Below are positions 1 to 32,000 of a stretch of DNA of 32,000 nucleotides, piece after piece. The translations under genes and the position numbers were made by a program. The DNA is from Kineococcus radiotolerans SRS30216 = ATCC BAA-149. GTDB lineage: Bacteria; Actinomycetota; Actinomycetes; Actinomycetales; Kineococcaceae. The stretch's first letter is position 1. Each line of letters starts with the position of its first letter. The notes under the pieces are model-generated. The model was not told the origin of the DNA. It ran no database searches and saw only the letters and a list, made by a program, of their open reading frames with translations. Location of the stretch: assembly GCF_000017305.1 (NCBI RefSeq), contig NC_009664.2:4470001-4502000 (forward strand), given 5' to 3'.

Positions 1-1
1 C

Positions 2-2074
2 AGTGACGCCACCTTCCGGGTCGGCACCGGGGGAGTGCGCGCCAACAGCATCTACGACGGCGAAACCTACGACGCGGGCCTGGAGCCCGAGGGGTGGTGC
101 GCTCCCGGCTTCGACGACTCGACGTGGCAGGCACCCACCCACCTGGACTGGCCCTCGCACACCCTGCAGGTGGCCATCACCCCACCCATCCGACGCGTCG
201 AGGAGCTCGCTGCGCTGACGGTGCTGAGCACCCCGAGTGGACGCACCGTCGTAGACTTCGGCCAGGTCTTGACCGGCTGGGTGCGCCTGCAGGTGCAGGG
301 AGACGCCGGGCGCACGATCACCCTGCGCCACGCCGAGGTGCTGACCTCCCAGGGTGAGCCGGAGTACGAGACGCTGCGCACCGCGCAGGCCACCGACCGC
401 TTCGTCCTGCGCGGCGCTGGCGTGGAGCACTTCGAGCCCCGCTTCACCTTCCACGGGTTCCGCTACGTCGAGGTGGAGGGCTGGCCCGGTGAGCTGAACC
501 CCGACGCGATGCGTGCTGTCGTCGTGCACAGCGACATGACCCGCACCGGCTGGTTCGAAAGCTCCCACGCCCTGCTGAACCGGTTGCACGAGAACGTGGT
601 GTGGTCCATGCGCGGCAACTTCGTCGGGGTACCCACCGACTGCCCTCAACGCGATGAGCGACTGGGCTGGACCGGAGACCTCAACGCCTTCGCCCCCACC
701 GCTGCCTTCCTCTACGACGTCCGCGGCGTCCTGGGCTCCTGGCTGGCCGACCTGGCCGCGGAGCAGGCGGACAAGGGGGTCGTGCCCTGGGTGGTCCCCG
801 ATGTCCTCAGCACCCCCTCCGCCCCCACAGCCCTGTGGAGCGACGTCGCCGTGAGCCTGCCGTGGACCCTGTACTGGGAACACGGCGACCTGGAGATCCT
901 GCGCCGCAGCTACCTGTCCATGTCCGCCTTCGTCCACCAGGTCGAGGCGCTGCTCGACGAGCGGGGCCTGTGGAACACCGGCTACCAGTTCGGTGACTGG
1001 CTGGACCCCGACGCCCCGCCCGAGGACGCAGCCGGCGGTAAGACGGATCGGTACCTGGTGGCCTCGGCCTACTTCTGCCGCACCACGCAGATCATGGCCC
1101 AGACCGCGGCCCTGCTGGAGCAGACCGCGGACGCCGAGCACTTCGCGGATCTGGCGCGACGCGTGCGCAGCGCCTTCCGCCACGAGTTCGTCAGCGCCTC
1201 CGGACGCCTGGTCAGCGAATCGGCCACCGCCTACTCCCTTGCCCTGTGTTTCGACCTGCTCGAGGAGGACCAGCGGCGGACCGCCGGCGACCGGCTGGCC
1301 GAGCTGGTGCGCAAGGCCGGCTACACCGTCTCCACCGGCTTCGCCGGTACCCCCCTGGTGGCCCACGCCCTCTCTGAGACCGGGCACCTGGACGCGGCCT
1401 ACTTCCTACTCACCGAGACCGACCGGCCGTCGTTCCTCTACCCCGTCACGATGGGTGCTACGACGATCTGGGAGCGGTGGGATGCGGTCCTGCCCGACGG
1501 AACGCTCAACTCCACTGGCATGACCTCGCTGAACCACTACGCGCTGGGGGCGGTCGCCAGTTGGCTGCACCGCGTCGTCGGTGGCCTGCAAGCCGAGGAA
1601 GCTGGCTACCGACGGATGCGCATCGCCCCGCAGCCCGGCCCGGGGGTCACCTCAGCCCACGTGAGCCACCAGACCGGGTACGGCACCGTAGACGTCGCAT
1701 GGGTGGTGCAGGCCGGCACGGTTTCCCTGGACGTGACCATCCCCGAGGGCACCAGAGCTCGCGTCGTCCTTCCCCTGCACCCGGACCTGACCGAGACCGA
1801 GGTGGGTGGCGGCACCCATCACTGGTCCTACCCGGCGCCGGCGGGATGGGGCGAGCGCACGATGTTCACGCTGGACACGCCGCTGAAGACCATCGCTGAC
1901 GACCCGCTCACCTGGAAGGCGGTCAGCCGGGTCTTCAAGAAGCACCTGCCCTTTCCCGTCGACGGCTCGGCGCCGGAAGCGGCAGCCATGCCGCTGCGGA
2001 CGTTGCTGGGCCTCATTCCCCACGCCTCCGCGCAGCTGCGGGACGACCTCGAGGCGGCGTTGCAGACCGTGTGA
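2..2074 (+). CDS. alpha-L-rhamnosidase (GH78), 5'-partial at window edge
   Basis: The frame is open from nt 2 (SDATFRVGTGG precedes the listed GTG at 35), so the gene starts upstream of the window. GH78 hallmarks are present: DCPQRDERLGWTGD, FHGFRYVEV, GATTIWERW. Stop TGA at 2072-2074. Confidence 0.9.
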   Translation, partial: SDATFRVGTGGVRANSIYDGETYDAGLEPEGWCAPGFDDSTWQAPTHLDWPSHTLQVAITPPIRRVEELAALTVLSTPSGRTVVDFGQVLTGWVRLQVQGDAGRTITLRHAEVLTSQGEPEYETLRTAQATDRFVLRGAGVEHFEPRFTFHGFRYVEVEGWPGELNPDAMRAVVVHSDMTRTGWFESSHALLNRLHENVVWSMRGNFVGVPTDCPQRDERLGWTGDLNAFAPTAAFLYDVRGVLGSWLADLAAEQADKGVVPWVVPDVLSTPSAPTALWSDVAVSLPWTLYWEHGDLEILRRSYLSMSAFVHQVEALLDERGLWNTGYQFGDWLDPDAPPEDAAGGKTDRYLVASAYFCRTTQIMAQTAALLEQTADAEHFADLARRVRSAFRHEFVSASGRLVSESATAYSLALCFDLLEEDQRRTAGDRLAELVRKAGYTVSTGFAGTPLVAHALSETGHLDAAYFLLTETDRPSFLYPVTMGATTIWERWDAVLPDGTLNSTGMTSLNHYALGAVASWLHRVVGGLQAEEAGYRRMRIAPQPGPGVTSAHVSHQTGYGTVDVAWVVQAGTVSLDVTIPEGTRARVVLPLHPDLTETEVGGGTHHWSYPAPAGWGERTMFTLDTPLKTIADDPLTWKAVSRVFKKHLPFPVDGSAPEAAAMPLRTLLGLIPHASAQLRDDLEAALQTV

Positions 2075-2100
2075 GGTCGCCACGCACGCCATCGAGGTCC

Positions 2101-2120
2101 GGCGCACCACGCGGTGCGCC
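2101..2120 (+). terminator. GC hairpin between the GH78 and GH43 genes (weak terminator or stabilising stem-loop)
   Basis: GGCGCACC-acgc-GGTGCGCC: perfect 8-bp stem, 4-nt loop, followed by TTCGTCG. It lies 27 nt after the GH78 stop. Confidence 0.3.
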
Positions 2121-2172
2121 TTCGTCGCCCTCCACCCGCGTCACGTCCCCCGACCCAGGAGCCGCCGACACC

Positions 2173-3933
2173 ATGCACACGCCGATCATCCCCGGGTTCT
2201 ACCCCGACCCCTCCATCTGCCGCGTCGGCCAGACCTATTACACGGCGCACTCCAGCTTCGAGTACGTCCCCGGGGTGCCCCTGTTCAGCAGCACCGACCT
2301 GGTGACCTGGACACAGGTCGGCAACGCCCTGGTCCGCTCCGCTCAGCTGACCCCCAGCGCAGGCAGCGCCAACAGCGGTGTCTACGCCCCCACGTTGCGC
2401 CACGGTCGGGGGAAGTTCTGGCTCGTCACCACTGACGTCGCGCAGATGACGCGTGGGCACTTCATCGTCTCCGCCCACGACCCGGCCGGTCCCTGGTCCG
2501 ACGCGGTCTTCGTCGAGGGGGCCTTGGGCGTCGACCCGGACCTGATGTGGGACGACGACGGCGTCTGCCACCTGACGTGGAAGTCTTTCGACGTACGCTG
2601 CCCGGGCATCGTCAGTGCCGTCGTCGACCCCGAGGCCGGGCGCCTGCTCACCGAGCCGATCCCGCTGTGGCAGGGACTCGGGTTGCAGGCCCCGGAGGGA
2701 CCGCACCTGTACCGCATCGACGGCTGGTGGTACCTGTTGCTGGCCGAAGGCGGCACCGAACGCGGTCACGCCGTCACCATGGCCCGCGCGCGCGACCTGC
2801 ACGGACCGTGGCAGGAGGCGCCGGTCAATCCGGTCCTGACCCACCGCAGCACTGAGCACCCGGTGCAGAACGTCGGCCACGCCGACCTGGTGCAACGCCC
2901 GGACGGGTCCTGGGCGATGGTGTTCCACGGCGTCCGTGCCCGTGGGCAGAGCCCGTTGTTTCACGTCAACGGACGCGAGACGTTCATTGCCGGCCTGGAG
3001 TGGGTCGACGGTTGGCCCCGCATCGACGAGGACGCCTTCACCGTCCCCGTCCGCGACCACTCCTTCACCGACCGCTTCGAGGCCGTCGAGCTGGACCGGC
3101 GTTGGGTCGCTCCCGGGGTGGCCCCCGCCACCTTCACCCGGAGCACCCCCAACGGGCTGCACATCGACAGCCAGGCCGCCCCCGCGGCGACGGCGTTGCT
3201 GGCGGTGCGCCCCCGTGACCCGGAATGGACCGTCCAGGTCCGCCTTCGCGTGCAGGGCAGCTGCCGCGTCCTGGTCCGCATGGACGCCGACCGCTGGTAC
3301 GGGCTGAGCATCGACGAGCGCGGCACGGAAGCGACCTTGGCCATCGGCCCCGCCGTCGCCACCGTCGGGCGCATCGACCACCCCGAGCCCCCCACGAGCT
3401 CGAACAGCACGACAGCAGCAGGCAGCGCAGTTCCTGGCCGCGGTGCCGAGGTCACCGTGCGCATCAGCGCCCGGGCTGCGGCAGGCGGTGGGTTCGGTGT
3501 CTCCGGAGAACCGGACCACCTCGAGCTGGCGGCGCTGGAACCCGACGGTGTCGAACGCGTCTTCGGCTCCTTCGAAGGCCGCTACCTCTCCACCGAGGTC
3601 GCCGGCGGCTTCACCGGACGCGTCGTGGGGGTCGAGGTCCTGCACGGCAGCGCGACGGTCCGCGAATTCACCTACCGCACCGACGACGCGGCGTCCGCCC
3701 CGGCATCTCCTGGGATGCGCTACAACCTCGCAGTGACCACGTTGCACACCCTCATGGACGACCCCGAAGCACACGCGATCCTCCAAGAGCTCATGCCCGA
3801 CTTGCTCGTGCACCCGTTGCTGCACCTCATCCGCGAGGTGCCCGCGCAAAGCCTCCTGCGGGGAGGGCAGGAAGTACCTGAGCAGCTCGCTGACGACGTA
3901 CTTCAGCGTCTGCAGGCTCTGCCCGCAGGATGA
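2173..3933 (+). CDS. GH43 beta-xylosidase / alpha-L-arabinofuranosidase-type hydrolase with C-terminal beta-sandwich domain
   Basis: ATG at 2173 is preceded by AGGAG (2157-2161). The N-terminus MHTPIIPGFYPDPSICRVGQTYYTAHSSFEYVPGVPLFSSTDLVTW is a typical GH43 propeller start, and EGPHLYRIDGWWYLLLAEGGTE is also typical. The 34 codons upstream in the track ORF (from 2071) look like a non-coding extension. No signal peptide. Confidence 0.9.
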   Translation: MHTPIIPGFYPDPSICRVGQTYYTAHSSFEYVPGVPLFSSTDLVTWTQVGNALVRSAQLTPSAGSANSGVYAPTLRHGRGKFWLVTTDVAQMTRGHFIVSAHDPAGPWSDAVFVEGALGVDPDLMWDDDGVCHLTWKSFDVRCPGIVSAVVDPEAGRLLTEPIPLWQGLGLQAPEGPHLYRIDGWWYLLLAEGGTERGHAVTMARARDLHGPWQEAPVNPVLTHRSTEHPVQNVGHADLVQRPDGSWAMVFHGVRARGQSPLFHVNGRETFIAGLEWVDGWPRIDEDAFTVPVRDHSFTDRFEAVELDRRWVAPGVAPATFTRSTPNGLHIDSQAAPAATALLAVRPRDPEWTVQVRLRVQGSCRVLVRMDADRWYGLSIDERGTEATLAIGPAVATVGRIDHPEPPTSSNSTTAAGSAVPGRGAEVTVRISARAAAGGGFGVSGEPDHLELAALEPDGVERVFGSFEGRYLSTEVAGGFTGRVVGVEVLHGSATVREFTYRTDDAASAPASPGMRYNLAVTTLHTLMDDPEAHAILQELMPDLLVHPLLHLIREVPAQSLLRGGQEVPEQLADDVLQRLQALPAG

Positions 3934-4104
3934 CCCCGATACCCCCCGGGCACTGACCGACGCTCTGGATCGCGCCCGGAGTCGGGCCAGGCACCGATGA
4001 CGTCCGGCCCGGATCCTCTGGCCTCTTCCGCCGCGCCGCCTCAAAAGAGCGGCCGGCGGCCGAACAAGGTGCGAGTGAGAGTCGACCTGGTCGGTGCTCC
4101 GCGA

Positions 4105-4153
4105 ACGTCAGCCCCTCGCCCGGCGGTGGACCCACCGGGCGAGGGGCTGACGT
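4105..4153. terminator. bidirectional intrinsic-terminator-like hairpin between convergent GH43 and GH3 genes
   Basis: ACGTCAGCCCCTCGCCCGG (4105-4123) and CCGGGCGAGGGGCTGACGT (4135-4153) form a perfect 19-bp stem with an 11-nt loop. It sits 21 nt beyond the GH3 stop (4174) and 172 nt beyond the GH43 stop. There is no U-tract, which is common in high-GC actinobacteria. Confidence 0.55.
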
Positions 4154-4173
4154 GCCCGGTCAGGACGAGGCGG

Positions 4174-6981
4174 TCAAGCGCGGGCAGTGCCTCCTGCGCG
4201 CGTGCGCTCGACGAGGTCAGCGACCATGGCCTCGGTGAAGCGTCCGCCGCTGTAGCCGGCCATCTGCGCCAGCGTCAGGCCGTACGCGTCGGTCAAGACG
4301 CCGTCGCTGTCCTCGCCCTCCTCGCCGAGGCCGAGCAGGGCGCGTAGGAGGCCTCCGCCGACGGGGTGCTCCAGCCACTCCAGCACCGTGTCCTCGGCGG
4401 TGATGACCGGCACCGGCCTACGCAAGGCGCCGCCTCCCCCGGCCCGCGCGGCGCGTGCCGCGACGTCCGAGTCGATGTCCGGGTCGATGTCGGCGACGCT
4501 GACGGTGCAGCTGAGTGCTCGATCCGGACCCGGCCGGTCCACGGGGCCGGTGAGCAGAGCTGAAGCACGCAGAGGGGTCTTCACCGACGACCCGCCGACG
4601 AAGAACTTCACGGTGCCCGGCTCCACGACCCACCCCTCCTGCAGGTCCCACAGGGCGAACAGGCTCGCCGGGACCTGCACCGAGACCCGTGTCGCGGCTC
4701 CGGCCTCCAGGTGCAGGCGCTGGAAAGCCAGGAGCTTGCGCGCTGGTCGTGCGGTGCGGGCCACCACGTCCTGCCCGTAGACCTGCACCACCTCCTCTCC
4801 GGCGCGCTGCCCGACGTTGGCGACGGTGAACGACAGGTTGAGCGTCGCGCCGGTGGTGGCCTCCTGGTCCACCTCCAGGTCGCGGTACTCGAAGCTGGTG
4901 TAGCTCAGCCCATGGCCGAAGCCGAAGACCGCCCTGGCCGGACCCTCCACGTAGGAGGGAGGTGCCTGCAAGGTGCGCCAGTAGGGCAGGGGCGCTGACC
5001 CCACGGACTCCAGGAACGCAATCGGCAGGCGCCCGGCGGGGTTGACGTCGCCGAAGAGGACCGAGGCCAGGGCGTTGCCGGCTTCCTCCCCGCCGAAGAA
5101 GCACGTCACGACGGCCGGCACCGACTGCGCCAGCCACTTCAAGGTGTAGGGGCGGCCGTGGCTGAGGACGACGGCGGTCGGGGTGCCGGTGGCGACCACG
5201 GCTTCCACCAGGGCCTGCTGCACCGGCGGTAGCTCGCAGGTGGAGCTGTCCAGCCCCTCCCCGACGTTGCCGAAGCCGTTGATACCGGCCTGGTCGCCGA
5301 CGACGAGAACCGCCACGTCGGCGCGGGTGGCCGCCGCCACGGCCGCAGCGAATCCTGAGCGGTCATCACGCACCACCGGGCACCCGGCCTCGTACAGGAC
5401 CTCACCTTCAGCGCGGGCGCGGATGCCTTCCAGGAACGTCACCACCGGCACCGACTCCACCAGCAGACGCGCATCGTCGGCCCCGGTTCGCCCGGCCAGC
5501 CCTTCGACGTCCTCGGCTCGGGCGGTGGGGTCTGCGGCCAGGGCGAAGCGGCGGGTGATGCTGTCCAGCACGTGGTAGCTGTAGTGGCCCAGCTGTCCCA
5601 GGGGGCGGTCGGCGTTGGGGCCGATGACCGCGATGGTTCCCACACCGGGGTCCAGGGGCAGCAGGGGAGCGCCGTTCGCCAGTCCAGCAGCGGGTCCAGC
5701 AGCGGGTCCAGCAGCGGGTCCAGCGCGGAACCTGTCGACCGGATCGTTCTGCAGCAGAACCACCGACTTTTCCGCCACGGTGCGCGCTAGCGCCCGCTCG
5801 GGAGCGGTGTCCAGGCTCTCCGGCACGGCGTCGAGGTCGACGTAGGGCCGTTCGAACAAGCCCAGCTCGACCTTGGCCCGCAGGATCGTGCTCACCGCCC
5901 GGTCCAGGTCGGCGCTGGGCAGCAGTCCGGAGCGGACTGCCTCCTGCAGGGCCTGGGAGGAGACCCGGTTGTCGAGGTCGAGGTCAACTCCGGCCGAGAC
6001 CGCCCGGGCCAGGGCCTCGGGCGCGGTGGCGGCGACGTGGTGCTTGGAGTGCAGTTGCCCCACCGCCGCGAGGTCCGAGATCACCAGGCCGTCGAAGCCG
6101 AGCTCCCCGCGCAGCAGGTCATTGAGGTAGGCCCGCGAGCCGGTCACTGGTTCACCGTCGATGTCGTTGTAGGAGGGCATCACCCCCTTGGCCCCGCCCT
6201 CGCGGATCGCCATCTCGAAGGGCAGCGCGTGCACCTCGCGCACCTCCCGCGGTCCCAGCGGGGCGGGCTCGGTATTGCGTCCTCCTGCGCTGGCGCTGTA
6301 GCCGAGGAAGTGCTTCAAGGTCGCGATCAGCGGGGTGGTCTCGTCCGCGCCCTGCAGGCCACGGACAAAGGCGGCGGCCATCGAGCCCACCAGCTGCGGC
6401 TCCTCGCCGTAGGTCTCTTCCACCCGGCCCCAGCGCGGGTCGCGCGCGACGTCAGCCAGGGGGGACAGGGCCTGCCGCACACCGAGACGGGTCATCTGCA
6501 CACCGATGGTGCGCCCGACCTGCTCGATCAGCTGCGGGTCCCAGGTGGCGGCCTGGGCGATGGCGTCGGGGAAGGTCGTGGCGTCACGGACCTTCAGGCC
6601 GAGCAGGGCCTCCTCGGCCAGCAGCACCGGGATGCCGAGACGTGTCTGCTCGACGTGTTTGCGCTGCAACTCATTAGCTCGTTCCGCGGTCTCACGCGGG
6701 GGCAGACCGAGGGTGCACAGCCCAGCCACCACGCACCCCCAGCCGGTAGCGGGCGGAGTGTGGACGTCGACGGCTGAGCCGAACGGTGCGGCGAGCTGCG
6801 CGACCTTCTCCTCCAGCGTCATGCGACTCAACAAGTCAGCCACGCGCTCGCCGGCCGGCAGGGAAGGATCACGGTAGGGCATCGCGGTGGTGGCAGCGGA
6901 GGTCGTCAAGGGTGCCGTCACTGAAGTGGGCACAGCGGGCGGGGCGGTAGAGACAGCGCCGGAGGCTGCGGGGTCGCTCAC
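4174..6981 (-). CDS. GH3 beta-glucosidase-type hydrolase (BglX-like, with Fn3-like domain and C-terminal tail)
   Basis: GH3 motifs: RMTLEEKVAQL, GRNTEP, PSYNDIDGEP, GLVISDLAAV (nucleophile Asp region), IAVIGPNADRP, LSYTSFEY. The start is uncertain. GTG at 6981 has the best RBS (GAAAGGA, 5-nt spacer). ATG at 6882 (MPYRDPSL...) and the track GTG at 7014 are alternatives. No signal peptide. Confidence 0.88.
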   Translation of the reverse strand: MSDPAASGAVSTAPPAVPTSVTAPLTTSAATTAMPYRDPSLPAGERVADLLSRMTLEEKVAQLAAPFGSAVDVHTPPATGWGCVVAGLCTLGLPPRETAERANELQRKHVEQTRLGIPVLLAEEALLGLKVRDATTFPDAIAQAATWDPQLIEQVGRTIGVQMTRLGVRQALSPLADVARDPRWGRVEETYGEEPQLVGSMAAAFVRGLQGADETTPLIATLKHFLGYSASAGGRNTEPAPLGPREVREVHALPFEMAIREGGAKGVMPSYNDIDGEPVTGSRAYLNDLLRGELGFDGLVISDLAAVGQLHSKHHVAATAPEALARAVSAGVDLDLDNRVSSQALQEAVRSGLLPSADLDRAVSTILRAKVELGLFERPYVDLDAVPESLDTAPERALARTVAEKSVVLLQNDPVDRFRAGPAAGPAAGPAAGLANGAPLLPLDPGVGTIAVIGPNADRPLGQLGHYSYHVLDSITRRFALAADPTARAEDVEGLAGRTGADDARLLVESVPVVTFLEGIRARAEGEVLYEAGCPVVRDDRSGFAAAVAAATRADVAVLVVGDQAGINGFGNVGEGLDSSTCELPPVQQALVEAVVATGTPTAVVLSHGRPYTLKWLAQSVPAVVTCFFGGEEAGNALASVLFGDVNPAGRLPIAFLESVGSAPLPYWRTLQAPPSYVEGPARAVFGFGHGLSYTSFEYRDLEVDQEATTGATLNLSFTVANVGQRAGEEVVQVYGQDVVARTARPARKLLAFQRLHLEAGAATRVSVQVPASLFALWDLQEGWVVEPGTVKFFVGGSSVKTPLRASALLTGPVDRPGPDRALSCTVSVADIDPDIDSDVAARAARAGGGGALRRPVPVITAEDTVLEWLEHPVGGGLLRALLGLGEEGEDSDGVLTDAYGLTLAQMAGYSGGRFTEAMVADLVERTRAGGTARA
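5682..5724. repeat. 12-bp tandem repeat (GTCCAGCAGCGG x3 plus a partial copy) inside the GH3 CDS
   Basis: Three perfect 12-bp units at 5682-5717 and a 7-nt partial copy. In frame on the minus strand they encode AGPAAGPAAGPAAG, inserted in the loop before the conserved LPL motif. Confidence 0.9.
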
Positions 6982-7145
6982 AAAAGTCCTTTCATCGGCC
7001 GAGGCACTCAGCACGTGGTGATTCAGGGGCGGGTGGGCGTGACGGGTGGGAGTGACGGCTGGGTGGGGTAGGAGAGGACGGCAAGGGGGGACGCGTCGTG
7101 CATGGGTTCTTGGCGCGAGTGACCCTGTCGCGAGAGCTTCCGTGC

Positions 7146-9395
7146 TCAGCGGGTGGTGTCGCTCAGTGCTGCAAGGCGCTCAGCTGGCACGTCGAGCCCG
7201 GAGATGGTGACGAACTGGCGCATCGTCATGGATCGAACCATCAGCAGGTGCTCCGCGGAGATCACCGCCTGGCCGAATCCCAGCAGGCTCAGGGTCCGCT
7301 CACCGATGTGCGGGTGGTCCAGCCAGTCACCGACGGTGGAGTCCAGACCCACCTCGCGGGCCACGACGTCGCCGCTCAGCTCGATCACGGACTCGGTAAG
7401 GACGGTAGCGGCGTCAGCGCACACCTGCACCGCGTAGGTGCCGGGTGCCACGACCCAGGCGTCGACGTCGACGTCCCAGTAGGCGAACGCCCGGCGCGGT
7501 AGCTCCAGGCGCACCGTGCGGGTCTCTCCGGCCTGCAGCGCGATCTTGGTGAAAGCTCGCAGCTCACGGACTGGCCGGCGTACCGGCCCAGCTACGGTGG
7601 ACACATAGACCTGGACCACGTGCTGACCGGCCACGTCGCCGCTGTTGCGCACCTGCACGCTGAGCGCGGCGGTATCAGGACCGGTGACCTGCACGTCCAG
7701 GGCCGTCGTGTCGAAAGTGGTGTAGGACAGGCCGTACCCGAAGGGGTAGCGGAGGGGGGTGTCGAAGGTAGTGAACTGCCGGTAGCCGACGAACACGCCC
7801 TCGCCGTAGCGCACGTGCCCCTGCTCGCCGGGGAAGTTCAAGACACTGGCGTGGTCGGCCAGGCGCAGCGGGATGCTTTCGGCCAGGTGACCCGAGGGGT
7901 TGCGCAGCCCGAACAGCAGTTCGGCGACCGCCCGGCCCCCGCCTTGACCCAGCACGAAGGTCTCCAACACCGCCTGCACCTCATCGTGCCAGCCCTCCAA
8001 GGACACGATACCCCCGTTGGAGAGCACCACCACGGTACGTGGCGCCACCTGAGCGACTGCCCGGATCACCTCGACCTGGTCTCGGGGAAGGTCAAGGTCG
8101 ACCCGGTCCACTCCCTCGGACTCTCGGCGCTCGCTGAGCCCGGCGAAGACCACTGCGACATCGGCGGCGGCCGCGGCCTCGATGGCCTCGGCGAGCAGGT
8201 GCTCGGGGCTGGGCTGGTCCAGCAGGTACCCGCTGGCGTAGGTGACGTCGCTGCCGCGCTGCTGGGCGAGCAGTCGGATTTCCTCCAGAGGGACGTCGAT
8301 GCGGTAGGGGTTGACGTGGGCGCTGCCCCCGCCCTGCAACCGCGGCTCGCCCGCCAGGTGACCGATGACCGCGATGCGTCCCCCCGGCGACAACGGCAAG
8401 GTGGCGTCCTCGTTGCGCAGCAACACTGCGCACTGAGCGGCCAGGTCGCGGGCCAAGTCGTGGTGGGCTTCCACGTCGACGTACCCCGGCCGGTCCAGGT
8501 CATCGGCGCGCCAGCGGTCCAAACCCGCCACTCGGGCAGCGCTGCGGTCCACCACGGCTTCGTCCAGGGCCCCGGACCGTACGGCCTGCAAGACCTCCTC
8601 GTCGCGACCCGCGCTGCCCCCGGGCATCTCCAGGTCCAAGCCGGCGCGCAGAGCAGCGACACGATCGACGATGCCGTTCCAGTCGGAGAGGACGACACCA
8701 TCGAAGCCCCACTCCTGGCGCAGCACCTGAGTCAGCAGCCAGTGGTTCTGGGAGGCGAAGACACCGTTGATCTTGTTGTAAGCGGCCATCACCGTCGCCG
8801 GCTGCGCCTCACGCACGACGCGCTCGAAGGCCGGCAGGTAGATCTCGCGCAAGGTCCGGTCATCCACTTCGGCGGAGATGGTCTGGCGGTTGGTCTCCTG
8901 GTTGTTCGCGGCGAAGTGCTTCACCGACACCCCCACTCCCTGGGCCTGGACGTGCTTCGCGAAGGCCGCACCCAACACCCCCGACAGCAGGGGATCCTCG
9001 GAGTAGTACTCGAAGTTGCGTCCACACAGAGGTGAGCGCTTGATGTTCACCCCCGGTCCCAGCACTACATCCACTCCCTGCACGGCGGCCTCCCACCCCA
9101 GGGCCGTACCCAGCCGGGAGGCGAGCTTCGGGTCCCAGCTGCTACCGACCGCGACCGCCGGCGGGAAGCAGGTGGCCGGATCGCTCTCGAACATCGCCAA
9201 GTGGTCGTGACGACCAGACTGGTGGCGCAACCCGTTGGGTCCATCCGCGGTCCGCACCCCCCGAACCCCGGCCTCCGGCAGGTCCTCGGTAGCCCAGAAA
9301 TCACGACCAGACAGCAGACGCACCTTGCGGGCGAGGTCCACCTGCGCGATTCGATCGACGGGACTCTGCAGGCTCTCAACCTCGATGTCCATCAC
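7146..9395 (-). CDS. GH3 beta-glucosidase (cytoplasmic type)
   Basis: ATG-ATG start at 9395/9392 is preceded by GGAAGGAG. Motifs: LLSGRDFWAT, ADGPNGLR, KHFAANNQE, MAAYNKINGV, GVVLSDW (nucleophile region), IAVIGHLA, GYGLSYTTF. No signal peptide. Confidence 0.92.
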   Translation of the reverse strand: MMDIEVESLQSPVDRIAQVDLARKVRLLSGRDFWATEDLPEAGVRGVRTADGPNGLRHQSGRHDHLAMFESDPATCFPPAVAVGSSWDPKLASRLGTALGWEAAVQGVDVVLGPGVNIKRSPLCGRNFEYYSEDPLLSGVLGAAFAKHVQAQGVGVSVKHFAANNQETNRQTISAEVDDRTLREIYLPAFERVVREAQPATVMAAYNKINGVFASQNHWLLTQVLRQEWGFDGVVLSDWNGIVDRVAALRAGLDLEMPGGSAGRDEEVLQAVRSGALDEAVVDRSAARVAGLDRWRADDLDRPGYVDVEAHHDLARDLAAQCAVLLRNEDATLPLSPGGRIAVIGHLAGEPRLQGGGSAHVNPYRIDVPLEEIRLLAQQRGSDVTYASGYLLDQPSPEHLLAEAIEAAAAADVAVVFAGLSERRESEGVDRVDLDLPRDQVEVIRAVAQVAPRTVVVLSNGGIVSLEGWHDEVQAVLETFVLGQGGGRAVAELLFGLRNPSGHLAESIPLRLADHASVLNFPGEQGHVRYGEGVFVGYRQFTTFDTPLRYPFGYGLSYTTFDTTALDVQVTGPDTAALSVQVRNSGDVAGQHVVQVYVSTVAGPVRRPVRELRAFTKIALQAGETRTVRLELPRRAFAYWDVDVDAWVVAPGTYAVQVCADAATVLTESVIELSGDVVAREVGLDSTVGDWLDHPHIGERTLSLLGFGQAVISAEHLLMVRSMTMRQFVTISGLDVPAERLAALSDTTR

Positions 9396-9652
9396 ATGGG
9401 CTCCTTCCGGGGTTGGGTGCGCGCATGGGCTCAGTCAGAGCGGATGCGCAGTGGGTGCGAAGGGATGAACAAGCCGGCCCCCGCAGGCTGGCGGGCGGCA
9501 GGACAGCGCCGGGGCCAGCTAGCAGGCGGGCCAGGTTGCGGGCGGGTCAGGTCGCTCGCGGCCCAGCCGGCCGTGATGCAGGTGGACAGGAAGCCGGTGC
9601 ATCGCAGTAGCAGGCCGATACCGATCCCGCCATCACAGCAACCGCGATGTCC

Positions 9653-10627
9653 TCAAGACGTAGGGGCAGGAGTGGTGTCCCCGGCTACCACCCGCAGCCG
9701 GTCGGTCACCTGGTGGGCGGGGTCAGCCACATCCTGCACGTTGAGCCGCTGCAAGAGCAGCCCAGCGATGGCATGCCCACTGAAGGCGATGTCGTAGTCC
9801 ACGGTCGTGATCGAAGGAGTCGAAGCCCGCGCGATGGAAGAGTTGTCGACCCCGATCAGACCGAAATCCTCCGGGGTGCGCCGACCCTGGTGCAGAGCCG
9901 CCCCCAACACCGCCAGCGCGACCTCGTCGTTGTACGCCACCAGCCCGACCGGACGCGGCGGCAGCTTGGCCACCGCAGCCTGGGCCCCACCACGCTCCAA
10001 CGCCACCCGCAGAGTCGGCAGCACGCGTACACCCTGCTCGCTGCACCACGCCTTCGCCCCCCGCTCCCGCGGCAGGGCGAAGCCGCGCTCGCGGACGGCG
10101 ACGGGCACGACGACCGCCAGGGTGTCGTAGCCGGCATCAGTCAGGTAGCGCGCCTGCAGTCTCCCGATCTCCTCGTCGATGGCGACCTGCGCCTCGCGCG
10201 GCTGGGCGATGAGGTGGACGCCGTGCTCGCGGATGCGACGTTCCTGGGCGGGGGGCAGCGGAGCCAGACTCACCACCCCGAACGGCTTGAGTCCCAGAAG
10301 GGTGTCGTGCAGGGACTCTTCCGAGCCCACGAAGCGCAGCAGGTTCGTCAGTCCCGCGGCGGTGAGGTCGGCGGTGATGATGTCGACCAGCTCCCGCAGC
10401 CTCGGGTTGAAGGTGACGTCGGGGATGAGGGTGATGACGATGTCGCTGGTGCCCCGGGCCAGGGTCCGCCCCGCCAGTGAGGGGCGGTAGCCCAGGACGG
10501 CCGCCGAGGCCCGGACCCGCGCGATGGTCTCCTCGCTGAAGAGGTGCTCGCGGCCGTTCAGGATCTGGCTCACCGTGGAGCGGGACAGACCGGCGTGCTG
10601 CGCGACGTCAGCGCTAGTCGCCATCAC
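9653..10627 (-). CDS. LacI/GalR-family transcriptional regulator
   Basis: N-terminal HTH MATSADVAQHAGLSRSTVSQILNG followed by a periplasmic-binding-protein-like sugar-sensor fold. Strong RBS GGGAGAGGAGG upstream of the ATG. Confidence 0.9.
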   Translation of the reverse strand: MMATSADVAQHAGLSRSTVSQILNGREHLFSEETIARVRASAAVLGYRPSLAGRTLARGTSDIVITLIPDVTFNPRLRELVDIITADLTAAGLTNLLRFVGSEESLHDTLLGLKPFGVVSLAPLPPAQERRIREHGVHLIAQPREAQVAIDEEIGRLQARYLTDAGYDTLAVVVPVAVRERGFALPRERGAKAWCSEQGVRVLPTLRVALERGGAQAAVAKLPPRPVGLVAYNDEVALAVLGAALHQGRRTPEDFGLIGVDNSSIARASTPSITTVDYDIAFSGHAIAGLLLQRLNVQDVADPAHQVTDRLRVVAGDTTPAPTS

Positions 10628-10666
10628 TGCCTCCTCTCCCTGACCGCCGCATCGCGTCCACCACGA

Positions 10667-12022
10667 TCAACGGACGCTGCGGATGCGCGCGGTCGTGATC
10701 GCCGTACCGGCGGCGAGTATAGCCCCGCAGGTGAACAGGGCGGCGTAGTTGCCGCCCCCGCCGAGGCCGATGACCAGCGGAGCCACGATCGGGGCGATGA
10801 CGCCGGGGATGCCGGAGGACAGGTAGTAGATGCCCATGTACTTCCCCGCCTTGTCCGGCTCGGGAAGCAGGTCGGTGGCCATGGCCAGGTCCACCGAGGT
10901 GAAAGCACCGGTGCCGGCGCTCAGCAGCGTTCCTCCGAGGATGAACATCGTGATGCTGTCGGCCACCGCAACGGTGATCAGCCCCGTGGCGATGAGGGCG
11001 GCAGCGAGGTAGATGAAGGGCTTGCGCCGGCGCAGCCGGTCGGAAAGGAACCCGCCCAGCACGGCGAAGGACATCAAGGCCACCAGGCTGATGCCGCCGG
11101 CGGCGGCCAGTTTCCGCCCCGCCTCCTCGGGGGTGGAGCCCAGCCGGTCGAGCAGGAAGTACAGCTGATAGGTGCTGAAGAAGGTGAACCCGAACTGCAG
11201 TAGGAATTTACCGATGAAGACCAGTGCGAAGTCGGAGTGCTGACGCGGGTTGAACAAGAAGCTGCGGAAGACCTCCGCCAGGGAGGGGACCACGGTCCCC
11301 GCGGGTGCGGGTTCGTCCTTGAGAATGGGCAGGAAGATCAGCAATCCCAGGGCGAAGACCACGCAAGGGGTGAGAAAGAGCAGCAGCATGCTGCCGGTGA
11401 GGAAGCTGCCGAAGAGGCTGGCGCCTACACCGGCCAGTGCAGCCGAAACCCCGCCGAGGGCTCCGACCCGGCCCCGCTGAGCAGAGGGGACGCGCTCGGC
11501 CAGCACCGGGTTGAACCCGGCGCTGATCACCGCGACGGCCAGCTGGGAGATGGACCAGCCCACCACCATGAGCGCGATGCTGGAGACGAGGGCGATGATG
11601 AGTGCGCCGAGGGCGGCGAGCAGAAGGCCGGCAACCAACCAGGGGCGGCGCCGTCCCCAGCGCAGCCGGGTTCCGTCGGCGAGAACCCCGGCGACGGGTC
11701 CGGCGATCAGACCGAGGATGCTGCCCAGGCCGATGACCAGTCCCAGGCTGGTGTGCTTGCCGGTCGGGTCGATGACCTGGACCTTGTAGGCCAGGCTGAA
11801 CAGCGCCGGCATCAGCATGACCAGGTTCAGGCCGAAGTAGGTGAACATGTAGGCGCCGATGAAGCCGGCGCCCACGCGGGGCAGCGGCCGTACGGGATCA
11901 CCTCGCTGGGAGCTGGGTGGGCCCGGCTCGTTGCGATGGGCGACGTGCTCGGTCACCAAGCCGGCGGCGTCGCTTATCGCCTGGGCAGGGGTGATCTCCG
12001 GGGGCAGTGGGGTGTTGGACAC
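10667..12022 (-). CDS. MFS transporter, glycoside-pentoside-hexuronide (GPH/MelB-like) type
   Basis: About 12 hydrophobic segments. It has the GPH-like loop motif LADGTRLRWGRRRPW. GTG start is preceded by GGAG (5-nt spacer). It is the first gene of the minus-strand MFS-LacI-GH3-GH3 string. Confidence 0.85.
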   Translation of the reverse strand: MSNTPLPPEITPAQAISDAAGLVTEHVAHRNEPGPPSSQRGDPVRPLPRVGAGFIGAYMFTYFGLNLVMLMPALFSLAYKVQVIDPTGKHTSLGLVIGLGSILGLIAGPVAGVLADGTRLRWGRRRPWLVAGLLLAALGALIIALVSSIALMVVGWSISQLAVAVISAGFNPVLAERVPSAQRGRVGALGGVSAALAGVGASLFGSFLTGSMLLLFLTPCVVFALGLLIFLPILKDEPAPAGTVVPSLAEVFRSFLFNPRQHSDFALVFIGKFLLQFGFTFFSTYQLYFLLDRLGSTPEEAGRKLAAAGGISLVALMSFAVLGGFLSDRLRRRKPFIYLAAALIATGLITVAVADSITMFILGGTLLSAGTGAFTSVDLAMATDLLPEPDKAGKYMGIYYLSSGIPGVIAPIVAPLVIGLGGGGNYAALFTCGAILAAGTAITTARIRSVR

Positions 12023-12102
12023 GGTGGCTCCGTCGGCATCCGAGTACAGGGGCAGGTCTCATCCCGGCTCCGGAGCCGGCGCAAGAACGGTAACGCTATC
12101 CG

Positions 12103-12116
12103 TTGACGCGCGTCAA
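12103..12116. promoter_or_regulatory. perfect 14-bp palindrome TTGACGCGCGTCAA in the divergent promoter gap (candidate LacI-family operator)
   Basis: The sequence is exactly self-complementary with a central CG. It lies 81 nt upstream of the MFS GTG (12022) and 67 nt upstream of the GH2 ATG (12183). Each half-site reads as a -35-like TTGACG on its own strand. A flanking inverted repeat AACGG-N9-CCGTT sits at 12086-12104. Confidence 0.55.
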
Positions 12117-12182
12117 TGAGGTGTGTTTCGCTGTGCGGACTGCAGTGGACCCGCGAGCGATGACGCCACCGGAAGGACGACG

Positions 12183-14831
12183 ATGACCGTGGTAGCCCCT
12201 CCGACCCGGGTGCAAGAGCTCAAGGTCTGGAGGTTCGCCCCCGTCGACTCGGAGGCGTGGACTCCTGTCCGGTTGCCCCACGACGCGATGATCACCGAGC
12301 CGCGCACCCCCGATGCTCCCGGCGGCCCCGACGTGGCGTACTTCCCCGGTGGTCGCTACCGCTACCGCACCACCTGGTCCGCCCAGCAGGACCCCGCCGC
12401 CTTTACGGCCCTGCGCTTCGAAGGCGTCCAGGGTGAGGCCGACGTCTCGGTCAACGGGGCACACGTCGGTCGTATCCGCAGCGGCTACAGCGAGGTCGAG
12501 CTCGACATCAGCAACCACGTGTGCTGGGGCGCAGACAACGCGATCCACGTCGACGTCGACAACCTGGCGCAGCCGACCAGCCGCTGGTACCCCGGCTCAG
12601 GGCTCTACCGAACGGTCGCACTGGTCCTGCGACCCACCGTGCACTTCACCGCCGACGGACTGCGCCTTCGAACCCGTCACCTGCAGCGCGAGCGGGCCGT
12701 CGTCGACGTCGCCTACGAGCTGCGCACCGCGGTGGTGGGCCCGCTGCACGCCGAGGGGCATGCCGAGGGGCACGGTGAGGGGCACGGTGAGGGGCACGGT
12801 GAGGGGCACGGTGAGGAGCACCGCGAGGATCGTGTCGAGGAGCACCGCAATGATCGTGTCGAGGAGCAGCTCGAGGTGAGCATCGAACTGCTCGACGGCC
12901 AGGTCGTCGTGGCCCACGGCCTCGGGCGCGATGGAAGTGGGCAGGTGCGGTTGTCGGTCCCCGACCCTCGACCGTGGTCGGCGGAAACCCCCCACCTCTA
13001 CCGGCTGCGGGCCAGGGTGACACGCGGGGGGCGAGTACTGGACGAACGCGTCGAGCGCGTGGGGCTGCGCACCATCAGCATCGACCCCGTCCGCGGGCTG
13101 CAGGTCAACGGGCAGACGGTCCTGCTGCGCGGGGCGTGCGTGCACCACGACAACGGGGTGCTGGGAGCGGCCACCCACCGCGGCGCCGAGTATCGGCGGG
13201 TGCGGTTGCTGAAGGACGCCGGCTTCAACGCGATCCGCAGCGCCCACAACCCCGCCTCGCGGCACCTGCTGCAGGCCTGCGACGAGCTGGGCGTCTACGT
13301 CGTGGACGAGCTCGCCGACTACTGGGTGGTCTCCAAGACGGCCCACGACTTCGCGTGGCGCTTCGAGCAGACCTGGCGCGAGGACGCGGATGCGATGGTG
13401 CGCAAGGACCGCAACCACCCCGCCGTCATCATGTACGCCGCCGGCAACGAGATCCCCGAGACCGCCAAGGTTGAAGGTGTGGACCTGACCCGCCAGATCA
13501 CCGAGCACCTGCACCGCGCCGACCCCGACCGCCCGGTGACCGTGGCGATCAACCTCTTCCTCAACACCATGGTCGCGATGGCCAAGTCCCCCTACGGCGA
13601 CAGTCCCGCCACCTCTCCCGAACACCGCTCTGCGCAGGAGCAAGACCGCCCGTCAATGGCTGGTAGCACCGAGGCCAATGTCATGATCAACCAGATCGGG
13701 CGGATGATGGACGTCGTCTCCCGGCTGCCCCGCGCGGACAAGGCCTCCCGCGATGCCTTCGCCCAGGTCGACGTCGCCGGCTACAACTACGGACTGGGCC
13801 GCTACCAGCACGACGTCAAGGCCTACCCCGGGCGCGTGATCCTCGGGACTGAGACCCTGCCCGGTGACGTCGCCCGGGCCTGGCACCTGGTACAGCAACA
13901 CGATGCGGTCATCGGCGACTTCGTCTGGGCCGGGTGGGAGTACCTCGGCGAGGCGGGGGTCGCGGTCTGGGTCCCGGGTACGCGGGCGGGGCTGTCCAAG
14001 CCGTACCCGCACCTGATCGCCGGACCCGGCATGTTCGACCTGACCGGCCGCCCCGACATCACCTTGCGCCTGGCCCAGGCCGCCTGGGGACGACTGGAGG
14101 CCCCGGCCATCGGGGTGCGACCGCTGGATCGCGCCGGGGTCCCGATGGTCCGCTCCGCCTGGCGGGTCACCGACGCGGTGGAGAGCTGGTCCTGGCGCGG
14201 CTGCGAAGGCCGCACCGCCGAAGTCGAGGTCTACAGCGACGACGACCGCGTCGAACTGCTCCTGAACGGGGAGGTGGTCGGACGCGCCCGCACGGGGCGC
14301 AGGCGCGGGTACCGGGCCACCTTCACCCTCCCCTACGCACCCGGTGTCCTCACCGCTGTGGGCTACCGCGATGGCGTGGCGACCTCGAGCCGGTCCTTGA
14401 GCAGCGCCACCGGCCCGCTGCAGTTGCGTCTGCACAGCGAGGCCGCCGCAATCACCGCCGACGACGAGGAAGTGCTGTTCGTGCAGGTGTCGATCACCGA
14501 CGCCGACGGGGTGGTGGAGATGCTCGCCGACGAGCAGGTCCAGGTGGTCATCGACGGCCCCGGTGAGCTCATCGGGTTCGGCACCGCCGCCCCGGCCTCG
14601 GAGGAGGGTTTCACCGGCGACACCCGCACCACCTTCCGGGGGCGGGCCCTGCTGGTGGTGCGCAGCACCGGCGCCGAAGGAGCGATCACCGTGCGGGTGC
14701 AGGGGGCGACCACGGGGCGGGCCGAGGTGGTCGTCCCCGCTCTCAACCCGCCCGGCCGGACGGATGTCCGCGCCACCGATCTGGTCTCCATTCCCCGGGC
14801 CACCGGCGAGGCCGTCGTCGTCCTCGACTGA
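12183..14831 (+). CDS. GH2 family glycoside hydrolase (beta-galactosidase / beta-glucuronidase-like)
   Basis: ATG at 12183 is preceded by GGAAGGA (6-nt spacer). The track start at 12123 is less likely. Motifs: WRFAPVD..W..VRLPHD, PWSAETPHLY, NAIRSAHNPASRHLLQACDELGVYVVDE, NHPAVIMYAAGNE (acid/base Glu). C-terminal Ig-like domains follow. No signal peptide. Confidence 0.87.
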   Translation: MTVVAPPTRVQELKVWRFAPVDSEAWTPVRLPHDAMITEPRTPDAPGGPDVAYFPGGRYRYRTTWSAQQDPAAFTALRFEGVQGEADVSVNGAHVGRIRSGYSEVELDISNHVCWGADNAIHVDVDNLAQPTSRWYPGSGLYRTVALVLRPTVHFTADGLRLRTRHLQRERAVVDVAYELRTAVVGPLHAEGHAEGHGEGHGEGHGEGHGEEHREDRVEEHRNDRVEEQLEVSIELLDGQVVVAHGLGRDGSGQVRLSVPDPRPWSAETPHLYRLRARVTRGGRVLDERVERVGLRTISIDPVRGLQVNGQTVLLRGACVHHDNGVLGAATHRGAEYRRVRLLKDAGFNAIRSAHNPASRHLLQACDELGVYVVDELADYWVVSKTAHDFAWRFEQTWREDADAMVRKDRNHPAVIMYAAGNEIPETAKVEGVDLTRQITEHLHRADPDRPVTVAINLFLNTMVAMAKSPYGDSPATSPEHRSAQEQDRPSMAGSTEANVMINQIGRMMDVVSRLPRADKASRDAFAQVDVAGYNYGLGRYQHDVKAYPGRVILGTETLPGDVARAWHLVQQHDAVIGDFVWAGWEYLGEAGVAVWVPGTRAGLSKPYPHLIAGPGMFDLTGRPDITLRLAQAAWGRLEAPAIGVRPLDRAGVPMVRSAWRVTDAVESWSWRGCEGRTAEVEVYSDDDRVELLLNGEVVGRARTGRRRGYRATFTLPYAPGVLTAVGYRDGVATSSRSLSSATGPLQLRLHSEAAAITADDEEVLFVQVSITDADGVVEMLADEQVQVVIDGPGELIGFGTAAPASEEGFTGDTRTTFRGRALLVVRSTGAEGAITVRVQGATTGRAEVVVPALNPPGRTDVRATDLVSIPRATGEAVVVLD
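12747..12866. repeat. in-frame tandem repeats inside the GH2 CDS: 12-bp unit x6, then 24-bp unit x2
   Basis: 12747-12818 encodes HAEG-HAEG-HGEG-HGEG-HGEG-HGEE (GGGCACGGTGAG-type units). 12819-12866 encodes HREDRVEE-HRNDRVEE. Confidence 0.9.
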
Positions 14832-14869
14832 CTCCTCGAGTCCGACCATCAGCTGACCACCGAGAGGAC

Positions 14870-16042
14870 ATGCTCGTGCCGTACACCTTCCCCGTCGGCT
14901 TCTTGTGGGGGGCGGCGACAGCCGCTCATCAGGTCGAGGGCAACAACGTCAACAACGACTGGTGGAAGCTTGAGCACGACGCAGCCGGCTACATCGACTT
15001 CAGTGGGGATGCGCTCGACAGCTATCACCGCTACCCCGAGGACATGCGGTTGCTGGCAGAAGCGGGTTTGAACACCTACCGCTTCAGCATCGAATGGTCG
15101 CGCATCGAACCTAGTCCGGGAAAGTTCTCCGGAGCGTTGCTGGCCCACTACCGCCGCATGATCGACACCGCTCTCGCACTGGGACTGACTCCGATCGTCA
15201 CCCTGCATCACTTCACCCACCCGCTGTGGTTCGGCGAGCGCGGGGGATGGCTGGGGCCTGACGCCGTGGAGACGTTCACCCGCTACGTGCAGCGCGCTTG
15301 CACCATCCTCGAGGGGGTGCAGTGGGTGTGCACCATCAACGAACCCAACGTCGTGGCCATGAACCACGGCGCAGCACGCATCATGGCCGCCGGCCATCCC
15401 TATCCGTCGACGCCCTTCCCCGATCCTGTGATCGGGGAAGCGCTGATCACCGCCCACCTGGCCGCAGCGCCGCTGATCCGGCAGGCCACCGGCGCCCACG
15501 TGGGCTGGACGGTAGCCAACCAGGCCTTCGTCGCGGCCCCGGGGGCGGAGAGCAAGCACGCCGAGGTGAAGTACACCTGGGAGGACATGTACCTCGAGGC
15601 TGCGCGCGGTGACGACTACGTGGGCGTGCAGTCCTACACCAGCCAGGTCATCGACGCCGACGGCATCCGCGCCCATCCGGAAGACCCCGGGAACACCCTC
15701 ATGGGGTGGGCTTACCGACCCGACGCCCTGTCCATCGCTCTGCGTCACACCCGTGACATTGTCGGTGAGGTGCCGATCGTGGTCACCGAGAACGGCATCG
15801 CCACCGATGACGACGAACGGCGCATCGCCTACACCGGCGAGGCCCTGGCTGGACTAGCCCAGGCGATGCAGGACGGTATCGATGTGCGTGGCTACTGCCA
15901 TTGGAGTCTGCTGGACAACTTCGAGTGGGGCCGCTGGCACCCGACATTCGGGCTGATCGCGGTCGATCACGACACCTTCGCGCGTCATCCCAAGCCGAGC
16001 CTGGCGTGGCTGGGGTCCGTCGCTCAAGCCAACGCCATCTGA
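14870..16042 (+). CDS. GH1 beta-glucosidase
   Basis: Motifs: FPVGFLWGAATAAHQVEG, YRFSIEWSRIEP, TINEPNV (acid/base Glu), VVTENGIATDDD (nucleophile Glu), WSLLDNFEW. The RBS GAGAGGA ends 1 nt before the ATG, so GTG at 14876 (7-nt spacer) is an alternative start. Confidence 0.92.
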   Translation: MLVPYTFPVGFLWGAATAAHQVEGNNVNNDWWKLEHDAAGYIDFSGDALDSYHRYPEDMRLLAEAGLNTYRFSIEWSRIEPSPGKFSGALLAHYRRMIDTALALGLTPIVTLHHFTHPLWFGERGGWLGPDAVETFTRYVQRACTILEGVQWVCTINEPNVVAMNHGAARIMAAGHPYPSTPFPDPVIGEALITAHLAAAPLIRQATGAHVGWTVANQAFVAAPGAESKHAEVKYTWEDMYLEAARGDDYVGVQSYTSQVIDADGIRAHPEDPGNTLMGWAYRPDALSIALRHTRDIVGEVPIVVTENGIATDDDERRIAYTGEALAGLAQAMQDGIDVRGYCHWSLLDNFEWGRWHPTFGLIAVDHDTFARHPKPSLAWLGSVAQANAI

Positions 16043-16067
16043 GACCGCCCGTACGAGGAGACCGAGC

Positions 16068-16898
16068 ATGCAGATCGAGAACGCCGTGTTCGCCGTCACC
16101 GGAGCCGGGAACGGCATGGGGCGACAGGTGGTGTTGGAACTGGTCCGCCGCGGGGCGCGAGTCGCCGCCTTCGACCGGGACGAGACCGGACTCGCAGAGA
16201 CCGCCGGCTTGGCCGGTGCCGGCGATCGGGTCAGTACCCATGTAGTGAACGTCACCGACCCCGGCGCAGTCGCGGCCATGCCTGCGGTTGTCGAGGCAGT
16301 GCACGGTCACGTTGATGCGGTGATCAACATCGCCGGGATCATCCATCGCTTCACTTCCTTCGAGGACCTCACCGCTGAAGAGACCCAACGCGTCTTGGAG
16401 GTGAACCTCATCGGTACGATCGCTGTGAGCCGCGCCTTCCTGCCTGTCCTGCAGCAGCGGCCGCGCGCAGCACTGGTCAACATGGCCAGTCTCGCGGCGT
16501 TGGTGCCCTTCGCCGGTCAGACGCTCTACGGGGCCAGCAAGGCGGCCGTGAAGCAGTTCAGCGAAGGCATCTACGCGGAACTTCGCGGCTCGACGGTGAC
16601 GGTCTCGACTATCTTCCCGGGCAACATCGCCACCAACCTGACCGGGAACTCCGGCGTGGCCATGATCGACGCCGGAGGCCGGAAGGTGCGGTCCACATCA
16701 CCTGAGGATGCGGGGCGCCAGATCGTCCAAGGCATCGCCAACGGCCGGTTCCGGATCCTCATTGGCCGCGACGCCCGCCTGCTCAGCCTGCTCGAGCGAC
16801 TAGCTCCGCGTTGGACCACCGACATGGTTGCCCGACAGATGGCCTCGGTCCTGTCGCCGCCGGCAGGATCACGAACCCCGCAACGGGTCGCTTCGTGA
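16068..16898 (+). CDS. classical short-chain dehydrogenase/reductase (SDR)
   Basis: Motifs: TGAGNGMGRQ (TGxxxGxG), NIAG, and the catalytic S...YGASK. RBS GAGGAG lies 7 nt upstream. The gene starts 25 nt after the GH1 stop. Confidence 0.9.
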   Translation: MQIENAVFAVTGAGNGMGRQVVLELVRRGARVAAFDRDETGLAETAGLAGAGDRVSTHVVNVTDPGAVAAMPAVVEAVHGHVDAVINIAGIIHRFTSFEDLTAEETQRVLEVNLIGTIAVSRAFLPVLQQRPRAALVNMASLAALVPFAGQTLYGASKAAVKQFSEGIYAELRGSTVTVSTIFPGNIATNLTGNSGVAMIDAGGRKVRSTSPEDAGRQIVQGIANGRFRILIGRDARLLSLLERLAPRWTTDMVARQMASVLSPPAGSRTPQRVAS

Positions 16899-17013
16899 CA
16901 ACTTCCACGGCGACCGCTGACGACCTCGCGAGCCGTGAGGCGGCGCGCCGCCCGCTCGACGGGCGAGCGCGACCTCACCGCCACGCCCGCACAAGCACCG
17001 AATCGAGGACTCG

Positions 17014-18231
17014 ATGACCACCACCGACGCCACCTGCCCGGTACGCGAGCTACCCCGCGACCGGTGCCCCTTCGACCCCGATCCCGCTTACGTGCGGTTG
17101 CGTGTGGAGGAGCCGGTCACCCGGGTCAACACGCCGGCTGGCCTTGACGTCTGGCTGGTCAGTCGTTACGAGGACGCCCGGACGGTGCTGTTGGACGGGG
17201 AGTCATTCAGCAACATCGACTCCAGCTCCTCCCACCTCATTGGGCAGGTCGAGCAGCTGCAGCAACCACCCCCGCCGGGGATCCTGCTGCGCCTGGACGG
17301 GGAAGCCCACAGCTCACTGCGCTTGCGCCTTGCACGGGAGTTCTCGCCGAAGGCGATGGCGCGCCTGGAGCCGTACGTGCAGGCCCTGGTGGAGGAGCAC
17401 CTGCAGCGTCTGATTGCCGCCGGTACACCCTTCGACCTGTATCGCGACTTCGCCCTGACGATTCCCTCCCTCGTGATCGGGGAACTGCTTGGGGTCCCCG
17501 TCCAGGATCGTGACGTCTTCGCCTCCACCACCTCGCGAATGGTCGACATCAGCCTCACCGCGCAGGAACGTGAAGCGGCGTCGCAGGAAATGAACGGCTT
17601 CCTGGTCCAGCTGGTGCAGGCGAAATTCGCCGACCCGGCCGACGACCTACTGAGCCGCCTCATCACCGACCCCCGCAAGCACCCGGTCACCTTCGAAGAG
17701 CTCGTCGGGCTGTCCTTGCTGCTGCTGACCGCCGGGCACGACACCACCGCCAACATGATCGCGTTGGGCACCCTGCGGCTGCTGCAGGAGCCGGCCTTGG
17801 CCGAACGCGTGCGCGACGACTGTGAGGTGCTCCAGACCGGGATCGATGAACTGGTGCGTTACCTCACGATCGTGCACTACGGCGTGCTGCGGCTAGCGGT
17901 ACGCGATGTCCAAGTGGGCGATGTGATGGTGCCGGCGGGTGACTACGTGGCCGTCAGCCTGGAGTCGGCCAACCGGGACGAGGCCCTCACTCTCGACCCG
18001 GACCGTCTCGACCTCGAGCGCACCTCCGCCCACGTCGGCTTCGGCTACGGCGTGCACCAGTGCCTGGGCCAGCACCTGGCCCGCCTGGAGCTGCGGCTGG
18101 CACTACCTGCCCTGCTGCGGCAGCTGCCGGGGTTGCGGACGGTCGAGGCGTTGCCGGACATCCCCTTCAAGAACGACATGATCGTTTACGGGGTCAAGAA
18201 GCTTAACGTGACCTGGGACGGAGCCCGCTGA
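17014..18231 (+). CDS. cytochrome P450 monooxygenase
   Basis: Motifs: I-helix LLLTAGHDTT, ExxR (ELVRY), and the heme-thiolate loop FGYGVHQCLGQHLA. RBS GAGGA upstream of the ATG. Confidence 0.93.
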   Translation: MTTTDATCPVRELPRDRCPFDPDPAYVRLRVEEPVTRVNTPAGLDVWLVSRYEDARTVLLDGESFSNIDSSSSHLIGQVEQLQQPPPPGILLRLDGEAHSSLRLRLAREFSPKAMARLEPYVQALVEEHLQRLIAAGTPFDLYRDFALTIPSLVIGELLGVPVQDRDVFASTTSRMVDISLTAQEREAASQEMNGFLVQLVQAKFADPADDLLSRLITDPRKHPVTFEELVGLSLLLLTAGHDTTANMIALGTLRLLQEPALAERVRDDCEVLQTGIDELVRYLTIVHYGVLRLAVRDVQVGDVMVPAGDYVAVSLESANRDEALTLDPDRLDLERTSAHVGFGYGVHQCLGQHLARLELRLALPALLRQLPGLRTVEALPDIPFKNDMIVYGVKKLNVTWDGAR

Positions 18232-18431
18232 TGCGCGTCACCACCGAAACCGACCGGTGCGTGGCCGCCGGAGTGTGCGTCGTGGCCGCCCCCGCCGTTT
18301 TCGATCAGGACGACGAGGAAGGCCTCGTCGTCGTCCTGGATGCCGACCCGGGGGAGGAGCAGCGCCGGGCGGTGGAAGACGCCGCGGCGCGTTGCCCGGC
18401 CCGCGTCATCCACGTCAGCGGCGCCTCGTGA
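18231..18431 (+). CDS. small ferredoxin (3Fe-4S-type, P450-associated)
   Basis: 66 aa. It has DRCVAAGVCVVAAP ... ARCPARVI (CxxxxxC...CP pattern). Its ATG overlaps the P450 stop by 1 nt (TGATG), which suggests translational coupling. Confidence 0.8.
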   Translation: MRVTTETDRCVAAGVCVVAAPAVFDQDDEEGLVVVLDADPGEEQRRAVEDAAARCPARVIHVSGAS

Positions 18432-18504
18432 CGACTTATCAGATCAGTGACGCGAGGCGGTGCCCGACGGCGTTGACGGGCCCCATGACGCGGCAGGATG
18501 GGTT

Positions 18505-19755
18505 GTGTCTGTGACCTCACCCGGCCAGGACGGAGTCGTCATCGTGGGGGCGGGTGCCGCGGGGCTGGCCACGGTCGAGGGACTACGTGCCCACGGCTAC
18601 AACGGAGCAGTGCGCCTGATCGGCGACGAGGCGCACCTGCCCTACGACCGCCCACCCCTGTCGAAGGACCTGCTGACGGGTCCTCCAGAGCTGTCGCAGC
18701 TGCACCTCAGCACCCCGCAGCGGCTCAGCCAGCTTCAGGTGCAGGTGCTGCGCGGCGCTGCGGCTGAGCGCCTGTCGATACCTCAGCGCACGGTCCACCT
18801 GGACGATGGTCGCGCCCTGACCTACGAGCACCTGGTGTTGGCCACCGGGGTGCGGCCGCGCCCGGTGCCCGGCATCACGGCTCTGCGTGGGGTGCACCAC
18901 CTGCGCACCGTCGACGAGGCCGGCGCCCTGCACGCTGACCTGCAGGCCGGTCGACGTCTCGTGGTGCTCGGCGGAGGCCTGGTGGGTGCGGAGGTGGCTG
19001 CCGTGGCCGCGATCCTGGGGTTGTCGGTGACGGTGCTCTGCCGCGCACAGCACCTGCTGGCCGGCGCCGGTGTGGGAGCGGATCTTGACGCTCACCTGCT
19101 CGACCTGCACCAGCAGCACGGGGTGCACGTGCGCACCGGCCCCGACGCGCAGGCGATAGGCCTGACCGAGGAGCACGGCCGGGTCACTGGAGTACGTACC
19201 GCCGACGGCACAGTCACACCGGCTGATGTTCTGCTCGTTGCCGGCGGCTCGGCCCCTGCGGTGGGATGGCTGGCCGGTAGTGGCCTGGACGTGAGTGATG
19301 GTGTGCTCAGCGATGTCTGCTTACGTGCCGGTGAGGATGTGTACGCCGTGGGCGACGTGTGCCGCTGGCCGCACCCGCGCACCGGCCAGCTCGAGCGGGT
19401 GGAGCACCGCAGCAACGCCACGGAACAAGGCCTGCACGTGGGGCAGCAGATCGCCACCGGCGTCGCCTGCCCCTTCGACGCTGTCCCGTACTTCTGGAGC
19501 CGACAGTTCGGCATGACCCTGCACGCCTACGGGTGGCTGCGTCGCCACGACCACGTACGCCTCGCCGAGGGGTCCTTCGCCGAGGGTAAGTTCGTCCTCA
19601 CCTACCACCACGGCGATCAGTTGGTCGGGGTGGTAGGAGCGCGCAGCGCACGATCCCTCCGCGACTTGAGGAAAGTCCTCGAGACAACCGGCGACCTCAG
19701 CGCGACCGCATCCGTTCCAGGACGCAGCGACGAGCTCGACGTGAGCAGACGGTGA
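18505..19755 (+). CDS. FAD-dependent ferredoxin reductase (pyridine nucleotide-disulfide oxidoreductase family)
   Basis: Motifs: VVIVGAGAAGLATVEGL (FAD GxGxxG), PYDRPPLSK, LVVLGGGLVGAEVA (NAD GxGxxG), VYAVGDV. I chose GTG at 18505 because AGGA lies 7 nt upstream. GTG at 18460 (track) or 18511 are alternatives. Confidence 0.85.
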   Translation: MSVTSPGQDGVVIVGAGAAGLATVEGLRAHGYNGAVRLIGDEAHLPYDRPPLSKDLLTGPPELSQLHLSTPQRLSQLQVQVLRGAAAERLSIPQRTVHLDDGRALTYEHLVLATGVRPRPVPGITALRGVHHLRTVDEAGALHADLQAGRRLVVLGGGLVGAEVAAVAAILGLSVTVLCRAQHLLAGAGVGADLDAHLLDLHQQHGVHVRTGPDAQAIGLTEEHGRVTGVRTADGTVTPADVLLVAGGSAPAVGWLAGSGLDVSDGVLSDVCLRAGEDVYAVGDVCRWPHPRTGQLERVEHRSNATEQGLHVGQQIATGVACPFDAVPYFWSRQFGMTLHAYGWLRRHDHVRLAEGSFAEGKFVLTYHHGDQLVGVVGARSARSLRDLRKVLETTGDLSATASVPGRSDELDVSRR

Positions 19756-19833
19756 AGGAACCGCCCGGAACGGTGGTCGATCATCAGCGGAATCAGCTTC
19801 AGGTGATCCCACCCCGGCCGCAGACAAGTGCTG

Positions 19834-19864
19834 GAGGTGGCCTCTCGTTCTAGGGGGCCACCTC
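19834..19864 (+). terminator. terminator-like hairpin after the GH2-to-FdR operon
   Basis: GAGGTGGCC (19834-19842) and GGCCACCTC (19856-19864) form a perfect 9-bp stem with a 13-nt loop, followed by GGTGCTTTTCTCG. It lies 79 nt after the reductase stop. Confidence 0.45.
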
Positions 19865-20125
19865 GGTGCTTTTCTCGTGCCCCTCTCGGTGCCCGCCGTG
19901 GTCTCGGCGATGAGCGATCAAGCCCCCGCAACGACCTGCTTCTCGTCCAGGAAATGCTGCCCTCCACCTCCCCGGAAACCACCGACCCGCCGCTAACCAC
20001 CGTCGTTCCCGCAGCGGCCGGACCGATCAGCAGACTCGCTGTGCCAGTGCTCAGGCGGGACGCCCTCCATGACGGCTTCCTCAAGACCACCACCCCGGGC
20101 GGTGCGGGAAAGGGCGCATTTCCTT

Positions 20126-20149
20126 CCAACGCCAACGCCAACGCCAACG
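20126..20149. repeat. hexamer tandem repeat (CCAACG)x4 in an intergenic region
   Basis: Four perfect copies, 97 nt upstream of the GH35-like ATG. Confidence 0.9.
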
Positions 20150-20245
20150 CGGGCTGAGCGCCGACAACGTCACAACTCGAACCCTCCTACCACCACCCGC
20201 CCAGGAACGGGAGGGTGGTTCAGTCCAACCCCCGGAGTCGTCACC

Positions 20246-21850
20246 ATGACCACACACAGCACCTCCGCCTCCTCGCGGTGGTCCGGCCCCTATCTTGCCG
20301 TAGACGGCAGACCCTTCCTCGTCGTCGGGGCGGAGGTTCACAATTCCAGCTCGAGCACCCCCAGCGCCATCGCCGACTCCTTCGCAGCCGTGCGGGCACT
20401 GGGTGCCAACACCGTCTTGGCGCCGGTGGCCTGGGACCTCTTCGAGCCGGTCGAGGGCCACTTCGACCACACACTGGTCGACGCGATGATCAAGCAGGCG
20501 CAGCAACTGGGGATGCGCCTGATCCCACTGTGGTTCGGCGCCTACAAGAACGCTGTTTCCACCTACGCTCCCGGGTGGGTCAAGACCGACAGTGAGCGCT
20601 TCCCACGTACCCAGGTCGCCGACGGTCAACGCATCGAGCAACTGACGCCCTTCGCCCCGGCCGCGCGCGCCGCTGATGCCCGCGCCTTTGGCGCTTTGAT
20701 GCGGCGGATCCACGACGTGGACACCGCCGGGACGGTTCTGGCCGTGCAGGTGGAGAACGAGATGGGCCTGTTGGGCGACTCCCGTGACCGCAGCCCGCTG
20801 GCCAACGCCGCTTTCATCGCCGACGTGCCGCCCGGCGTGATCGAGGCGGTGGCGACCGACACGAACATGCCCCTGCACCAGGTGTGGGTCGACGCGGGCT
20901 CACGCGCGGAAGGGGCATGGTCGGAGGTCTTCGGCTCTGGTGAGCGCGTGGACGAAGCCTTCATGGCCGCCGCCTACGCTGCTTACACCGAGGAGGTGGC
21001 CAGCGCCGGCGCCTCTGAGCACGATGTACCGCTCTTCGTCAACGCCTGGCTGGACCACGACAGCGTCCTCGATGGTCCCGTGGCCGTGGCCGGAGGCAAG
21101 CGCCCGGGACAGTATCCCAGCGGTGGGCCGGTCATGCCGGTCGCGGCTATCTGGGAGGCAATGGCACCGACCGTCGATTTCCTGGCACCGGACATGTACA
21201 TCGAGGACGCAGAACCGGTCATGGCCGCCTACCGTGCTCGCCGCGGACGGTTGCTCATCCCTGAACTACGCGCAGATGCCCGCGGCCTTGCGCAGATGTT
21301 CAGTGCGATCGGGACCCACCAAGCCCTTGGTGTCTCACCTTTCGGGGTCGACGTCCTACGGTCCGACGAACCCGTCGGCGCCGCGCTCAGCGACGCCTAC
21401 CAGCTGTTGCGAGCCGCTGCCGTACTCATCCGGCAGCACGCGATAGCGCCCGTGGTGGGTTTCGAGCTGAACGCCGCGCAGCCATCGTTGAGCATCGACC
21501 TGGGAGGAAGCGTGCTGCAGGTCGACACGCACAGCGAGTGGGGCCCCGCCCCCGAGTACCCCGGCTACGGGCTGGCCTTCGAGGCCGACGGCGGTGTCTA
21601 CGTCATCGGACGCGGGTTCTGGATCACGCTGCGAGGTGAGACCGGGCAGGAGGTCTCGTTCCTGCAGGCGGACCAGTACCGGCTGCAGGGCGAGCAGCTG
21701 GTGCTCAGTCACCGGTTGAACGGGGACGAGACCAGTGGGGGGACCCTCGTGCCGTTCCCCTTCGCCGGTGCCCCGTTGCTGCCGGGGCGGGTCATCCCCA
21801 CCCGAATCCCTGACAGCGGCATCACCCACATCAGGACCTACTCGTACTGA
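20246..21850 (+). CDS. clan GH-A beta-galactosidase-like hydrolase (GH35-like N-terminal TIM barrel with DUF5597-like C-terminal domain)
   Basis: ATG at 20246 is preceded by GGAG (8-nt spacer). The track extension from 20069 is Pro/Thr/Arg-rich and unlikely to be coding. Motifs: GANTVLAPVAWDLFEPVEGHFD, LIPLWFGAYKN, AVQVENEMG (acid/base Glu). The family assignment is from memory of similar proteins. Confidence 0.7.
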   Translation: MTTHSTSASSRWSGPYLAVDGRPFLVVGAEVHNSSSSTPSAIADSFAAVRALGANTVLAPVAWDLFEPVEGHFDHTLVDAMIKQAQQLGMRLIPLWFGAYKNAVSTYAPGWVKTDSERFPRTQVADGQRIEQLTPFAPAARAADARAFGALMRRIHDVDTAGTVLAVQVENEMGLLGDSRDRSPLANAAFIADVPPGVIEAVATDTNMPLHQVWVDAGSRAEGAWSEVFGSGERVDEAFMAAAYAAYTEEVASAGASEHDVPLFVNAWLDHDSVLDGPVAVAGGKRPGQYPSGGPVMPVAAIWEAMAPTVDFLAPDMYIEDAEPVMAAYRARRGRLLIPELRADARGLAQMFSAIGTHQALGVSPFGVDVLRSDEPVGAALSDAYQLLRAAAVLIRQHAIAPVVGFELNAAQPSLSIDLGGSVLQVDTHSEWGPAPEYPGYGLAFEADGGVYVIGRGFWITLRGETGQEVSFLQADQYRLQGEQLVLSHRLNGDETSGGTLVPFPFAGAPLLPGRVIPTRIPDSGITHIRTYSY

Positions 21851-21877
21851 GACACCGCCCGGAGCGGTAGCACTGCC

Positions 21878-21960
21878 GGGCGGGCACCGGGCGGGCACCG
21901 GGCGGGCACCGGGCGGGCACCGGGCGGGCACCGGGCGGGCACCGGGCGGGCACCGGGCAC
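21878..21960. repeat. 11-bp tandem array (GGGCGGGCACC x7 plus a partial copy)
   Basis: Seven perfect 11-bp units at 21878-21954 and the partial GGGCAC at 21955-21960. The array is intergenic, 28 nt after the GH35-like stop and 44 nt before the kinase ATG. Confidence 0.95.
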
Positions 21961-22003
21961 ACTAGTCCTGGACGCGGAACCGGTCGAAGGCAAGGGGGAG
22001 CGT

Positions 22004-23179
22004 ATGGCGCGCGGGTACCTGATCGCCTTCGCCGCGGTCCTGCTGCTCGCCGGCCTCCTCGATGCCGCCACCGCGTCCAGCCCGCTCGTCCTGGCCTCCT
22101 TCGCGGTCGCCGCGGTGGCGGCCACCGCCTCGAGCCGTGCACGAGCGGTGACGTCGTGGGCCGCAGCGGGGAGCTCTCTCGGCCTGACCGTCGCCACTGT
22201 CCTGGACCCGGGCTCGACCGGCACCTCCGTCCCCGTCGGAACGGCTGAGGCATTGGCGCTGACCCTGCTCGTGCTCACCACGACCCGCCGCGCTGAGCGG
22301 TGGCGCGGGTGGTCGCTGACCACGGCGACCGCGCTCGCGGTGGTGTGCCTGCCCGTGCGCCTCGGGTGGAGCCCCGACTCGCCGACGTTGGTGGCAGGGA
22401 CGGTCGTGCTGAGCGCAGTGGCCGTCGCCGTCGGCTCGGCCCTGCGCGGAGCCGACGCCGCGCGGCGCGCGGCGGTGACGGCGGTCCGACGCCGCGAACG
22501 CGAGGAGGTCGCTCGCGAACTGCACGACGTCGTGGCCCACCACGTCACCGGCATGGTCGTCGCCACCCAGGCAGCCCGGCTGGTCGCCACGCGCAGCGAC
22601 GCCCGGCTGGACCCCACCCTGGCCGCCATCGAAGGCGCCGGAGCCGAGGCGCTGGCCGCCATGCGTCGCCTCGTCGAGGTGCTGCGCACCGATCCCGACG
22701 ATCGCCTCGCGCAGGACGGCGCCGACGGTGACGGGACCGGGGAGCGCACCCCGGTACCTCAGGCGGAGGACCTGGTGGACCTGGTGCGTCGTTTCCGAGG
22801 AGTCACCACCGGCCGGGTGGAGCTGCTGGGGGACCCCCGCGAGCTGGCCGACCTGCCGGTCGACGGGCAGGTCGCGCTGTACCGGGCCACCCAGGAGGCA
22901 CTGACCAACACCGCCCGCCACGCACCCGCCGCCGACCTGGTGCAGGTCGAAGTCGTCCGCCACGGCGGGACCGTGTCCGTGGAGATCACCGACTCCGGTG
23001 CCGCTGGTGCGCGTCGGCGGGAACCGGCAGGGCCGGCAGGAGGGGGCTTCGGGTTGATCGGCATGCGCGAACGCCTTGACGCCCTGGGCGGCTCCCTCAA
23101 CGCCGGACCACACGGGAAGGGCTGGCGAGTCTCGGCCACCTTGCCCCACCCCACAGCCGGTGCGGAGGGACAGCGATGA
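22004..23179 (+). CDS. two-component sensor histidine kinase (HisKA_3 / NarX-DesK-LiaS class)
   Basis: RBS AAGGGGGAG. Multi-TM N-terminus. H-box ARELHDVVAHHV, N-box EALTNTARHA, G-box GGFGLIGMRERLDALGG. Confidence 0.9.
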   Translation: MARGYLIAFAAVLLLAGLLDAATASSPLVLASFAVAAVAATASSRARAVTSWAAAGSSLGLTVATVLDPGSTGTSVPVGTAEALALTLLVLTTTRRAERWRGWSLTTATALAVVCLPVRLGWSPDSPTLVAGTVVLSAVAVAVGSALRGADAARRAAVTAVRRREREEVARELHDVVAHHVTGMVVATQAARLVATRSDARLDPTLAAIEGAGAEALAAMRRLVEVLRTDPDDRLAQDGADGDGTGERTPVPQAEDLVDLVRRFRGVTTGRVELLGDPRELADLPVDGQVALYRATQEALTNTARHAPAADLVQVEVVRHGGTVSVEITDSGAAGARRREPAGPAGGGFGLIGMRERLDALGGSLNAGPHGKGWRVSATLPHPTAGAEGQR

Positions 23180-23853
23180 CCACGCGGGTGCTCATCGCCG
23201 ACGACCAGGAGATGGTGCGCGCGGGGTTCGCACTGATCCTGGCCGCCCAGCCCGGTATAGACGTCGTCGCCCAGTGCGCGGACGGGGTCGAGGCGCTGGA
23301 AGCCGCCCGACGTCTGCGGCCCGACGTCGCCCTGCTGGACGTCCGGATGCCGCGCCTGAACGGGCTGGAGGTCACCCGCCGGCTAGCCGGCCCCGGGGTG
23401 CTGGACCCGGTCAGAGTCGTCGTGGTGACCACGTTCGACCTCGACGAGTACGTGCACGCCGCGCTACGCGCAGGAGCGTGCGGGTTCCTGCTCAAGGACG
23501 CCGGCCCGACCCTGCTGGTCGAGGCCGTGCGGGCCGCCGCAGCCGGGGAATCACTCATCAGCCCCGCGATCACCGTCCGTTTGCTCCAGCGCTTCGCCGC
23601 CGCGGCCCCCGCTCCAGACAGCCGGGCGGGGGAGATGCTCAGCGAGCGCGAGCTGGACGTCGTGCGACTCGTCGCGCGAGGGGGGACCAACGCCGAGGTA
23701 GGCGCCGAGCTGTTCATCTCCCTCGGCACGGTCAAGGCGCACCTGAGCAGCGTGCAGACCAAGCTCTCGGCCCGGAACCGGGTGGAGGTCGCCGCCTGGG
23801 CCTGGGAGAACGGGGTGGTGGGTCCTACCGGCGGCACCGACGGCCCGGCCTGA
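23176..23853 (+). CDS. NarL/LuxR-family response regulator
   Basis: Receiver domain (VLIADDQ ... ALLDVRMP). C-terminal LuxR HTH LSERELDVVRLVARGGTNAEVGAELFISLGTVKAHLSSVQTKL. ATGA overlap with the kinase stop. Confidence 0.93.
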   Translation: MTTRVLIADDQEMVRAGFALILAAQPGIDVVAQCADGVEALEAARRLRPDVALLDVRMPRLNGLEVTRRLAGPGVLDPVRVVVVTTFDLDEYVHAALRAGACGFLLKDAGPTLLVEAVRAAAAGESLISPAITVRLLQRFAAAAPAPDSRAGEMLSERELDVVRLVARGGTNAEVGAELFISLGTVKAHLSSVQTKLSARNRVEVAAWAWENGVVGPTGGTDGPA

Positions 23854-23942
23854 CCAGGATCGGCCGTTCGGCCAGGTCCCAGGAGCCGACACCGGCCATC
23901 CGGCCGGTGCGTCGTCCCTGGCCCGCCGGGCACGCTCACGAC

Positions 23943-24971
23943 ATGAGCGCTCCCATCCCGGTGCCACCGTCCTCCGAAGTCTCCCCGCGGCTCCCACCCG
24001 CCCCCGCACCGCGCCTCGTCTCCCTCGACGTCCTGTGAGGGATCGCCTTGTGCGGCATCGCGCTGGTGAACGTCGGACCCCTCACCCACTTCGCCTCCGC
24101 CGCCGGCCCGCAGCCGCTGACCCTCCACGACGCCGGCGGGTGGCTGCAGCTGCTGGTCCAGCAACGCTTCTTCCCGCTCTTTTCCTTGCTGTTCGGGATC
24201 GGATTCTCCCTGCTGTTCCAGTCCGCCGCCCGCCGCGGCGCCCGCCCGCGGGTTGTGCTGGCCCGCCGGCTCCTGGTGCTGCTGCCCCTGGGCGCCGTGC
24301 ACCAGTGGCTGCAACCGGGGGAAGCCCTGCTGCCCTACGCCGTAGTCGGCCTCTTGGTGCTGCTGCCCTCCTCCTGGCTGCCCACCCGGCTGCTGGCGGT
24401 GCTGGCGGCTCTCGCCGTCCCCGCCGCGCTGGCCACCGGAGGGGGACTCGTCCTCATCCCAGCGCTGTTCCTCGTCGGCTCCGCTCTTGTCCGCTGCGGT
24501 GCTATCGCCCGGCTCGAGTCTTCTCCCCGGGCGGTCGCGGTGCTGCTCGCACTCAGCGCGGCCGTGGCCGTGCCGACGGTGCTGGCCCAGGCCTCCGACC
24601 TGGCCGCCTCCGGCTTCTCAATCGTCTCGGCGCTCGCGGGTCTCGCCCTGGCCGGCGTCTACGCCTCAACGGTGCTGCTGGCGTTGCGCACACGCCTCCG
24701 CCGGCCCCTGGTCGCGGTGTTCGCCCCCTTGGGCAGGATGGCCCTGACCAACTACGTCAGCGCCACGCTGCTCCTCCTAGCCGCTGGTCACCTGCTGAAC
24801 CTACCTGCAAGCCGGTCGTGGAACGAGATGCTGGGCGCGACCGTCTTCGTGCTGGTCCTACAACTGCTGTGGTCGGCGTTGTGGCTCCGCCGGTTCCGGC
24901 AGGGTCCGCTGGAGCACCTGTGGCGCTGGGCGACCTGGGGAACCCGGGGTGTCGTCACCACGACGAGGTGA
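23943..24971 (+). pseudogene. DUF418 (YeiB-like) membrane protein gene interrupted by an in-frame TGA at 24036-24038
   Basis: The same reading frame encodes MSAPIPVPPSSEVSPRLPPAPAPRLVSLDVL-TGA-GIALCGIALVNVGP.... Downstream DUF418 hallmarks: FPLFSLLFGIGF, GRMALTNY, RQGPLEHLWRW. The track splits this into the tail of ORF 23076..24038 and a TTG-initiated ORF 24048..24971. Confidence 0.65.
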
Positions 24972-24980
24972 GTCCGTCCG

Positions 24981-25232
24981 GTGCGGTGGATCGTTCGCGC
25001 GATGAGACCTGGTCCCATCGCGCGGACTCAGAGACGGGACTCGAGCGTCCGGTGCTGGAGGCTGCCGCTGGGGCTGGTGGCGGAGGAGCTGGACTCCGCT
25101 CCGGCGGTGGGTGCGGTCTACCGCCGCCTCGAGGCGGAGGGAATGCTCGCGGCGGAGTGGTTCGGCGACGACCTGCTGCCCCTTGCGGTCGAGCTCACCC
25201 CCGCGGGGCGGATGCTGTTGCGCTCGCGCTGA
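24981..25232 (+). CDS. possible small winged-helix protein (PadR-like C-terminal half), perhaps degraded
   Basis: GAVYRRLEAEGMLAAEW...ELTPAGRMLL resembles the PadR recognition-helix/wing region. The first ~25 codons have poor third-position GC, and an N-terminal-like LERPVLEA string appears in another frame. No clear RBS. Confidence 0.3.
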   Translation: MRWIVRAMRPGPIARTQRRDSSVRCWRLPLGLVAEELDSAPAVGAVYRRLEAEGMLAAEWFGDDLLPLAVELTPAGRMLLRSR

Positions 25233-25487
25233 CCCAGCCGGTGGCTGACCAGAGGCCGCTGAGGAGCTGCGCGCGAGCCGCTGACGCGGGGCAGATGCGG
25301 GGCTGCCCACCAGGCGGGTCTGCCCAGGGCCTGGGCGTCGAGGCCTGATGCCGCTTGTCGCCTGTGCTTGCCGCAGGGCTCGTCCCGAGGCCGGTCAGGG
25401 CGGCTGTGATGACGCCCGAAGTGGTCATGGCGTTCATGGGCTGACCCGGGGGTAGTCGTAAGTCCCGCCTGCAGGGAGGGCAGCCTC

Positions 25488-26201
25488 TTACGCCGCGGGC
25501 GGGCGCCGTGCGTGGGCGCTCGCGGCGGTGCCGCGCCCGCTTCCCGCTGTCACCGGGAGGGGCAGGGGTTGCCCGGCCATCCAGGGGGCTAGCGTCTCGC
25601 GGTCCACCAGACGTACTCCGCTGCTGGTGGCGAGGTCGTGGGCGGGGCGGGTGTAGCGACTGGTGGTGACGTAGAGGGCGTGCTCGGCGTGGTGGTGGTG
25701 GTAGACGGTGCCGAGGAAGCGTTGCATGTCGGGGGAGCTGACGGCGCGGTCGGTGTAGCGCTTGCCCTGCACCACCAGCAGTGACCCGTCATGAGGGTGG
25801 CGGGCGGTGACGTCGGCGCCGAGGTCCCCGCCGCCTCCAGAGACGGTGACCTGCTGCCAGCCGTCGCGGTGCAGCAGGCGGGCCACCAGGTGCTCGAAGT
25901 CGGGTCCGCTCATGCCGTCGGTGCTGGCGACCTGCCGGTCCAGCAGCGCCTGGTGGGCGGCACGGGCTCGGGCGCGTCGGTGCAGCACCACCAGTCGCCA
26001 GACCAACAGGACGATGAGGACGGCACCGGTGAGAGCCAGGATGGGCCACCAGATCGCCAGCCAGGACCGCACCGCGCCCGCTGCGCCGGTGAGGATGAGG
26101 ACGACTACACCGGCGACGGCGAGGCGGGCGGCGTCATCGCTGCTACCGCTACCGCCACGGCGGCGGCCGGCGCGTCGGCGGGTGGGTTGGTTGCGGGCCA
26201 C
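25488..26201 (-). CDS. membrane-anchored restriction-endonuclease-fold protein (Mrr_cat-like)
   Basis: Basic N-terminus and two hydrophobic helices (LAVAGVVVLILTGAAGAV, WWPILALTGAVLIVLLVW). Then GPDFEHLVARLLHRDGW...GGDLGADVTA...LLVVQGKRY...VSSPDMQRFLG...ALYVTTSRYT, which is the D...(Q)xK nuclease core of the Mrr catalytic domain. GTG start. Confidence 0.8.
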   Translation of the reverse strand: MARNQPTRRRAGRRRGGSGSSDDAARLAVAGVVVLILTGAAGAVRSWLAIWWPILALTGAVLIVLLVWRLVVLHRRARARAAHQALLDRQVASTDGMSGPDFEHLVARLLHRDGWQQVTVSGGGGDLGADVTARHPHDGSLLVVQGKRYTDRAVSSPDMQRFLGTVYHHHHAEHALYVTTSRYTRPAHDLATSSGVRLVDRETLAPWMAGQPLPLPVTAGSGRGTAASAHARRPPAA

Positions 26202-26907
26202 GGTGCGGAGTCGGCGGTGCCGGAGAGGGGCTTGATGTCGCGTCGCCTGATTGGCCCAACGTGCCGGTCGTGACGCCGAACAAGGGAATGTGGCGGACCA
26301 GCTGGCTCAGGCATTGCGTGGCTGACACCACCCACGTACTACTAATGATGTTCCACCGGCTCAGCAGCTCGAGCGGCAAAACCTACTGCGCAGCGAGCTG
26401 ACAGAAGCTGGCGGCCCGGGCCCTTGGCGCCGCTGAGGTCAGGACGCATACGCGATTGAACTTGGACGCCTTCTTGGATGCGGCTTGTGAGGTTGAGGAG
26501 TGACGCCCTCTGGTTGTTCGGGGCCACCAGCACATCGGGCACGCTGTTGTCCTTGTACCTAGATGTACTGACCAGTGAGGTTGGTGACGCGTGAGGGAGG
26601 CGGTCGCGGCGCGGTGGGCCAGATTGTCTCCGGGGGGCTCGATGAGAACGCCGTCGACCTCGGCCTCGCACGATCGGCGATCGGCGTCGTCTACCTGGCC
26701 GTGCTGACCCGCGGTTTTCGCCCCGCTCCTCCTGAGCTCCCTTGAACAGGTCCCCCGGGCCTATGACCGCGGCCTGCAACGGCTGACCGATCGCGCGCGG
26801 GGTCACGACCCGGCGGCTTCGGTCGACGGGTCAAGCCCGCTGTTCGAGCCCGCTGCGTGGACGCTGGTGTCGGTGGCGCGTCGTAGGCTCCGCAGTGTGA
26901 TTCGACG

Positions 26908-27159
26908 ATGAGCAAGCTCGACGCCCAGCGGGCGATGCGCGAAGCCAATTACGCCCGCAACAGCGGCCGCCGCGCAGCAGCTGCCGGGAAGACGTCCGTG
27001 GCCCCGGCGGTTCGTGCGGCACAGCCGGCTGGCGCCGCTGCAGCTGCTGCACCCGCTCCGGTCGCACCCACGAGTGGGCAGTGCGGGCACAAGTCGATGA
27101 ATGGCCGGGCATGCTCCCGTGAGGCGGCGCACCCCGAGAAGAACCACCGCTACAGCTGA
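26908..27159 (+). CDS. small hypothetical protein with Ala-rich linker and C-terminal Cys/His cluster
   Basis: 83 aa: MSKLDAQRAMREANYARN... (A/P-rich) ...CGHKSMNGRACSREAAHPEKNHRYS (C-x-H-x7-C-x5-H-x4-H). Codon usage is plausible. No obvious RBS. Confidence 0.45.
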   Translation: MSKLDAQRAMREANYARNSGRRAAAAGKTSVAPAVRAAQPAGAAAAAAPAPVAPTSGQCGHKSMNGRACSREAAHPEKNHRYS

Positions 27160-27422
27160 CGGCTACCTGCGGATCGATGGATCCGGAGCGTGGCCCGGGC
27201 TTCCCGGACAGGTGGGTGGCTCGATCATGCTGCAGTAGAGGCGTCGGGGCACCCCGATGGTGCTCTCCGCACCTGACTTCGTGCCACGACTCAGGTGACG
27301 ACCGCGCGCGGCTCGTCCATTTCGGGGGGGCTCAGCGTCCTGAATGCGTCTGCGCCGCGGCGTGACCGTGAGGTCCTGGAGCCGCTGCGGGCGGGCTAGG
27401 AGGCAGCTCGCCAGGAGTCAGA

Positions 27423-27638
27423 TCATCGATGTCGTGGGCTCACGTCAGCGTCTGGGGCCGGGGGCTCGGCTCCGAACGGCTCGACCGGTGGCCACGGCTG
27501 GGGTCGCCACAGGCGCCAGGACACCAGCGACCGCGTCGCCACGAGGGTCCACAGGATCGCCACCAGGAGGAACCAGGTGTTGCGGCCCTGGTAGAAGGCG
27601 AGTGGCCAGCAGCCGGCAGCGGCTGCCAGTTGCAGCAC
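27423..27638 (-). CDS. small membrane protein (two predicted TM helices), hypothetical
   Basis: 71 aa with a GTG start. The hydrophobic part has nearly all codons ending in G/C by eye, which is coding-like. Sequence: LQLAAAAGCWPLAFY / TWFLLVAILWTLVA, then a Trp/Pro-rich tail. Confidence 0.45.
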   Translation of the reverse strand: MLQLAAAAGCWPLAFYQGRNTWFLLVAILWTLVATRSLVSWRLWRPQPWPPVEPFGAEPPAPDADVSPRHR

Positions 27639-27652
27639 GGCGATGGTGCGCA

Positions 27653-27698
27653 GCTCGGTGCGCGTGGCTCGGTGCGCGTGGCTCGGTGCGCGTGGCTC
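27653..27698. repeat. 14-bp tandem repeat (GCTCGGTGCGCGTG x3 plus a partial copy)
   Basis: Three perfect units at 27653-27694 and the partial GCTC. It lies immediately upstream of the small membrane-protein GTG (27638). Confidence 0.9.
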
Positions 27699-28137
27699 AC
27701 ACCATCAGCCAGGATCGCCGCTTCATGGTGCCCATCGTCGCTGACGTGACCATTCTTGGCGCCTGCACGTCCCGGTTCGCCTCGGTGACTGCATCCTCAG
27801 ACGCGGGGGATGGGGCGTAATCGGCCCCGACCCGGATGCCGTGCGAGCTGGCCTTCAGGATCAAGTGCCTGTTGCCAGGACCATGAGGTTGGGCAATGGG
27901 AACATGCAGCCCACCGAGCGCTTCCGACCGGCGTGGACAGGCCCGGTCATTTCACAGGGCGCTGGCCGTGGCCGGAGCACCGCCAGTACTGCCGGGGTGC
28001 CAGTCCAGGCACAAGGCCGTGGCGTCGTCGGCTGCCTGACCACCGGCCACCTCATCCACCGCCGCGGTCAGCACCTGCATCAACTGCCGCGAGTGCAACC
28101 CCGCGCACTACGCAACCAAGTTGCCCCCGGCCTGGTC

Positions 28138-28968
28138 TTACTCACATGCCCGCGGGACCTCGACCTGCACGGCGACACCGTGTTCGCGCAGTTGCAAGAG
28201 GATCGGATCGATCTGAGGCCCCTCGTCCGACTGCTCGTCCGACCCTTCGTTCGGCCCTTCGTCTGGTTCCTCTGCCGTGACGCTGAACGACGTGACCAGC
28301 CCGGAAGCTGGGTCGACCTCCACGATCCCCAAGACGGTTCCCGAGGCGGATCCGGAGGATAGGCCGGGTCGGAGCTGGTCCAGGGTGAGCCGCACCGCCT
28401 CCCGCCGCTGCGGGTGGGCGTCGTCCACGAGCTTGGACAGGTCGAGGTCCACGCGGTAGCGGCCCGGGGCGCCGTCGGGTTCCGCGCTGGTCACCGCCGC
28501 CAGCCAGTGGAAGGTGGCGGCGACGCTTCCCAGGAGCGGGTCGACCTCCATCGTCAGGCGGGGGGCGTCTGTGCGTGAGCTGGTCCAGCGCCCCTCGTCG
28601 TCCTGGGTGGGTGGCCCGTCGAGGAGGATCATCGACAAGCTGCCGGCCTCGGGGACGAGGAGGGCGTGCGCCGTCACTTCCTCCGGTGTGCTCTGGCCGG
28701 GCAGCGCGATGAGCCCGTCGAGCACGAGGACACCGTCGCCGCCGAGGGGTGCAGGAGGTGGGAGTGAGGGGAATGTCGTGGCGACCGTGGTCATCGTCGC
28801 CGCCCCTGTCGTCAGGTCGGTGTGTCCGTACGCCGAGGTGTGGACCGGGTCCTCCACCGGGGTGCGCCAGGAGTAGCGCGCGGTGGCGGTTGCAAGGGTG
28901 CGTGCGTGCGCGTTCAGGACGACGCGCAACGGGTCAGCGGGTTCGGCGTTCGTCATGTCGTGGTGCAC
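28138..28968 (-). CDS. hypothetical protein, no recognisable family; acidic low-complexity segment near the C-terminus
   Basis: 276 aa with high third-position GC by eye. The acidic stretch is EEPDEGPNEGSDEQSDEGPQ. Start is GTG at 28968 or ATG at 28956. No RBS seen, so it may be leaderless. TAA stop. Confidence 0.6.
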   Translation of the reverse strand: MHHDMTNAEPADPLRVVLNAHARTLATATARYSWRTPVEDPVHTSAYGHTDLTTGAATMTTVATTFPSLPPPAPLGGDGVLVLDGLIALPGQSTPEEVTAHALLVPEAGSLSMILLDGPPTQDDEGRWTSSRTDAPRLTMEVDPLLGSVAATFHWLAAVTSAEPDGAPGRYRVDLDLSKLVDDAHPQRREAVRLTLDQLRPGLSSGSASGTVLGIVEVDPASGLVTSFSVTAEEPDEGPNEGSDEQSDEGPQIDPILLQLREHGVAVQVEVPRACE

Positions 28969-29333
28969 CCGGTCACGCTATCCGCCCAGCCTTGGGCTTG
29001 ACGATGAACCTCGCGCCTGGGGGCTGCCCCGGCTTCAGTTGACCCTGGTGGGTGGGGGCGGTCAGGTCGCGTGAGCGGCTTGGAGGGGCGTCTCATACTT
29101 GCCCGGTGTCAGTGCACCTGGCACGAGCTGACGGCGCCGCCGGTGCTAATCGCAACGTATCGGTGCTTGCGCCTGGGCTGGGACTGGGGGCCTGGGAGGA
29201 GGCGCCGCGCTGGTGCGGTGCCGCGTCGGGTCTGTCGTGGGCTCTTCTCCCGGTGGGGCTGGTGGGGCACACTGCCACGGTGGAAGAGACCACGACCAAG
29301 CCAATCCCACCTTCGCCCACTGGGCAGCGGCGC

Positions 29334-30362
29334 ATGCACCTGGTCGGCACCCTGCCGCAGTTCGACGAGCCGGGTGCGGCCTTGTCCTGGCAGTTGAACG
29401 ACCTGCAGGGGCAGGTGCGCCGCCTCAGCGGCGGGGAGACGGGGGAGCGGGCGATCTGGATCGTTCCCGTCGTGCAGCGCCTGGCTCGCGAACCGGTCGT
29501 GCGTCGGGTGCGGTCGGGCGGCTGGACCCGCTACGACGACGTGGACCGCTTCGCCGTGCGGCGCGGGCGGCGGCTGGAACCACGGCACCTGGACCTGCGG
29601 GTGGCCCAGTACGGCGCGGAGGAGTTGCGCGTGCTGTCCGACCTGGGCCACCCCGCCACCGAGGACACGCCCCTGCAGGTCGGGGTCCCGGGCAACTTCG
29701 ACATGGCGTTATTCAGCTTCGGTCCGGTCGCCGCCCTGCGCCTGGCCCCGGTCTTTCGCCGTCGCCTCGGCCAAGACATCGCTGCGCTCATCGCTCAAGC
29801 TGGGCCGGCGGTGGTGTTCCAGCTGGAGATGCCCGTCGAGCTGGTCGCGGTGGCGGCAGCTCCGGGGCCGGTGCAACCGGTGGCGGCGCGGGTGGTGGCG
29901 CGCTCGGTACTGCGGCAGGTGGCGGAGGCGCCAGCGGGGGCCCGGTTCGGGGTGCACCTGTGCCTGGGGGACCTGGGTCATCGAGCGCTGCGGCAACTGC
30001 CGGACACGGCTCCACTGGTGCATCTGACGAACGCGCTGGTCCGGGGGTGGCCGCGTGGACGCAGGCTGGACTTCGTGCATCTGCCCATGTCGGGTGGGAA
30101 CCGGCCACCGCCGCTGGATCCGGGGTTCTACGCGCCGCTGCATGGGTTGAGGGAGACGATGCCGGTGGAGACGGAGTTGATCGCTGGTCTCGCCCATGAG
30201 GAGCAAACGCTCACTGACCAGATCCAAGTGTTGCAGCTGGTCGAAGACACTCTCGACCGCACGGTCGACGTGGCGACGTCTTGTGGTCTGGGGCGGCGCT
30301 TACCGCTCGAGGCCGACGCCGCGGTGCGCAGGACGCTGGAGCTGCTCCAGCCCACATCGTGA
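29334..30362 (+). CDS. MetE-like (cobalamin-independent methionine synthase C-terminal / UROD-like TIM barrel) protein, function unknown
   Basis: The motif order parallels MetE: VVFQLEMPVE (cf. QIDEPA), GVHLCLGD (H-x-C zinc ligands), VATSCGLGRR (cf. PDCGLKTR). Start is ATG at 29334 (MHLVGTLPQF) or GTG at 29280. The track start at 29052 has poor codon bias. The call is fold-level only. Confidence 0.55.
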   Translation: MHLVGTLPQFDEPGAALSWQLNDLQGQVRRLSGGETGERAIWIVPVVQRLAREPVVRRVRSGGWTRYDDVDRFAVRRGRRLEPRHLDLRVAQYGAEELRVLSDLGHPATEDTPLQVGVPGNFDMALFSFGPVAALRLAPVFRRRLGQDIAALIAQAGPAVVFQLEMPVELVAVAAAPGPVQPVAARVVARSVLRQVAEAPAGARFGVHLCLGDLGHRALRQLPDTAPLVHLTNALVRGWPRGRRLDFVHLPMSGGNRPPPLDPGFYAPLHGLRETMPVETELIAGLAHEEQTLTDQIQVLQLVEDTLDRTVDVATSCGLGRRLPLEADAAVRRTLELLQPTS

Positions 30363-30810
30363 GGGGCGCAGGCACCTGACCTCCTGTGTGGGCGCTGTCG
30401 AGCGCCAGCAGGTGATCTTGCCGAAGCAGCCGGTGGGCCGTCACCTCACTCGCCTCTCGCGCCTCCTTCGTCGTGGACGACGAGGTGCGGGAAGCGCGGG
30501 CCAGCCCCGGTCGTCCCTGGTCGCAAGTGAACCAGGGCAGAAGGCGGCGACGTCGCGCTCGGGGATGTTCATGGCTGACCCTGCTTGAAGAGGACCGGCA
30601 CCCGTTCTCCCGCGAGCGGGAGGTGCCCCCAGCCACTGCGACGGGGTTCGCATCGGCGGCGAGGCGATGAGCAGGAACTATCCGCAGATCCGTCGAGCCG
30701 GGAGAGTCGCGAGACATCCCGCGGCATCGGCTGCCTCCTCAGGGCAGCCCATGCGTTGGCTCCAGGTTCCATGGCGTCTCGCCCCACCTCCTCAAGGCAG
30801 ATGTCCACCA

Positions 30811-30846
30811 TCGGCGCTGCGTCGGCGCTGCGTCGACGCTGTGTCG
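30811..30846. repeat. 11-bp tandem repeat x3 (TCGGCGCTGCG, TCGGCGCTGCG, TCGACGCTGTG)
   Basis: Two perfect copies and one copy with 2 mismatches, in a stretch with no confident gene. Confidence 0.8.
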
Positions 30847-31097
30847 TGGAGTGGGCCCTCAACCACCTGGGGCGGGGGCGTGCTTTCGCCACCTGCTGCG
30901 ACGAGTGCACCCGTCACCACTGCGCGAGGCTGGTGCCGGCCTCACTGTTGATGTGGCTGAGGTGAAGATGCGTCAGGTATGGCCCGGGGGTCCTGGGTAT
31001 CCACGGACTGACAGGCCGTGGCAGCCCGTCGGCGGGACGGGCAGTGTCGTTTTCACCGGACGAGCGTCCGGAGAAGCATCACCACCTGGAGCAGACA

Positions 31098-32000
31098 ATG
31101 CCTCGTACCCGTCCCGACATCAATGTTCCCGCCCTCGTCGGTCGCCACGCCGTGGTCACCGGTGCCAGTGATGGCGTGGGCCTGGCTCTGGCCACCCGGC
31201 TGGCCGCCGCCGGTGCGGACCTCACCCTCCCGGTTCGCAATCAGGTCAAGGGCCGGGCTGCGCTGGCGGCGATCCGCCGAGCGGTGCCCGGCGCACGGGT
31301 GGTGATGGCCGATCTTGACCTGTCCTCCCTCGCCTCGGTCGCCGCCTTCGGGGCCCGGATGCAGGAGGAAGGCAAGGCCATCCATCTGCTCGTCAACAAC
31401 GCGGGGGTCATGACCCCGCCGCAGCGTCAGTCGACCGTCGACGGCTTCGAGTTGCAGTTCGGCACCAACCACCTCGGCCACGTCGCCCTGGTGGCCCACC
31501 TGCTTCCCCTGCTGCGGGCTGGGCGGGCCCGGGTCACCTCCCAGGTCAGCGTGGCCGCGCGTTCGGGACGCGTGAACTTCGAGGACCCGAACTGGCGCGA
31601 CGCCTACCACGGCATGAAGGCCTACAGCTCCTCCATGATCGCTTTCGGTCTGTTCGGGCTCGAGTTGGAGCGCCGCAGCCGCGCTCAGGGCTGGGGCATC
31701 ACCAGCAACCTGTCCCACCCCGGCATCGCCCCCACCAGCCTGCTCGCCGCCCGCCCCGAGGTCGGTCGCTCCGCTGACACCACCCAGGTCCGCCGCATCC
31801 GCACCTTGTCGCGCTGGGGGCTGGTCGGGACGGTGGAGACCGCTCTGCTGCCCGCTCTGATGGCCGCCACCTCGCAGGAGTCCGAGGGAGGCAAGCTGTA
31901 CGGGCCTCGTGGCCCGGGCCACCTGAGCGGCGGCCCGAGCGAGCAGAAGCTGTACCGACCCCTGCGCAGCACCGCCGACGCCGCCCACGTCTGGGAAATC
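31098..32000 (+). CDS. SDR-family oxidoreductase (retinol-dehydrogenase-like subgroup), 3'-partial; not in the supplied ORF track
   Basis: My own translation from ATG 31098 (GGAG 7 nt upstream) gives [32 protein letters not shown]...LLVNNAGVM...[39 protein letters not shown].... The frame stays open to the window end. The 311-aa minus-strand ORF 31053..31988 is its antisense shadow. Confidence 0.85.

Follow-up and report, generated by a model that had tools for sequence, protein, structure and literature searches.

What do four neighboring glycosidases with unrelated catalytic folds have in common at their C termini? The window, a 32,000-nucleotide stretch of the Kineococcus radiotolerans SRS30216 (= ATCC BAA-149) genome (NC_009664.2:4470001-4502000), encodes GH78, GH43, and two GH3 enzymes, which an earlier note had claimed to end in the same ~70-aa tail. 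The note took this tail for a portable non-catalytic module with a shared role, naming co-assembly into a cytoplasmic complex, docking to the transporter or another partner, and regulation as possibilities.

The tailed enzymes and their locus

Translation returned the tails at the positions and with the sequences that the note had assigned to them (Table 1). All four form the last ~70 residues of their proteins, downstream of every Pfam domain: they follow Bac_rhamnosid_C in GH78, the beta-sandwich in GH43, and Fn3-like in both GH3a and GH3b. Bac_rhamnosid_C stops at residue 603 of GH78 and is separated from the tail by a ~17-aa linker, and the Ala/Ser/Pro-rich linker DDAASAPASPG precedes the GH43 tail. 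Fn3-like finishes at residue 810 of 946 in GH3a, where a long Ala/Gly/Asp-rich linker leads to the tail, and at residue 660 of 749 in GH3b. The true start of GH43 is likely the ATG at 2173; the N terminus of an orthologue, P0313, over whose beta-sandwich GH43_C2 was recognized, agrees with that of the window protein. GH3a probably starts near nt 6882. No signal peptide was evident by eye at the GH43, GH3a, and GH3b N termini, the three that are visible in the window.

The same locus also encodes GH2, GH1, and GH35-like enzymes, an SDR, a P450, and a reductase. The P450/SDR genes and the MFS importer adjoin the tailed enzymes, and the LacI-family regulator and MFS transporter provide, as context, a setting for small-glycoside import. 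The GH2, GH1, and GH35-like proteins of the window matched none of three tail HMMs, in agreement with the note, which had listed them as lacking the tail.

Table 1. Catalytic bodies, C-terminal tails, and transport genes in the window
Feature	Position (nt)	Strand	Basis or remark
GH78 catalytic body	2..1861	+	Pfam Bac_rhamnosid_N, Bac_rhamnosid, Bac_rhamnosid6H, Bac_rhamnosid_C; N terminus truncated by window edge
GH78 tail, 70 aa, MFTLDTPL...ALQTV	1862..2071	+	Residues ~621-690
GH43 catalytic beta-propeller and beta-sandwich	2173..3714	+	Pfam Glyco_hydro_43, residues 37-316
GH43 tail, 72 aa, MRYNLAVTTL...ALPAG	3715..3930	+	HMM match and AF2 model
GH3a tail, GH3 "domain 4" type	4186..4404	-	HHalign, GH3-tail HMM, phmmer
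GH3a body, TIM barrel, alpha/beta sandwich, and Fn3-like	4405..7014	-	Pfam Glyco_hydro_3, Glyco_hydro_3_C, Fn3-like
GH3b tail, GH3 "domain 4" type, VGLDSTVGDWLDHP...SDTTR	7149..7352	-	HMM, 96 bits
GH3b body, TIM barrel, alpha/beta sandwich, and Fn3-like	7353..9395	-	Pfam
LacI-family regulator and MFS transporter	9653..12022	-	Pfam LacI/Peripla_BP_3, MFS_1

The four tails are homologous to GH3 domain 4

Pairwise BLASTP linked the GH78 tail to the GH43 tail (29% identity over 79 aa, E = 0.018) and the GH3a tail to the GH3b tail (30% over 66 aa, E = 5e-5) but returned nothing significant for the remaining cross pairs among the four. Because these pairwise matches are weak, the four-way alignment drawn in the earlier note is not provable from the four sequences alone, although the homology that it asserted holds through the profiles of outside homologues. 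In HHalign, a GH78-tail profile of 56 sequences, with the window sequence left out, matched a GH3-tail profile of 103 sequences at 95.5% (P = 1.4e-8, score 44.9). A GH43-type profile, also without its window member, matched the GH78-type profile at 96.4% (P = 1.4e-9) and the GH3-type profile at 93.7% (P = 1.9e-7). Scores between the three tail types were 41 to 48, ~17 sd above column-shuffled controls (n = 120; mean 9.5, sd 2.0, maximum 16.5), and even the single GH43 tail scored 8 sd above the controls against the GH78 profile.

The individual window tails were also recovered. Residues 622-689 of GH78 scored 84 bits with an HMM from the 56 non-window GH78 tails, and the GH43 tail scored 60 bits (E = 2.6e-18) with an HMM of non-window stand-alone and fused relatives. 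The GH3a tail matched the GH3-tail profile at 95.1% (P = 3.4e-8, HHalign) and scored 23 bits (E = 1e-6) with the GH3-tail HMM among window ORFs. When the GH43-type HMM was run over the window, the GH3b tail ranked second and the GH3a tail third, both at the correct positions. The GH3b tail is kept in 119 orthologues (103 distinct tails) at 58-73% identity.

Solved structures were reached from several of the tails. Among 177,635 PDB sequences, the GH43-type profile hit the extreme C terminus of 7MS2 at residues 676-752 (E = 1.7e-4) and that of the GH2 beta-glucuronidase 7KGZ at residues 652-730 (E = 1.3e-3). The GH3a segment "...GYSGGRFTEAMVADLVER" aligned to residues 720-750 of 7MS2 and 728-776 of 8J9F (phmmer), and the GH3b segment that the note called Block A aligned to residues 675-699 of 5WAB and 704-743 of 8J9F. 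The solved structures nearest to GH3b are 5WAB, 8J9F, and 7MS2 (E = 1e-187 to 1e-191).

Fold comparisons led to the same entries. AF2 modeled the GH78 tail with five helices (pLDDT 92.6) and the GH43 tail with the same helix order (pLDDT 89.6); the models have 5-6 short helices and share two one-residue beta-bridges. Among 350,542 PDB chains, the top matches of the GH78 model were 7MS2 (TM 0.60-0.62) and 9LQL, the five top matches of the GH43 model were 9LQL chains A-D and 7MS2_B, and no tail-less GH3 structure appeared in either list. Over both models, 7MS2_A/B and the 9LQL chains span TM 0.48-0.62 at Foldseek E-values of 0.36-1.3, which are not significant alone, so that the argument lies in their rank and in their agreement with the sequence profiles.

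Given the profile links, the matches to PDB C termini, and the agreeing AF2 folds, these results show that the four tails are homologous, each a version of one five-helix domain of ~70 residues, and that this domain has already been published as the "domain 4 / C-terminal lid" of PSTG1 (8J9F/9LQL) and Clostridium thermocellum BglB (7MS2). The tails share with GH3 domain 4 both a sequence relationship to solved GH3 C termini and a ~65-80-residue all-helical C-terminal fold after the last beta-sandwich. The note's claim of one tail on three GH families is thereby confirmed, and its mention of similar tails on Firmicute GH3 enzymes is correct: C. thermocellum is the source of 7MS2, and Paenibacillus that of 8J9F/9LQL.

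Each tail is nearest to those found on the same enzyme family in other genomes; the GH78 tail, for instance, shares 50-60% identity with its counterparts on other GH78 enzymes versus 29% with the adjacent GH43 tail. The module therefore did not spread inside the locus. These comparisons show the tails to be old, family-specific acquisitions (GH3 type, GH78 type, and GH43/stand-alone type), none of which is a recent within-locus copy.

Occurrence elsewhere and putative role

Outside this locus, the module occurs on GH2, fused to a carboxylesterase (P0284), as two tandem copies in one protein (P0265), and free-standing, which upholds the view of the earlier note that it is portable and non-catalytic. 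In Leifsonia aquatica, a stand-alone 72-aa homologue lies directly after a tail-less GH3. Another has P450/ferredoxin genes on one side and SnoaL-like/FAD-dependent oxidoreductase genes on the other, and a further one adjoins a carboxylesterase gene. One gene is flanked by SulP transporter and MBL-fold hydrolase genes and is translationally coupled to the latter, and one adjoins a DsbA-like gene; the SulP/MBL-fold and DsbA-like neighbors hint at a role broader than aglycone capping. A 2026 preprint already remarked on the domain on GH2 glucuronidases, and our literature search turned up no account of the domain on GH78, GH43, or a carboxylesterase, nor of 72-aa genes that encode it alone. The note could not say whether a family or function had been defined. 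For GH3 there is a proposal in print, that of a lid in aglycone recognition, but Pfam-A (2025 copy) and NCBIfam r20, searched with the four tails, with the stand-alone proteins, and with the tail segments of 7MS2 and 7KGZ, gave only spurious matches below threshold.

In PSTG1, domain 4 reportedly lies over the active site of the partner protomer and shapes a hydrophobic cavity. It seems to us rather probable that the window tails are likewise tethered caps that make a hydrophobic aglycone pocket and that the four enzymes serve similar imported glycosides. The domain, on a flexible linker at the C terminus of a cytoplasmic exo-glycosidase, would shut over an active site on its aglycone (+1) side, a site that in GH3 would be that of the partner protomer in the homodimer; the resulting hydrophobic pocket would accommodate the non-sugar moiety of a small-molecule glycoside. 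The four lidded enzymes, which would need no mutual binding, would share one kind of substrate, an imported glycoside with an aglycone, and the SDR, P450, and reductase of the locus could process the released aglycone. That the tail reaches the active site of GH78 or GH43, in cis or in trans, is a prediction. Its putative part in hydrophobic-aglycone recognition is suggested indirectly, by the MFS/P450/SDR context and by Rh3 GUS, in which deletion of the C-terminal domain impaired triclosan glucuronide processing (PMC8748916), the deletion covering ~150 residues of which the module makes up only about half. Relatives of GH3b cleave plant glycosides with bulky aglycones (PMC6327262).

Alternatively, the domain could be a homo-oligomerization clasp only, packing on a neighbor and taking no part in substrate binding. 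A location at a linker's end, common among swapped arms, would suit a clasp, as would the contact with the other protomer that Yanai et al. 2023 reportedly describe for the PSTG1 domain. However, the free-standing 72-aa form cannot hold together two copies of an unfused enzyme, the 2026 preprint puts the domain beside the active site in GH2 models, and the Rh3 GUS deletion altered substrate processing, so we regard a pure clasp as unlikely.

Slightly more doubtful is that capping of glycosidases is a special case of a general module, also used as a separate subunit, for binding and handing over hydrophobic ligands in an SCP2-like role. The carboxylesterase fusion, the tandem protein, and the stand-alone genes near P450 and ferredoxin, carboxylesterase, and coupled MBL-fold hydrolase genes all favor such a module, but these neighborhoods come from a handful of loci, a lone 70-aa helical domain offers little cavity, and in the single described case the pocket needs the catalytic domain too.

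The roles named in the earlier note, i.e., docking of the locus enzymes into a cytoplasmic deglycosylation complex, tethering to the MFS transporter, or regulation, would account for the presence of the module on four enzymes of one locus and have a classical precedent in dockerin. They are nonetheless very improbable and went unsupported here: the tails are not copies of one another, and tail type tracks the catalytic family across genomes rather than the locus. Moreover, Pfam gave no dockerin or other assembly-module match, no scaffold-like protein occurs among the Pfam-scanned ORFs of at least 200 aa (several of which have no Pfam match at all), and in solved GH3 structures the domain reportedly packs, as a lid, on the enzyme's own dimer partner rather than on a third protein. 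Chance likeness of compositionally similar helix-rich extensions in a high-GC genome, which the nonsignificant cross-family BLAST results and the failure of single-family HMMs to find the other families might suggest, is refuted by the shuffled controls and contradicted by separate matches landing on the exact C termini of PDB entries and by the agreeing AF2 folds.

Returning to the tethered cap, we raise only tentatively the wider possibility that the module is an unnamed, widespread ~70-residue "substrate-cap" family, fused or a separate small subunit, that serves many enzymes in the catabolism of hydrophobic conjugates: GH3, GH2, GH78, and GH43 enzymes, carboxylesterases, and perhaps also MBL-fold hydrolases and P450 systems. 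If so, stand-alone 72-aa proteins such as that of L. aquatica would be trans-acting lids that set aglycone specificity, and they would define a new class of accessory subunits in the breakdown of glycosides and xenobiotics.

Comparison with known systems

The SCP2-like C-terminal domains of alkylsulfatases and other hydrolases have been proposed to hold the hydrophobic part of the substrate. They are analogous in role only, since their alpha/beta fold is unrelated and they match the tails in neither sequence nor fold. The dockerin of cellulosomal glycosidases is likewise a ~70-aa non-catalytic C-terminal module found across unrelated families, but the tails have no evident duplicated calcium-binding loop. 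A type I/II dockerin was rejected on finding no Pfam Dockerin match at E ≤ 10 and no signal peptide evident by eye at the GH43, GH3a, and GH3b N termini; no cohesin-like scaffold was found among window ORFs with a Pfam match. An acyl-carrier-protein-like four-helix domain, considered because of an L-D-S motif, was also rejected: there is no PP-binding match, the D-S/T motif precedes helix 1 at the very N terminus whereas the Asp-Ser-Leu motif of such domains opens helix II, and in the alignment its Ser is frequently Thr or missing.

Closer relatives are found among glycosidases. A small helical C-terminal domain is carried by "class 5" GH2 gut beta-glucuronidases, and the C-terminal region of Rh3 GUS of Roseburia hominis (7KGZ) is matched in sequence, but the body is GH2 and the module follows DUF4982 inside a crystallographically disordered ~150-aa region; the window GH2, in contrast, lacks the module. 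The 2026 preprint tied such GH2 helical domains to 7MS2 by Foldseek and located them near the active site. BglB (7MS2), a GH3 enzyme of C. thermocellum (= Acetivibrio thermocellus), is the best sequence and fold match for the non-GH3 tails, and the same preprint states that the function of its domain "is not yet elucidated."

For GH3, a passage of PMC13003327 describes a "C-terminal lid domain" that is "hypothesized to be involved in aglycone recognition," citing Yanai et al. 2023 (J Biochem 174:335), whose title, as listed there, concerns the lid domain of GH3. The lid action of PSTG1 (Paenibacillus sp. KB0549, 8J9F/9LQL) is a structural proposal, for GH3 only, whereas in the window the domain is also carried by GH78 and GH43 enzymes, which are related to GH3 in neither active site nor oligomer geometry. 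PSTG1 nevertheless resembles the tails in extreme C-terminal position, size, helical fold, and homologous sequence: its domain 4 aligns directly with GH3a and GH3b, and 9LQL is among the best matches of the GH43 and GH78 models.

A shared C-terminal domain in four glycosidases

The earlier note had placed a common tail in the last ~70 residues of the GH78, GH43, and two GH3 enzymes (GH3a and GH3b), and these positions proved right, as the Pfam domains end well short of the C termini. The last Pfam-assigned residue is 603 of 690 in GH78, 810 of 946 in GH3a, and 660 of 749 in GH3b; the sole Pfam match in GH43, the catalytic domain, stops at residue 316 (protein length, 620), and alignments with homologues continue to about residue 545. 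A Pfam-A and NCBIfam scan of the tails matched no models, and dockerin and ACP-like identities were rejected for want of a Pfam match. In pairwise BLASTP, the GH78 and GH43 tails were 29% identical over 79 aa (E = 0.018), and the GH3a and GH3b tails were 30% identical over 66 aa (E = 5e-5); the other cross-family pairs were not significant. A word-indexed search with the GH78 tail alone found nothing, the tails being too divergent for the index. Since the four sequences by themselves constitute weak evidence, outside sequences were needed.

A GH3-tail HMM did not detect the GH78 and GH43 tails, and a GH78-tail HMM reached GH43 only at an E value of 0.24 and had no PDB match. Given that single-family HMMs failed to bridge the families, we compared profiles with profiles. 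With the window sequences excluded, the GH78-type and GH3-type profiles matched at 95.5% probability (P = 1.4e-8) with a score of 44.9, relative to 9.5 ± 2.0 (maximum, 16.5) for 120 column-shuffled profiles and 12.5 for a reversed profile. The GH43-type profile, built from 12 nonwindow sequences, matched the GH78-type profile at 96.4% (P = 1.4e-9) and the GH3-type profile at 93.7% (P = 1.9e-7). The single GH43 tail scored 26.2 against the GH78 profile (shuffles, 10.0 ± 2.0; maximum, 15.5), and the GH3a tail matched the GH3-type profile at 95.1%. Comparing tail profiles, as the earlier note had proposed, thus gave cross-family matches of 93.7 to 96.4% probability, and the scores lay far above those of the shuffled controls, which rule out chance or low-complexity resemblance.

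In a merged alignment of 15 representatives, block A reads h-x-h-D/N-S/T-x-L-x-x-L-h-x-D-P and is followed by a variable insert; block B reads M/L-P/T-L/M-x-x-h-L and is followed by a Gly-containing turn and a final amphipathic helix. This agrees with the plan of block A, linker, block B, and terminal amphipathic helix originally described for the four tails. Among PDB sequences, the GH43-type profile had two significant targets, each at the extreme C terminus: the GH3 enzyme BglB (7MS2, residues 676 to 752; E = 1.7e-4) and a GH2 beta-glucuronidase (7KGZ, residues 652 to 730; E = 1.3e-3).

AF2 models computed on the tail alignments reached a pLDDT of 92.6 and a pTM of 0.78 for GH78 and a pLDDT of 89.6 and a pTM of 0.74 for GH43. 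Their DSSP strings list the structural elements in one shared order, with single-residue beta-bridges at two places: just before helix 1 and before the helix downstream of block B. When the models were compared with 350,542 PDB chains using Foldseek, the top two matches for GH78 were 7MS2_A and 7MS2_B (TM, 0.60 to 0.62), and the top five for GH43 were 9LQL_D, _A, _B, and _C and 7MS2_B (TM, 0.48 to 0.54), with E values that are not significant alone. The GH3 entries among these matches were exclusively tail bearing; tail-less GH3 structures, of which there are dozens, were absent. The Bifidobacterium adolescentis GH3 enzyme 5WAB has block A by sequence (STFGEWADDP) yet was never among the fold matches; in the deposited structure, the C-terminal domain may be missing or disordered. 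Judged from profiles and predicted models, the three tail types (GH3, GH78, and GH43/stand-alone) are one superfamily.

Family-specific conservation and separate genes

The tail is carried by 119 GH3b orthologues at 58 to 73% identity (103 distinct tail sequences), with the signature LTLDSTvGeWfxHP...SMtMrQFvxISG...L. For GH78, 56 of the 120 best homologues have it, with the signature TLDSpLxeLxDDPxaW...MtLrqlL...LxxdLeaAL; the remainder are truncated or end earlier. Since Nakamurella and Klenkia homologues of both GH78 and GH43 lack the tail, it is an add-on.

The last 118 residues of GH43 were searched against 1.84 billion representative proteins. Among the top matches listed, the GH43-tail fusion was rare, being confined to one GH43 cluster (P0241/P0313, a 569-aa orthologue), and 39 matches limited to the end of the beta-sandwich finished no more than about 18 residues past it. 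When genomes and metagenomes were scanned with the GH43 protein, the only matches were one truncated contig and the Nakamurella and Klenkia homologues that lack a tail. Upstream of the tailed GH43 orthologue at locus L017 is a gene without a tail; the gene order of the window is therefore not kept there.

Among the matches listed, the GH43-type tail was closest (35 to 42% identity) to complete, Met-starting proteins of 72 to 75 aa, which RefSeq annotates as "hypothetical protein" in genomes of Microbacterium and Leifsonia (WP_055960544.1, WP_025159195.1, and WP_257517724.1); one cluster of these stand-alone homologues has 56 members. It also matched a carboxylesterase (PF00135; P0284), a GH3 fragment, and a 139-aa protein that comprises the domain twice in tandem. 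In Leifsonia aquatica, the gene order is LacI-GH3-lid-MFS-GH43, and the GH3 enzyme (741 aa; L009:3636-5861) has no tail-HMM match and no room for a tail. Together with the 72-aa gene, it resembles the fusion split into two genes. The start of the GH43 tail (...PG-MRYNL) lines up with the first residues of the free proteins (MPGKYDL), which is compatible, speculatively, with an origin of this tail by gene fusion.

Coordinates of the genes in the window and of stand-alone copies at outside loci (L numbers)
Feature	Coordinates	Strand	Remark
GH78 alpha-L-rhamnosidase	window 2-2074	+	N terminus cut by window edge
GH43 enzyme	window, ORF from 2071, ends 3933	+	likely start ATG 2173
GH3a	window 4174-7014	-	GH3 enzyme
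GH3b	window 7146-9395	-	GH3 enzyme
LacI, MFS, GH2, GH1, SDR, P450, FAD-dependent ferredoxin-reductase-like, GH35/DUF5597	window 9653-21850		Pfam-annotated ORFs downstream of GH3b
Stand-alone 72-aa WP_025159195.1, Leifsonia aquatica AYMR01000033.1	L009:6001-6219		140 bp after GH3
Stand-alone gene, Microbacterium Root166	L005:6001-6219		near carboxylesterase, MFS transporter, GH127
Stand-alone gene, Microbacterium zg-Y818	L011:6001-6219		P450/ferredoxin genes on one side, SnoaL-like/FAD-dependent oxidoreductase on the other
Stand-alone gene, metagenomic contigs	L012/L013:6001-6228		overlaps SulP(-STAS) gene upstream, MBL-fold hydrolase gene downstream
Tandem two-copy 139-aa protein	L014:6001-6420		adjoins DsbA-like gene

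The glycosidase locus

The locus looks like an import and deglycosylation system for a small glycoside. The genes downstream of GH3b suggest import, stepwise deglycosylation, and aglycone oxidation, with a plant or natural-product glycoside as the putative substrate. No signal peptide was apparent when the N termini of GH43, GH3a, and GH3b were read by eye.

The longest ORFs overstate two N termini, those of GH43 (2071-2173) and GH3a (6882-7014). The GH43 start is most likely the ATG because the resulting N terminus agrees with that of P0313, and the GTG at 2071 overlaps the stop codon of GH78; for GH3a, a start near nt 6882 (MPYRDPSL...) is probable. Low-complexity insertions occur in the GH3a alpha/beta sandwich (GPAAGPAAGPAAG, window ~5660-5720, minus strand) and in the GH43 beta-sandwich (PEPPTSSNSTTAAGSAVPGRGAE, window ~3390-3460, plus strand). 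The GH43_C2 Pfam match of the beta-sandwich is present in P0313 and lost in the window GH43.

The GC content of the window is 69 to 74%. Encoded at positions 22000-32000 are an Mrr-type restriction endonuclease (25488-26201), a histidine kinase paired with a LuxR-type response regulator, and several long ORFs without a Pfam match (24035-25348, 28138-28968, 29052-30362, and 31053-31988); around 24-26 kb, GC content rises to 0.73-0.74 and AT skew drops to -0.285.

A putative aglycone-side cap and known lid domains

The tails are homologous across families, have an independent fold, are tethered at the C terminus, are conserved within each enzyme family, and also exist as separate genes. We infer that the domain would cap the aglycone side of an active site while tethered to the enzyme, as proposed for PSTG1. 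The four lidded enzymes would then stand together because they process one class of aglycone-bearing glycoside. The nonglycosidase contexts of some stand-alone genes leave room for a broader role: the domain may instead cap hydrophobic substrates in general or may be purely an oligomerization clasp. The earlier note's observation of a tail common to four enzymes was borne out, and its interpretation was partly supported: the tail is a portable module, but the roles offered, namely, co-assembly, docking, and regulation, gained no positive evidence and fit poorly, since the tails follow the catalytic family they belong to and not the locus.

The catalytic domain of a cytoplasmic exo-glycosidase is a poor predictor of its specificity toward the aglycone of plant, drug, and xenobiotic glycosides, a point relevant to ginsenosides, flavonoid rutinosides, and drug glucuronides. 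If the domain is indeed a portable aglycone cap, it would provide a sequence marker for enzymes and loci acting on small-molecule glycosides rather than polysaccharides, explain the C-terminal control of drug-glucuronide turnover in gut GH2 enzymes, offer an engineering handle through lid swaps between scaffolds, and warrant a new Pfam family or CAZy "X" module for the stand-alone proteins together with GH2, GH3, GH43, GH78, and CE enzymes. With the stand-alone genes, the hypothesis can be tested directly in trans.

PSTG1 (8J9F/9LQL), the sesaminol-triglucoside beta-glucosidase of Paenibacillus, carries the lid as its domain 4. Yanai et al. reportedly described in 2023 that this domain lies over the active site of the partner protomer in the dimer, forming a hydrophobic cavity, and heptyl-thioglucoside is said in the same work to inhibit PSTG1, which agrees with the title of entry 9LQL. 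The lid has been hypothesized to take part in aglycone recognition (PMC13003327). According to a June 2026 preprint on gut glucuronidases, 12 GH2 enzymes end in small helical domains that resemble the 7MS2 C-terminal domain by Foldseek and lie close to the active site, with a function "not yet elucidated." In Rh3 GUS (7KGZ), deletion of the C-terminal domain impaired triclosan-glucuronide processing, and such GUS domains are disordered in crystals (PMC8748916).

Our literature searches found no report of the lid domain on GH78 or GH43, nothing relevant on a GH78 C-terminal helical extension, and no further paper describing the lid in detail; the curated libraries searched (Pfam-A and NCBIfam) have no entry for it. 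The GH3 tails of the window are thus of a known kind, and others have already noticed the link between GH3 and GH2. The copies on GH78, GH43, and an esterase and as stand-alone proteins are a new architectural variant of a domain known from GH3 and, by the preprint, GH2.

Follow-up and report, generated by a model that had tools for sequence, protein, structure and literature searches.

A glycosidase and cytochrome P450 locus of Kineococcus radiotolerans matches the Clavibacter tomA region and may process plant steroidal glycosides

Our analysis of 32,000 nucleotides from Kineococcus radiotolerans SRS30216 (NC_009664.2, positions 4,470,001 to 4,502,000; hereafter the window) suggests that this stretch carries the K. 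radiotolerans version of a gene set, found in several actinobacterial genera, which brings 3-O-glycosylated plant steroids into the cell, strips off their sugars and oxidises the aglycone, a reading that we favour with some reserve. Plant steroidal glycosides are the probable substrates because the locus matches the region of the tomatinase gene tomA in Clavibacter, a pathogen of tomato, where 12 of its 13 genes have counterparts at 43-75% identity; steroidal glycoalkaloids (alpha-solanine, alpha-chaconine, alpha-tomatine) or spirostanol saponins are likely candidates. K. radiotolerans is not known as a plant associate, which counts against steroidal glycosides.

At the centre of the locus lie six plus-strand genes (12183-19755) whose identities, as given in a preliminary description of this DNA, are borne out by open reading frames and Pfam in all six cases. 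They encode a beta-galactosidase-like GH2 glycosidase with five GH2 domains (12183-14831), which heads the apparent operon, a short GH1 beta-glycosidase of 390 residues (14870-16042), a classical SDR (16068-16898; Pfam adh_short, E=9e-42), a CYP105-like P450 (17014-18231), a small [3Fe-4S]-type ferredoxin (18231-18431; Pfam Fer4_13 and Fer4_15; three Cys at 10, 16 and 55) and an FAD-dependent ferredoxin reductase (18505-19755; Pfam Pyr_redox_2 and Reductase_C), so that the P450 system is complete with its redox partners. The spacings read off the sequence are those first reported (38, 25 and 115 nt, a 1-nt TGATG overlap between P450 stop codon and ferredoxin start, and 73 nt), and motifs are intact in GH1 (INEP, VTENG), SDR (TGAGNGMG, YGASK), P450 (FGYGVHQCLG) and reductase (GAGAAG), the catalytic GH1 motifs being retained in a Pfam match that is split into two segments and lacks about 100 profile positions. 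GH2, whose GalA/GalB-like NCBIfam matches all fall below cut-off, lies in a frame that opens at GTG 12123; we take ATG 12183 as its start because of a GGAAGGA ribosome-binding site and conserved regulatory sequence at 12103-12133. The reductase has an alternative in-frame GTG at 18460. In all orthologous loci the ferredoxin follows immediately 3' of the P450 and the reductase 3' of the ferredoxin. A plus-strand hairpin at 19834-19864 (12-pair stem with 8 GC pairs, then a T-rich tail, GGTGCTTTTC) is, as previously described, the sole terminator-like site on that strand downstream of GH2 and likely ends the transcription unit; the other plus-strand match (12101-12118) corresponds to the candidate operator palindrome that precedes GH2.

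While the six-gene unit proposed in the preliminary description stands, its coordinates do not delimit the functional locus, which is larger and also takes in genes on either side. Upstream are a GH78 alpha-L-rhamnosidase (35-2074, plus strand; Pfam Bac_rhamnosid6H, E=1e-121), cut at its 5' end by the window edge so that only the last third of its N-terminal domain lies inside, a GH43 glycosidase of xylosidase or arabinosidase type (2071-3933, plus; Pfam Glyco_hydro_43, E=1.5e-82) and, on the minus strand, two GH3 glycosidases, GH3a (4174-7014; Pfam N-terminal, C-terminal and Fn3-like domains) and GH3b (7146-9395; Pfam GH3), a LacI-family repressor that we presume to regulate the locus (9653-10627; Pfam LacI and Peripla_BP_3) and an MFS transporter, presumably the glycoside importer, divergent from GH2 (10667-12022; Pfam MFS_1 and MFS_2). 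Downstream, as a separate plus-strand unit, follows a beta-galactosidase-like GH35/DUF5597 glycosidase (20069-21850; Pfam DUF5597; NCBIfam GH35_fam at 470 bits, a little short of its 500-bit cut-off). None of these glycosidases, GH2 and GH1 included, has an obvious signal peptide. Membership is uncertain for a HisKA_3 histidine kinase (22004-23179) and LuxR-type response regulator (23176-23853; both plus strand, by Pfam). Most relatives have a pair of this kind alongside the P450 unit, and to their proteins the window kinase is only about 28-33% and the response regulator 39-45% identical; among the relatives, response regulators are 54-71% and kinases 32-55% identical to one another, and an unrelated locus scores 48%.

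Recurrence of this gene set around orthologous P450s is not due to chance. Among 13 loci of the P450 orthogroup, a discrete group at 57-72% identity, 10 have homologous GH78, GH3, GH2, GH1 or GH10 genes no more than 10 kb away and in varying order, and two more have a LacI homologue only, whereas no homologous glycosidase lies at any of 75 loci whose CYP105 genes are more distant paralogues (Fisher p = 6e-11); the glycosidase and P450 modules whose linkage had been put forward for a synteny check are thus co-conserved. Glycosidases of families GH2, GH3, GH43, GH35 and GH78 are found in hemicellulose and pectin loci, too, which might speak for a general xenobiotic P450 cassette inserted beside an ordinary plant poly- or oligosaccharide locus and functionally unlinked to it. 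Cassettes of a CYP105 gene followed by a ferredoxin are, moreover, common and mobile (PMC4265290). Such a chance adjacency is nonetheless highly improbable, and we strongly disfavour it, given an association that spans at least 10 loci and six genera despite rearranged gene order, its absence from the 75 paralogue loci and an identical operator before both types of unit in Clavibacter. Judged by sequence identity, the individual glycosidase 'orthologues' are less specific than the P450: GH3b has homologues (53-64%) in eight of the 12 orthologous loci compared, yet since its family is widespread in Actinobacteria at around 60%, such identity alone is no proof of specific orthology.

The operator candidate is a perfect 14-bp palindrome, TTGACGCGCGTCAA, in the divergent MFS/GH2 promoter (12103-12116), which recurs in four other genomes: exact or one-mismatch copies occur in Microbacterium, Clavibacter, Paenarthrobacter and locus L088, where they are intergenic and lie 5' of units for glycosidases, MFS transporters and P450s, while 1.48 Mb of control loci gave no match at up to one mismatch. 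In Microbacterium and L088, exact copies stand before glycosidase units; in Clavibacter michiganensis they are found ahead of the P450 unit and the GH2 operon as well as of a GH3 gene and the MFS-GH78 unit, and here a stand-alone P450 unit has its own copy of the operator that precedes glycosidase units. Where the P450 lies 3' of the glycosidases on the same strand (the window and L088), the palindrome is present only at the GH2 promoter.

Co-transcription of the six genes, as we infer it, bears on whether they form one operon or two units, with a GH2-GH1-SDR set for sugar utilisation abutting a separately transcribed P450-ferredoxin-reductase set. The latter is possible though doubtful to us. 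In most relatives the P450 trio does stand alone, having an upstream region to itself and often lying on the strand opposite to the glycosidases, and the 115-nt SDR/P450 gap holds a GC-rich hairpin (16939-16982, plus strand) that might be a terminator or processing site; it has no T-run, but actinobacterial terminators often lack one. Against this, the stability of the hairpin scarcely exceeds that of shuffled sequence (the gap folds as RNA at -49.3 kcal/mol, z = -2.0), L088 shows the same co-directional layout with its operator at the GH2 promoter only, and the gap contains no promoter-like site, LacI-type operator or motif common to upstream regions of orthologous P450s. As no independent promoter was found there, the proposed coupling of sugar release to aglycone oxidation stands, and even if the modules were transcribed apart, the operator shared in Clavibacter would place both in one regulon. 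As an observation on the gap itself, a stable GC hairpin could attenuate read-through, and this counts against a single message.

As for the P450, which we propose to be an aglycone hydroxylase, its best PDB match is CYP105A3 (E=3e-86, 42% identity) and it has the haem Cys motif; its sequence is 100% identical to that of a K. radiotolerans protein. The CYP105 family acts promiscuously on xenobiotics, and one of its members is a diosgenone C25-hydroxylase (PMC4265290); being promiscuous and including a sapogenin hydroxylase, it ties the enzyme to no fixed unrelated substrate and does not refute aglycone oxidation. With modules co-conserved, no second promoter in the gap and a P450 family of this kind, the original suggestion that glycoside sugars are removed and the aglycone is then oxidised finds support.

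Likeness to Clavibacter extends well beyond the P450. Published tomatinase PCR primers match a GH10 gene near the Clavibacter P450 unit exactly, published Clavibacter-specific 'ferredoxin reductase' primers are an exact match to the reductase of that unit, and it is this counterpart of the window reductase that the Cmm141 diagnostic PCR targets. GH78 is 62% identical to its counterpart in the tomA region, GH3a 63% to a Clavibacter GH3 with the operator upstream (and 63% to a Rathayibacter GH3 adjoining an SDR orthologue), LacI 65% to a Clavibacter LacI between operator-bearing promoters, and GH35/DUF5597 59% to the DUF5597 gene closing the Clavibacter GH2-GH3-GH1 operon. GH2 is 63-64% identical to its Clavibacter and Microbacterium counterparts, GH1 69-75% in Microbacterium, L088 and Clavibacter, and MFS 67-68% in L086 and L088 but 54% in Clavibacter; GH43 genes are annotated in the tomA region and in L089 as well.

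A different aglycone, handled through the same coupling of sugar removal to P450 and SDR, would be a somewhat unlikely alternative, be it from flavonoid rhamnoglucosides (rutin, naringin, hesperidin), triterpenoid saponins or other terpenoid glycosides. For flavonoid rutinosides and neohesperidosides, too, GH78 combined with GH3 or GH1 makes up the classic enzyme set, and the best NCBIfam match of GH3b, below its cut-off, is an arabinopyranosidase family. CYP105D7, moreover, hydroxylates isoflavones (PMC4265290), and the window, unlike sister loci, contains neither tomA (tomatinase) nor a 3-ketosteroid dehydrogenase, nor the MMPL transporter that also marks them. Yet it is with tomatinase, an equivalog-level delta1-dehydrogenase and delta4-(5alpha)-dehydrogenase-like flavoproteins that sister loci pair the same P450 and SDR orthologues, and genes for flavonoid ring cleavage or isomerisation are found in none of the loci examined. 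The Microbacterium locus has a TomA-like GH10 (62% identity), and in Kineococcus SYSU DK002 a 3-ketosteroid delta1-dehydrogenase adjoins the P450 (NCBIfam equivalog at 903 bits, above its cut-off of 793; PDB 7p18, E=1e-99), with homologues at 61% in L006 and L089.

The SDR, proposed to oxidise the aglycone 3-hydroxyl, belongs to a broad, unnamed orthogroup with generic best PDB matches; its orthologues (62-67% identical) lie directly 3' of GH3 genes in L004, L091 and Clavibacter. Its travelling with glycosidases, directly 3' of GH1 or GH3, and its generic database matches are also what one might expect if it acted on a released sugar, as an L-rhamnose, galactose or xylose 1-dehydrogenase of a non-phosphorylative pathway, or on the sugar ring of the glycoside, leaving the aglycone to the P450 only; some sugar 1-dehydrogenases are SDRs. 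We regard this as quite unlikely: its top NCBIfam matches include no sugar-dehydrogenase equivalog, the window has no lactonase, dehydratase or aldolase of that route, and the Pseudarthrobacter and Mycolicibacterium orthologues are translationally coupled to a flavoprotein of 3-ketosteroid delta4-(5alpha)-dehydrogenase type, in Mycolicibacterium without adjoining sugar genes. Such start overlaps occur in L086 and L090, and the best PDB match of the SDR-paired flavoprotein is a 3-ketosteroid delta4-(5alpha)-dehydrogenase (E=2e-58).

For the steroidal glycoside reading, the following scenario may be envisaged. Conservation of the site suggests that the LacI-family repressor binds TTGACGCGCGTCAA at the divergent promoter; upon induction, the MFS transporter would be made leftward and GH2, GH1, SDR, P450, ferredoxin and reductase rightward, on one message reaching to the 19834 hairpin. 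Intracellular GH78, GH43, both GH3 enzymes, GH2, GH1 and GH35 would take off rhamnose, xylose or arabinose, glucose and galactose one after another. Once the final sugar is gone, the 3-beta-hydroxyl would be free for conversion to a 3-ketone by the SDR, and the P450, fed electrons by its own ferredoxin and reductase, would hydroxylate the aglycone, perhaps in the E/F-ring region by analogy with the diosgenone C25-hydroxylase. In Sphingobium, tomatidine, solanidine and diosgenin are oxidised at C3 once deglycosylated (PMC10653915), and clusters of GH78, GH3 and GH2 remove sugars from solanine and chaconine (PMC9597252). That coupling of this kind was not recognised as a described system therefore needs qualifying: as sequence, annotated though uncharacterised homologues surround tomA in the Clavibacter pathogenicity island, and the sugar-stripping part, by GH family (GH78, GH3, GH2), is already characterised in Arthrobacter and Glutamicibacter. 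Since no ring-cleavage genes are present in the window, this locus of K. radiotolerans more likely serves to detoxify, or partly modify, an aglycone that is still bioactive than to mineralise it fully.

The six co-directional genes on which the preliminary description centred proved accurately drawn when checked by ORF listing and Pfam. All on the plus strand, they encode a GH2 glycosidase (12183-14831), a GH1 glycosidase (14870-16042), a classical SDR (16068-16898), a cytochrome P450 (17014-18231), a 66-aa ferredoxin of the Fer4_13 type with three Cys residues (18231-18431) and a FAD-dependent ferredoxin reductase with Pyr_redox_2 and Reductase_C domains and a GAGAAG motif (18505-19755). The gaps of 38, 25 and 115 nt, the TGATG overlap and the final 73 nt are also as first described, and the terminator-like site at 19834-19864 is indeed the only one on the plus strand after GH2. 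Each of the six genes is preceded by a purine-rich ribosome-binding site, and catalytic and cofactor motifs are intact throughout the set. What had been framed too narrowly is the locus itself, as more glycosidase genes flank the six-gene set. Upstream are a GH78 gene truncated by the window edge (35-2074), a GH43 gene and, on the minus strand, two GH3 genes (GH3a, 4174-7014; GH3b, 7146-9395), a LacI regulator (9653-10627) and an MFS transporter (10667-12022); GH78, both GH3 genes and GH2 are thus clustered in the window. Downstream follow a GH35/DUF5597 glycosidase and then a histidine kinase with a response regulator (22004-23853). The GH1 protein is a short variant of 390 aa in which positions 226-327 of the Pfam GH1 profile (~100 positions) are missing and both catalytic glutamates are kept; its counterparts in Microbacterium, Clavibacter and the metagenomic locus L088 are 69-75% identical, and it may represent a GH1 subgroup of its own that goes with this gene set. 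Scans of the window for Rfam families and tRNA genes returned no matches. Further downstream, composition shifts (AT skew of -0.40 at 24-25 kb; sign flip of the GC skew at 24-26 kb), a gene for a restriction endonuclease of the Mrr type occupies 25488-26201 of the minus strand, and an acquired region may have its edge in the stretch 24001-26300. The ORF at 24035-25348 was rejected as a gene, its Arg/Pro/Ala-rich translation having no Pfam match and looking like an out-of-frame artefact.

That glycosidases and P450 lie side by side merely by chance is, to our minds, very improbable. We fetched 80 loci around CYP105-like genes, nine around named members of the P450 orthogroup (the close relatives of the window P450) and one annotated Clavibacter record, and counted 13 distinct orthogroup loci, window included, with 10 kb as the neighbourhood for glycosidases. 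Ten of the 13 have a window-type GH78, GH3, GH2 or GH1 homologue, or a GH10, within this distance, two have a LacI homologue only, and the last has no more than genes for a 3-ketosteroid dehydrogenase, an MMPL protein and a two-component system. By comparison, these glycosidases and the MFS gene are all absent from the 75 paralogue loci with more distant CYP105-like genes (Fisher p = 6e-11), so the two modules are co-conserved in relatives, a point on which the first reading had been made to depend. Strand and gene order vary between genera in the orthogroup loci, an argument that proximity has been selected for, rather than one arrangement inherited from a common ancestor. GH3b-type enzymes at ~60% identity are frequent in Actinobacteria, so we place weight on the recurrent combination and not on any single glycosidase. 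The closest mirror of the window is L088, where LacI and MFS genes run leftward and GH2-GH3-GH1-(ACT-domain gene)-P450-ferredoxin-reductase rightward. In Glycomyces sp. MUSA5-2 (L084, 1074-6152) a GH78 rhamnosidase fused to a GH3 glucosidase in one 1692-aa protein is encoded just upstream of the orthologous P450, and shorter GH78-GH3 fusions of 968 and 1059 aa occur among the GH3 homologues; such fusions lend Rosetta-stone support to both enzymes working on one substrate. An Abhydrolase_3 esterase also recurs, with 53-54% identity among loci (L087 6216-7100, L084 6149-7018, L003 4905-5750, L085 6335-7213), and in L088 a GDSL lipase takes its place (12635-13249). No gene for either was identified in the window, and their recurrence hints at acylated (e.g. 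acetylated) glycosides among the substrates.

A perfect palindrome, TTGACGCGCGTCAA, between the divergent MFS and GH2 genes (12103-12116) is what we infer to be the operator of the conserved LacI repressor. Exact or one-mismatch copies precede GH78 in Microbacterium, lie in the LacI/P450 region of Paenarthrobacter and occupy four intergenic sites of L088. In Clavibacter they occur in the MMPL/P450 gap, upstream of the GH3a homologue, in the LacI/GH2 gap and in the GH43/MFS-GH78 gap, the Clavibacter region having five copies at up to one mismatch; the 1.48 Mb of paralogue loci contain none at that stringency. Sharing of this operator in Clavibacter puts the P450 unit and the glycosidase units into one predicted regulon. 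In the window and L088, whose P450 genes come after the glycosidase genes on the same strand, the operator is present only at the GH2 promoter, as a read-through operon predicts, and with the genes on one strand, short gaps, one upstream regulatory site and one downstream terminator, GH2-GH1-SDR-P450-ferredoxin-reductase forms one apparent operon. Separate transcription of the P450 unit from the glycosidase genes is the rival here, and a rather unlikely one. The SDR/P450 gap has a GC-rich hairpin (16939-16982, z = -2.0) without a T-run, by which read-through is possibly attenuated. An independent promoter in this 115-nt gap, which the preliminary description had named as evidence against its reading, was not found there, and neither was an operator copy or a motif common to the upstream regions of orthologous P450 genes. 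A sigma-70 consensus scan of 9400-22200 found nothing, a result that is uninformative for an actinobacterium with ~70% G+C in this window. Even separate transcription of the P450 would leave the functional link to the glycosidases unbroken.

The 3' flank of the palindrome is partly conserved across genera, roughly as TCAAtgaNNtgtgtTTcNctg (window 12103-12133), with copies in Microbacterium (L004 3225), Clavibacter (L081 9933/15357/16569; L092 36184/36215) and L088 (3149/3203/15778/17848). It could not be fitted to a standard -35/-10 promoter. The flank includes GTG 12123, the first codon of the GH2 ORF, and so speaks for the ATG at 12183 as the true start. A second palindrome, GTACA-N3-TGTAC with 0-1 mismatch, occurs 100-130 nt before the orthologous P450 in three comparison loci (L001 9880, L003 9900, L084 9870) and also at L004 6489, and is not found in the 115-nt gap of the window. 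It may be a site for an accompanying LuxR-type regulator; its background of 28 matches at up to one mismatch in 1.48 Mb leaves significance unproven.

The window P450 matches a Kineococcus radiotolerans protein at 100% identity and has the haem-thiolate motif FGYGVHQCLG. CYP105 members make up its top ~15 PDB matches, CYP105A3 being the closest solved structure (PDB 2z36; E=3e-86; 164/388 aligned residues, 42% identity). Membership of a P450 family calls for at least 40% identity to a named member, so the protein would pass as CYP105, if as a borderline case. Its orthogroup is discrete in the protein database, with 57-72% identity inside and less than 50% to all other CYP105-like proteins, and draws on Kineococcus, Clavibacter michiganensis, Microbacterium, Arthrobacter, Paenarthrobacter, Pseudarthrobacter, Brachybacterium, Glycomyces and metagenomes; with identity outside falling below 50%, it can be a new CYP105 subfamily at most. 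A P450 family with a fixed, unrelated substrate had been held to count against the proposed coupling, and CYP105 is instead a promiscuous xenobiotic/tailoring family, one member of which hydroxylates the 3-keto sapogenin diosgenone at C25 (PMC4265290). This diosgenone C25-hydroxylase, the CYP105C enzyme FcpC of Streptomyces virginiae, sets a precedent in the family for attack on a 3-keto steroidal sapogenin. As in the window, FcpC, CYP105A1/B1 of Streptomyces griseolus and CYP105D1 have a [3Fe-4S] ferredoxin just downstream. Unlike them, the window P450 has its own reductase gene, which with the dedicated ferredoxin completes a class I system, and it sits in a glycosidase locus under a LacI-type operator, a setting seen in none of the 75 other CYP105-like loci. 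A biosynthetic role was rejected, no PKS, NRPS or terpene synthase being nearby.

As to the aglycone, the window itself gives no direct clue that it is a steroid; the suggestion comes from sister loci. In Microbacterium there is a TomA-like GH10, 62% identical to the Clavibacter tomatinase, and Kineococcus SYSU DK002 (L083) has a 3-ketosteroid delta1-dehydrogenase above the NCBIfam equivalog cut-off beside the P450, with 61% homologues in two other loci; KstD-type genes are confined to the sister loci L083, L006, L089 and L086 (Pseudarthrobacter). Orthologues of the SDR (64-67%) are translationally coupled in Pseudarthrobacter and Mycolicibacterium litorale to a flavoprotein whose closest solved relative is a 3-ketosteroid delta4-(5alpha)-dehydrogenase, and an SDR orthologue comes after GH3 genes in Microbacterium, Rathayibacter and Clavibacter. 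Taken with these neighbours, a non-steroid glycoside as substrate appears unlikely. An SDR that acts on sugar seems less likely still, even though its homologue search gave a broad unnamed orthogroup with no functional label and its PDB and NCBIfam matches are generic. Steroidal glycoalkaloids and saponins carry their sugar chain on the 3-beta-hydroxyl group, so removal of the last sugar would create the substrate of a 3-hydroxysteroid dehydrogenase. An extended SDR in L087, L003 and L084 was discarded as steroid evidence, since the Epimerase and 3Beta_HSD Pfam models fit it equally and its sole PDB match is a sugar-nucleotide dehydratase/epimerase. Genes for catabolism of the steroid nucleus (KstD, KshAB/9-alpha-hydroxylase, HsaA-D, meta-cleavage genes, Mce4) are absent from the window, which therefore does not encode complete steroid mineralisation and is not a full catabolic cluster; detoxification or partial modification of the aglycone is likelier. 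Tomatidine itself we take to be antibacterial, and if so, it would make sense that deglycosylation is followed by a second step and that relatives have MMPL and sensor genes.

The locus has a close counterpart in Clavibacter. In the annotated 41-kb stretch of C. michiganensis VQ28 (L092), 12 of the 13 window locus genes have counterparts at 43-75% identity and at least 88% coverage: GH1 (75%), LacI (65%), SDR (64%), GH3a, GH3b and GH2 (63% each), GH78, P450 and ferredoxin (62% each), GH35/DUF5597 (59%), MFS (54%) and reductase (43%); GH43 is present in both regions and falls below the coverage filter. We therefore regard the window locus as a homologue, in more compact form, of the tomA subregion in the chp/tomA pathogenicity island, tomA (CMM_0090) being the GH10 tomatinase gene of C. 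michiganensis subsp. michiganensis. The distance between the GH10 gene and the orthologous P450-ferredoxin-reductase unit is 4.5 kb in C. michiganensis. The published tomatinase primers Cmm1F/R match inside this GH10 gene and give the published 500-bp product (L081/L082 4025-4524), and the published C. michiganensis-specific 'ferredoxin reductase' primers Cmm141F/R match inside the reductase of the P450 unit with the published 141-bp product (L081/L082 11901-12041), which explains why 'ferredoxin reductase' serves as a pathogen-specific PCR marker. In the literature searched, only tomA of this region has been studied and the P450 unit is known just as a diagnostic PCR target. The two regions differ in that the window has no tomA (no GH10 domain in scanned ORFs and no tblastn match with Clavibacter TomA), no MMPL gene and no closely related two-component system, its own pair being 33%/43% identical to that of Clavibacter, no closer than unrelated loci. 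Gene order differs too: in Clavibacter the P450 trio stands apart as a divergently transcribed unit that has an operator to itself, and the SDR gene belongs to a different unit, one that includes an ABC transporter. The whole chp/tomA island of VQ28, P450 unit included, was deposited as a circular 131.6-kb 'plasmid', pVQ28-1 (NZ_CP076350.1), and according to a Chilean comparative-genomics paper the island of strain OP3 assembled as a separate contig; in some strains the island may be extrachromosomal or excisable.

The deglycosylating part of such a system is already known, and a homologous gene set stands annotated, albeit uncharacterised, in a well-known pathogenicity island. In Arthrobacter sp. 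S41 and Glutamicibacter halophytocola S2, clustered RhaA (GH78), GluA (GH3) and GalA (GH2) remove rhamnose, glucose and galactose stepwise and convert alpha-solanine and alpha-chaconine to solanidine (PMC9597252, PMC12640052). The same three families are clustered in the window, likewise in an actinobacterium. Those clusters are reported as three glycosidase genes that end at the aglycone, without mention of a dehydrogenase or P450, whereas the window adds GH1, GH43, GH35, the SDR and a full P450 system. The characterised enzymes of S41 (SIHY01) and G. halophytocola S2 (CP102487) were not among the best 120 matches when GH3 homologues were searched with the GH3 of Arthrobacter HS15c. A comparable order of events is described for Sphingobium sp. 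RC1, which for steroidal saponin and glycoalkaloid catabolism uses several GH enzymes, Sp3betaHSD1/2 and a 3-ketosteroid delta4-dehydrogenase: sugars are removed, and a classical SDR then oxidises the 3-beta-hydroxyl of tomatidine, solanidine and diosgenin (PMC10653915). Sphingobium is, however, a proteobacterium with glycosidase families partly unlike those of the window, its dehydrogenase candidates came out of a genome-wide BLAST search that used known steroid-catabolic enzymes, and the paper mentions no P450 (PMC10653915). The literature searched mentions neither a P450 nor a clustered dehydrogenase at glycoalkaloid-deglycosylation loci, and the coupling seen here is not described in it. 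What appears new is a specific P450 system and an SDR as conserved partners of glycosidases under a shared predicted operator, here in one apparent operon.

Taken together, we favour, with some reserve, a five-step scheme that leads from LacI derepression to hydroxylation of the aglycone. A signal derived from the glycoside would lift LacI repression, the MFS transporter would import the glycoside (we read no obvious signal peptide at the N-terminus of any window glycosidase), exo-glycosidases would take off its sugars in turn, the SDR would oxidise the freed 3-hydroxyl, and the self-sufficient CYP105-like system would hydroxylate the aglycone. Observed are the gene content, the intact motifs, the synteny and the conserved operator. 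From these we infer that the repressor binds, that the genes are co-transcribed, which class of substrate is used and what the SDR and P450 catalyse, the evidence for this reading of the locus being entirely comparative. In most relatives the P450 trio travels with MMPL and two-component system genes, and we tentatively suggest, as an idea to which we give less than even credence, that the trio is a dedicated, horizontally spread actinobacterial module that begins the oxidation of aglycones of the spirosolane, solanidane or spirostane type. The module may serve as a second line of defence that neutralises an aglycone still toxic after sugar removal, with MMPL read as an exporter.

The wider question is how bacteria deal with the aglycones that potato and tomato glycoalkaloids leave behind. 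Sugar-stripping enzymes and C3 oxidation in Sphingobium are described in the literature searched, which names no enzyme for later steps and no P450. Our analysis supplies candidates in the discrete P450 orthogroup, which brings its redox partners along, in the SDR orthogroup and in a predicted repressor-operator pair that joins both to glycosidases. They may be of practical interest for potato side-stream detoxification beyond solanidine and as biocatalysts for steroidal sapogenins, and through the link to Clavibacter tomA the same genes are of possible relevance to tomato canker. If the P450 trio is indeed such a module for aglycone oxidation, its presence under the same LacI operator in the Clavibacter pathogenicity island would also make it an unrecognised host-adaptation determinant of this quarantine pathogen of tomato.
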